Program-made: the position numbers and the translations under genes
Origin: Marsupella aquatica
Taxonomy: Eukaryota > Plantae > Marchantiophyta
Assembly: GCA_973895155.1 (NCBI GenBank)
Contig: OZ316899.1
Coordinates: 3,183,455 to 3,247,454, forward strand
Direction of reading: 5' to 3'
DNA length: 64,000 nt
The notes under the pieces: model-generated
What the model was told of the DNA's origin: nothing
Database searches by the model: none
Seen by the model: only the letters and a program-made list of their open reading frames with translations
Shown: one piece after another, positions 1 to 64,000 of the stretch
Layout of the letters: each line of letters begins with the position of its first letter
Position numbering within the stretch: the first letter of the stretch is position 1

Positions 1-2480
1 GCAGCGCAGACTGAAGATTTGAAGAAGAAGTTCCGGCTGAAAGAAGCGCAAGGAGAACCGCTTTCTAAAGTTGCGCAAGACATGGCTATGAGAGACATGA
101 TGAAGGAACAACTAGCAGATTGGAATGTGAAGGTGCCAAAGATTGGACCTCTTATGAATCCTGAGTTTGGTGACTTTTTCCAAAAGTGTGTTGAGGTGCA
201 CAACTATTGCGAACACGAGAGGAAGGAGGCCCAACGAACAGACGACAAAGGAAGGGGGAATGTGTCGTGTGGTCTCGATTGTGCGGTTTACTGGTGTCTC
301 TTCAGACACCCCAGCTTAGATGTGTACTCCTCAAGGCACAATGCAGACCTGAGCTTTGCAAGAAGTACTTCCACCCCGGTCAATTCTCTGACAGCGAAAT
401 GAAACTTTGGCTTCATCGATGGGCTGTATGGGAGCAGGTAGAGTCATTTTTTCTTCACTTATCTCTGAGATTATTTCAGAGTTGATCCCGACTGTTCACA
501 TGCGAGGATCCTTACTTCATTTGAGAAGACAAAGCCATTGCTGATCCTTGACATAGAGGACTTTGAAGATTTCCAAAGAGAGTGAAAACTTGTTTTTTCA
601 AGCAGATTTGGCCACCAAAGTCGGGTGAGAAGATTGACATCTTACTTTTTTGGAGGAGGCAAAGAGAGATACATATCATTTTTTTGTGGATAGAGAAGTT
701 GTTGACAAAACTTATTGGTGGTCCTATCCTGCTTGCTTCTCGCCTTGGATAGCAGGGGTGAAAGAGGATCCAACCTCTGTTAAATATGGAGAGTACTCAA
801 TGTATCCACGTGAGGGAGTGGAGGCTCTGAGGAAGATGAGTGAGTGGGAAATCCTCCATTGTCCATGGTAATTAGAATCAGAAAAATGGGCAGTGACATT
901 TGACACTACAGAGGAGGCAGCCTTTCATATGATAAATTGTGGCTTGATACCCAAGTCTTACATTATAGAGTCCAAATTAGCTCCTGCAGAAGCAAAGGTT
1001 GGCGGATGTGAGGCAATGGAGAAAGTTGTTCTTGGTGTGGCTGCCATCATCGACCAGAGTCGGTCGAGTAGACCTTGGAAGGTGCCGGTGAAGGACTCAT
1101 CTAAAGATGGGTCAATCTTGTCTGGCAAGCAAAGTAAGTCCTTTTCTCCTCTCATTTTCATACTACACTTAGAGTAATTTTGTCTGAGTGACCTGTCTGA
1201 CATGAAGATGTTTTTCGGAGAAAAGAAAGGCAGCAGCCTCTGGGAGTTTGAAGAGTGGGGCGGATGATGGCCAAGAACCCAAGTCTCCTGATGTTGAGGT
1301 CACAACAAAATCTACTGTAGACCTTGGTTCAATCAAGCATTTAAAGAGGAAGCGCAATGTGCAAATTCTCTCTAACTCTGATGAGGAGGAAGCATCCGCC
1401 GCTCAAGGAGTAGCACTAATATGCGAGCTTAAGAAGGACGATGAGAGAGATTTCTTGGCAAAAAGCAATCTGACCAAAACTACAAACTCAATTAGCCAGA
1501 GGAAAGTAAGACCTCCCTAGATGGGCGATGCAGATCAGTGGTTGTCTGCGATGAGCAAATTGAGCAAACGCCCAAATCCAGTGATAATCAACGGCAAACC
1601 ATACTTTGGGATTGGTGCTCACTTGGGTTTCATTTTCCTTCCCACGGGTCATAGAACGAGTGTCACAGACCGGGAGGTCCCCAAGTGGAATGTTTGGAGT
1701 GGGAAATTACCATATTATTTCTTTGGAGTCATGCACTTGATGCTTGCCGACAATGGTATGTCGCAGTTCTTCACAGGTCTGACTATGCCGTCAAGCAGAA
1801 GAACAAATTCAAACATGTTTGGCAGTATTTGGTTTTGCTTTCATCTCCTTTGTATCAGGCGGATATGGAAATAGAGGTAAGATATTCAATTAAATTCCTT
1901 GTTTATTATGTGCAATTTTGGCTAGCGAGCTTGCTAACCAAAAGTATCCATTTATGACAAATTCTTGTTTTGAATTCAGGTAGTTACTCTAATAATGGAT
2001 GTCTTCTGCAAAGTGGAATTCTCAGAAAAAGTCCCAAAACATATTGTATATGTTCCATTGACTTCTTCTGAGGATGCCCGTCATAAATCAATGTTGAGTG
2101 TTTGCTACTCAAAAATTGATCCCAGTCCTAGGGCGGCTTTTGCAGGTTCCTATAGATTGTCAGTTGGGTTCATGCAAGCCGTAATGGAGATCCTTACTTT
2201 GCCAAAGGACATTGTCATCGATTGGACTATTGGAGATGGAAGTGCTTTTGCTGCTGGGGAGTATGCAGGGAGATTTGTTGTAGGGGTAGAAGATAGAGAC
2301 ATTTTTCATCCGTTTGCTCAAAAAAATCTAGCAAATGTGTTGGATAGACATGCCCAAAAGCTGAAAGGGACCGTAGATCAGAAGGAGGACCCCAATGATG
2401 AAGGATTGGATGAGTTCACCATCCCAGGAGATGATCAGGGCGGACCTTCAGACAAGAAGGATGAATTTGACCTGGAGTAA
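1..2480 (+). pseudogene. Decayed multi-exon gene (5' end outside window) ending in a beta-class N4C/N6A DNA methyltransferase-like domain
   Basis: The C-terminal RLSVGFMQAVMEILTLPKDIVIDWTIGDGSAFAAGEYAGRFVVGVEDRD aligns without gaps to the motif X-I-II pattern of N6_N4_Mtase proteins (…GDIVLDPFxGSGTT…A…GR…GxE). Upstream LADNG/YVAVLH resembles the LKPGGSIYIF strand. There is an in-frame TAG at 1518-1520, a 1-bp frameshift near 1757 and a phase-0 intron at 1877-1979. Confidence 0.6.
1877..1979 (+). other. Spliceosomal intron (GTAAGA...TTCAG, 103 bp, phase 0)
   Basis: Removing it joins ...ATA GAG to GTA GTT ACT CTA ATA ATG GAT in frame with ORF 1995..2480. The interior is AT-rich. Confidence 0.75.
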
Positions 2481-3101
2481 AGTACTTGGCCTTTGATGTA
2501 GAACTCCCTATTTGGTGTTTTTCTGTTATTTGAAAGGTTGATGAAGTGCCCGTCATTTTGACTTGGGAGGGGAAAGGTCTACGGTCAGTGAGGGGTGCTC
2601 GAAAAGCCCTTTACTGCCCTCAATTCATAGATGATGAGACTGGTAGTGTCGCGCAGTATGTTGATGATTCAGCTGAGGAGACTGATAGGGAGTCGAGTAG
2701 CAATCCTAGTAATTCCTCAGATGATTTGAAGTCAAAGGATTCTCAATGACTAAGGATCAATTTTGGACGGAATCTCATTCTAGAACATGTATGTCAATAC
2801 AGAGTTTTATTAAAGGTGGATTGTGAAAGGTTTTCTAAACTAAGTCTGTTTTGTTGAGATTCATGATGCCTTGTCATTCAGTTGAGGGTTGTAAAGATCT
2901 CAAGTTTTTGGGTTGTGGATGTTCAAGTATCTGGTTGTCCCTTTCTCATAATTGTTTCAGAATAAAACAATCCACAATCTTACTTCATAATCCCCCTCAA
3001 CTACCCTGCTGGTACCCAGAAAGTTGCCTCGCTAGCATGTGTGCCTTGCTAGCAAAACTCCTGTTTGCTTGCAACATAGAATACCTCCCTATGACCTCTA
3101 A

Positions 3102-4130
3102 TCAAAGTCTATGTACCACTCTTGATACTATCCTTTTCGTGTCGTTGGCGAACTTGCACACTAACGGTGGTAGAAACTCTTGCACGTCCACCCCAAGATG
3201 TGTCACCGCCTGCCCACTCATGAAGTAGGCGGTTGCGTCTGTATCCACCAAAGCAACACCTAGATTATTGTTAGAAGTGAAATTCACACAAATCAGCTTG
3301 TCAGGATCCATTGTCTTAACCTTAGGTACTTTCTCTCGCAATGACACCTTCTCTTCGACAAGAACATCCTCTATAGGGACCTCATCAACTACTAAGGGTT
3401 TGGTTAGAGCGATACTTACCTTAACGCCCTTCTGCCCCCCATCTCCCCTCGGCTTGCCACCTTTTGTGGAACAATCCTTACTTTGATGGCCCATGGCGCC
3501 ACATGTGTAGCATGAACCTTCAACCTGCCTCTGCTCCATGAGCGCCTGCTTCTTCGCTTTTTGTGCCGATGAGGTTCCTTTCTTGAAGTTGTTGGCTTTC
3601 CAGTTGCGCTTTGCTTCTTTGTTCTGGGGCTGGGATCCAAACCACCGGCCCCCACCCCCTCAAACTGCTTGCGCTTGTTCCCGAAACCTTTTGCTTTCCC
3701 AGCTTTGCCAAGTCCGGCCGGTTATTCACCAGCGCAGTGGCTTTGTCGAAGGCGTCAGAGAGCGTTTTAAACTCATGACGTTTTTCCTGTAACTTTTCCT
3801 TGAGCAATGGCGGGAGCTTCACTATAAAGTTATGAAGCTGCGTATGTAGGGTCTCTTGCCCCGCCGGATACACGCCAACTATGGTAATAAGTGATGAACT
3901 TTTGGATATTACCCCTGAAGCTCATTTTTGTTACACATTTTTGCGCGTGCCGCTCTGGGTACTTAGTGGTGACATGAGCACGGAGACCCTCAACCAGGTT
4001 TTCCCAAGTTAACGGCAAGGAGGAGTCCTCTTGCGACTTCTTCCAAGACTTGTACCAAGTCAAGGCATAGTCCTTTAGGTAAGGAGCAGCTGCGGTAGCC
4101 CAAGTGGAACGCTCAACACATGCTTGGAGA
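3102..4130 (-). mobile_element. Ty3/gypsy remnant: gag, CCHC zinc knuckle, aspartic protease
   Basis: Gag-like ALTWYKSW...LTWENLVEGLRAH; CYTCGAMGHQSKDC knuckle; ALVDTDAT (degenerate DTGA protease motif). Broken into several frames. Confidence 0.85.
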
Positions 4131-4363
4131 CCTTGAGCCCGACCCTTTTCCCCTTGACCCGACCAGCCATCCGCTAGTCTAAGTCCTCAGTGCGTGTCAC
4201 CAGCTTGGCGCCTTGCCTTCACCAATGCCACGTCCCATTGCCCACAAGTCTCCCCATGCTAAGTCCTCCCCGGATGGCCTATCCGGGCTTGGACCATAAG
4301 GGAGCTCGGCATCAGAGTCAGCGACGCCGGAGCTAGGTATTAAGGTAGTCGAGTTCCGCGACT
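4125..4363 (-). mobile_element. Terminal fragment of family-C LTR (AGT end)
   Basis: Nearly identical to 21608-21870 and to the reverse complement of 42932-43170. Ends in GTTCCGCGACT like the other copies. Confidence 0.85.
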
Positions 4364-4369
4364 GCCCAT

Positions 4370-5413
4370 TGTCAATCACGGAAAATGAACTATTTTTCCA
4401 ACAAATCACCATAGGGGCCGCATATTTCTTGGCCAATGGACCTAGAGGCCAAAAGTTATGGCCGATTCAGACTCGACTAGGGTTGTCATGGATCAATGGA
4501 CCAAGGGGGGGTTGCCTGGACCAGAGAGGGTTTTTAGGCCATAACTTCTAGCCCCCTATGCCCCAATTTGTGCTTTAGGCCAAATTGTGGAGGATTTTTG
4601 ATTATCTTTGTTTTGAGCTAAGTGGTGGGACCCACAGACCCTCGGGTAGGGGGCCAAAGATAGGGAAACAAAGCTGGTCCGGGGGTGGCAGGTCCCCAGA
4701 AGCATATATGAGGGGAGTGGTCCTCTCAAGCTTGAACTCGAGCTGATCGCGATCGACGAAGATACGTCGTTTCAAGTTTTGGAGCGGAAATAAGCATAAC
4801 TCGACGACCAGATCTTCATTGGAGAAGTGCTTGGGCTTGTTGGAAAGCTAATGAAGAAAGCTACCTCATGGCACTCTCTAATAGTGCATTGGATAATTTT
4901 GGTTTTGAAACTTGCAATGGGGGGAATTCCTCTTACGGATCCGAAGTGGAACAGTGACCAAACTGCATTTGGTTCCCACGGGGGCTACCATTGAGATCTG
5001 GTCCCGATGCATGGTGAGAGTTTGAATGGAACCCAGTTCCGTCGAGAGGTGGCTAAGAACTAGAAATTGAATGATCCCGGCGTGTTACTACTAGTTTGTG
5101 ACAAACTGAGTTTGGGCCATGGGCATGTCCTGGAGGTAGGGTGGTCAACCATTGATGGGTAGAAAGTGGGAAAGCTTGGGCGGCATCCAGTAGATAGACT
5201 ATTTTGGATAAACAATGATGTCGACCTTAGTTTCAACTTATGGCAAGGCCATGCGGACTTGGGAGGCTCTATCCGTTGACCTACTTACTAACGACTGTTG
5301 AGCTTAATGCAAAACAATGGTCTTGGGAGTTCCGAGATCAAGACGAGTTACTTACTGGTTGGTTGGTTGGTTGTGCAGATAGTAAAGATTGTTGAGCGAT
5401 GGTCATGCTGACA
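4370..5413 (+). mobile_element. Probable LTR (TGTCA...TGACA) interrupting a copia integrase
   Basis: Inverted TGTCA/TGACA ends. Positions 4650-4730 match the TATA-like GCATATATGAGG region of the family-C LTR (reverse complement of 21235-21310). No matching TSD found. Confidence 0.5.
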
Positions 5414-7330
5414 AAGGCAAGTGCAACTTTGTATGGGAGTGGTTGCTAACGACAAGGAGTATAGTTGAAGGAAACTTGCCCCAACATTCTGTGTTAGTGC
5501 AAGATTCAACTTGTTTCAAGGTTGAGAAACGAGTTTGGACGAGCACGTGGTGGGAGGTCCACCACTCAAGGTCCCAACTAAATTGGTCAAGCTCTTTGGA
5601 CTTATACTCATCACCATTATTTGACCGAATACACTTCAACTCATTTCTAGTCTGTAGTTCCGTCATGGCTTTCCACTCCTTGAAGATCTCAAATACTAGA
5701 GATTTCTCCTTCATATAGTACAGCCAACACATTCAAGAATAATCATCTACAAATGTCACCAAAATATCTGGCTCCACCCAACAATGACGCTGGACCCCAA
5801 ACATCTGAATGTACATACTCAAGAATCTCATGAGAATGGTAGGAACTAGAACTGAAACTTACTCTCTTCTGCTTGCCAAAGATACAATCTTCACGGAAAG
5901 AGAGCTTACCAGATTGGGCTCTTTCCAACAAATTTTTGTTTGCCAAGGCGGTTAATCCTTTACCACTCAAGTGCCCCAAGTGTGCATGCCATAAATCTAT
6001 GGCCTGTGTGCAACCAGATGTTGATGGTGCTTCAATTAAAGCAATTGATGACACCATTGCATCCAAATGTTCCACCACAGAATCCACATGCTCCACTCTA
6101 GAATCAATGACATCTCCTTGCAAGATGTATAAATTATTCTGCCGTAGCACCTTAATCAAAGATACATCATCTTTGACGACAATGAGCACACCATCACGTG
6201 TAGTGAAATGAGATCCACCAACTTCCAAAGCACCAAGAGAAATCAAGTTCTTAGAGATGTCTGGTATGTGGCTGACTTATGTCAGTGCTAGTGCTTGCAC
6301 AACACCATCAAACATCCGGAATTTGATAATCCCCATGCCAACAATCTCACATCGGACCCCGTTGTCAATTTCCACGCTACCAATACACGATTGGTAAGTA
6401 GAGAAATAAGACCGCATTGGACACACGTGATAAGAGGAACCCAAATTCAACATCCATTTATTGTCATACACAAAATTAACAACACCAATACATAACACTT
6501 CAGCAACATCCTCATGATCAACAATCATTATGCCTGCTGAAGATGCACCATCAAAAGCAGGACGTTTCTGCTTGGTCAAAGAAGGGCAAGACCACTTGGT
6601 GTGGCCTTTCTCATGGCAATGCCAACACTAAATCTTCTTACTACGAGACTTAGATTTAGATTGGCTCTGAGATCTAGATCTAGATTGATCTGTAATACGC
6701 TTCGTTGATTTGTCTCTAACCACTAAGGCAACTGACTCATCATCACGGGCAGATAGATGTTGCTTGCTCCATTCTGCAAGAATGGTAGCCTTCACCGCAT
6801 CCAACTTCAATGTAGTCTTGTCATGTGTGATGCCATTACCAACGTTGAGAAACTTTTTGGAAGTGACATCAACAAATGCATTGCAAGGTACTCATCAGTC
6901 AACTTATCTCGTGTCGTGGTCACCTCGTGCACAATCTCATCAAACATACTGTGATGATCATGCATGTTTCCACCATCCTTCAACTTCAACTTGAATAGCC
7001 GCTCCAATTGGTACATGTGAGTAGTCAACGAAGTACTTTGGTATAGCTGAGTAAACAATTCCCAAATCTTCTTGGTGTTACGATCCATTCCCAACACGTT
7101 CTTGAGAATGATGTTTGCCAAGAACAACTCAATTGTACTACACGTCTGCACCAACATGTCTTCTCACTCCTCATATGTCAGAGTGAAGAGCTTCACTCCA
7201 GTGATGGTCTTCTCAAGACCCTGGTGGATCAACACATTGGTCACCTACCAAGTCCAAAGGCTAAAGCTGACCTTCCCGTCAAATTTCTCCACCTCAAATT
7301 TTGACGCCGCAAGCTTTCGTGAAATTATTG
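5414..7330 (-). mobile_element. Ty1/copia remnant: gag, zinc knuckle, protease, GAG-pre-integrase, integrase
   Basis: Gag 6807..7157; CWHCHEKGHTKWSCP; WMLNLGSSYHVCP (WILDSGAS-type protease); LWHAHLGH...CIFGKQ...LEYVHSDVWGP; integrase IRSNNGDEY. Many stops and frameshifts; truncated at 5414. Confidence 0.92.
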
Positions 7331-9390
7331 ATGTTGACACAAACACATTGGAAACACAAGTACCAAAATACCTCTACACAAAAATCACCAAAAATGGTGA
7401 AAGTGAAAATGTAATGCACCACTACGTAACCTACAAGGTACACTACCAAGATCTGAAAATGATTTGGCAAAAAATTGCTTCAACAAAAACTTATTCAACC
7501 AAATAGGTTCCCCCCCCCCCCCCCCTCATCACAAAGTTGTCGCGTAACATTGTTCCGTGGGTCATTGTTTATCCCACCCCACTTCCAATGTGGGACAGAC
7601 ATATCTGGTCACTGTTTTTCCCACCGCACTTCCAACGTAGGACAGACATATCTTTATCGTCTTTGCAATGCGTCGCATCAAAATGTAGTTGTATGAAACT
7701 CATGTTCAGGTGGGTTTGGATTCTCCAGGATGATTTGTCAAAACAGGATCTTAGTAAAGGTGTCTTGTACACTTTTGTGTGGAGTACATGTTTTGTTGCA
7801 TGATTCAGAGACTTTCACCCACTCCAGGACTACAAAAATGTCAATATTCTGGTTTGTTGTGGATGAAGTGGTGAATGGTTTGTAATGTTTGCATTAAATC
7901 AAACATGATATGCAATTCAGCCTTCTTCAGATGTTACCCAAAACGTTCATTGGGAGACAAAAATATGCCTCCTCCAAAAACTTCTGTTTGCTTTCAACAT
8001 ACAATACCTAGTAGGCAAATTGCTTGCAACGTACAATACCTAGTAGGCAAATTAGGGGTGTGGGAATGGTTTAATATATCACTGTTTGTTGAAGATATGG
8101 CAAGACGTTTCTTACTTGGCTAAAATCTTTAAGTGATTTGCAAATCCAAGTATATATCTGCGCAAGACACTGGTTTACCTTTGAACAAAACCACAAACGG
8201 AATTCTAGGGACATGGCATTTGCCCCCTCCATGTTTAACAGCTAGGAGAGAGCCCAAACTAAGCATGAGATTTACTAAGAAAAATGAATTAAGCTCATAC
8301 AATCCCAAAACCTGGTACTGGGCAATTGAGAGAAACTACTTGATCTGAAATGAATAAATCAAGTCATCAATAATTTTGAAAATGAGACTCGTAAGGCACC
8401 TCTATTTAGAGGACCAGACTGTCAGCCATTGATTGAGCTGTACCCAAAGAAAGGACCGCATTGTGGACAAATGGCACCAATCTCATGGGATTGGGTTTGG
8501 ACGCTACATCAGTGAAGGAATAACCTCTGCAGTGCAAAGACTAGCCATATGCTTAGGTCGGGCTTTCCAGGTTTGTTCACCACTGCCCACGTCAACACGA
8601 GAAGATACAATCCCAAATCACGTTCCGTTCCTGGGCAATTCAGCTACCCCCATGTGGACTGCATTTGAGAAACTACACAGATATTGAGGAAAACCCTTGG
8701 CTCTGATCTCTGCATCAAGTTCAATCACTAGTTTTGCGATGCATTCGCTTTTAAATATGAGCAACATATCCTTTACCATCTCCCCCTTTTTCATAAACTT
8801 ATCATGCACTGCTCACGAAGGTATAACTGGTTGTTGATGCTATTTTACTGAGGTATTCTACGTACATATCCTGCAGATAATCCACTGATTGTTCTTATGA
8901 GTTAAAACTAGATACTCAAACAAAAGAAAAATGGTCCCTAAGAATTGTGCAAAACTACCCTACTTGCCTAGGAAACCCTTCCAGTCACAGGAAGAGTCCG
9001 CTTGTTGGAGACCTTATGTACCATCATATGCCTCTTGTATGTAACAACCATTGATGAAACCATACTCTCTAAATCGCATGGTTTTGGGACTCTGTAGAAA
9101 TTTTCAGTGATGCCAGGAATCAAGGATGCACGATATTACCAGATGCGGAGGTACACATAAAAGAAAAACAATCATAGCGGCACATTCCACATTGATTTTC
9201 CCATAATGTACAGACTAGCAAAAGCCTGTAGTACAACATCCTGCAGACAAAGAGGCCGATAGTCCACTTTCAACAAAATCCTCAACTTGAACCATGAAAC
9301 ATCGAGAAAGCAAATGCGTCCAGGCTATTATTGTGACTATACGAAATCAATCACATTTGTGACCTTTGCCGGTGGGAACTAACCTGAATA

Positions 9391-12300
9391 TCAAGAGGGG
9401 ACGTCAAAACCGGGTAATTGTTGGCTTCCTTCAATATCCTTCAGAATTTTAACGACCACGAGCATGGTTGGACGCTGTACAGGGTCTTCAGCAGTACACA
9501 GATTTGCCACCTTCAAAACGTCGAGCATCTTCTTCTTCCATGAGCCCCCATTGCAGATGACTGGATCAAGTAGCTCAGCCGCCTGACCCTGCTTGATCAT
9601 CTGCCGCACCCAGCCAACAAGATTTCCGCCTTCGATGTCTTTGAAATCAACACCAGTGGGCTCTTTGCCAGTGAGCAATTCAAGTAGAATCACTCCATAG
9701 CTGTAGACATCCCCTCGTGTCGTTGACCTCCAGGTTTGACCATATTCTGGAGGTATATAGCCAAAAGTCCCAGCGATATCAGTGCTGACATGAGTCTCAT
9801 AGGCACTGATAAGTCGGGCCAAACCAAAATCTGCCACCCTGGGTTCGAAGTCAGCATCTAGCAGAATATTGCTGGCCTTCATGTCGCGATGGATAATATG
9901 AGGAATGAAACCGTGGTGGAGGAAGGCTAGGCCTCTAGCAGAACCCATAGCAATTCGAAAGCGCTTAGGCCAATCCAAAGTTTCCAACGCATCGGCTCTG
10001 TTGCGCAGCCAGAGATCCAAGCTCCCATTAACCATATACTCATAGACAAGCAATTTCTCCTCTCCAAATGAGCAATAACCGAGCAAAGGCACCAAGTTCC
10101 TGTGCTTCACCTTGCCTAGAGTTTCCATTTCTGCCAAAAATTCCCTGTTTCCTTGAGTGCGAGCCTGCCCTAGCTTCTTGATAGCTACGGTTCTTCCGTC
10201 AGGCAGCACCGCTTTGTAAACTGTCCCAAACCCACCATCACCGATTATATTAGTCTTGCAGAAGCTATTGGTGGCTTGCAGAATATCAGCAAGTGTCAGT
10301 CGTAGAAGAGGCCTCTCAAACATTGCCACATTGATGCTAAGCGGCTCCTTCATTTTGCCCGATGCAAGGAACACACTCGGTTCCAGTGTCATGTTCAATT
10401 TAGTCTTCTCTGCAATTCTCGCAGTAAGAGCCTCCTGCCTATACAATCTCCACCTAAGCAGCACTGCAACCAAACTGAGCAGAGCAATAATGCTTCCGAT
10501 GGTGATGCCCAGAATTGCTCCCTTGCTTAACAAGGATGTAGTTGCATTTCTGTCAGAGTAGCTACTCATACAGGTAAAATTAATCACACTGCCACAAAGT
10601 CCACCATTCTGTTGAAATGAAGCCGCACTGAAATTACCACAAACCCCGCTGCTGGGAATTCTTCCTTGCAAGCTATTGTCCGACATATTCAAAAATTCAA
10701 GCTCAAAGAGATCGCACAACTCCAATGGAATTTCCCCAGTAATGTGATTGCTAGAGAGGTCAAGATACATGAGCTGCATCAGATTGCCTATCTCTCCAGG
10801 TATGCTACCATTAAAAGAGTTCTTGCTCAAGTCAAGGTAAGAAAGACCAGTAAGGTTTCCAATTATTCGTGGGATGCGTCCACTTAACAGATTGTGGCTC
10901 ACATTCAGCGTTTGCATTTGATGCCAGATAAGGCTCTTTGAGAGCAAGGCAGCGATGGTACCGGTCAATCTGTTTCGCTGCAGATTCAAACCCACAACAG
11001 CTACCAGTTTTGCTAATGATGCTGGAATTTCTCCACTTAGTTGATTATCACTCACGTCTAAGTGAGAAAGGCTGCTCAGATTCCCCAAACTTTCAGGTAT
11101 GGAACCAGAGAGATAGTTTCCTGTCAAGTTCAGTTTCACCAAACTTGCAATGCTTCCAAGCTCTGGAGGTACAGACCCAGTGAACTGATTGTAGGCGAGG
11201 TTCAAACCCTGAAGCTTGTGGGCCTCTCCTAAATCGGGGGGAATGTGACCCGAGAGTGCATTACAAGAGAGATCTAGTGTAGTCAAATTGGTAAGACGTG
11301 CCAACTCTGATGGCGCTGGTCCTGTGAACTGATTGCCTGCAAGAATCAGTTCTACTACAACAGCACAGTCCCCCATCTCCGGTGGGATCATGCCAGACAG
11401 ATTATTCCAAGAAAGGTCCAGTACTCCATGGTGCTGAATGAACCCTGAAACAGGTATAGCAATCACCTGAAAATCTGAACACATTGACGTTGGAACGGGA
11501 CCCGACAGTTGGTTGTGTGAGACCATCAGATAGTCCAGGTTCACTAGCTGCCCAATCCCATCTGGTATACGACCTGTCAGGCGATTGCTCCCAAGATTAA
11601 GAGTAGTCAGACGGATGCAGTTGCAGAGATCGGCAGGAATCTCACCCCCGATATTGTTCCCTTGGAGAGACAGAAATGTTAAATTCACAAGCTTACCCAA
11701 CTCCGGTGGCAATGGCCCTGCAAGGTTATTGTTATCGAGGACCAAGAATAGCAACGACACAAGGTTCCCGATCCTCGGAGAAATTGGTCCAGTCAGAAAG
11801 TTAACATTTCCCTGTATCTCAAGAAGCGTTTGAGAGTCCCACAGTTCTTCCGGAAGATTCCCTGTAAAGTTGTTGCCACTGAACTCCAAGATCACAAGGG
11901 GAATGCTTGAGAGGTACCCCGGAATGGAACCACTCAGATGGTTGTTGTAGAGGTAGAGCTCCGTCAACTTCTTACAGTCCTTGAAGGTTTCATCGAGAAC
12001 CCCAGTGAATAGATTTTGATTGAGGTACAAGATACTCAGAGGAGCCTGACACATCCCTGGAGGTATCTCCCCGATTAAGTTGTTATCAGCCACCGCGAAC
12101 ATTGACAAGGAGCTGCAATTTCCAAGTTCTGTAGGTAACGTGCCAATGAGGCCATTGCTTGAAAGCATAATTGATTTAACAGCCTGCCACTGGCCAAACC
12201 ACAAAGGTATCTGCCCCGTGAGGTAATTTCCCTGTACGGTGAAAGTGAGAACGTTCCTGAGATTCGAGAATTCGTTAGGAATATCTCCAGACAACTGGTT

Positions 12301-13617
12301 GTAATTCAGAGCCACAAGTTGCAAGCTGCTGCAGTTTCCCATCTCTGCTGGGAGAGAGCCATTGATCTGGTTGACGGGCAGGTACAGCGTGACTAAGTTA
12401 GTCAGATTGCCAACGGAACTGGGTATCGGGCCCGTCAGCACGTTGTTTGACAAGTCAATTTTCTTTAACATGTGACAATTTCCCAGCTCGAAAGGAAGTT
12501 CTCCAGTCAGTTGACTTCCAGACATGTGTAGCACTTCCAGGCTAACCAAATTACCCACCTCCTTGGGAATGACACCGTCGAAAGTATTTGTCCCCACGTA
12601 CAACTGCATCAAGGACGTAAGGGCCCAGATGCTAGACGGGATGGTGCCAAAGAGAGAATTGTTACTGACATCAAGGTACTGCAGCTTGGAGAGCTTCCCA
12701 AGTTCCTCCGGTACAGTGCCTGAGAATGTATTTGAGTTCAGATTCAGTTCAATCAGTTCAGTCAAGTTGCCCAGCTGCGGAGGTATGACTCCAGAGAACA
12801 TGTTACTACTAAGATCTAGATTCTGCAGGCTCGACAAGTCGTCCAGAAGTGTTGCAAGACCTCCAGTGAGGGAGTTTTGGCCCAAATACAACTTTTGAAG
12901 GTTCACCAGGTTGCCAAGCTGGACTGGGATACTGCCTGAGAAACCATTGCTGTCTAGAGAGAGAAGCCGCAACTGGGTAAGGTTCCCTAGCTTAGACGGT
13001 ATACTACCAGTGAGACGGTTACCCGTAAGATCAAGATGAAGCAAGTTCGTTAAGCCATCGAAAACGCCGGTAATGCCACCGAGGAAACCGTTGTAGCTCA
13101 GATCCACATATTGCAAATTGACAAGATTGGCTAGCCTGGGAGGAAGAGTACCGCTCATCGTATTCATTGTCAGATCAAGGTACCGCAGATTGATGAGATT
13201 CCCCATCTGTTCCGGTATACTTCCGTTGATCGCAATATTGCTGCCCAAGTCTAGCACTTCCAAGTTAGAAAGCCTTCCAAACTCACCAGGTATAGGGCCC
13301 GAAAACATATTGAGGCTAAGATTGAGAGTTTGTAGATTGCTAAGTTGAAAGAGGTCAGGGAAAAGGGAACCAGAGAGATTCATGTCAGACAAGTTGAGAC
13401 CTGTCACACTGTTTCCAGTGCAAGTAACCCCCGTCCATTCGCAAACCGAGGAAACCCCTTCAACCCAATCCGACAAGCTCTTCATGGCCCCGTTCAAACT
13501 GCCCTTGAAAGCGAGGAGCACTGAAAGATCTGAGCCATGCGTCTGGCCAGCAACCAATCCTACGAATGAAAAGACCAGCAGCAGTACCAACGGCGTGTGC
13601 CGTCTACGACTTTCCAT
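9391..13617 (-). CDS. EMS1: EMS1/EXS-type LRR receptor-like kinase (LRR-X), intronless, 1408 aa
   Basis: Signal peptide, long LRR array, island-like MCSDFQVIAIPVSGFIQHHGVLDLSWN, TM helix, juxtamembrane KEPLSINVAMFERPLLRLTLADIL and a complete kinase (GDGGFG, HRDMKASN, DFG, GTFGYIPPEY). The ORF track starts at TTG 13662; the first ATG is at 13617. Confidence 0.93.
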   Translation of the reverse strand: MESRRRHTPLVLLLVFSFVGLVAGQTHGSDLSVLLAFKGSLNGAMKSLSDWVEGVSSVCEWTGVTCTGNSVTGLNLSDMNLSGSLFPDLFQLSNLQTLNLSLNMFSGPIPGEFGRLSNLEVLDLGSNIAINGSIPEQMGNLINLRYLDLTMNTMSGTLPPRLANLVNLQYVDLSYNGFLGGITGVFDGLTNLLHLDLTGNRLTGSIPSKLGNLTQLRLLSLDSNGFSGSIPVQLGNLVNLQKLYLGQNSLTGGLATLLDDLSSLQNLDLSSNMFSGVIPPQLGNLTELIELNLNSNTFSGTVPEELGKLSKLQYLDVSNNSLFGTIPSSIWALTSLMQLYVGTNTFDGVIPKEVGNLVSLEVLHMSGSQLTGELPFELGNCHMLKKIDLSNNVLTGPIPSSVGNLTNLVTLYLPVNQINGSLPAEMGNCSSLQLVALNYNQLSGDIPNEFSNLRNVLTFTVQGNYLTGQIPLWFGQWQAVKSIMLSSNGLIGTLPTELGNCSSLSMFAVADNNLIGEIPPGMCQAPLSILYLNQNLFTGVLDETFKDCKKLTELYLYNNHLSGSIPGYLSSIPLVILEFSGNNFTGNLPEELWDSQTLLEIQGNVNFLTGPISPRIGNLVSLLFLVLDNNNLAGPLPPELGKLVNLTFLSLQGNNIGGEIPADLCNCIRLTTLNLGSNRLTGRIPDGIGQLVNLDYLMVSHNQLSGPVPTSMCSDFQVIAIPVSGFIQHHGVLDLSWNNLSGMIPPEMGDCAVVVELILAGNQFTGPAPSELARLTNLTTLDLSCNALSGHIPPDLGEAHKLQGLNLAYNQFTGSVPPELGSIASLVKLNLTGNYLSGSIPESLGNLSSLSHLDVSDNQLSGEIPASLAKLVAVVGLNLQRNRLTGTIAALLSKSLIWHQMQTLNVSHNLLSGRIPRIIGNLTGLSYLDLSKNSFNGSIPGEIGNLMQLMYLDLSSNHITGEIPLELCDLFELEFLNMSDNSLQGRIPSSGVCGNFSAASFQQNGGLCGSVINFTCMSSYSDRNATTSLLSKGAILGITIGSIIALLSLVAVLLRWRLYRQEALTARIAEKTKLNMTLEPSVFLASGKMKEPLSINVAMFERPLLRLTLADILQATNSFCKTNIIGDGGFGTVYKAVLPDGRTVAIKKLGQARTQGNREFLAEMETLGKVKHRNLVPLLGYCSFGEEKLLVYEYMVNGSLDLWLRNRADALETLDWPKRFRIAMGSARGLAFLHHGFIPHIIHRDMKASNILLDADFEPRVADFGLARLISAYETHVSTDIAGTFGYIPPEYGQTWRSTTRGDVYSYGVILLELLTGKEPTGVDFKDIEGGNLVGWVRQMIKQGQAAELLDPVICNGGSWKKKMLDVLKVANLCTAEDPVQRPTMLVVVKILKDIEGSQQLPGFDVPS

Positions 13618-15065
13618 AGTTCTACAACGCGCTTCCACTTTAGCGTTTCTTCGCTGCACCAATAGTTTATCAAGAGTGTCGAATTTTTGCCTAGTCTTTA
13701 CGAGAAAATAGTTGAAATGTCCTCCAGAGAAACATAGTGAGGTAAACTTCTGAAACAGATACAGGCGACCTCGTCAGAACCCATACAAACACAGGAGGAG
13801 GATATCAATCAAAACAGAGAAAGTGTGAGGACGAAATCATGCAAATGGGCTCCGCGAGGACAATTTTGATGAAAGCAAATCCATCTATGAGAGATACAAA
13901 GTACTGTTCACGACGATGCTCCCTTGTGAAGCTATCCAGTGCACTTCTTGATAGCTTACATGGACTGAGTGCCACCTATACAAACCAACTGTAGAGCTAC
14001 TTACTGGATCTAAAGTCCTTGTACAAGACAAAAATCATAGCAGCCAACAAAGCAGACCTCGACTGGCTTAATCACGATGGGGCAATCCTCCATAAGGGGA
14101 GCTCGTGGCCGCATTGAGGGCTACCCTGTCAATGTGATCCAATCTTCGTAGACTTTCATGTACCCCAGTCATCGAGCAAGCAGATTGCTGACACTCCTCA
14201 AAAGAGTCACTTGGCGGAGATGAGCGGACGACTCGACTCCACCGCGCGACGCAACAGGAAAACACTGGGCTAGGCGCTATGATGCAGTACACGTACTTAT
14301 AACGACACGAAATTACCGAGCTACGGCCAGGAAAGGACAGGCCCTCTAGGATCTTGTGGACTACACAAAGATGGATTCCATACTGGATCGGGCCCTTTGG
14401 AGGCAGTCAGAAGTCCAAAAAATAGTCCAAGACATATAGTAATTACTGTTCTCATTCTACCTCCTCTGCACAGGGCGCCAACACTTGAATTCGGCGCCTA
14501 CAAAAATATTTAATTTTGGATAAACCCCAATATTTCATTGGATGACTACATGAATTCTGTTTGAACCTAAACTTGTTTGGTGTGATCTCTAAAGTAACAT
14601 ACCTACTGAAAAAAATGGGGACTTTTTGGACATATCCTAACACTCAATCTTACATCCTCAAAAATCTGAGCTTAGGGAACTTTCCTCTTAAGTCATTTAT
14701 TTCAAAGATGCATAGCATTTTTAAGCTTCCTTAGGATCTGTTAACTTATTAGACAAAGGTACCTAGCCTACTTTTGGTTTGAAATTTGCTCTAGGTAACT
14801 AAAGAAAATGCACAATTGTAGATTACACTTTGCAATGTTTGAGATTATGGGATTGAGCATTGGAGGTGTCCAAAAAGTCCCAACATAACTAATGTTTGCA
14901 AAGGTCTGGTTTTGTTAGATTTGAATATAAAAACATTGAATCGTGAAACAAGTGAAGAAGGATACAACTCAATGGTAGAGTGTCACTTTGCCGTGGTGAA
15001 AGTCATCAGTTCAAGAGTTCGGGATGAACTGGTGTGGTTATTCCACACCCGAGACACCAAAATAT

Positions 15066-15425
15066 TGTTGAGCAAATGATCATGACTCATAAGACAACAT
15101 GCACATATGTAACATCCACCAAATACAAGAAACTACATAGGAGATATGTGGTTCACCTCATCAGGGACTGCGTCCATGGGAACACACAAGAGAGTTTAAG
15201 CTTTAATGAACTCTAAGCCCGTCTGCCATACTGAGCGTCGACAGACTAAGCTCCTCCTGTCTCCCAATTGACTCTGTAACAATGAGCCCAAATTCCACTC
15301 ACTTGCTAAGTCCTACTAGTGTATAGGGTATTGGCACATCTAACCTTAGCCAAGCACATGACTATTGCTGTTAGACTAATTGTGATTACAAAGTAACTCT
15401 AGACCTAAGAGTAAAATATCTAACA
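15066..15425 (-). repeat. Putative copia 3' LTR (TGTTAG...CTCAACA)
   Basis: Starts with TG directly after the polypurine tract and has TGTT/AACA inverted ends. The distal end is inferred. Confidence 0.6.
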
Positions 15426-17650
15426 AACTCCCCCTTGACTCCGGTCTAGAGGGGAACGCAATCACTACTACCTATATGATTACTCAATGGGAAATTCTGG
15501 ACAAAAACCTATACTAAGTTTTCTCTCTCTAAACGAGCAAACCATAAGTTGGAGCCTATACAGGAATGCTCAAGTAAGAGCATATATTAGGGATTACAAA
15601 ATGCTAAGTTACTCTACTTGTGTCACAATTGCACACCTGTAATGTGGCACAATGCCTAGAAAAACTCTCCAAAGAAATCACTTTGATAAAGGCATCCGCT
15701 AGATTGAGTTTACTGTTAATCTTGACTAGCTCAAGCATCCTATCAGACACAACTTGTCTAATAAAGTGGTACCTTATGTCAATTTGCTTCACCCTATTGT
15801 CCATCACCTAGTTTGATTTACAACAAGATGCAAAGCACTTTGACTATTACAATGGAAATTCACATTCCGAGTGGAAATCCCATTTTCATGATTAACCTAT
15901 CCAACCATATAGTTTCCTTAGTTGCTTTTGTTGTTGCAATATACTCAGCTTCTATAGTAAATTGAGCTGTACATTTCTACAAAGTTGATCTCCAACTTAT
16001 GCACCCACCACCAAGTGTGAACACATACCCCATTGTCAATTTTCTCCAATCCAGATCTTGCCCATAGTCAGAGTCTACATAGACAACCAACATCTTGGCA
16101 TTGTCAATTTGCATCAAACAAAAAACCGAAATCAACAATACCCTTAAGATACCTAAGAACTCACTTCATTGCTTCCCAGTGCACCTTTCTTGGATTTGAC
16201 ATATACCTGCTCTGCTAATAGCCATGGCAGGCCTAGTGCAAGTCATCAAATACATGAGACTGCCCATACCCTTATGATAAGGGATTTTGGACAGAAGCCC
16301 CTTCTCCATGGCATCTATGGGACAGAAAATTGATGAAAGTTTGAATGTGGAACCAAAGCGGTACTCAATGGCTTGTTAATCCTCCATGTTGAACCTAATA
16401 GTTACTAGTCTTGCATAATTGCCCTGTGTCAACCATAGTTTACCATACTTCAAGTTCCTGGTTATCTCCATCCCCAAAATCCTCTTAGCTAGCCAGCCCT
16501 AAGTCCTTCATCCTAAACTGTACACTCAATAGTGCCTTGAGTTTAACAATGTCAGATCTATCATTAGCCACCATAAACATGTCATTCACATAAGGTACAA
16601 GAATAATAAAGTCATAGACCTTATTACTCACAAATTTCAAATACACACAAGGATCAAACTCACTTTGCTGAAATCCTTGTGCCCAAATAAACAAATTAAA
16701 CCTATGATTCCACTGCCTAGATGATTGCTTTAATCAATACGAGGATCATAGTAGCCTACAGACCAAGTGGCTATCTCATGAAGATTACTTCTTCCAAAGT
16801 ACCATAGCAAAAAAATTGGACAACATCCATTTGATCCAAACACAGACCAAACGTCACTACAAGTACACACAATAGTTGTATTGTCGAGTACTTATTAACT
16901 AGTGAAAAAACTTCATTATAGTCCACATCTTTTTCTTGTATGAAACCCTTGGCAAAAAGTCTAGCTTTGAAGATAGTCTCTCCACCATTTGCAGAGTTAT
17001 CCTTTAGCTTGGAAAGCCACTTGCTATCAACCACTTGATGTCCCTTAGGTAGCGGTATTAGCCCCCATGTCTTGTTGTCACTCAGTGATTGCATCTTAGT
17101 CTCCATGGGTGCAACCCACTTTTCTCCTTTTAAGCACGTGCCTCTTGATGTGAAGAAGGTTCATCTTTATCCAAGATCAACATAGTCCAATCATCATTAA
17201 GAGAAATATTAGCATCTTACAATTATGATGAATCAGCCCATTGGCCATACCTAAGATGATCGCATATTGTATGACCGAATGTCCTTCTAGTCAATGACTC
17301 TGGTTGATCTAATTATGCTAGTTGAATCTGAGGCGCAATAGCAACACCTTGTTGCTCACCAGGCATAATTTTCTCCTCTTGTTCTTGTGGCTCACAAACC
17401 AGCTCCATGATTGGAGCACCTCCTTGTATCACATCATGAAAACCATCATGATCAATCTCTCCCTCAACAAGTTCAGGGATATAAGATTTTCCTTTGTCAA
17501 TACGGGAAACCTAAGCGTTCTCCCCCTTTTTCAATAATTTGGACTCGTTGGAAAAAACACTCTACTGACAAACAACTTATAGGCAATATGATCTTATAGC
17601 CTATAACCCTTCACACCACTTTGGTAATCAAGAAAAATGTGGATTTCTAG
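15066..17650 (-). mobile_element. Ty1/copia 3' remnant: integrase tail, RT, RNase H, PPT, 3' LTR
   Basis: VKGYRL integrase tail near 17600; RT KTWGLIPLPKG...KARLFAKGF...QMDV (16771..17106); RNase H KQIDIRYHFIR...NLADAFIK (15604..15807); PPT GTCAAGGGGGAG next to the LTR. Confidence 0.92.
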
Positions 17651-17889
17651 AAATTGTTTATCGAGAGAGACTGGTCTTAACCAAAGCTATTGTGCAAAAG
17701 AAGTGGAAGGAAGACATAGACATTGAGGAGCACTTGGCTGAAATTATAGACCTAGAAAGTGAGAAGGAAGTGTCAGCCCACCCGTTAGTCGGGCGGTTAA
17801 TCGACAAATTGGAAGGCAAAGTGCAAAAGGATGTTAAGCAACTATTAATCGCAGGGTGAAGTTGACTCAAAGGCCACAAGATGCCCATC

Positions 17890-18285
17890 TTGGTGTAGAT
17901 AGGCGCCCACGGCATAATCACTTGCGTCTATGTAAATCTTGAATGTCTTCCCCATCTCAAATAACTTTAGAACTGTCGACATTATCATCAGTCGCTTAAG
18001 TTCTAGGAATGCTAATCTGCACAAACATTTTGTTTTCATAGTTAGCGCATTCAAGGGTCTCACAATCCTTGCATAGTCCTTTGTGTATCTCCAATAAAAC
18101 CCTGTAAATCCCAAGAAGGCCCTAACTTGCCTCACATTGGACGAGCACTCCCATTCTTTGATTTCCTTAAGCTTGTCCTGACTAGACATAATCCCTTCCA
18201 TGGTAAAGGTATGGCCGAGGAACTGAATCTTGTTCATTGCAAACTTGCACTTGCTAGGTTTAGCAAAGATACGAGCCTTACAAAG
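17890..18285 (-). mobile_element. Ty3/gypsy RT-RNase H fragment
   Basis: KPSKCKF...IQFLGH...VRAFLGFTGFY...DASDYAVGAYLHQDGHLVAFES. Cut at 18286 by a family-A element. Confidence 0.9.
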
Positions 18286-21200
18286 TGTGATGCCTAGCCA
18301 GGAATCACTAGGCCATTTAAAATGGTAAAACTGGGTGGTGTACACTAAAACACGTTAGTATAAGGAAGAAAAAGGAAAAAACTTAAACAAATAAGGGTAA
18401 CCATGGAATTCGAGTCGGGGCCAAAGGTAAACGCAACGGCAACCAGGGGGCACGATTAAGGTTAGGGCACGCTAAGCATAGTTGGCTGTAGGTAATCAAT
18501 GGGCGGCCAGACAAAGGCAGACAGGAGGGGGGTAAGAATTGTTCATCAAGGGCGGCGGCTCATTTGCGAGTGCTGATCAAGCAAGGGATTACGGGAAGAA
18601 GCCAACAAACTATCAGCTGCTTAGACAAACACTATGGGCAAAAGCAAAATACGAGCATCAACACGAAGTGGGAATGAGCAACATCAACCAAGCTGCACAT
18701 TTTTGGGGATGCCTGTTCAAATGGGCAATTGAATATATTGGAACTTACAAGGAGGAGTTGGATAGAGCGGCCCGAGAAAGACAGGAGCTCACTAGGTTGT
18801 GGGAACTGCAAAGGTCTGCCTTCCTTGGAGGAGAAGTCATCAAGGACGAGTTCTTGTGGATGCCTACTGTCAATTAGCTCGACAACCTTCTGTTCCATAA
18901 GAACATACTTGTCAACATTTGAGAGGCCATCAACTGCTGCAATGATAAACATTGGGACCTGAAGGGTAGCACGATGGCGTGGACAAAAGCAACAGTCTTG
19001 GGGGAGTTGTCAAGAGCAGCCAAGATGAAGAGAAATGTACCTATCAACAAAGAAGCCACCCCAACCAAAAGAACAAGGTTGGCGGCACGTAGGAAGTTGG
19101 CCGAGCAAGGGAGAAAGAGGCAAGAGCAGGCTAAGGAACCAGAAGTCGATCCAATCAACGCCATCCCCACAAGAGATGACACATGGAAGGGTTGGGCAAC
19201 GGTCCTACCAAAGGAGGTGCAGTTATACTTTGCATGAGACGAGGATGCATGTTTTACGACCATGTAGTCCCAAAAGTACCAAGCCTCCGTGGCTGGATCT
19301 AGCTTGGAGGCCTTTGTTAGATTACCTTGGCTCAAGCCGAAGGTGCCGAAATTAGACTTGTTGGAATTTGTAGGATCATGGGATCACAAGGCAGAAGCAA
19401 CCAAGGTATATGGAAGGGTATTCTATCTCACTCCCAAGATGATTGCCAAGGTATTTGGCTTGCCGATAGGCAATAAGACCAAGGTGGACACCCAGAAAAA
19501 CTTGTCGGATAAGGAGTTCAGATCGTTCCCTGGGCCATCAACAAAGAATGGCTTCTAGTGGTGGACCTTGCCACCCAGCGCCCTCACCAATCCCAACACT
19601 CACGCCTAAGTGCCCCTGGTGCCCAAACGCCTCCACAGAAGAGTTGGTATTGGCATGGCTAAGGGTGAAGCTCAAGCTTGAGTATGAAACTCAAGCTAGG
19701 AGATAAGGTTGAGCCTTGCCTTGGTGGTGAGCTATTGTTTGTGGAGGACAACCAGGTGGTTGAGTTCATACTCGGGGGGGTCACTATATGGAGGGCCATA
19801 CATCACTTGCGATGTTTTAGGGTTTTACCCCCCTAAGTTATAAGTGAAAATTTATTTTTTGCAAAGCCTTTTCTTTCTTTAAATTTTGTCATTTTTTTAT
19901 TAAAAAACCCCTAAAAACTTTAAAGAAAGTATTTTTTGCAATTAAAGAGGCCTGTGTTCTTTAAAGTTGACCAGTCAATAAAACATGCCCTATGTGTTCT
20001 TCCACTAAACTTTGGAAGTCTTACCTAAACCCTAAACCCTAAACTCCTCTCTTCTAGGTGCCTAATTTGTAGGGCCTAGTTGAGAGTTGGGAGGTAGTTT
20101 CTTTGATGGAAGAGGGACCTGGGGAAGTAGATGTGAAGGAATTGGGCTTATGTGTGCTTGGAGGTGTGTTGTCTAACCTTGAGTATAGCTGCCTTGGTAA
20201 TTGACTTGTTCATTCACCTACCGGTGTAGATTTGTCTTGCCTTTGGGGTCTGTGTAGCTTGGAAGGGGCACCTTTGTTGCAATCCTTACCCAATATCTAA
20301 AACATTGAAGGTAAGGTAGAAATTATTGGCTTCACTCTTGTGAAGCGCTGGCCAATTTTCCACTCAGTTTGGGAGAAGAAAACATTGAAGGATGATAAGT
20401 AAGGAGTGTGGAAGGGAAGAGCTTTTCTCCGTGATTGAGGCTTTGTTTGCTTGAGAGTTGAAGTTCTTAAAGTTGTTATGACGGTGTAGAACAAGAGTAG
20501 ATAGACTATTTTGAAGCCTTGTTTTTGATAGACTTGTTTGAGGGGTCGAGATGCAATCTTATACATACTGCTTGGTGTTACTTGCTAGGAGGGTCTTGAT
20601 GGAGACCTATAGTTATATTAATTTGATTATTGAGGAGAAGTTGTCCTCAATTTTGTAAATGGATGAGTTACTTTGCTTTGGCTATGGATGAGGTGGATAT
20701 TTTCATGATGCTTGGTTGATTAGAAGTCTTGTTGCTTAGAGTTGTCTTGTTGGAAATTGTCTACTATCTCAAGCGGCCATACACCCAGCGTGTTTTTCAA
20801 GACCTTTCCCACCTTTTTGCTTATCCTCAGGACAACGCTGAGACCAGAATGGCCCCGACTCTAGCAACCAACTCCCGGTTTTTGCCCCACTGATAGTCTA
20901 GGCGCCAAGCACCCTTGGAACTCAACCTCCACGCCTACTTGGCCTTGCCTCCCCAACGCAAGCTACCTTGGGAGACTGAATGCGGCTTGGCTGTTGTTCA
21001 GCAAGATTTGGCAAGTGGGCGAGCTAACACCCACAAACCTCAAGAACCTATGGCGCCCCCAGACCCAGCTGAGCTCAGGAGGACGTATCCTTCCTTGAGA
21101 GATTTTCAACGCACCCAAGAAGTCCTCCAACAGACTTCCCATTGGGAAGATATTGTCGTTTTTGTTTGTCGCTTTCCCTTAGTGTCGCGACCATCGCGGC

Positions 21201-23180
21201 TCACGACTTTGGCTCGCCCTTACCTTCCAGGGAGACACCACTCCCTCATATATGCTTTTGGAGACCTGCCACCCCTGGACCAACTTTGGTCCTAAACTTT
21301 TGGCCTCCAACCCGGATCCTATCGCGCATAATGGGTGCGCCATTAATTGGCAACGCCCGTAACTTTCTTGTTAGGCATCCGCAAGCGGAGTACATTAGCC
21401 CGTTGTGATTGGGCCAACCCAATGCTCATGCCTAGGCCCTCAGGTGTGATCACCGCTTAGGTCTCCAATCGGCCAAACCCGGATCGGGCCATAACTCATG
21501 CCCCAAGCGTTCGTTGCCCATGGCGTCAACTCCATTGGCCTTGGGCCCAAGAGGAGCTCACACTCAAGCCCTCAGAACTCAAAGTCCATCCGTGGGTCCG
21601 TACAGTCGACCTTGAGCCCGGCCCCTTTTCCCCTTGACCCGACCAGTTCTCAGCTAGCCTAAGTCCCGACCAGCTCTCAGCTAGCCTAAGTCCTTAGTGT
21701 GTGTCACTAGCTTGGCTCGTTGCCTTTGCTAGTGCCACGTCTCATTGCCCACAAGTCTCCCCATGCCAAGTCCTCCCCGGATGGCCTATCCGGGCCTGGC
21801 CCACAAGGGAGCTTGGCGTTGGAGTCAGCAACGCCGGAGCTAAGTGTTAAGGTAGTCAAGTTCCGCAACTCTTCTTCTGGAACACCTACACCAACCCGCA
21901 CATAGGAGAAATGATTGATTTCATGTGGGTGACCATGCACTGCACTTTGGCAAGGCCGGAGATAGGCAAGGCATAGATCTACCTTGTAGAGAGGCCAGAC
22001 CCAAGTTGGGACTACAACGGGTACCTCCTCACCCAATTGATGAAGATCTTGAAGGACGAACAACAAGTAATAGGCCCCCTGAGCATGTCCTGGCTTGGTT
22101 ATCAAATGCCGTTGTTGTGTGCTATGCCCAGAGTCAAACCTTTGCACTGGTACTTCCCTTGTAGGCAAGGGCACCAGAACAGGAGTTGGACTATAGGCAG
22201 GCAACAAGGAAGCCCAAACCGCCCGGTAGCCCCATGATAGATCAGATTTAATTTCATGCCAAGGCCGGTAGCCATGCCGAGCCAGCAACCAGCCTTGCTA
22301 AGCATTTTGCAGATGCTGCAAAAAGAGAAGCCAAAAATTGTGGCACAAGCATTGGTTCAGGGCACTGTTCAAGAGGCAGGCCCAGGAAGACCAACAAGGG
22401 CAGATCCCTTTGCCGGGGCTACGGACAGAAGGGGGCCAGAACACAAACCAGGAGTGCGGATGTACATGGGAGGCTCGAGTCTGGATCAGAGGGACAAGGG
22501 CCCAAGGTTCCAGTCACAATGAGGAAGGGGAAAGGCAAGCGTGGGAACCAAAGCAGAGGCCAGCACCCATGTACACTTTCCAGCAGGAGGCTGCATTTGC
22601 GGCTAGTTCAGTAGAAGACCATGAGGAGGAACCCAAACCCCAAGCCGGGAGCATGGAGGATTATGAAGATGAAGACTTTGGCTACAAGGGGGATTGGCTT
22701 GTACCAGGAGTCAAGAGCCATGGCCACTTCATCCCCACACTTTTGGGAGTGGTTCGTGGGGACCCAAAGCAGCATAGGAGCCCTGAGTCTCGCCCACCAA
22801 ATGTCCCTCCTCTGACTTGCGATGGGATGAAACAGGCCGCGTAGGAGTTGCGTGAGCAACTCAGAGATCTGGCTAAAGAAACCCTGGCCAAGGAGGAGGA
22901 TTTACCAAGGAGAGGATGGCCAGAAGACATTCGGAGGCATGGGAACAAAGACCACGATGGGAGATGCCGGTGTCTCCTACCCACTCCACGTATGCACATT
23001 GCAGAGCCCTGGAGTACAAAAGGATGTGTGGATTACTTGCCCTGAGCATCTTTGGGGAAGAGTTGGAGATGGGGCCGTTTATCCAAAGGGAGGTGTCAGA
23101 TAAAAGCCGGTTGGAAGAAGCAGTGGCTTTGGAAACGATGAAGAAGGAAGAGGTCATCCAATGGCTTAAAGAGAGCCAGT
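18286..23180 (+). mobile_element. Family-A element copy 1 (TGTGATGCCTAGCC start; long decayed ORF), interrupted by a family-C solo LTR
   Basis: Same terminus and ORF as 52217-54825. The ORF resumes after the 19557-21870 insertion (KNGF|FWNTYTNPHIGE). No gag/pol recognised. Confidence 0.8.
19557..21870 (-). mobile_element. Family-C solo LTR, 2314 bp, AGT...ACT ends, 5-bp TSD CTTCT
   Basis: CTTCT at 19552-19556 and 21871-21875. Removing the insert restores the family-A sequence. No coding domains recognised. Confidence 0.85.
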
Positions 23181-23943
23181 CCTCCTCATAAGCTTGTCCT
23201 ACAAGGCAGGTCGTTTCCTCCTCCCAAGGTTGCGGTTGATGCCTATGAATGATTGGCAACCTCAAGTCCGTCCTTGTCATGGCTGCACCAAGCTGATCTT
23301 CTTGGCCCACCTCCAAGACTGCCAACTTTACTGTCGTAACCTCGCACAAGGTCGGTGCCATGTCCTCCACCTCAGTCACGGTGGCCTGAGGAACCATGTT
23401 GCTTCCTGACCCGAAAGGTTTTTGATTCTTCTTGTTCTTCCCTTCCCAGGCAGCCACTGCCTTCCCCTTGCCAATTACTTCCAACATGGGTAAGGGTGCC
23501 TTGGCTTGTCATTTGGCCAGTACCACGCCCTGCAACCCTGTTGCCGCTTCCTGGGGTCCACTTGGTGTAGCTGGGCGTTTCAACTCCTCCGCTAGTTTCT
23601 TCAACCGCTCCATTTGGTTGTTCGACCGCCGCTGCAAGTTCTCCATCTTCCGCATGGTGTCCTCCAACTCCTTCTGGGTCTCATCCAAATCCCCGCAAGC
23701 TTCCTCCACCTCCTTTTGATTTTTGTCCAACGCCTTCCGTAAGGCCACCCTCTCCTCCTGGGTTGCTCTCAGCTCCGCGTTGAGCTTGTGGACGACATCA
23801 AACTCCATCTTGTTCATCTTCTCATAGGTTTGATCAAGCCTGTCGTCCTTCCTACACAGGTTGGCTTGAAAGTTGGGCGACAGGGTTGCGAGATCCTCCT
23901 TCACCTGATCAACACCCCTGTAGGTCCTATCCAATTTGGCATT
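23181..23943 (-). mobile_element. Family-A element copy 3, distal part (coiled-coil ORF)
   Basis: Continues ORF 42149..42709 in frame across the CACTA insertion (…RKDFQ*KN|AKLDRTYRGVDQ…). Confidence 0.8.
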
Positions 23944-23959
23944 CACTAGTAGAAAACAA

Positions 23960-24700
23960 GGTTGTTTATGACCACAAAAATGACTATACAAATGGTCTTT
24001 TCAACAAAATAACGACGCATTTGTTTTGGTCTTTCCAAACGCGCCACAACGGACATATGGGTCACGGTCCTTTTGGAAAAATGACGCAAAAAATGTGTGG
24101 TCATTTTGTATAGTCTGAAATGACTAAATTTACAATTTGGTCATAAATGGTGAATGGTCCGAAATGACCATAAAACCACCGTTGATGATCAATTGCCGTT
24201 CACCGTCGACGGTCTCCGTACCCAATTATATAATTCCACATGGCAATTAAAGAAGGAAGATCATTCGTCATTTAGGACTTGTCCAAAATGACGTACAATA
24301 TGTAACAAATCAAATAATGACATGTGGCTCAAAGGGTATTCACCACGAGGCAAGAAGGTTAGGTCATTTAAGACTTGTCCAAAATGACTACATTGTAGAT
24401 TAGTGATATTGGAACACGTGATCCAATTGGGAGATGACACGTAAAATACACATTAGTCATTAATGACATGTCTTCAATGACTTGAAAGTAGTCATATTGG
24501 ACACAATTATATATGTCCATAATGACCATGAGATCGGTCATTTTAGATGTCATTTTTGGGTCATTAAAGTTATGTATTTAATGACTTGAGTCAAGTCATA
24601 TTGGACACAAATGTAAATGTTCATAATGACCATTAGATCAGTCAATTTATATGTCATTCAGGTCATGTATTCAATGACTTAGGGTGGTCTTATTAGACAG
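23960..24700. repeat. CACTA left subterminal repeat field (AAATGAC/GTCATT motifs)
   Basis: Dozens of ATGAC/GTCAT motifs in both orientations. Confidence 0.8.
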
Positions 24701-25039
24701 AAATTCATGTCATTTTAAGAGTCATACACTACAAAGTTATTCAATACATTTGCAGAATGAAACCCTAAAGAGACATTCTATACCTTACAAATCCAATTGA
24801 CATGACACATTCTTCAATCCTGCAATAGTTATTCAACTCAATGCAAATGCAAGCAAATAATCAAATGCAAGTGTGATTAAGTTTTTTTCAATGTCATTTC
24901 AATGACAAGCAAAATGACATTGAAAAAAAGCATACACATGTTATTATTAGATATATTGTCAAGTGCTACAATCTGAAATACCAACAACTCTTAATGTTTG
25001 TAGAAAAATAGAGTTGTCATTCTCATTCTACAAAACCTA

Positions 25040-27893
25040 CTTCTATCATGTCTATCGCTTCTTGGCCCATGGCTGCTTCTATTGCTACTTGAGCAATCTA
25101 GAGTTCCACAGGGCATTCATCCCCTTCACATCAGATAACTTAGACTGGTTCTCCCTTGCATTAGCAAATGGCAATGCCACATCTACAAACACTTCAATCA
25201 CACGCACTCACAAGAAAGGGCTTTCAAAATCTGAACAATGGAACTTATCTTCTCCTGGCAGCCCTATCACCTCACCTTCTGCCACTATCATGGAATTGTC
25301 CACAACACTCTTCATCTTCACCAAATCTCCTCTTGCAAACTGTGAACAACACATTTTGTTAAAAATGCAATATGCACAAATTGAAAGATACAATTTGTGA
25401 ACACTCAAATCTAACACTCAAATCTAACACTCATATCTAACAACACTTTTACCTTTGCAATGGGGTTAGGAGACTGAATGAGTTTCTTCTGTGCAGGTGA
25501 TGCATTTGCTGAAGATCCTTTCTTCCTTTTCTTGAACTTTCCCCTTCTAGTTGATGGAGTGTCATCCTGTTCACTTAAGCAGGAGTATCTTTTGGCAACT
25601 CAGATGATTCTGGGGTTTTATCTGGTGTCAACTCAATTGGCTTATCCTTTGGCAACTGAAAGGCATCTGAAATGGCATCTTTGGGCAACTCAAATGGCAA
25701 TAGTTTCACTTCCAATTCATTTTGCTTCAGAATACTGTTAGCTGTGTCAGTTGGATTTCCCTGCGACACAGGAGGCTCCCCTAAAGATGTTGTCATAAAA
25801 CACACACAAGAGAAATGCATAAACAAACATGTATACACCAACAACATATAATCACACTAGAACATGCAAGAACATTATAAACATATAATGACATATATAC
25901 ACCACAATAATTACATTGAATGGACAGTGAATAGATGATAGAGAATTTTACCTCCATTATCACCTGAAAAAGTAAGAGATCGTTTTCTACTACCTTCTTT
26001 GGTAGCTGTAGTCATTTTACTGTGACTAGGAACAAATGTTGGAACTTGTGCATTACTGGAGTGATTTGCCATCCATATAGTCATCATGTTTGTCAACTCC
26101 TTCACAGTGCCTTTCAACTCATCGACATCCAATTTGACAGCCCCAATGGCAGTGATCTTTTGTTTTGAATGTGGGGTCTGTAAATGAACCACAAACCAAC
26201 ACAACATTCTCACTGTCAAACTAACAAACGACACAACACTCTATCAAATGGAAAATGATGTATAAATCAGATTGGAATGGCAATACTCACAGCTGATCCA
26301 TGTCTGTATCCTCGCCCCAGTAAGCTAGCACTTTTACCCTCCCCACTTGCCAATGACGGACTCACCTTTGCTCCAAAAAAACTACCAGTCTGACCTTCTG
26401 CACTTGCCAATGATGGGCTCATTGTCACCTTTGGCAATGAACCCTGACTACCAAGGTTTTCTTTCAGGTCAGATATACCTGGGCTTGATCCTCTCTTCTG
26501 CTTGTGTTCAAACACACAATGAATGAGAAACACAGAGTCTGTTTTCATCAAGATTCACAAACAAGACAAAATTGATAGTGAAAATGATATAGACAGTTTA
26601 CCATTCTCTTTGCTATTGCAACATGCCCTCCTCTACCAAAGTGACTGGTATCTTGCACTCGTGCTCTTTTATCAGTCATCTGTTTACTCAAAGATATCAA
26701 TGTTGGACTAGTGAAATGAGATACCAAAGCTGCCCATTTCTTTGGATCAACACCAGATGGTCTAGGTTTGGTTGGATCCTCATTGCAAACTTTCTTCCAG
26801 TAAACATGCATTTTATGGCGCTCTCTCTTCAATATGCCACGATGATGACTCTGGAATTTGTTGTCAATAAATTCCCCACCCACATACTTCCACTCAGCTG
26901 CCATGTTATTCCACACATTGGTTATATGAACTCGTGGATGATCAGTCCATTTTGGCTTTGATACATCAAAGACTCTGAGTACATTGCCACGAAGTTCCTC
27001 CAGCCAGTACTGTTTTTTGGGATCAGAATCATCAATATCATTGTCATAAATGTGCATTTCACATGCAATGTCAATTCATAACTCTGGAATTTATGCATAG
27101 TCCAGGTTTTATACACACAATAACAGAGAGGATCTATGTCTAAATCTACATTCAAAAAAAGTACAATACTCACTTTAGTGTGTTTGGGCAAATCTCCCTG
27201 ATTCCTTCGTACTTTGGCAGCATTATCAAACATCTTCTTAGCATGCCTTCGTTCCCTGCGCATCTCAGAGCCCCCGCCTGCAATGCACACACATGCTTTC
27301 AATCAGAAAATATGTACATTGAAAAGTTGAGCAAATGCACTTGCATATGCATGACGAGCAGATTTGTATTACCTAAAGATCCTCTAGAATGTAGTACGTC
27401 ACATTGACCTGATCTGCCTTCAAATGCTGATGGAACCACTAAACAAACACACAACACCAAGCACTTCAATGAATTTTAGGAAAATGTAGAATATCAACTT
27501 CCAAACACACTGAAAAGGTATATCAGTACAATCCCTCACTTTCATATAACAGTCCAGTGTCTGGGGCTTTCCAACATCTCACCAGCCCACCTCCACCAGG
27601 CCCAGTCTTCTTAGGACCACGATTTTGTTTTTGTACCTACATCATGGACAACGTAGGCATATTAACATATACTTTGAAACAAGGACAAGGATTTAGGGTT
27701 TAGGATGATGAAGTTCAAGCATTACCTGCTGTTCACTCTCAGGATCTGACCCTCCAATGTCAGAATCCTCAGTGTCATACCCAGCACTGGCATAGCCATC
27801 ATCACCAGACTCTGCCATATTCACCTTGGTAACTTGTGATAGTCTAGAGCTCCTCCTCTTTGGCAATGTTCCAGTTGAAGTACCTTTCACCAA
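25040..27893 (-). pseudogene. CACTA TnpA-like (Ptta/En/Spm-type) multi-exon gene
   Basis: ORF 26548..27057 RPSGVDPKKWAALVSHFTSP...RARVQDTSHFGRGG resembles the Ptta/En/Spm domain. Further exon-like ORFs at 27693..27893, 26267..26551, 25911..26234, 25575..25847 and 25208..25417. Exon boundaries not fully resolved. Confidence 0.65.
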
Positions 27894-28369
27894 TGCAGGC
27901 TTTTCTCTCTATCGTTGTACATGTGTGGTTGGGCCTCTAAGGAACAATTAAAGCAATCATCAACATACACCAATGCAGATCAAACATACATGCAAGCAGA
28001 ATCTATAACACAGTAACAATGGTACTTATGTACAGGATCCATACTAGTATGAGACCAATCTGGTATATGCAAACAGAACATGAACCTGACAACTCCATAT
28101 ATCTACTGAATCAAATTTGCAACAGACATATTAACACACACATCAGCATGTAGTCTGGCCCCAGTCCTAGATCACGCATAATGCTGACATTATGCTCTAT
28201 GTTCCGCTTTCAGGCCTCCTCATAAGCATTCACAGGATGTGACAACCCCTACAATCTTCCTTTCACAGGCTGCATTCACCAACTACACAAATGGGCAAAA
28301 CATTAGTCTGATTTCATATATAGTCCATACATGTAGTCCATCTATGGACTTCACACACCTAAAACCTAT

Positions 28370-31300
28370 TCACTGCTTAGGCCCACCCTTTCTTGCAGAT
28401 CCCTCTGTATCTCTGCCTCGTTTGGGACGGTCAGTACTTGGTCCTGGATTTGCTCTAGTCCTACAGGCTTCAGCCAATTCAATGTGTAATTTGGCATTGT
28501 TTTCCATTGTAGCATGGAAATCAACATCTGTGTAATCACCTAACACCCTTGTGGACCTGGATTCTTTGTGGAGGATTGTTCTCCATGCTATCCCCTTCTC
28601 ATTGGGGTGGAAGAAAACCTGCTCCACTTGCTTTGGGAAAACATAATCCATTTTCTTGGACACACCCAGTTCTCTATGGAAATTCACCTGCCAAAGACCA
28701 GACTCAGAATACCTCATACTGGCAGAGGATTTAGGAGTCCATGATGGATCTGCCCATTTCCCTTTGAAAAGAATCACCTCTTTCCTCAAGCTGCCGTAAT
28801 TCAGTACCAAGATATCTGTCAAGGCCCCTACATACTGTATAGATTCTTCTCTAGTTGCGCCAAACTTGTCCACTCGCTTCTCAGTGAATGTCGAAGCCAT
28901 CCCAGAATCAAAAGTGCTGAATGCACAAGAATCACAATCACTCAAACACCGCAAGGATGGAATAGTCCTCCAGTGATGCCCATAGGCTCTACATGCCCTA
29001 TATAGTTGTGCCTTCAAACTAGGTGGTGTGGAGTATGCAAATAGTAATGACCGCTTAGACTCTGTCTCAAAATTATGGGTATTGACCAATGTTTGAAACC
29101 ATTCCCTGAAAGGTGGCAGTTCTTGGCAGTCAAGGGGAAATTCCACTGGTTTTCTTCAATTGGTAGGCTTCCTCATCCATTCCTTCCAGAAATCCACTCT
29201 TTGTTTGGTAACAGTCTCATTGGTAGCATCATATATCCTACATGGCAACAACAACACTCAAGACATTAGTGCACAATCGACCATGAATATACAAAAACAA
29301 TGGGGCAACATAATTATGATCCATATGGTACAGGGTTTACATACCTGTACCATGGAGCCACTGTCTCTTCATTCTCCAATATATAATGATGCATGGCCAT
29401 CATTTCAAACCAATTCAAAGTTATCTCCTTTGCAGCCCCTTCCAATACAATGCTTGCAACGCCAGCATCCTCCTCCAACTCCCAGGTTCATTTTCCCTCT
29501 CCCTTAGCATCAATCATGTATTCAAAAAGGAAACCCAAAGACTCATCTAATACATAGCCTTCAGCCATAGAAGCCTCTGGACGTGCCTTGTTTCGTACAT
29601 AACCCTTCAATACCTTCAGGTTCCTCTCTATTGCGTACATCCATCTGCCTGTAACTGGGCCACACAAGTCTAATTCCTCCACTAGGTAAATCATTAAATG
29701 GGTCATGACATCAAAGAAGCTTGGTGGAAAATGGATTTCCACAATGCAGAGAGTGAATGCAACATCCATCATCAAATTCTCATACATTGAAGGGTCCCAC
29801 ACCTTCGTACAGATCTGGCGATAGATATTGCTCATCCCAGCTATGGCCAAGCAAACCCCTTCATCAAGTAATCCCATTGTTGCCAAAGGGAGAATCTGTT
29901 GCATAAGTTGGTGGAAATCATGTGATTTCAACCTAGAGAGTTTCTTGGATTTTGTAACACACTTTGCCAAAGAACTTGAAAAACCAGTGGGCCCTTTCAA
30001 GGTCAACAACACCTCCAGGAACCTTGTTATTTCCTTCTTGCTCAGGCAATATGGGGCTGGGGCATCCACAATTTGTCACCATTACGCTTGGGAGCTGGAT
30101 TGGGTACAAGCCATAGGTGTTGGCGCACCTGTAAGAGCTTCATGTCTTCTCGCACAGAAGGAGTGTCCTTGGTCCCAATGATAGTGTGCACAATGTTGTG
30201 TGCAAGATTCTTCTCACAGTGCATGGGATCTAGACAATGGTTAATGAGTAATTTCTGCAATGGACACACAATTCAAAAATTAGGGCATTGAATACAACAA
30301 TTACAATATCTGGGCTACAGGAAGTAAAAACATTTCAAACTCATATGAAGAGATTGCAGAAAGTCATTGTAGTGGTATGGAGTCTTACGTTCCAATAGGG
30401 CAACTTGTACAAACCAGTAGCCCTCTTCACTCCATGCACCTTTATGGGGCAGCTCTCATCCTCAACCTTGGTTCCTACCTTCTTCAAATATTCTGTTGTC
30501 TCATCTCCCCACTTCTGTCTATCAGAGCTTGACATTCTACACGGTGCAGGTCGGCTCTCAATTGCACCATCAAAGTATTGTGCAGTGTCTGGTCTACGAA
30601 AGAGATGCCTTGCTGCTAACCATCAATGGTGGCCATTGTACTCTAATTTCTGCAAGTGCTTAGAACCACATGCCACACATGTTGGCCCACATATGACACA
30701 TCCTTTGTATCCAGCGTGTTGCTGTCCAGATATTAAACCATATGCAGGGTAATCATTGATTGTCCACAATAGCACAGCCCTTAGGTTGAAGTGTTGCGAA
30801 AATCCTAGGCGTGGCAATTTGTCAAAGCAGGGCACTCCTTTTGTCCACAACAGCTTCAGCTCATCATAGAATGGGCCCAATATTATGTCCAGCTGTTCCT
30901 CTATTACTGAATCAGGGCCTGGAATCAGCATAGCTAGCATGACAAAGAACTTCTTGGTGGTAAGCCAAGGAGGTAAGTTGTAATTCAACAACAGGATTGG
31001 CCAGGTAGACCAAGCTGTGGAATTATTCCCGAAGGGATTCACCCCATCAAGCGCCAACCCAAATCGCACATTCTTTGGTTCAGTTGCAAATTTCCGATCA
31101 ATATTTGTATCCACATGCTTCCAAGCCTTGGAATCTGCTGCATGACAAACCATGTTGTCTGTGCTTCTATTCTCATGATGCCAAGTCATGAGTTTAGATG
31201 TACCAGCAGTGGCATACAATCGCTTCAACCTTGGAATTATACGGAAATACTGCACCACCTTCCTTGCCTGTAATGAATTCCCCACTCTCTTCATCTTGGG

Positions 31301-32253
31301 CTGTTGACACACTGAACAGTTTTCTAACTTGGCATTCTCACCCCTAAAGAGCATGCAACCTTTCTCACAAATAGGGATTCTCTCATAATCCAAGCCAAAC
31401 TTTCTCAATAGCTGCTTTGTAGCATATAAGTTCTCGGGCAGATTATGCTCTGTAGGCATACCATGCTCCCCCATCAAAGCCAACAATGCATTCACTCCTT
31501 TGTTTGAGAATCCATGGCCCCGACAGATGTTCAACAGAAGCAACATGAATGACACAACATCTATTTTGCTGCCTGGGAACAAAGGTTGCATTGCTTCATC
31601 TAAAGATAACTGTGCAGGATCAGTCTCCACAAGAGTTTGGGAGGTTTCAAGGGGCTGTACAGGATGGGCACCGCCTTCACTCTCATCATCCCCAAGTACA
31701 TAATCCAAATCAAAACGGTCCCTAATCATCTAGTTCATGCTCAGGGGATTCTTCACTGTCTGGTTCTCAGCAACATTTCTTCAAGTAGAGCCCTGACATG
31801 TTCTTCAACATCTATAGTTGGATGTTCTTGAACATCCACAGTTGGATACTCTGGAACATCTACAAATAGCGGTTCTTCAACATCTACAATTGGCTGTTTT
31901 GCACAGGTTGCCTGGTGAAGGTTTGCTAACCTCAATGCCTCAGGGCCATGTTGTGACATGTAGTCAGCACCCCACTCTTCATCAGAAGAGTCCTGTCCCT
32001 CTCCCACCCACACTCGACATGCAGGGTACCGACCATGTTTAATAAGGTGCAGTCTAGCAGTATTCTGATTAGTCCTATAATTCCCTTTGCAGTTCACACA
32101 AGGGCAGTACATCTTATGGTCCCCACTCTTGTGGCAGGCCTTCTGTTCTCGAACCCACAAAGCATCATCACGATGTTGTAATCTAGCTGGATGGAAGAGC
32201 AGCAACTTTGGAGTTCTACCCACACCTAACCTATTATGTGGCAATTGTGCCAT
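28370..32253 (-). pseudogene. CACTA TnpD/Tnp2 transposase (transposase-associated domain, Transposase_21, DUF4218-, DUF4216-like)
   Basis: CPCVNCKG...HLIKHG; DSKAWKHVD...RFGLALDGVNPF...WPILLLNYNLPPW; KSHDFHQLMQ...FPPSFFDVMTHL...WMYAIER; GT-AG intron at 30255-30388. Stops and frameshifts present. Confidence 0.93.
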
Positions 32254-32840
32254 GCTAGCTTGATTGAAATTGTATTCAAACTCTGATTTTCAAACTCAAT
32301 CAGTGTGACATGCATACAAAATTGGGCCTACCGTCACAGTTGTACAACCGATGCCAACCACAGTCCAATTGCTCAAACCCACAGAGCCCAGTTTCTCAAA
32401 TCCACTATAGTGGGGCACCTTCTCCTTCTTGCATACAAATAGAGCATCATAGACAGTGTCATCAGAATGATACTATGAACGTAAATCTCTGTGCCTTCAT
32501 CATTTCCAGTATTTATGAATGTGAGCAGACAGGTCTGGAATGAGTGACGTTTGTGACACCAGTGAAAAATTTACAAGTGAAGTTTAGACTAAACCATTAA
32601 AGGTCTCACATTCAAAGCACATGCATGAAAATCAGAATCCTACCCTAGAACAGATAGTAAAGTTGATTTCTCAAAATTAATTGCCTCAATCCGCAATGCA
32701 CTGTCGTAGAGTGTGTATACACGAGGAGTTCATCAAACTGCATATAAATAGTCCACATGTTTTAGCACTCTGAAAATTGTTTAAGTCCACGTGAAACCAT
32801 CAAAACATCTATCTCATGTTTGTGTTCTATCCAGCCTCAA

Positions 32841-33512
32841 TCAAATCCAAGAAATGTGGCTCCTGGCAAGAGTGCCTAGTGTAGGATCAATGTCATGGTC
32901 AGGACAGTAAAACATCCCCTTCTTGGGCTGCCCATGCGCTGAGTGATCCCAAATTGTTTGATCATGGGCAAATCCCCTCTGCTGGATAAACTGCAGGCAG
33001 TCCTTGTGCCATGCCTTAGGACACCTCATGCACTAAACCAAAAAGCCATTAGCCTCATCATTGGGCCCCTGTCCACAAGTGTAACAAATACGGAGTCCAC
33101 ATGATGTTGTGCTAGGAACCAAACACTGTCGACAGTAAAACCGGGCACAGAGAGGGTCTGGACGTTTTCTTACCTCTTCACCAATTTTTCCAGACACATG
33201 GCACTTAAAGCAAGAATGTTCCTCATTCTTGTAGTCAACACAAAGCCATTCTCCAACATGGCCATCAGCCAGGGATATAGTTGGGCATAGCCATTGCTGA
33301 CCCAAAGGACAGGAAACATTCTTATGGAAATGTCGGTGGCAAGGCCCATCACAAACAATGAGATCCCCTCCCTCATCACAAATTGCACATACATGTGGAC
33401 TATTTTGGTAAATCTCAATGTCTGAGTATAAGGACAATTGAGGTGCTTGAGAGGATTCACCTCTGCAACAATTCATGACCTTCTGCTTATTGCGAGCCAT
33501 GGTCCTGCACAC
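32841..33512 (-). pseudogene. EDM2-like multi-PHD finger module inside the CACTA element
   Basis: CAICDEGGDLIVCDGPCHRHFH...HSCFKC...CARFY...CYTCGQG...V*CMRCPKAWHKDCL...WD...FYCPDHDIDPTLGTLARSHI follows the order and spacing of the EDM2 PHD region. The two track ORFs share a frame and are separated by one TAG (33033-33035). Confidence 0.8.
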
Positions 33513-36169
33513 TCAGACCCTACATCAGATTGTGAAACAAGAAGGAATAACAAGGTGGACCATGACACAAAAGAATGAGGTGCAACACAAACCAATGCTT
33601 TATGGATGGCAAAGCACTAGGACTGAGCAGCGCAAATAACCTTGGCCTATGATTGGAAGCAATCACAAATATTGCAACCTATATGCCTTTGCCTGCTGTC
33701 CAGCAGTGCTCACTCACCCTGCCTTTTTAAAATCTGTAAGGGCAACACAGAACAAATAGCAATTGAGTCTCAGCAAAGCATTGGTTCTCAAGTTTTAAAA
33801 TGGACAGACTTGTTTCATTGCCTGCCTTGTGCGCAGCAGGCTAAGACTGATCAGGGCAAACAAAGCAAACACAACAATGTGCACAACAAAGCGCAGAGAG
33901 CAACAAAACTCCAGCAAACTGGGACTCAGGCAAGAGATACGACCATTAAAGGTGACACACACTTCCCCAAAGGTCAAAAGCCTTCTACATCTTAAGGTGC
34001 TGGACACATCTGTTATAGAACCGTAAGTTATTGTACTCTCAACAAGCTTTCTCCTTGTGAGGTCGTTTAAACCATCCTAGACTGTTATCTGATCAAGGCA
34101 GTCTATTCACTCAACAACAAACTTTTAGCGACTGCTGTCAGTTGCCAACGCTTGATTCTCATGTTTTAAGCTCCAATCGCTGCGCATAAGAAACTCAGAA
34201 GTACAATGAACTTTCTAATGCAACAATGTGCTATTAACAGGACGCGATGGATCGAGAGAACTGTCTGACACAATGAGAGTGAATTGTTTAAGTACATTCA
34301 TCATATATAATGTCAGATGGTACATAGCAATTAAGGCAGCGAATAGTCCATGTATTTTTAACTTGAATTTTGGATTCAAGTAGTGAGAGCTCTAAATTTA
34401 TATATTCAAGTAGTGAGAGCTACAAATTTAAATTTGCTGGGACAGTTTTCCAGTTTTGGATCTTGCTGCACTTTATATACAGCAGCAACCTGAGCTCCAT
34501 GACAAAACCCACCCACAAGCTGAAGCCTCTGGACAGAGACAAGAAAATCTGTGAAAGAAAGTAGAGCGCAACAAAGATCCAACATATATACGCAGATTTT
34601 TGACAGTGGCATTAGCAATGCACAAAATGATAGAATAGAGGGAATAGAAACAAGCAAGCGTAAACTGTCCTCTCCACAGTAGGGGGATGAGTGAGTGTTC
34701 TCAACCAAAAAAGAGAAAAGAAAGGGCTATGATACAGAGGGATGTCAAAAGAAGAGTAAGGAAACCAATTGATTGAGGAACACAGACAGACTAAGGAAAA
34801 CATCATACAATGGAAAACTAAGGACTACATTGTAATAATAAGAGATCAAGCTCACCTTGCACCACAAAGATTGTCACGAGTCACCTCGCAGTTCCTCACA
34901 GCTTAGGTCCAAGATGAAATTTCAATATGGAGGAAAGGAGTTTACTCATTTAAAACAGAGAAGGAGTGGCATCTACAGGGACTTTGGCAGCACACTCAAA
35001 AGGTTGGCGATACATCAGGTTATCTTTCTAGGTCAGACACTGCCAATAGAATTTTGAACACAAGGGTACGGCATCCTGATTTGCCTAAACTCAATCAACT
35101 TAATAGCATATTTTTATGTTCAATTAGGCAGCACTAAATAGTCCAGCCTTTCATGCAGTTAGAATAATTGGCAATAATTGCCAGACGACAACAAGACAAC
35201 AAACTGAACTGAACATAATAGACAAAACAAACTGCACTCAACAGCAGACAAATCCGGCAAGTAGCAATCAGAAATCAACAGCAGATAGACAGAGGACAAC
35301 TCGGTCAGAACTCGGGCACTTGATTTAGTTGTGGTAAATAGGAGAAAGCTAAGAAATAGAGAGAGCAAGCAAGAACAATACGTTAGCAGAGCAAGAGCAA
35401 GCAAGAGCAATACGTTAGCAGACAAGCAAGAGCAATACGTTAGCAGACTCCAGAAAAATCATCTCTTGAGATTGAGGAGAAAGGCATTCCCCGGCCAGCT
35501 TACCTATGTCTTGAAAAATGTCTCGGACATCGTGGACGCTGGGCCTCAGCTGCTGGCCGCAAGGGAAGATTTTGCCAAAACAAACAATAAAGCTCAAAGA
35601 TACTTAAATTTCTTAGGTCTTTCTAAACGGGGACTGAATCAGCAATTAGAACCAGTAAACCCTGATCTTGGGCAGGCAGAGAGAGAAGACTCCGCGCCTA
35701 ATACTTATGTCTACCCGAATTTTACTGGGACATATGAGCATTGGGATGTCATTGCAAAGCAGAATTTTGTAGCAATGGAAGGAATCAGCATAGATAGCAG
35801 TGGAAGGTCGCAATGGAGCTAGCATGGGACAGGGAAGGAAATGCAGGCACTTGTGATGCAAAAGGCTACAGAGGGCGAGAAGGTGGACAACCAAACTCAA
35901 CAAACTCAAAGAACATGTAGCAAATGGCAATAGAATAGAAGATCAGAGAACATGTAGCAAATGGAGAGGGATAGATAGAGAAAAAACATAAGCAAAGAGC
36001 TCTGGCACACAGCAACAAAGGTCCCAACACAACACATTGCAGGTCCCAGGCTAGGGTGGAGCTGGAAGTGGAGAGCACAGAGCAACCAGGCAAATCACAG
36101 CATGGGCGCCAATGGGAATAAGGTCATACCTTTGAGGCGGAAGCTAGCAGGCCTCAACTTGCACTCTAT

Positions 36170-36810
36170 TGCCTTCCGCAAGTAGCTTGCACTCTCAGCT
36201 TCCGCAATGAGTCGCCCTCTCCCCTTTGGCAAGCAGCTGCTCGACCTCTCCCCTTCCGCAAGCAGCTTGCCTTCTCCCCATCCGCAATCAGGTCACCTCT
36301 CCCCTTCCGCAAGCAGCTTGCACCCACTTAAAGAAACGAATGCTGAGACCAAACAAACAACCGGCTCCCGGTTCAGCACCTGCTCTTTAAACTCCACAAC
36401 CTCTTCAAGAAGCTATCGTTGACCTTCCGCAGCAAGAATGATTTCCTCCTTGCTTTCACTGCCTCCACGAGCTTCCATAGCAATCGCCTCCACAACGATC
36501 GGGGTCCCCAGCGCGCAAATGCCTTCCGCATCCACCTTGCACAGCTTGTTGCCGATCGTAGCTCCTCCCCCGCAGCTCGTGACCCGCAGCTTGTCGCTTG
36601 ACTCTTTCTGATTAAGTTTGGCTCTACGCTACTCAGCCAGCGTAGCTCCTCCCCTCCGCAGCTCCTCAGCCAGCACAGCTCTTCCCTTCCGCAGCTCCAA
36701 CCTCACGCAACTCCTCCCCTCCTGCAACTCCAACCTGTGCTCTTGGGGCAACTCCAACCTGTGCGCAGAAGAGTGTTGCAGCTCCTCCCCTCCTGCAACT
36801 CCAACCTGTG
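36170..36810. repeat. Short degenerate tandem repeats (CCTTCCGCAAGCAGCTTGC; CTCCTGCAACTCCAACCTGTGC)
   Basis: Several visible copies of each motif; these explain the repetitive spurious ORFs here. Confidence 0.75.
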
Positions 36811-37109
36811 CTCCCGGGGCAAATGTGCTCGGAAGAGTGTCGAAGCTTGGTGGAGGCAATGCACAACGCTGCGCAACCCTAAGCCCTTGCAATGTGCACA
36901 CAAAGGCATGCCAAGAAAAGAGCACATCGAGCGTTGCCCTCTCGATGTTTTTTCAGGAAAAAGGGCTCCTGTTGGTACGCGAGAACACTTGAGCGGGAAA
37001 AACCTAATGCCGGACCCCTAAACCCCGTAAAAGTAAGGTATTTCTCCAGATGGGGATGGTGGATATTGTGGGTCATGAATTAGGGTTCTTTTCTGACAAT
37101 CTCTCATAT

Positions 37110-37295
37110 GTCTGGACCCCCCATAAGGCCCTAGGGAAGTTGAGACTAGGTTAATAACAATGTAAACCCCCCCCATAAGGCCCTAGGGAAATACCAACTA
37201 TATAGGGTAATAACAAGGTCTGGACGCCCCCATAAGGCCCTAAGTAGGGAAGGCAAGGTTAATAACTTATAATGTCGCAACCCCCCCATAAGGTC
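37110..37295. repeat. Minisatellite, 4 copies of CCCCCATAAGGCCCTAGGGAA-type unit (~50-60 bp period)
   Basis: Core motif near 37117, 37167, 37227 and 37281. Confidence 0.8.
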
Positions 37296-37499
37296 ATGGC
37301 TGTTTGTGTAGGTGCCAACAAGAATGCTAAGGACCAATGTTATATATAAAAAATCATGCCCGCAATATAAATGGTCATTTTGGACCAAGGGAAAACCTTG
37401 GTTTTCTAACTTGGTGCTCTAGAGTTATGGCTCAAAATCACATTGACCCTAAACCCATAACCCGACCTTCATTTAAACAAATTAATCCTTCATGGGAGG

Positions 37500-40400
37500 T
37501 GAGGGTGTTGTGGATTACATTAACTAGTGTGCTTTTGTACATGCCCTTGCCAGCACCCTCGTCTAGAGCCCACTTCCCGGGCCCCTTACATGCTACATGC
37601 CCACTACATATGAGGCTATGTTGTCTAAGAGTTTTTGAGAGCATTACACCAAAGCATTAACAAGTGAGCCTTCCCATGACTATATGACCTCCAATATGCC
37701 AACATAAATGGCTTCCAATATGATAGCGTGAGTGACCCCAAGTTTAGTCCTTAGATTGAAGCACCATTTAATTCACAAATGACCCAATGAACTCCCTTGT
37801 ACCTCCAAAGAGACCCCCCCAATAGCCTTTGTAAAGACCACATTTCCAGTCATTTAGTACTTCTGACCTCTAGTATGACAACCAAGATTACCCTAATTTG
37901 AGGTGTTTTCATTAATGACCACATATGCAGTCAATTGCTCCAAATGACCTCCAATATGACTACCAAGATGACCCTTATTGTAGTCATTGGCATTAATGAC
38001 AGACATTATGTGAAAATGACCCAATGAAGAGTATACTACCTCTCGGAGTGCCCCCTTACAATTCCTTTGAAATTTAATAGAATATATCCAAAATCCAAAT
38101 GTCGGCACAAACATGACATAGTTATATAGAGGACATAGTCTTCCACTAGTATTGCACTATATACCTCTTGGAGAGACAAAAACAATTTTTGTTTGCCTTT
38201 GGAATGGATGGTATGCATGCATGGTGATACTTTTGGCAAATCACTCCAATGTTGTATGACTTGGGAGTGATTTCCCCAAGGTTGCATCATCCCTTAAGTA
38301 ATTGCAAAAACTTGGCTCCAAAGTGCTCATGGTGCAACTAGTGGTTGGAGAATAGTAAGTATAGTATCCCGCACCTATTGGAAAGGTTGCCAGCTCCATG
38401 TAGGGCCCCATGGCAGTCTAGGGCCCACTTCCAGCCCTTATCCCCAAACTGGTCATTTAGGTTGGTCCATAATGACACCATGAGGGACCTCTTTAATGAC
38501 CAGGTATGCAGTCATTTGGTCCAAATGACTGCCAATATGACTGCCAAAATGACCCATATGGTAGTCATTGACTTTAATGACACACCGTTACTCCAAAATG
38601 ACACTACCTATTGGAGTGGCCCCTGGAAAATCCTTAGCAATTTAATAGAATATTCCTCACCCAAACGCCAGCACAAACATGACAAAGTTAAATCGAAGGA
38701 CAACAACCTTCCACTGGTTTTGCGCTTACTCTTAGAGAACAAGAAAACAACTATTATATAACTTTGAATGTGGTGGTATACATCCATGGTGACACTTTTG
38801 GCAAATCACTCCAAAACCGTATGCCTTGGGAGTGATTTCCCCAAGGTTTCATCGTGCCTTAACAAAATGCAAAAACATGACTCCAAAGTGTTCATGGTGC
38901 AACTAGTGGTTGGAGAATAGTGGGTATAGTACCCCGCACCTAGTGGAGAGGTTGCCACCTTCATGTAGGGCCCCATGGCACACTAGGGCCACCTTAAGCT
39001 CCTAGACTCAAAAGGGTCATTTCTGATGGTCCATAATGACACCATGAGAGACCTCTATAATGACCCCATATGCAGTCATTGTGCACAAATGACTTCCAAA
39101 ATGATTGCAAAAATGACCTTTATTGCAGTCTTTGGCATTAATGACACACTATTCCTCCAAAATGACCCAATGAAGATTACAACACCTACTCACAATGCCC
39201 CAACACTATTCATATGCAAAATGGAGTATTCCCCATCCAAACACCGGCACCAACATGACACAATTATATCACAGGATGACAACCTTCCATTGGTGTTGCA
39301 CTAGTTCTTGGAGAGACAAAAAAGGGCTTCGGCACCGATGGTATGCATCCATGGAGACACTTTTAGCAAATCACTCCAAAGTCATATAACTTGGGAGTGA
39401 TTTCCCCAAAGGTGCATCATGCCTTAAGTAAATGCAAAAACATGTGTCCAAAGTGTTCATGGCACAACTAGTGGTTGGACAATGATGAGTATAGTGTCCC
39501 GCACCTAGTGGAGGGGTTCTCAGCTCTATGTGGGGCCCCATGGCACTCTAGGGTCCACCTCCGGCCCCTAGCCCCAAACTGGTCATTTGTGCTTCTGCTT
39601 AATGACTGCACAAGGGACCCCTCAAATGACCACAAATCCAGTCATTTGACTTATGTGACAGCCCATATGACAGATTTAATGACCCTACTTGTAGTCATTG
39701 GTATTTATGACACCAATTTTTTCAGAAATGACTCAATGAAGATTACACTACCTCCTTGAGTGCCCCATCACCATTCATTTGCAAAATAGAATATTCCCCA
39801 TCCAAGCACCGGCACAAACATGACAGAATTACATGGAAGGATGACAACCTTGCACTACTTCTTGCAGAGACAAAAAAAATGGCTTCATTTCCTTTTAGAT
39901 AGGATGGTATGCATCAATGGTGACACTTTTGGCAAATCACTCCAAAGTTGTATGACTTGGGAGTGATTTCCCCAAGATTATATCATCCCTTAAGTAAACA
40001 CAAAAACATGGCTCCAAACTACTAATGGTGCAACTAGTGGTTGGAGAATAGTAAATATAGTATTTGACACCTAGTGGAGGGGTTGCGAGCTCTATGTGAG
40101 GCCACATGGCACTCTAGGGCCCACCTCTAGCCCTTAGCTCCAAATTGGTCATCCATGCTTGTCTTCAATGACTGCACTAGAGACCCCTCAAATGACAACA
40201 AGTCCAGTCATTTGAATTATATGACATCCCATATGACCATTTCAATGACCCTACTTGAGGTCATTGGCACTTATGACATGACTTTGTTAAAAAATGACCC
40301 AATGAAGGTCCTAGTACCGCCAGAGAGAGCCCGTTGTACATTCCTTGCAAAAATGGAATATTTGTATACCTTTAAACATCAGACACATCATAGAGGGAAG

Positions 40401-41400
40401 CACCACTGCCACGCCCATTCCATTGGTGTTGCGCTACCTCTTGGAGAGACAAAAAAGGGCTTCATTTGCGTTTGGAACAATGATATGCATCCATGGTGAC
40501 ACTTTTGGCAAATCACTCCAAAGTTGTATGACTTGGGAGTGATTTCCCCAAATTAAGGTGCATCGTGCCTTCAATAAACGCAAAAACATGTGTCCAAAGT
40601 ATTTACGTTGCAACTAGTGATTGGACAATGATGAGTATAGTGTCCCACACGCAGTGGAGGGGTTCTCACCTCTATGTGGGGCCACATGGCACTCTAGGGC
40701 CCACCTCCAGCCCCTAGCCCCAAACTGGTCATTTGTGCTTTTGCTTAATGACTACACAAGGGACCCCTCAAATGACCACAACTGCAGTCATTAGACTTAT
40801 ATGACTACCCATATGACAGTTTTAATGACCCTACTTGTAGTCATTGGCATTTATGATAGTCCATTGCTCACATATGACCCAATAAAGGCCCTAGTACCTC
40901 CAAAGAGAGCCCGCTTTAGATTCCTTGCAAGGTTGGAATATTCCTCTTCCCTAAACCTGCACCCACACCATATAGAGAAGCACGACTCCCCTGCCCATTC
41001 CACTGGTGCAGCACTACCTCTTCGAGAACCCAAAAACAATTTTTATTTGCCTTTGGATGTGATGGTATGCATCCATGGTGACACTTTTGGCAAATCACTC
41101 CAAAGTTATACGACTTGGGAGTGATTTCCCCAAAGGTGCATCATGCCTTAAGTAAATGCAAAGACATGTGTTCAAATTGCTAATGCCGCAACTAGTGGTT
41201 GGACAATGATGAGTATAGTGTCCCGCACCAAGTGGAGGGGTTGACACACTCGGGCCCACCTTAAGTTCATAGACCAAAAATGGTCATTTATGCTAGTCCA
41301 TAATGATACCATGAGAGATGTCTTGAATGACAACTTATATAGTCATTTGGTCAAATGACCTCTAATATGACCACTGACATTACCCTTATTGTAGTCATTG
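37500..41400. repeat. Tandem array of ~565-580-bp units (at least 6 copies) inside the CACTA element
   Basis: The marker AAATCACTCC recurs at 38238, 38803, 39368, 39934, 40510 and 41092, and the sequence between markers is homologous. Confidence 0.92.
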
Positions 41401-42129
41401 GCATTCTTCAATGACTCTACAATTATGATCGGTGTCTGGAATGACTATTGAGTATTTTGATCTTGATATCTCTTGGGTTCTTTAATGACTCTATAAGTAG
41501 TCATTTATGCAATAAGTCCATAATGACTGTATGTTATTGTAAACATTGATATATCATGATTTTTAGATTGACACTATATTTTGTCATTTGTGCGACAAGT
41601 CCATAATGACAGTATGGTGTTGTAAACACTGATATATATAAATTTCAAGATTGACCCTAGAGTTAGTCATTTATGAGAGAAGTCCATAATGACGGTATGT
41701 TGTTGTAAACACTGATATATTTTTATTTTCAGATTGACCCTAGATTTTGTCATTTAACACCGTTGGTTAAAATGACGGAAATACATTTTTGTCATTTATC
41801 ACCGTTATCCAAAATGACCCAAATAGATATTTGGTCATTTCATTCATTGTCCAAAGTGACTATAATGGTGCTAAACACTGATTTATCATTGTTGTTATTT
41901 ATTGGGTTATTTAGGACATGTGTCTAAATTGACCATTTTAGGAAAATTGTGTCATTTTGGTCGCATCAGTCATTATAGACATTATACAAAATGACGCAAA
42001 AGTTATCATTTTATCATTTCAAGATATTGGTCATTGTGGACAGTCATTCTCCTATCATTCTTTTTGTCATTAGAAATTTTGGTCATTGATTCATTTCCAT
42101 CATTGGGTGATTGGTCATAAAGGGCCCTA
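41400..42129. repeat. CACTA right subterminal repeat field (GTCATTT/AAATGAC motifs)
   Basis: Same motif as the left end, mostly in the opposite orientation. Confidence 0.8.
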
Positions 42130-42142
42130 TTTTCTTCTAATC

Positions 42143-42931
42143 ATTCTTCTATTGAAAGTCTTTGCGGAGATCTTCAAGCTCCCTCTTCAGTGCCCTCTCC
42201 TTCCTCTGTGCCTCTACCATGGCCTTATTGCAGATCATTATGTGAGTCGACTCCGTGTCTTTCAGCTCTTTCTTCCACTTCTCCTTCTCTTTGAGCGCCT
42301 CGGCCAATTGCCCTTGGATCTGGGCAAGTTTACTCTTGAATAACTGGTTATCAGCCTTGGATGTATCCAGTTGCCCCTGCATGATGCTAAGCTCATGCTT
42401 CCTAACCCGCAACTCATCTTGAGCATGCTTGGCTGCCTTTAGATCTCTAGCCTTGGCTTCCTTCTTTCTAAGCCATCGGATGACCTCTTCCTTCTTCATC
42501 CTCTCCAAGGCCACTACTTCTTCCAATCGGCTTTTATCCAACATCTCCCTTTGGATAAAAGGCCCCGTCTCCAACTCTCCCCCAAAGATGTTGAGGGCAA
42601 GTAATCCACACATCTTCCCATACTCCAAGGCTCTGCAACGTGCATATGTGGAGTGGTTAGGAGACACTGGCATCTTCCAATGCAGCCTTTGTCCCACATC
42701 GCCTTTCAAACCTCGTCAAACGTGGGTAGGGGGGCGGCTTGTTCTTCGGCAAGCCACCGAATGTCTTCTGGCCATCCTCCCCCTAGTAAATCCTTCTCCT
42801 TGGCCAGGGTTGCCTCCGCCAGATCTTTGAGTTGCTCTCTCAACTCCTCTGCGGCCTGTTTCATCCCATCATAATTTGGAGGAGGGACTTCAAGTGGGGG
42901 AGACTCCGGGCTTCTCTGTTGTCTTGGGTCC
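42143..42931 (-). mobile_element. Family-A element copy 3, proximal part
   Basis: Reverse-complement homolog of 22765-23175 and 54380-54820 (…RALEYGKMCGLLALNIFGGELE…), followed by coiled coil. Confidence 0.85.
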
Positions 42932-43424
42932 AGTCGTGGAACTCAACTACCTTAACACTTAGCTCCGGCGTCGCTGACTCTGATGCCAAGCTCCCTTATG
43001 GTCCAGGCCCGGATAGGCCATCCGGGGAGGACTTAGCATGGGGAGACTTGTGGGCAACAAGACGTGGTGCTAGCAAAGGCAAGGAGCCAAGCTGGTGACA
43101 CACACTAAGGACTTGGACTAGCAAAGAGCTGGTTGGGTCAAGGGGAAATGGGCTGGGCTCAAGGACGACCGTCCAGACTTCTGGATGGACTTTGAGTTCT
43201 GAGGGCTTGAGTGTGAGCTCCTCTTGGGCCCAAGGCCCATGGAGTTGACGCCATGGGCAATGAACGCTCGGGGCGCAAGTTATGGCCCGATCCGGGTTGG
43301 GCTGATCGGGGGCCCCGAGCGGCGATGAGACCTGAGGGCCTAGGCATGAGCACTGGGTTGGCCCAATCACAACGGGCTAAGGCAATCCGCTTGCAAATGC
43401 CCAACGAGAAAGTTATGGGCGTTG
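42932..43424 (+). mobile_element. Family-C LTR fragment (starts AGTCGTGGAAC)
   Basis: Reverse-complement match to 21355-21870; homology stops at 43424 where TGTCACACC begins. Confidence 0.85.
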
Positions 43425-44989
43425 TGTCACACCATTCTAGGTAGTGTTAGAGTGTATCGTACTATCTAGATCTGTATGTTTGGTATGTGTCCTATATGAG
43501 CCAATAAGGTTCCGTCAGGTTTGTGTGAGAGGGTACTTCTCACTTGTGAGGCATTGAAAGGTCATCTTTCAATGTTGAGCCTTGGAGAGAGAGGAGCTTG
43601 AGTGTGGCTATGGTGGCTGTGAGCTCCGCTTGTGTAACGTGGATTCCTTGAGTAGTGCAAGGTGCGTTGGCTTGACATACGTGTGTGATTGGATTGGTGC
43701 GGGATCGATGGGGTATTGTTGACTGAGATCGTTGTGCCGATTGTATTGAGATTACATTGAAAGATGAGGAGCTTCAAACTCTGTTGTGCGGATAGAAGCT
43801 CAATCTGAGTTTAGGGTATAGATTTGCTATAGTCGGTGTTGAGAAGTTTGTGTCTGATCTGTGCTGCCATTCGACGGACAGTATGCTGCTGTTCGCATTT
43901 TTGTGAAGTAGATCGGGCCTGTTGAGGTGTAGATGTTAGTAGATTGGGCCTACATCGTCGTCATATGCAGATTTGTTGGGCCGATCTGTTGTTTTCGCAA
44001 GGGTAACAACCGCGGATGTTGGTAGATCGGGCCTGCATTTCTGTGAAGGAAACTTGAGGCCAAAGTGTGGATGCTGCCGAATTTGGAAGTTGGGTCCGGC
44101 GTAGCAAAGCGTTGCGGGCCTACTCTTTGGCTCATCTTGGAAACTTGTGGTTACTTGGGACGAGGGGCGTGAGGGCGGAGCAGGAGCGGGCGGGCCAACA
44201 AGCCTTGCTAGTACGTGAGAAGTAGTTGCAAGCTGTTGATTTTGGAGCGGCCAATTTGGTGCATAACTACAAGTGAGAGGTCACCCATCCCAAAGCTATT
44301 CCTTCCCCACGCGCCTAACTATGTGGTTCTTAAGTGCTTTTGTGTACACACACTCCTTTCCACTTTGATGTTAATGGAATGAGCACTTAGGCATTTTATA
44401 CACATTCTGGTTTGTTTAGATTGTCATTTTGGACCAAATCATAAGCTCTCTTAGGGTTTTTGATGCTTTTGAATCCACCTAGATGCATGGATTGAACCAA
44501 TTGTGCATGGATCCTTAGCTACGACATTGAACATTGAGAGGCCTATTATGAAGGCCCTACATTGAACATTATGAACATTGCTTGATTGATGTATGGTCAC
44601 TGTTGATGTGGAGAGTTATTGTGGATCTCTTCTTGTTGATTGGATCCTCTCCACATATGCTTCCTGTTTATGCGCCATGTTAGTTTGGCGTGGGCGCTTG
44701 ATTCCATAGGAATGATCCGGGTTTGCAACCGGACATTCTAGTTGTGCTGCGTATTTCTCTCTTGGTGACGTTGGAGTGATGCCCAACACACCATGGTGAG
44801 TGCTTGTGGTGCTGACAGGGACAAATTGCCCTTAGGGTTAGCACATAGATTAGGTAAGGTTGGTCACCACGGATTCTTCTAGTGCTGCTGGGTTACTCGA
44901 TGGACGACGGACCGGTTTCACTTGGAGTGGGGCGTAGTTTTGGCCAGCGGCATTGGTAGAAGTCAGCAGTGCAACTTCAAACAGTGATT

Positions 44990-46080
44990 TCGACAAGGAC
45001 TCAGTGACCAGTTCTCCTCGTCATCAGGTGGTTGCACCTTTGTTGTAGGATATGGACGAGATGTACGGGGCTACAAAGGGCCCACAATGATACTCTAGTG
45101 CAGTTGGCACGATTGGTCTGGATGACTTCATCCAGGAGTTTGATACATGGTGCGATGTGCAGACATTGCGTAACGCCACGTTGTTTACCCCTTTCATGGC
45201 ATGGAAGGGATTATTTTGGCATTTGGAGGAGCCACCATAGATGACTACCATGAGTTTTGGAAGGCTCATTTGGTTGAGATTGAGGCATGGAGGCAGCATT
45301 GGTCACCTAATTATGTGTCCGTCATCTATGGCACTAGTGCAGCTACCCAACCCATTGCCACAGCTGCTGCTTCTTCTAGCAGCACTAGCCAGAGTGACAC
45401 ACCATCCACCAGTAGCACTCTAGCAGCATCCACCGCTACTCCTGCCGGTGTGCTTGTGACAGGGACTGGGGCTGCACCAGCATTTAACCCTATGGTGGAA
45501 TTCTTTGAGGTATTGAAGCAGAACTATCAGGGTGTGAGAACTGATAAGTTGAAGGGTCTCCAGGAATTCCAGCGCACTGGAGAGAGTCTACGTGAGGCAT
45601 ACACTCATATGCATAGATTGATCACTGTCACCAAGGGAGTGATAGAGGCTCAGGCAGTCTAATTTTGGTATGCAATTTTGGACAGAGAATTGTGATGCAA
45701 ATCTCACATTAGCAGTTGTTTTTACACTTTTGGAGCGCATTGAGCTCAATATGGTGAATGAGAAGGTGGTGACTTCCGGATTTGCCAAGGAAGCACCAAA
45801 GGCTGCATCTACATCCACATTGTAGCCTACTGCATGGAAGAGCCAGAGGGAGAAGCCTACTGCACGAGAGTCTACCAGCTAGAGACCTGTGCCCTCTTAT
45901 GATGGACAGCAGTCAGGATGTTGGACCTGTGGTGGGGATCATGCACAGAGATATTGTCCAGATCACGGAGGATCAGGGGGAGCATCAGCGCCTGATTAGC
46001 GACAGTGTGATCACTGTGGAGCTCCTAGACACACCAAGGATAGGTGTTTCTCACTCCATCCTGAGTTACGGAGAGGAGGA
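44990..46080 (+). pseudogene. gag: gag with two zinc knuckles (DNMT-gypsy element)
   Basis: ORF 45201..45662 and adjacent frames; knuckles near 45918 and 46006. Confidence 0.75.
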
Positions 46081-47037
46081 TCCCGTACACATGATCAAGG
46101 AAAAGGAGGAGGAGGTAGAGGTGGTGGTCCCAGGTGAGACCTACTTCTGGTGATGGGGCATCTACATCCTATGGACCTTTCACATCCCATGGTCCTTCCA
46201 CATCTTATGGAGCTGATGGAGACCTTGCCACCATGGGATTCATGTGTGGCACTGCACATATTGATGCATCAGCAGCTTTGGCACGTGGGACAACCAAAAC
46301 TCTTGAGCCCCGAGGAGCAATAGTGGAGCTAGATTCATAGAGGGGGGATGCATGTCGACAGACAAAGCTTCCTCAGTCTTTTACATTGTCAAAGACAGTT
46401 CAGACTACCTCTATGAATCCGGTTTGGACAAACCCTGGCGTGGGTAAGTTGGCAAAATTAGGTAGTGACGCAGTAGGGATGACAAGTACCCTACTGGGGG
46501 CGGCTACTGCCATAGTATGCACCCAATTATTTTTAGCGACAGACATGCTAAACTTGGGAGTTGGTCTTGCAGAAGTGTTCAGATTGGCAGCTACACTCTG
46601 TGAGGACTCTCCAGTGGTTGCTTCCCATGCAGAAGCAGCTTGCAGTGTTGAAGCAATGAAGACCATGCCACCTACTACTACTAGTGAGACATGGCATGTA
46701 TCAACAGCGAGGTTGGTGGATTTACCAGCACGCCCTGCATTTGAGAGGGCTAGATTTAAACCTAGTGTTGTGTCATTGGATAATCAAAGTTGTATCTTCC
46801 GATTAGTTGGGCCTTCTGGGGCAGTATACTTGCCAGAGAGAGTGTTACTGGATACAAGTGCTTAGCCCTTGATGTTGGGTAAGTCTGCCATATGTGGATT
46901 GGGATTGCATCCAGAGGATTTGGAGGATTGTCCCTTTCCCATTCAAACTTCATTGGGGGGACCTACACCTACACAACACATTACCAGGAGACCTCTCAAT
47001 TTGAGGATTCAGGAAGGTCATACCATAGGTAGCTCAC

Positions 47038-50000
47038 TGTCACGTCGTCAGCCTAGGCCTTAACCTGGGCTTTGGCTTAGACAGACACATCCTTCGTCAA
47101 AATGAGGGTTCGGGCAGGGAGGGAGGCACGGAATGCACCTAACTCACATAAACTAGCGCTAAGTACGCCTATTGTCATATACGGACACCTCTTAGGTATG
47201 GTTTGTGTTCTGCCGCCGGAACGTACCTCAGTCGATAGCAGGATCAACCCCGGCTTACGGGCTTCTAAGCCTTCGTGTTGTCCGCCTTTGATCCGGATTC
47301 GATGGTATGGGTACTCAACCCGAGCTTGCAACCACTTACCCGCAAGTTGCACCCCGTGCACGACTTGGGTAGTGCGTTTGGCCAAGCATTGGCACCTATA
47401 CACGAGATTCACACATATACATACACACAAGCATACAATCTCGATTTACACAAAGGAAATAATGGGAAAGGATTTTACTACATAGGAGACATATGCGTAC
47501 ACTTAGTTGACCCGAAAGCTCTGGAATGAACAGGTTCGAGGCCGAGGGTGTACACTACAACGGAGCCCGGCTCCGCACTTGCCCAACGAGCTTAGTCCTA
47601 CACCCTCCCCTTGGTACTCTTTCACTCCCAGAGGTTGGGACTCCCCACACATACCGCGGATGTCCAACACTGAGACTAAAAATCCCCCTGCCTCTACCAA
47701 GGGGTGCACTAAATACTAAGGGCCAAGGAACTGAGTGCCCTCTCGCCCAAAGATTCGCTAACTAAGGTCCTAACTAAGCTGGCTGTCAGGCCGGAAAACG
47801 GCTTGTCTTATTAGAAGATCCTAATCTATGTAGGTTGTACAGCATGGCAGTGCAGCTGCTTTAACTAGGGTAGGTGCTTGTCCCTATAGCCTAATTTAGC
47901 TACTCCTACTCTATTTTAATCCTACTCCACCGCTAATGCCTGGCACGCTTGCCAGAGCCGCCCAAGTGGGAGCGGCTATCCCGCTGCCTTCTGAGTCTGT
48001 CGGTGTCCTGCTTGAGTAGCTGGACCTGGTCCAGCAGAGACTCGTTCTCCCGCTTTGCCGCGTCCGCCTCTTCCGCGGCTCCTTGCATGCCTCCTCCAGT
48101 TGCTGGGTGTCACTCGTCAGCTTATCCACCAACTGGGCCTGTTTCGTGGCTTCTCCTTGAAGCCGCGCCACCTCTGTCTTTAGGGTGTCAATCTTGGCTG
48201 TGTCCCGCTGAGATCTAGAGTCAGCTTCCTCCAGATCCTTTTGCCAACTGACGGTTTGTCCCTTCAAACCGTCAATCTTGGCCCGGAGCCGTGCGATCTC
48301 GACGCCCTTTCCGAGCCCGGCCTGTTCTGCTAAAGCTACTCGGGCCCTAGCCTCGGCAACCTGGTCCTCCGTGGCCGTTACCTGAGGCCGTAGTTGCTGG
48401 AGTTCAGCCTCCAGGGTTGCCACTTTGTCCTTCAGGTAGACAGACTCAACCCGATATCGATCTATTCTCTGCGCTGTCTCTGCTTGCGCATGTCCTACCC
48501 TTACAGCCACAACCAACTCCTGGTTGAAGAAGTAGGCACCCTCCGGGCCATGTATTCCCCGGTGTCTGTTGCAAGAAATCTCCCAACAACCCGTTCAGAA
48601 ATGTGCCCGACGCAAAGAGTTCCGGATGATCTAGACTGTGTCCATCTGGATTCGGGCACGGGCAGACTCCAACCCGTGTGGGAGTAGGAGTGGACACATC
48701 CAGCCCTTGAGGTAAGTTGGTCGAAGGGGCTGGTTCCACTGGAGGTGGGCGGTTCTCCTGCACCACCGCGGGGGGTGGCGGAATCCCTCGGCTATCGTGG
48801 CATCTGCTTTGGGTATGGCTTCATCCGGCCTGGCTTTGATTGCATTGTCCCGATTGATCGCGTCTAAGGTCACGATAACATCAATGGGTATGCCTGGCAG
48901 GGCGGTAGCGGCGGGTTGTGGGGCCGGGGTAGCAGGACTTGCAGCTGCCAGACTTTGGGCCTTGGGCTGCGGTTGCGTCACCTGGGCTGGGAACACCCAT
49001 TTTGGCAGGGTCAGCTTGGGCTTGTTGAGACGCGGGAGGCTTAGGCGGTCGAAACAAGCATACCACTTGATGATGATTTTGATGTGGCTAGCGAAGCACG
49101 CCCTTCCGCCAAGGTACAAAGTCTTCCTTCTTCGCTCCATCTCCTCGTGGAACTTCTTGACGAAGAAGGACGCCCACTTCCTGGGCCGATAGTTCTCCAC
49201 CTGGATGACCTGAGCGGCCGATATTACTCCTCTGGGTTCCATCATGTGGAGGGCATACCGCTGGAACTTGAGGCGTTCTGCTACCTCCGGGATGAGGCAC
49301 GTCCTCATTAAGAACCCATTGTCCACTACCCCCTTGGCCGAGAAACTAGAGGACTGGTATTTAGCTCCCTTGCCCCCAGGAACCCGCGACTCTACTCGGT
49401 TTATCCCCTCGGGTAAACCAAAAATCATCTTTAGACGTGCCTCATTGAGACACATCACTCTCCCGTGCGTTCGGGTTTGTTGACGGGCCTAATCAAAGTT
49501 CTAAATGAACTCTGACATATCCTGTCCGTAGTACCTGCTTGAGTTCCAAGGGAGAGAGGCGAGGTGCTCAAACCCTTGGGTCTTCAGATAGCATGCATGC
49601 TTGGGGTGGAGGATGTTCTTGTGAACATTGTCCCCCATGCGATGCATGGTCAGCTTGGCTACCGCAACCGTGGCCAAAGGCAACCCGGATACGGTTGCGG
49701 GCTCCTTCCTCTTCCTACCCCGAGACTGATTCCCGGGGTGACTAGAAGAGGGGGACACCTCTCCTTCCTCTCGGTCAGGTGGTGGTAGCGCGACTGCCGT
49801 GAGTATTGGTGCCGGGGCCGCTAGAGTTACCGTGTTATCCCCTTGGGCTTGCTGGAGTGGTGCTGGGTTGTTCGGCGCTTGTTGAGTTGTACCCCGCGGC
49901 CGTTGAATCAGAGGAGGGTGAGCCTCCTCATCTTGGGAGCTAATATTTACCGCATTCACCACGGATCATACTCGGAGAGGCGGTGGAACCGGTGGCGGGG

Positions 50001-50979
50001 ACCGGCTTGGCTGAGGCCGAGGAGGTGTAGGTGCGGGTACGGGCATGGGTTGGCGGGCACTGGTCATTGATGGTAGAGTTGCCATGAAGTTTGCAGGTGC
50101 CGGTGGAGGTTTTCCGAAGCAAGTGAAGACGGCCCTGTCGACCGGGCAGTGTTGAACTCGCTGTTGATGATAGCCCGGACCCGAGCGGGGATGTGGTCAA
50201 AGTGGTGCCGCTGCAAATCGATCGTGCCCAGGATATTGAAGACCTCGTCCGGAAGCCAAAGCAATGTCTCCCAGAAGCCGATGTATTTTCCTCTGTCGAA
50301 GAAGTACCCTGATACTTCTTTGGGTTGGTAAAGCTCGCTGTGGGACGGGTAATCAAAGTGAAGGAGATAGTGGTGTCGTCCTGCTAGGCGGATGGCTCTC
50401 TCGTATTGGCGCGGGTTGGCGTGTTTCAATGAGTTGGCCAAGTGCCCTCCGATAGACAGGAACTGAGTCCAGAATCGCATGGCTGAACTAGAAAGGATCG
50501 TGTGCGACATTCAGAGGAGATAGCAGGTGACTAAGGAAAAAGCAAGAGAGCCGGGGTCAAAGCTGGCGCGTGGACTGAAGAACTGGTGCACTACAAAGGA
50601 TCGGCCCCCTTTTATACCCTGAGAGCTTGTTGATCGCCCGACGCCTCCTCGTCGCTTATAGGCCGAGTCTTTCACGCTCGTAGTGTACCGGCCCCTTCGC
50701 CGGTCCGGGTCAGCTCATGTCAGTGGCCGCCTCCCAGAGTTTGTTATACGGACCCGGGGGGAAAGGGGGCCCATTACACGCTCGCAACCCGGGCGTGCGA
50801 ATGGCGACCCGCCGCCAGCCCGAACATGAATTCCCCTTATTGACTAATGATTTTCTACTCATAATGACTACCTAAATACTATCGTTATGCTAATAATAAT
50901 GGCCTAAGATACCCCTAACGCACGTGCTAAGCGTGTTTAGACCGAATCACTCATTACCCGCCATACCGGCGACGTCACA
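47038..50979 (-). mobile_element. Family-B element copy 1, 3942 bp, TG...CA, 5-bp TSD CTCAC, single decayed long ORF
   Basis: CTCAC at 47033-37 and 50980-84; ends TGTCACGTCG.../...CGACGTCACA; collinear reverse complement of 57440-61459. Confidence 0.92.
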
Positions 50980-51429
50980 CTCACAGATACAGGCGTGAGC
51001 TATTCTGACTAAGGTAGAGTCATATGATGTGTTGGTACCCATGGGATTTATTCTTGGATTTTGGGAGGAATCAGTGTCATCTAGACCTGATTGGCAGTCA
51101 GGAGATGCTCGATTGAAAAAATTGCCAATGAGATTTAGTGGACCTATGGGAGGCCCTAAATCCACACCATTGTCTTTGGCAGCATTCAATGGTGTAATTG
51201 CTAGACCTGATGATTTGATTGAGGGTAATGCGCATGCAGCAGATGTTCCACCATTGGAGGAGTCTCTTGAGGAGCATATCATGCGAGATTACTTGTTGGC
51301 AGTGTTGTGCCACCAGTGTGGGGCACTACACAGGCCTTGCCATAGGCAGCAACACAATTGGTACATGATGCATGGCGTCATGCTTTTACACCAGAGTCAG
51401 GAGCAGAGCAGTCTTGTGCAGATGGACCG

Positions 51430-52216
51430 GTGACTCTTTCACCATTGGATACCACTCCTATTGCTTGGCAGTATCCATCGAAGGGTATTTGCTTGTTGGA
51501 TCTTTTTGGTGGGATTAGCACTGGATTGGCTGCTGTTCTTCAGGCAGGAATTCTTGTGTGTTGTTATTTGTATGTGGAGACAGATGAGACAACACAGAGG
51601 GTCTCATTGCGATATGTGGCTATGTTGGTGGATAGATATCCACAGTTTCTGCCAGTGGATGTTATTCGTGGTTATCAACATGCACTACCTGCTCATATTT
51701 CATTGTTGGGGGCAAATCATCTGCATCGTGTTGGCCCCATTGATTTAGTGATTGCTGGTTGGCCATGTGAGGGCCAATCTAGAGCTGGCGTTGGGCATGG
51801 ACTTCATGATCCACGCTCTGCATTGTTTTGGGAGATGTTATGGGTGCTGCATCATCTCCAGCTACAGCAGACAGTCTCCAGCATACATTTTGAAGAATGT
51901 GCCATTGTTAGGTGATGATCGTAGTCGGATTGTTGCCAGTGTTCACCAGGTGAGGTCTTGGATTGGACCTGATATGTTATTGGATGCTGCACGTGTGGGT
52001 TCTCGTGCACATCGTCCACGCTTGTGGTGGACTAATTTGATCCCATGTGAGGTGTTGAAGCGCGCATTTGATAGCATTCCACGCTAACCAGCCTTAGTGG
52101 TGGATGATATTTTGGATTCAGGGCGTCGTGCATAGAGTGTGACCCAACCTGATAGACCTCCATTGGCAAATGCAGTTGGGCGCCCACGTTGTGCATTACC
52201 CACTCTTGTAAGCCAC
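51430..52216 (+). pseudogene. Retrotransposon-encoded C5 cytosine DNA methyltransferase domain (DNMT3-like), motifs I-VIII
   Basis: Motif I LLDLFGGISTG; motif II YLYVE; motif IV DLVIAGWPCEGQSRAG with the catalytic PC; LFWEM; motif VI YILKNV (ENV decayed); motif VIII AHRPRLWWTNL. Frameshift near 51865; motifs IX-X cut off by the insertion at 52217. Confidence 0.9.
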
Positions 52217-54825
52217 TGTGATGCCTAGCCAGGAATCACTAGGCCAATTTAAATGGTAAAATCAGGAGTGTACCCTGGAAACACATTAGTATAGTAACAA
52301 AAACAAGGAAAATATAAACAATTAAGGGTGACTATGGAACCCGAGCCGAGGCCGGAAGTAAGGACGTCGAGAGAGGGAACATGATTAGGGTTAGGGCGCG
52401 CTAAGTACCAGCGGCTATGGGTAACTAACAGAAAGGAAGACCGGACAGGGGGGTAAGGATTGATTGCAAGGAATGGTGGCTCATTTGCAAGCACGAACTA
52501 AGCAGACGACTACGTGAAGCAACTACTGTCAACTGCTTAGGCAAGCACTTGGGGAGGGAGCAGATACCAACTATCAATTCAAGGAAGGGTAGGAGCAACG
52601 TCAATCAGGCTGCTCATTTTTGGGGATGCCTGTTAGAATGGGCAACTGAGTACATTGGGACCTACAAGGACAAAGAATCGGAGAGAGCCGCCCGAGATCG
52701 ATAGGAGCTTGCTCGAGATTGACAGGAGCTTGCTTGACTATGGGAGCTGCAGAAGTCTGCCTTCTTAGGAGGAGAACTCATCACAGCTGAATTCCTGTGG
52801 ACACCTACTAGCGATGAACTTGATGATCTTCTCTTTTGTGAGAACAAAATAGTCGGCATCCGGGAAGCCATCAACTGCTGTAACGACATACACTGGGAGT
52901 TGAAGGGTAGCACGGAGGGGTGGACAAAGGCAACCGTGCTAGGAGAAACATCCACGGCAACAACTATGAAGAGGAAAGGGAACGTCAACGAAGTGACCAC
53001 CCCCGCAAAGAGAACGAGGGTGGCGGCACCAAGGAAGCCATCTGAGCAAGGGAGCAAGAGGCAGGACAAAGTCGAAGAAGAGGAGGTCGACCCCATCAAT
53101 GTTGTTCCGACAAGAGATGACACCTGGAAAGGCTGGACGGCGACCCTCCCCGAGGAAGTGCAATTACACTTTGCACGTGAAGAGGATGCATGCTTTACGG
53201 CTATGCAGACTCGGAAGTACCAGGGCTTCATGGCCGGATCCGGCTTGGAAGCTTTCATGAAATTACCATGGTTGAAGCCGGAGGTGCCAGATTCAGACTT
53301 ATTAGAATTTGTGGGATCATGGGAACCTGAGACCAATTCTGCAAGGGTGTATGGGAAGGATTTCTATCTCACTCCCCGGGTGATTGTCAAAGTGTTTGGC
53401 TTGCCGATGGGCAATAAGACCAAAGTAGATACCCGGAAGACCTTGCCAGACAAGGAGTTCCAATTGTTCCCAGGGCCATCAACGAAGAATGGCTTCTTTC
53501 GGAACACCTACACCAACCCGCACATAGGAGAGATCATCGATTTCTTGCGGGTAACCATGCATTGCAACTTGTCGAGGCCAGAGATTGGCAAGGCACAAGT
53601 CTACCTAGCGGAAAGGCCAGACCCAAGCCGGGACTACAACGGGTACCTCCTCACCCAACTGAAGAAGATCTTGAAGGAGGAACAGCAGGCGATCGGCATG
53701 GGAAGCGTGTCTCGGCTTGGCTATCACATGTCGCTGTTGTGCCGGTATGCCTGAAGTCAGATCTTTGCCCCGATACTTCCACTACAAGGGCACCAGAGGA
53801 GGTTCCGGAACAGAGGCCGGCAACAGAGAAACCAAACCAGCCCGACAATCCTACAATCGAGCAGGTGTTTAGGCCGAGGACAGAGGACTTGCCAATGCAG
53901 CAACCAGGCATGCAGAATCCGCTGAAATTGCTGGAGAAGGAAAAGAGAACGGCAATGGCAACGGCACAGGTACAGGACACTCCTTCAGAGGTCGGCCTAA
54001 GCCGACTCATGAAGGAAAACCCCTTTACCGGAGCCAAGGTAAGAAGGAGGCCAGAACACAAGCCGGGGGTTTGAATGTATGTAGGAGCCTCGAGTCCTAT
54101 AGTCGAGGGAAGGTAGCCTAAGGCTCCTGTTCAGGGGAAACCGAGGGAGAAGACAGCTTGGAAGCCAGAGGAGGAACTAGGACCTGCTAGCTATGATCGG
54201 CAGGAGGCCATGTTCACGGCAAGACCAGGAGAGCAGCGGGGGGAGCCGGTAGTCCAAGCAGTGGAGGAGGCGGTGGAGGACTACGGCAATGATGACTCCG
54301 GCTACAGGTCGGACCATCATGTCCCAGGAATAAGGACCTGTGGCCGCTTCATCCCCACGCTTCCAAGAGTAGTTCGAGGGGACCCCACCCAGCAGAACAG
54401 CCCCGCGCGAGTCCCCCCCGCCAGATGTTGCTCCCCCGAGCTTTGACGACATAAAACAGACGGCACAAGAGTTTTAGGAGCGACTCAGGGAGGAAGAGAG
54501 GGCAGCCCTGGCTAGGGAGAAAGATTTACCAGGGGGAGAATGGCCAGAGGACATCAGGCAGCTTGCAGAAAAACGAAGCAACCCTCCAGCCATGATAGAA
54601 GAAATCCGCAAGGCGGCTTGGGAACAAAGGCCGCGGTGGTTGATGCCAATGACTTCTACTCACTCCACCTATGCTAAAGAAAGAGCCATGGAGTACGGGG
54701 AGATGTGTGGGGAACTTGCGCTCAGCATCTTTGGGGAGGAGTTGGAGTAGGGACCTTTTTTCCAGAGGGAGATGTTGGAAAAACGCCGATTAGAAGAAGC
54801 GGTGGCTTTGGAGAGAAGAAAGAAA
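52217..54825 (+). mobile_element. Family-A element copy 2
   Basis: Starts TGTGATGCCTAGCCAGGAATCACTAGGCC as at 18286; ORF 52900..53754 and flanking frames. Homology to the other copies is lost near 54825. Confidence 0.85.
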
Positions 54826-57798
54826 GACGAAAATTTTGGAAATGCTACATGGAGCTTCAATCTTTGCCTGTGCCTCGCGAAGAAGAATTGGCACTCCTGA
54901 AGAACAAACTTTGCCTCGTTAAAATTGCTATCATGGATGAGTACTCTCTGGGAGCTGTCCAGGATTTTTCCTTCACAGATAATTGCGTTCGCGAGCTGGA
55001 GCTTGAAGATGCACACTACTACCGGTGTGAGTATTGGGTAATACCGAAAACCTGAAATTACTGAAAAATTTAAACTTTTTACAGTGTTTAAGCCTACTGT
55101 TGCTGTTAAAATGCCAAGTGTAAACTACGGGTATACTTTATAACGGGATTACACATTTACGTGTATAAGCGTTACGCGTTTATGGGTTTACGGGTTTACG
55201 CAGTTTTTAAGTTACGCCAATACAGGTTACGGCCTACACCTTACGCGTTTAAGGAAAGTGTACGTTACGGCGCTACGGCTAACTTTGCAACGGGACTTAG
55301 AAACGGATTGGGGACTTCATACCTTGATAGGAATCAAGCAGAGAGTTCAGGCGCTCACTCCTGTATTTTCACCACTCCTATTCACTTGCTCTTTCTCTTC
55401 GAAATCAACCTTTGCAGCACGCAAATCACCGTCGCAGCTATGGCAAACCTGGGTGCTGAGGAACAGTATCAAATTGAAGCTCTAGCAGTCTCAAAAGTAG
55501 TGGCAGCTCGTATACCACGAGCGCCTGATAGTCTTTCTAATCTACAAGACTCTTTACAGCACTTAGGATTGGAGCGCTTGCTCAGGATCCCCTGGAATGT
55601 CGAGCTCGACTCCTACTTGCAGGATTTTGTGAAGGGGACTATCATCCCGATTGAATTCAGGTGAACGATGCAAGCTCACCCCAGCCTGTGGACTGTTGAG
55701 CAAATTGCTTACGCTTTTGGATGCCCGTCAGAAGGAGAGGCGTTATATTCCAAGAAGCAGGACTTATCTACTCCATACTTCTCAGGAACTTGAAATGCCA
55801 AGAATGGTTGGAACTTGTCCCAGTGTACTTATCCTGAATTGAGAGTGCTCATGGAATTTCTGGTACCCATTCTTCATCCAAAAAAGCCAACTCTCTGTCC
55901 TGTGGCCTTGGCTAACACCATTGTAGCTGCTCACAATGGAGCTATAAAAGTAAATTGGGCCCTACTTCTGTTTAATGTAATGAAGGATCAAGTAAGGAGC
56001 TTGGAAGCAGGGAGGACCACTTGCTTACAAAATTATCTCTCTCAGCTCTATTATACCCATGACTGTTTATATCTGGAGGAAGAGACAGAGAGGGGGTTAC
56101 TCCTGATTGACTTGGGTATTGAAGAAGAAATTCCTATGGAGGACATTGTACATGTCACCCCATTGAATTCGAATGATCAGAACGTTGCGGAGAATGCTGA
56201 TGTTCCTATGGAGGATGCTTCATTAGAAGTTCCTACACATTCTCCTATGCATAGCAGGGAAGTTGTTTGCCAATCAATAAGTAATGAGAATTTCCCTAGC
56301 CGGACTATGGATGCAGATCCACTAGAAGCTGAAGAAGTAAGGAGCATTCATCAACAAGACGATGTTGCTACACCAACTGATGCTACTCCTCATGAGACCA
56401 CCAGGTCCACTCCTTCGAAGGCAGAGTCGAATCAGCAGCTTATTGATAAGTTGACATCTCTCCTCAGTTGCAATGATGATGGACTATATGATGCTGTTAA
56501 TAATTTGAGAATGGAGGCTGTTAGTTTGAGATCACCATTTCATGACCAGCTAAGTCCTGTCAGAATGACCTCTTCCCCAAGAGAACCAGCACCAATGGAG
56601 TTTGTGAATAGTACTCCTGTCACTGTACAGCCCCCTCCCCTAGAAACATGTGAACCTGTTCCACTAGCAGATAGTACCAGCTGTGTGACCATTGTGGATG
56701 ACTTGTTAGAAATACTACAGTGTGAACCTCGACAGATAGCATCTGTGGTCCACAACTTGATCCAACAATGTCCAACTACTAGTCCTACTCCTAGCCCAGG
56801 TTCGCAACCTTACAGCCCTGATTCCAACTACGAACCCACAGAAGGACCCACCTACAATCGGTCACAATATGAGCACCCTTACGACAGAGAAGATCTACCT
56901 GAAGACTCTGATCCACCCTCAAATGGTGAAACTTATAGATCTTATGATAATTCTCTTGAGTCATCCCCAAGGCAAGGATTTGAAGATGTTGATACTGCCT
57001 TAAGATCCAATCCAAACTTAGTAGTAGTTGTCACCTCATCTACTCAAACACCTCGGAATGCCACCATCGAGAGTAGATACCCGAGACATCCAGAGTCCCA
57101 AGTGCACAGGTATGTGGAGACCTGTAAGATAATGCAAGCCAACAGACCACCGGTTGGAGAGTTTTGGAAATACTACTATCTCAAGAAGACAAAGGCCAGT
57201 TATATCTTCGACCTCAGGTGTTTTGGAACTTCCAGACTGGAGATGGCACAATTCGATGAGTTCTGGACTGACTCTCTCTATTTCCGACCCATTCTTGCTG
57301 TGATGCTACTTCAGGGTGATGTAGAGGTGGAGGATCCAGATTTAGTTCTGGCATATTTTGGAAATTTGGCAGCTTATGCCCTAGATTTTGTGGTTTCTTT
57401 TCTCATGTAGAGTAAGAAATCTACTTCTCCCTAGAACGCTGTGACGCTGCCGGTACGGCAAGTAATGAGTAATTCGGTCTAAACCGTGCCTAGCACGCGC
57501 GTTAGGGGTATCTTAGGCCGCTATGATTAGCATAACGATAGTATTTAGGTAGCCATTATGAGTAGGAAATCATTAGTCAATAAGGGGAATTCATGTTCGG
57601 GCTGGCGGCGGGTCGCCATTCGCACGCCCGGGTTACGAGCGTGGAGGGGCCCCTCACTCGGGTCCGTATAACGAACTTTGGGAGGCGTCCATTGACACGC
57701 GGTGACTCAGACCGGCGGAGTGGCCGGTACACTACAAACGTGAACGGTTCAGCCTATAGGCAACGAGGAGATGTCGGGGGATCGACAAGCCCTCAAGG

Positions 57799-57807
57799 TA
57801 TAAAAAG
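57799..57807 (+). promoter_or_regulatory. TATA box of the family-B element
   Basis: TATAAAAAG about 100 bp upstream of ATG 57907; conserved in copy 1 (TATAAAAGG on minus, near 50610). Confidence 0.65.
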
Positions 57808-57906
57808 GGAGCGGACCCTTTGGAGTGCACCAGTCCATCAGTCCACGCGCCAGCTTCGACCCCAACTCTCTCGTTTGCTCTAAGTCGCCACTACTATCTC
57901 CTCTGA

Positions 57907-60560
57907 ATGTCACACACGATCCTCTCCAGTTCGGCCATTTGATTCTGGACGCAGTTCCTATCTACCGGAAGACACTTGGCCGACTCATTGAAACACGCCA
58001 ACCCGCGCCGATACAAAATCGAACGCGAGTACGAGAGAGCCATCCGCCTAGTAGGACGACACCACTACATCTTTAACTTTGACTACCCGTCTCAGAGCAA
58101 GCTTTACCGACCAGCAGAGGTATCTGGGTACTTCTTCAACGGAGACAAATATATCGGTTTCTGGGAAGCATTGCTTTGGCTTCCGGACGAGATCTTCAAT
58201 ATCCCGGGTACGATCGACTTGCAATGACATCACTTCGACCACATCCCTGCTCAGGTTCGGGCTATCATCAACAGTGAGTCCAACACTACCCGTTCGACAA
58301 GGTCTTCTGCACTTGCTTCGGAGAACTTCTACCAGCACCTGCAGAGCTTCATTGGAACTAGACCCGCAACCACCGGCGCCAGCCCAGTGGACCCCATACC
58401 CGTACCCGTACCAACGCAGACTCAGGCTCATGCTCAGCTTCAGGCTCAGCTTCAGTCTCAGCCTCAGCCTAGCCAACCACCGCCGATCGCCCCGCCAATA
58501 GTACAAGTACGCTCCGTCATCAACGCTGTGGACCTTAGCGACGACGACGAGGCTACCCCACCCTTGCTCAGGCGGCCCAGAGGAGCAAACACTCAGGGGG
58601 CCGACACTACATCGTCCCCTCCCCATGCTCGGACCCAAGGAGCGGCTCCAGCAGACAACACGGTGACCGTGGCCGCCCCGGGACCAATACTAACGGCGGT
58701 AGCACTACCTATGCCCGATCGAGAGGATGGGGAGGTGTCACCTTCCCCGAGCCAGTCACGGGGGAAGAAGAGGAAGGAACCCGCCACTGCATCCGGGTTA
58801 CCATTGGCCACGGTAGCCGTGGCCAAGGTGACAATGCACCGCATGGGGGGAAACGTGCATAAGAACATCCTCCATCCCAAGCATGCGGTGTACCTGAAGA
58901 CTCAGGGATTCGAGCACCTCGCCGCTCTGCCTTGGAACACTTGCAGGTACTACGGGGAGGACATGACAGAATTTGTCAAGAATTATGATGACGCACGTCA
59001 GCATACTCGGCTGCGGGGAAGGAATATGTCCCTCACGGAAGAACGGCTCAAGATGATCTTCGGATTACCCGAAGGTGACCATCGAGTCGAATCACGGGCT
59101 CCCGGGGGCAAGGGAGCCAAGTACCAATCCTTGAGTTTTCCCTCAGAAGGAGCAGTGGACAACGGGTTCGTGATGAGGACCTGCCTCATCCCCGAGATAG
59201 CTGAGCGACTGGAGTTCCAAAGGTACGCCCTCCACATGATGGAGCCCCAGGGGGAGATCTCCGCCGCCCAGGTTATCCAGGTCGAGAACTATCGACCTAG
59301 GAAGTGGGCGTCGTATTTCGCTAAGAAATTCCATGAAAAGATGGAGCGGCGAAGGAAGACGCTGTACATTGGCGGGAAGGCGTATTTTGCTAGCCACATC
59401 GAGATCATTCTTGAGTGGTACGCTTGGTTTGATCGACGAACCCTTCCCCGTGTCAACGTTACAAAGCTGGTCCCAGCTAGGTGGGTTTTTCCGGCCTTGG
59501 AGAGACGGCCCCAACCCGAGGCCCGAAGTCCAGCGGACACGCAAGCTTCACCCACCCCACCTCCACAAGTAGCTGTAGTTGTAACCAAGGAGGTACCGGA
59601 TGGGTCGGTTATCGCAACCGTTGATGCGATCCAACAGGCCGGACTAAGTATAGAAGTCGGTACAGCGGAGGTCTTACTCGAGCCCGGGTCTCCAAAAGAC
59701 CCACCGGTGGCTATTTCGGAGAACCAGACATTGCTGCAGGAGGACACTCCAGCCCCTTCCAACATTACGTCCCCAGGGCTGGATGTCACTGCCCCGGCCC
59801 CCGCTCGTGTTGACGTCTGCCCGTGCCCAACTCCGGATAGGCACAACCTGGACCACCCAGAACTCTTCGTACGGGGTACATTTCTGAACGGGCTTCTGGG
59901 AGATTTCTCTCATCAAATTGCCCGGGATACCGGGGAGTTCATGGCCCAGAAGGTAGCCCGTTTCTTTCAATCAGGAGTTAGTTGCCGCAGTAAAGGTAGG
60001 TCGGGCCCAGTCAGAGGCCCTTCAGAGGATAGAGCGGTATCGGGTGGAGTCCGTATACTTAAAGAACAAAGTTGCAGCTCAAGAGGCTGAGCTTCTGCAA
60101 CTACAACCCAAAGTTGCAGCCGCCGATGATTTGTTAGCAAAGGCGCACGCCCTTACCGCCCTAGCCGAGCAGGCGAAAGCTGGGAACGAGGCCGAGATTG
60201 CACGACTCCGGAACCAGATTGACAGTTTGAAGAATCAAACTGTCATCTGGCAGAAGGACCTGGAGGAGGCCAAAGAACGGGCCCAGTGGGACATTGCGGA
60301 GATAGCCACGCTACAGGCCGAAGTGGCACGGCTCCAAACCGAAGCCGAGAAGCAGGACCAGCTGGCGGGCAAGCTGACGAGCGACGCCTAGCAGCTGGAG
60401 GAGGCATGCCAGGAGGCAGCGGAGGAGACGGACGCGGCGAAGCGAGAGAATGAATCTTTGCTGGACCAGGTCCAGCTCCTCAAGGCAGACAACGACACAC
60501 TTCGTAAGCAGCGGGATGTCCGCTCCCACTCGGGCGGCTCTAGCAAGCGTGCCAGGCATG
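57907..60560 (+). pseudogene. Family-B single ORF (~880 aa): N-terminal domain, Pro-rich linker, conserved plant-TE domain, C-terminal coiled coil
   Basis: Starts MSHTILSSSA. Track ORFs 57976..58227 and 58387..60090 share a frame and are separated by TGA stops that are CGA/CGG in copy 1. A 1-bp insertion near 59965 shifts the frame into the coiled coil (60044..). Confidence 0.8.
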
Positions 60561-62989
60561 AACGGCGGAGTAGGAATAGAATAGGGTTAGGAGTAGCTAA
60601 GTCAGGCTATTGGGACAGGCACCTGCCTTAGTTACAGTAGCACTGCCATGCTGTCCAGCCTGCGTAGATTAGGATCTTCTAATAAGACAGCCATTTTTTG
60701 GCCTGACAGTCAGATTGGTTAGGACCTAAGTCAGCGAATCTTCAGGCGGGAGGACACTCCGTTCCCCGCCCCTTAGTATTTAGTGCACCCCTTGGTAGAG
60801 GCAAGGGGGGGTTTTTAGTCTCAGAGTTGGACATCCGTGGTATGCGCGGGGAGTCCCGACCTCTGGGAGTGAAAGAGTACCAAGGGGAGGGGGTAGGACT
60901 AAGCTCGTCGGGCGAGTGCGGAGCCCGGCTCCATTGTAGTATACTCTCTCGGCCTTGAACCTGTTCATTCCGGAGCTGTCGGGTCAACCAAGTGTACGCA
61001 CATGTCCCCTATGTAGTAAAATCCTTTCCCATTATTTCATTCGTGTAAATTGAGATTGTATGCTTGTACGCGTGTATGTGTGTGTGAATCTAGTGTATAG
61101 GTGGCAACGCCGGGCCGAACGCACTACCCAAGTCGTGCACGGGGTGCAGCTTGCGGGTATGTGGTTGCGAGCACGGGTTGAGGACCTGTATCATTGAATC
61201 CGGATCGAAGGCGGACAACACGAAGGCTTAGAAGTCCTTAAGCCGGGGTCGATCCTGTTATTGACTAAGGTACGTTCCGGCGGCGGAACATAAACCATAC
61301 CTAGGAGATGTCTGTATCTAATAGTAGGCGCACTTAGTGCTAGTTTACGTGAATTAGGTGCATTACGCGCTTCCCTCCCTGCCCAAACCCTCATATTTAC
61401 GAAGGAGGTGCCCGTTTAAAGCTGAAGCCCGAGTTAAGGCCAAGGCTGATGACGTGACAAACGCTTACCTTCCTCGAGAGCCCAAGGTTACCCTTGTTTC
61501 AACCAGCTCATTTGCCGAGAAACAGAGGATCTGGAACAATGTCACCTCTCAAACTCTGGCCAACTTCAACCGGTATTTCAGAGATGTCAAATGGAGGCTT
61601 CACCCTTTCTATTCCAGGATGCTGAACTCTGATGAATTTCTATACCATTATCCCCAAGTATATGCTGCTACTTGCAATAATTATGATGTGATTGGGATAT
61701 ATAGAGAAGCTCTTCGAATAGACATATGTTATCTAAGGAGAAGAATGCCCTTGATGTATCCTGAAAGGCAATTGAGATGCCTACCCTACTCTCGAGGATC
61801 CCCACGCCAGGGTGAACTGATGGAAGTTACTCAAGCTCGGACTGTTACCCTCGTGGAGCTACTCGAACCAGACGACATCCGACAACAAGCTTGAGGCAGA
61901 ATCTAAGTGTTTTAATTAGTTTTAAGAGTAGTACATCTTTCCCTATTTTTCAAAATGTGTTATAGAGCTTTAAAAGCTATGAAACTTATTTAGTGTATAG
62001 TCTGTGCATAGAGAAACTCACTGGTGTTGTAACTCATACCTGAGTTAAGTCTACCTTTGGGATAACTACCTATGTAACTACCCTAACTACTTAGGCTGTA
62101 GCCACATGTACATATTCTACCAGGAATACAGATGGAACAACTTTTTGTCTCATTTATCCCACAACACGTTATCAGCACGTAGCTCTCCACGAGCAATCTT
62201 TTCTTTGAGAGAAAGGCCAGATTTTCATTGAATGTTTATAGATTTGACATAATTGCCCCTCCCAAGAAGCTATGGATGAGAACTTCGCGATTACATTTCT
62301 AATTTTAGGTTTAACAAGGACGTTTGTGATTCCTCCAAATCTCATTGCGGAAGCCATGGACTACTAAAAATAACAATCATCTTGATGTTGACGCTAATGA
62401 TGAGTTCAGGCCGAACCATGACGGACCGATCTCATACGGACATTGAAGATCACTTAAGGAGGCACGAGAGAGAGCGAGAGAAAACGATTAAGCAAGAATT
62501 GAGAAAGAGTCGGTGTGAGAGAAAGCACTGGCAACGAACATTGATAAGGCGCTGACAAAGAGAATCGAAAGTATTAAGGATTGAGGCGAGAAACAATAAG
62601 GATTGAAGGTGAAGAAACCCCTCTGGAAATGACCTTTAAATCTGAGAAGAAACGAAACAAATTCTGATAAGGATAGCAGATAAGGAAAATTAAAGAGGAT
62701 CGGTGCATAAAACGATCGAGAGAGGAGGAAAGGCACAAACAAAACAGAGGATCGAAGGCAACCATTCAAAGACTGAGAGCGCATTCCATAAGGACAACAT
62801 TGAATAGAGACAAGAATTGAAAAGCAGTACCGCAGAACAGAATCCATAAGAAAAGACTGAACCTCACCCCACTGATCGAAGGCGAAAAAAAATTCAAGCA
62901 GCAAAAGCATCGGGAGGCACTGGCAAAGAACCATAAGAGAAATGACGATCAAAAAGCAGAAAGAAGAATTTGATTAGGACATCGCGACC

Positions 62990-63758
62990 TCATAGGGACA
63001 GGCCTCGCTCGATAGCCAATTATAGCCGCACGGGATGCAGCTATCTTGGAGCAAAATTCGGCTATCACGAAGAGAATAGCTGCATATGAGGAGAGAGACG
63101 CTGCTCTTCTGCTACGTGATGTAGCTTACGCTGATCGAGATTCCGCCACAGAGGAACGCGATGCTGCTGTTACAACTCTTGATATTTCAGCGAACAACAC
63201 CCTTGTTGAAAAGAGGCCATCAGTGAAAGATTCAAAGCTCTTCCATACGCTGAGTATGAAAAAGAATTGTACTATTGTAGGAGTTTTTCATCAGGATCCC
63301 TTGTCTTCCACACGGTACAGTGCTATTGTTCAAGAGCAAAGTGACCTTGGCAAGATTGACGATGCCAAAAGAGTCAATTTGTGGGTTTCCTAGGAAGAGG
63401 AAGCTAATAGTGAAATCTACGCTCGATCGCACAGTGCGTTCAAAAAAGATCATGTCGTTCTCCCCAGGAGCATCGTTTGGAGCTTGGAGATAGCGGCGAG
63501 GCCGATTACCTGAAGGGCCCGAACGATGATGTTCACATTGATAATGTGCACTACCCCATTCCCCACTGCTCCTGTACAGGTGTGAGACAGCAGTGTTACA
63601 GATGGGGTAACGGGGGCTGGCAGTCCTCGTGTAGCACTACTATGATCTCCATGAACTTTTTGGAACAACTTGGCTCCGAAGGGATAAATGTAAATTATCC
63701 TGTTGATTTGAAGGAGCACTGGGCAAAGCATGGAACTAACCGTTACGTTACAATTTGA
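62990..63758 (+). pseudogene. BPC: BBR/BPC GAGA-binding factor, class II (alanine-zipper) type, decayed
   Basis: Ala-zipper ERDAALLLRDVAYADRDSATEERDAA; C-terminal PIPHCSCTGVRQQCYRWGNGGWQSSC...DLKEHWAKHGTNRYVTI. The two halves are in different frames with stops, and the DNA-binding domain has an internal deletion. Confidence 0.85.
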
Positions 63759-64000
63759 TAACAAGATGAAGCATGCTCCGTCATTCAAGATCAACGACAT
63801 GTAGGGAAGTTTCCGTCAATCATATTTGTGAAGCTCTCTCGACAGGCGCAAAATGTTTTGGTTTCGGGGGCCAAGTGAGGCACACTGGGCGTTTGCCGAG
63901 ATGATACGTGGTTATACTGACGCGTCTGCACGAGTTCCACATTTGAAGTATATAATACTGTTGTATTTTGTAAGTTCATGGAGATCTACGTTTTGGAACG

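Follow-up and report, generated by a model that had tools for sequence, protein, structure and literature searches.

Does the liverwort Marsupella aquatica carry a retrotransposon that encodes its own DNA methyltransferase, or do the two merely lie side by side in the stretch of contig OZ316899.1 analysed here (64 kb, hereafter the window)? The benefit of a captured methyltransferase to a retrotransposon has been a question since 2018, and the sole example in the green lineage is algal: KnitGypsy-Dnmt3, a DNMT3-carrying gypsy element of Klebsormidium nitens (de Mendoza 2018, PMC5890265). According to the accessible part of that paper, Marchantia and Sphagnum were outside its survey. Land plants "such as tracheophytes" lack such elements according to the accessible text of a later paper (Morozov 2019, PMC6338049).

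What the window contains is the 5' half of a Ty3/gypsy-type element that has decayed; the copy is dead and twice interrupted. Its features are listed below.

43425 to 43754, plus strand: repeat A, 330 bp, 5' terminal, the left integrase attachment end, starting with TGTCA
43552 to 43575, plus strand: hairpin inside repeat A, with the predicted RNA self-primer in its 3' arm (MFE and centroid folds)
43755 to 43767, plus strand: predicted primer-binding site that could pair with the hairpin arm (sequence complementarity)
45052 to 46130, plus strand: gag with two CCHC zinc knuckles (45919-45957 and 46006-46047), frameshifts and stops (tblastn)
46700 to 47037, plus strand: N-terminal part of an aspartic protease, VLLDTSA at 46842-46862 (tblastn, motif)
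47038 to 50979, minus strand: insertion of another family that splits the protease, 3,942 bp, TG...CA, 5-bp target duplication CTCAC
50980 to 51480, plus strand: C-terminal part of the protease (SYDVL at 51020-51034), then the linker before the DNMT; stops and a single frameshift (tblastn, motif)
51481 to 52216, plus strand: DNMT3-like C5 methyltransferase with motifs I, II, IV, VI and VIII and the start of the recognition region (Pfam, tblastn)
52217 to 54830 (3' end not defined), plus strand: later element from a different family, truncating the DNMT, with the same start as a copy at 18286

The sequence-only reading had named gag with two zinc knuckles, the VLLDTSA protease and a DNMT with five motifs, and all of these were located. 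The DNMT motifs are I (51493-51525), II (51565-51579), IV (51754-51774, PC intact), VI (51887-51901) and VIII (52007-52039), and PF00145 matches with E=7.7e-6 (26 bits, cut-off 22), while the other seven of the eight scanned pieces showed no significant Pfam family. By tblastn, gag matched the Marchantia protein P0008 in three frame-pieces with 47-75% identity, and another relative, P0001, spans protease, linker and DNMT at 65-82%; P0001 itself matches Asp_protease_2 at E=0.0012, under Pfam's cut-off. The copy had also been called dead, and it is matched with the frameshifts, the stops and the change of ENV to KNV in motif VI. The DNMT has one frameshift near 51875, contains stops and ends at 52216 before motifs IX-X, so that, judged by its motifs, the window copy lacks the set of an active enzyme.

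The protease frame had been read as continuing across the insertion. Contigs of runs X2 and X8 join 47032 to 50980, omitting exactly 3,947 bases, so the continuity of the protease is seen in other DNA as well. A second copy of the protease-splitting element lies at 57440-61459. The later insertion said to cut the DNMT is present where the domain stops, and contigs of runs X1 and X8 continue beyond 52216 into other sequence. Within the 64-kb window, tblastn revealed no motifs IX-X, RT, RH or INT of the DNMT-carrying family, and no target duplication matching the cut at 52216 was found downstream. The 3' half of this copy is missing from the window, not displaced. At the other end, the flanks upstream of 43425 are mixed, with contigs of three runs diverging there (16, 27 and 15 in number; agreement 0.38-0.46). 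Depth drops near 43755, at the 3' limit of repeat A.

CpG observed/expected was 0.26-0.37 in the coding parts of the DNMT element and 0.59-0.86 in neighbouring elements; the DNMT element is older than these neighbours, so the depletion was not counted as evidence.

A host DNMT3 fragment lying beside a gypsy remnant, or algal contamination of the contig, would give a similar picture, all the more as the window lacks the RT and integrase and our DNMT tree contained no host DNMT3 sequence. We consider this extremely improbable. Chance juxtaposition and contamination are refuted by the linked homologues, the continuous alignment over protease, linker and DNMT, and the uninterrupted joint in X2 and X8. 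Among 80 related loci, a protease lies upstream of the DNMT in 66, RT downstream in 56, some retroelement domain is linked in 76, and 20 carry all seven core domains in order, most of the 80 loci being one close subfamily and thus not independent. After clustering at 97% (64 clusters) the numbers are 53, 46, 61 and 17, respectively. Copies with all core domains were recovered, and a land-plant lineage of such elements, as had been supposed, is seen in the longer homologues (n=34; 20 of them named: Marchantia 16, Calypogeia 2, Sphagnum 2). The DNMT domain is intronless and unpermuted, and in the tree the window DNMT falls among bryophyte elements with a support of 1.0. The contig also carries a BPC/GAGA-binding fragment and an EMS1-type kinase region, both of land-plant type. 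The latter is 75-76% identical to Sphagnum proteins, 74% to a Ginkgo-labelled protein and about 55-70% to those of flowering plants. The EMS1 tree, with a support of 0.28, did not assign the host to any one land-plant group, be it moss, liverwort, lycophyte or fern.

In the relatives the order is gag(2xCCHC)-PR-DNMT-stop-RT-RH-INT-PHD, so the DNMT sits between protease and RT as had been claimed, and a PHD finger closes the integrase in at least 20 loci. The order gag-PR-RT-RH-INT of Ty3/gypsy elements is found in 20/80 loci, and the window copy holds gag-PR-DNMT only. For the RT of P0021, Ty3 RT is the best solved match (E=4e-48). TG...CA termini, a target duplication within 4-6 bp and a polypurine tract agree with Ty3/gypsy membership; two direct terminal LTRs are absent, and the ends are A...B-A-B or A...B.

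The placement of the DNMT within the polyprotein holds in part. It is in the Gag-PR frame, but in bryophyte copies it ends before a conserved stop. Of 49 loci that extend far enough in the 3' direction, 45 have this stop in register between DNMT and RT (TAG 32, TAA 13), the divergent loci L026 and L069 among them. Six proteins, Marchantia and Calypogeia among them, end 88-94 residues past motif X. The stop is followed by CAA-CCC, which departs from CARYYA at the final base in 42/45, and in the main subfamily an ATG lies two codons past the stop, so reinitiation is possible. No stop was found in Closterium P0336, nor in P0035 and P0344, where DNMT and RT share one open frame. The position of the conserved stop predicts that DNMT and Gag are produced at a similar level.

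Though the window copy has decayed, the family retains motifs I, IV (PC), VI (ENV), VIII, IX and X of active C5 DNA methyltransferases. For family member P0003 human DNMT3A was closest (E=6e-12), and an ESM Atlas search gave C5-methylase clusters only. The structure model was poor (pLDDT 51.6), and its best fold matches, DNMT3A/B, add little. Median dN/dS of the DNMT between the window and 62 loci was 0.22, with dS to the window near saturation (1.45), and it was 0.17 between L026 and the same 62 loci. Within the main subfamily dN/dS was 0.60 for DNMT, 0.59 for PR, 0.42 for RT, 0.37 for INT and 0.34 for RH. These ratios show a DNMT under purifying selection, which within the main subfamily is weaker than on RT, RH and INT and like that on PR.

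What is the DNMT kept for? We infer from sequence that it probably methylates the element's own DNA. It may instead be retained to bind DNA or RNA as a module linked to Gag, or methylate RNA or the target site and not cDNA. The weaker constraint and the PHD finger of the integrase, which suggests chromatin targeting, fit with this, as does the algal homologue: the KnitGypsy-Dnmt3 enzyme gave no methylation on yeast DNA, a result its authors called inconclusive in the accessible text (PMC5890265). Nevertheless, PC is kept in 62 and ENV in 55 of 64 decayed clusters, both also in Klebsormidium, and the SymbioDIRS-Dnmt3 domains methylated CG, as the same text states (PMC5890265). A role other than cDNA methylation is unlikely in our judgement.

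The proposal that these are LTR elements was right for the gypsy domains and TG...CA ends, but not for the repeats, which are split (A...B-A-B or A...B) and are not ordinary LTRs. At 10 independent sites the target duplication was an exact 4 bp in seven and had one mismatch in two, and at the remaining site the 5' end was lost; none had 5 bp. The B|A junction is CA-NN-TG in 8/8 rows, NN being GC in five, and for the family of the window copy one X8 contig has this B-end/GC/A-start junction. The rve integrase and PHD finger occupy the space up to the purine tract, with no tyrosine recombinase seen there. Repeat A of the window aligned to that of L067 with score 149 (200 shuffles 108.6+/-10.8, maximum 142).

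Just behind repeat A no tRNA-type TGG primer site was seen by eye. A perfect 14-bp inverted match joins 43562 and 43754, and primer-site complementarity is 11/12 (control maximum 8/12). The hairpin is paired in both the MFE and centroid folds, with a folding z of only about -2. In L067 a hairpin occupies the same position with other sequence, so the predicted self-priming signal appears to co-vary between families. Among 25 relatives the best 12-mer complement falls at A position 160-175 in 12, and at least 10/12 complementary bases are kept in only 11.

Together, we consider it probable that this is a bryophyte Ty3/gypsy-type family with a DNMT3-like domain between PR and RT, likely methylating its own new DNA. 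The RNA would begin within the loop of the repeat-A hairpin; the 11-13 bases at its 5' end would pair with the site behind A and prime without tRNA, as in Tf1. Most ribosomes would halt after the DNMT, which could give about one DNMT per Gag in the particle, and rare readthrough of UAG-CAA-CCN would yield RT-RH-INT-PHD. The protease would free the DNMT to methylate double-stranded cDNA within the particle, so that the copy would already be marked on entering a methylated genome. The B-GC-A unit behind the polypurine tract would act as the LTR and the cDNA would circularise. The DDE integrase would open the circle at the palindrome GACA-GC-TGTC inside this unit, one-LTR circles giving A...B and two-LTR circles A...B-A-B. 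The readthrough, cDNA methylation and circle-integration steps rest on relatives because the 3' half is absent in the window copy.

That split repeats occur alongside a DDE integrase suggests that circles are integrated. However, the circle model also predicts A-B-A...B, and B stands upstream of A in 0/25 5' ends, which speaks against it. The element and its DNMT may be as proposed while the split repeats are copied from RNA by PAT/Ngaro-like template switches, the integrase acting on linear DNA and A...B arising by later B1-B2 recombination. That absence of A-B-A...B favours such a route; five of seven independent A|B joints are identical, and the Klebsormidium repeats were likened to DIRS by their authors in the accessible text (PMC5890265). 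Against it, the polypurine tract before B1 and the primer site after A1 are placed as in a normal LTR unit B-A, two of the seven joints have extra bases like end-joined circles (one being the rearranged copy L047), and 3' ends with B alone are commoner than B-A-B (10 against 6) even though B is just 115 bp. We regard template switching as a serious possibility that falls short of probable, and keep the circle model.

PAT/Ngaro-type split-direct-repeat elements have the A...B-A-B layout and a tyrosine recombinase, and Tf1 uses a primer of 11 bases. SymbioDIRS-Dnmt3, which also has a DNMT3 inside a retroelement (PMC5890265), shares the tyrosine recombinase with PAT/Ngaro, whereas bryophyte copies encode a DDE integrase and have TG...CA termini flanked by target duplications. 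Tf1/sushi and the plant Tcn1 chromoviruses likewise have a primer site directly behind the 5' repeat, complementary to a stretch within the repeat, and no tRNA site (Neumann 2019, PMC6317226, accessible part). They carry a chromodomain where the bryophyte family has a PHD finger, and the bryophyte family differs further in its split repeats and DNMT. Troyka has a gypsy-like domain order and unusual ends (Kojima 2025, PMC12440569). By the accessible text its CG...CG ends, 3-bp duplications, ordinary LTRs and restriction to animals differ, and identity is ruled out by the TG...CA ends and 4-bp duplications of the bryophyte family.

The closest system is the one the sequence-only reading had pointed to. 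Klebsormidium GAQ93235, from species and architecture presumably one of the copies in PMC5890265, aligns with Marchantia P0008 over protease, linker and DNMT (569 columns, 29%, E=1e-54). In the DNMT tree, built without host DNMT3, bryophyte and Klebsormidium sequences fall on the same side of the midpoint root (support 0.75), and in the RT/RH tree Marchantia, Closterium and three further PR-DNMT elements group at 1.0. By sequence comparison the bryophyte family appears to be a branch of KnitGypsy-Dnmt3 in land plants, and Closterium and Mesostigma have relatives too. The bryophyte family and KnitGypsy-Dnmt3 share gypsy domains and an unpermuted DNMT3-like domain that follows zinc knuckle and protease, as well as purifying selection and, per figure legend, a DIRS-like repeat layout (PMC5890265). 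The bryophyte family differs in land-plant hosts and high copy number. The authors of KnitGypsy-Dnmt3 placed DNMT and RT in one ORF, whereas in bryophytes a conserved stop lies in the same frame; GAQ93235 ends 21 residues past motif X. For KnitGypsy-Dnmt3 the accessible part of PMC5890265 mentions no PHD finger, no self-priming signal, no 4-bp duplication and no internal palindrome for attachment.

Neither DNMT-carrying elements in land plants nor permuted-repeat gypsy elements in plants turned up in a literature search (few subscription journals, without Repbase); the accessible parts of PMC8226279, PMC9477723, PMC8566409, PMC11982613, PMC10952607 and the supplement of PMC12344493 held nothing relevant. 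In the literature found, DNMT-carrying elements are described in algae only, and land-plant members are thus unreported there. More tentatively, and rather doubtfully as a whole, there may be a streptophyte-wide gypsy-type lineage, abundant in mosses and liverworts, with an undescribed replication design: RNA self-priming, a Gag-level DNMT3 before a readthrough stop that pre-methylates cDNA, a DDE integrase inserting circles via a palindrome inside the LTR, and PHD steering.

For annotation, LTR finders expecting two equal LTRs would miss such split-repeat elements, and copies of the family inflate the counts of DNA methyltransferases in bryophytes. Marchantia polymorpha has many copies, and since methylomes and methylation mutants exist for this genetic model, the role of a captured methyltransferase is testable there.

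In the copy at 43425-52216 (translation of 44800-52300), gag begins at 45052 and carries two CCHC knuckles, the protease motif follows at 46842, and motifs I, II, IV, VI and VIII of a C5-methyltransferase lie between 51493 and 52039. This is the series, and the place, that the sequence-only reading had claimed. Eight pieces were scanned with Pfam, and only 51346-51912 was above cut-off (PF00145, E=7.7e-6). Gag starts 1.63 kb behind the 5' end of the element, as in the related metagenomic locus L062. Inserted in the protease is an element of 3,942 bp (47038-50979); its ends are TG...CA and a 5-bp duplication flanks it. In contigs of two other sequencing runs (X2 and X8), 47032 is followed directly by 50980, so an uninterrupted protease form exists elsewhere, matching the earlier proposal that the frame runs across the insertion. 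A second element truncates the DNMT at 52216, and past this point contigs of runs X1 and X8 continue with sequence fitting the next residues of the related protein P0001. No RT, RH or integrase of the DNMT-element family was found within the 64-kb window. The copy is dead, as had been read: it carries several frameshifts and stops, shows KNV instead of ENV at motif VI, and also lacks motifs IX-X.

The other features of the window were as follows.

9391-13773, minus strand: EMS1-type LRR receptor kinase, intronless, about 1,400 aa
63016-63393, plus strand: BPC/GAGA-binding family fragment (Pfam PF06217, E=3.9e-6)
47038-50979, minus strand, and 57440-61459, plus strand: an element of 3.9-4.0 kb present twice, TG...CA ends, 5-bp target duplications
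52217-54830, 18286-23174, 42463-43424 and 4131-4721: second repeat family, nested around the DNMT element
26548-33512, minus strand: CACTA-type DNA transposon remnant (Transposase_21, E=1e-54 at 30626-31729)
37770-41760: units of about 565 bp repeated in tandem; the array is edged by shorter units of 83 bp

Algal contamination, raised earlier as a possible objection, does not fit the EMS1-type kinase region, which showed 75-76% to named Sphagnum proteins and 74% to a Ginkgo-labelled protein. In the kinase tree, placement among land plants had low support (0.28). The contig belongs to a land plant, probably a bryophyte. Both copies of the 3.9-4.0 kb element have long open frames (620 aa; coiled-coil protein) and neither gave an RT or Pfam enzyme match; they may be solo LTRs that bear genes, or non-autonomous elements. 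Open frames of the second repeat family had no Pfam match. The CACTA-type remnant contains a cysteine-rich PHD-like frame at 33033-33512.

Among longer proteins, 34 matches were found, 20 of them named (Marchantia 16, Calypogeia 2, Sphagnum 2). Several show the order gag-knuckles-protease-DNMT, and the gene models of P0020, P0021 and P0033 extend into RT, RH or integrase. The metagenome scan confirmed 124 stretches. Among the best 80 of these 124, protease lay upstream of the DNMT in 66 and RT downstream in 56, and 20 had all seven core domains in order. At least one retroelement domain was present in 76/80, the remaining four having short or unrelated flanks; the claimed link of DNMT to gag, protease and RT is a family trait. 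Clustering of the 80 at 97% left 64, most of them a single subfamily near the named Sphagnum proteins. The family RT matched Ty3 RT most closely, the DNMT gave its best match to human DNMT3A (E=6e-12), followed by DNMT3B, DRM and HhaI/HaeIII, and relatives have a PHD finger at the integrase end. The existence and architecture of this family are firm. The suggested land-plant lineage of DNMT-carrying LTR elements stands for Marchantia, Calypogeia and Sphagnum, but not as ordinary LTR elements, for the relatives have no paired LTRs.

With a profile search, 433 clusters were obtained at E<=1e-30; the best 150 of 433 showed two layouts, PR-DNMT-RT and RT-RH-DNMT-INT-PHD. Species names were obtained for 8 of 30 proteins looked up: those of the chlorophyte Hariotina (3) have the second layout, while Closterium (3), Mesostigma (1) and Klebsormidium (1) all have the first. 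The Klebsormidium protein aligned with Marchantia P0008 over 569 columns spanning protease, linker and DNMT. P0036-P0044 and about 70 of P0191-P0339 form a large polyprotein group in which the DNMT is placed between RNase H and integrase and a PHD is frequent; three are from Hariotina, and one polyprotein of the group carries NUDIX and G-patch. A tree of 134 DNMT sequences, from which short matches and nine near-duplicates had been dropped and in which host DNMT3 was not represented, grouped the window within the Marchantia, Calypogeia and Sphagnum elements (support 1.0), and deeper nodes were weak. In the RT/RH tree (48 sequences) the five PR-DNMT elements formed one clade with support 1.0. 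Vertical descent within streptophytes is the simplest reading; transfer between lineages is a possible alternative.

The DNMT element is real and is a variant of KnitGypsy-Dnmt3-type elements. KnitGypsy-Dnmt3 was described, with cDNA methylation proposed, by de Mendoza et al. 2018 (PMC5890265); in the available text of that paper its domain had no activity in yeast, and the survey did not include Marchantia and Sphagnum. Morozov et al. 2019 (PMC6338049, available text) reported such elements as absent from land plants "such as tracheophytes", and the accessible parts of a 2025 paper and a 2026 preprint mention only "streptophytes", citing the 2018 work. No land-plant report was found in the literature searched, a check the first reading had suggested.

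Of the 64 clusters, 62 retain PC and 55 retain ENV. For the DNMT, comparing the window with 62 loci gave a pairwise dN/dS of 0.22, and L026 gave 0.17, dS being close to saturation. Values inside the main subfamily, inflated by post-insertion decay, were DNMT 0.60, RT 0.42, RH 0.34, integrase 0.37, gag 0.40 and protease 0.59. These values and the motif retention show that the DNMT domain evolved under purifying selection, weaker than that on RT.

An in-frame stop about 94 codons behind motif X, just before RT, was present in 45/49 loci (TAG 32, TAA 13), followed directly by CAA-CCN in 44, and six named or unnamed bryophyte-type proteins terminate 88-94 residues past motif X. The stop is absent from P0035, P0336 and P0344. 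Its context is similar to the plant-virus readthrough signal UAG-CARYYA, but only L026 matches in full, and a nearby ATG allows reinitiation instead. By either route, Gag, protease and DNMT would be made as a single product, with RT-integrase made less often.

Relatives open with repeat A (320-340 bp) and end with B-A-B (6 loci) or B alone (10 loci), B being 115 bp, with a purine tract upstream of the first B. Their outer ends are TG and CA, and a 4-bp target duplication was exact at 7 of 10 independent sites, with one mismatch at two and the 5' end lost at one. In 8/8 rows the internal B|A joint reads CA, then two bases, then TG, making the palindrome GACA-GC-TGTC. Repeat A of the window is 43425-43754: contigs split into mixed flanks before 43425, depth drops near 43755, and one X8 contig shows the same joint. 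These forms match one- or two-LTR circles of a B-GC-A unit, which would be cut at the palindrome to give A...B or A...B-A-B copies. The absence of B upstream of the first A (0/25 copies) counts against such circles, since random cutting of two-LTR circles would yield it. The Klebsormidium element has DIRS-like repeats yet gypsy domains according to a figure legend, and in the review file DIRS elements are given the A/B arrangement seen here (both PMC5890265).

A hairpin lies inside A, and its 3' arm is complementary to the bases behind A, the window having 14 perfect pairs. Sphagnum-type loci have a complementary arm at the same place with different sequence, about 30 bases behind a TATA-like box. 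The best complement lay at A position 160-175 in 12/25 relatives, 10 of 12 being reached in 11/25, and the helix was closed in MFE and centroid folds of both predicted RNAs (z about -2). Self-priming is known from Tf1/sushi and Tcn1 (Neumann et al. 2019, PMC6317226, available text). The upstream arm may be a lock masking the primer copy in the 3' repeat. Some copies (L062, L079) have the hairpin deleted and A shortened to 322-324 bp.

That self-methylation, readthrough, self-priming and circle integration would all operate together is rather doubtful. Our main reading, which we somewhat favor, is of a dead copy from a bryophyte gypsy-type family whose DNMT3-like enzyme likely methylates the element's own new DNA.
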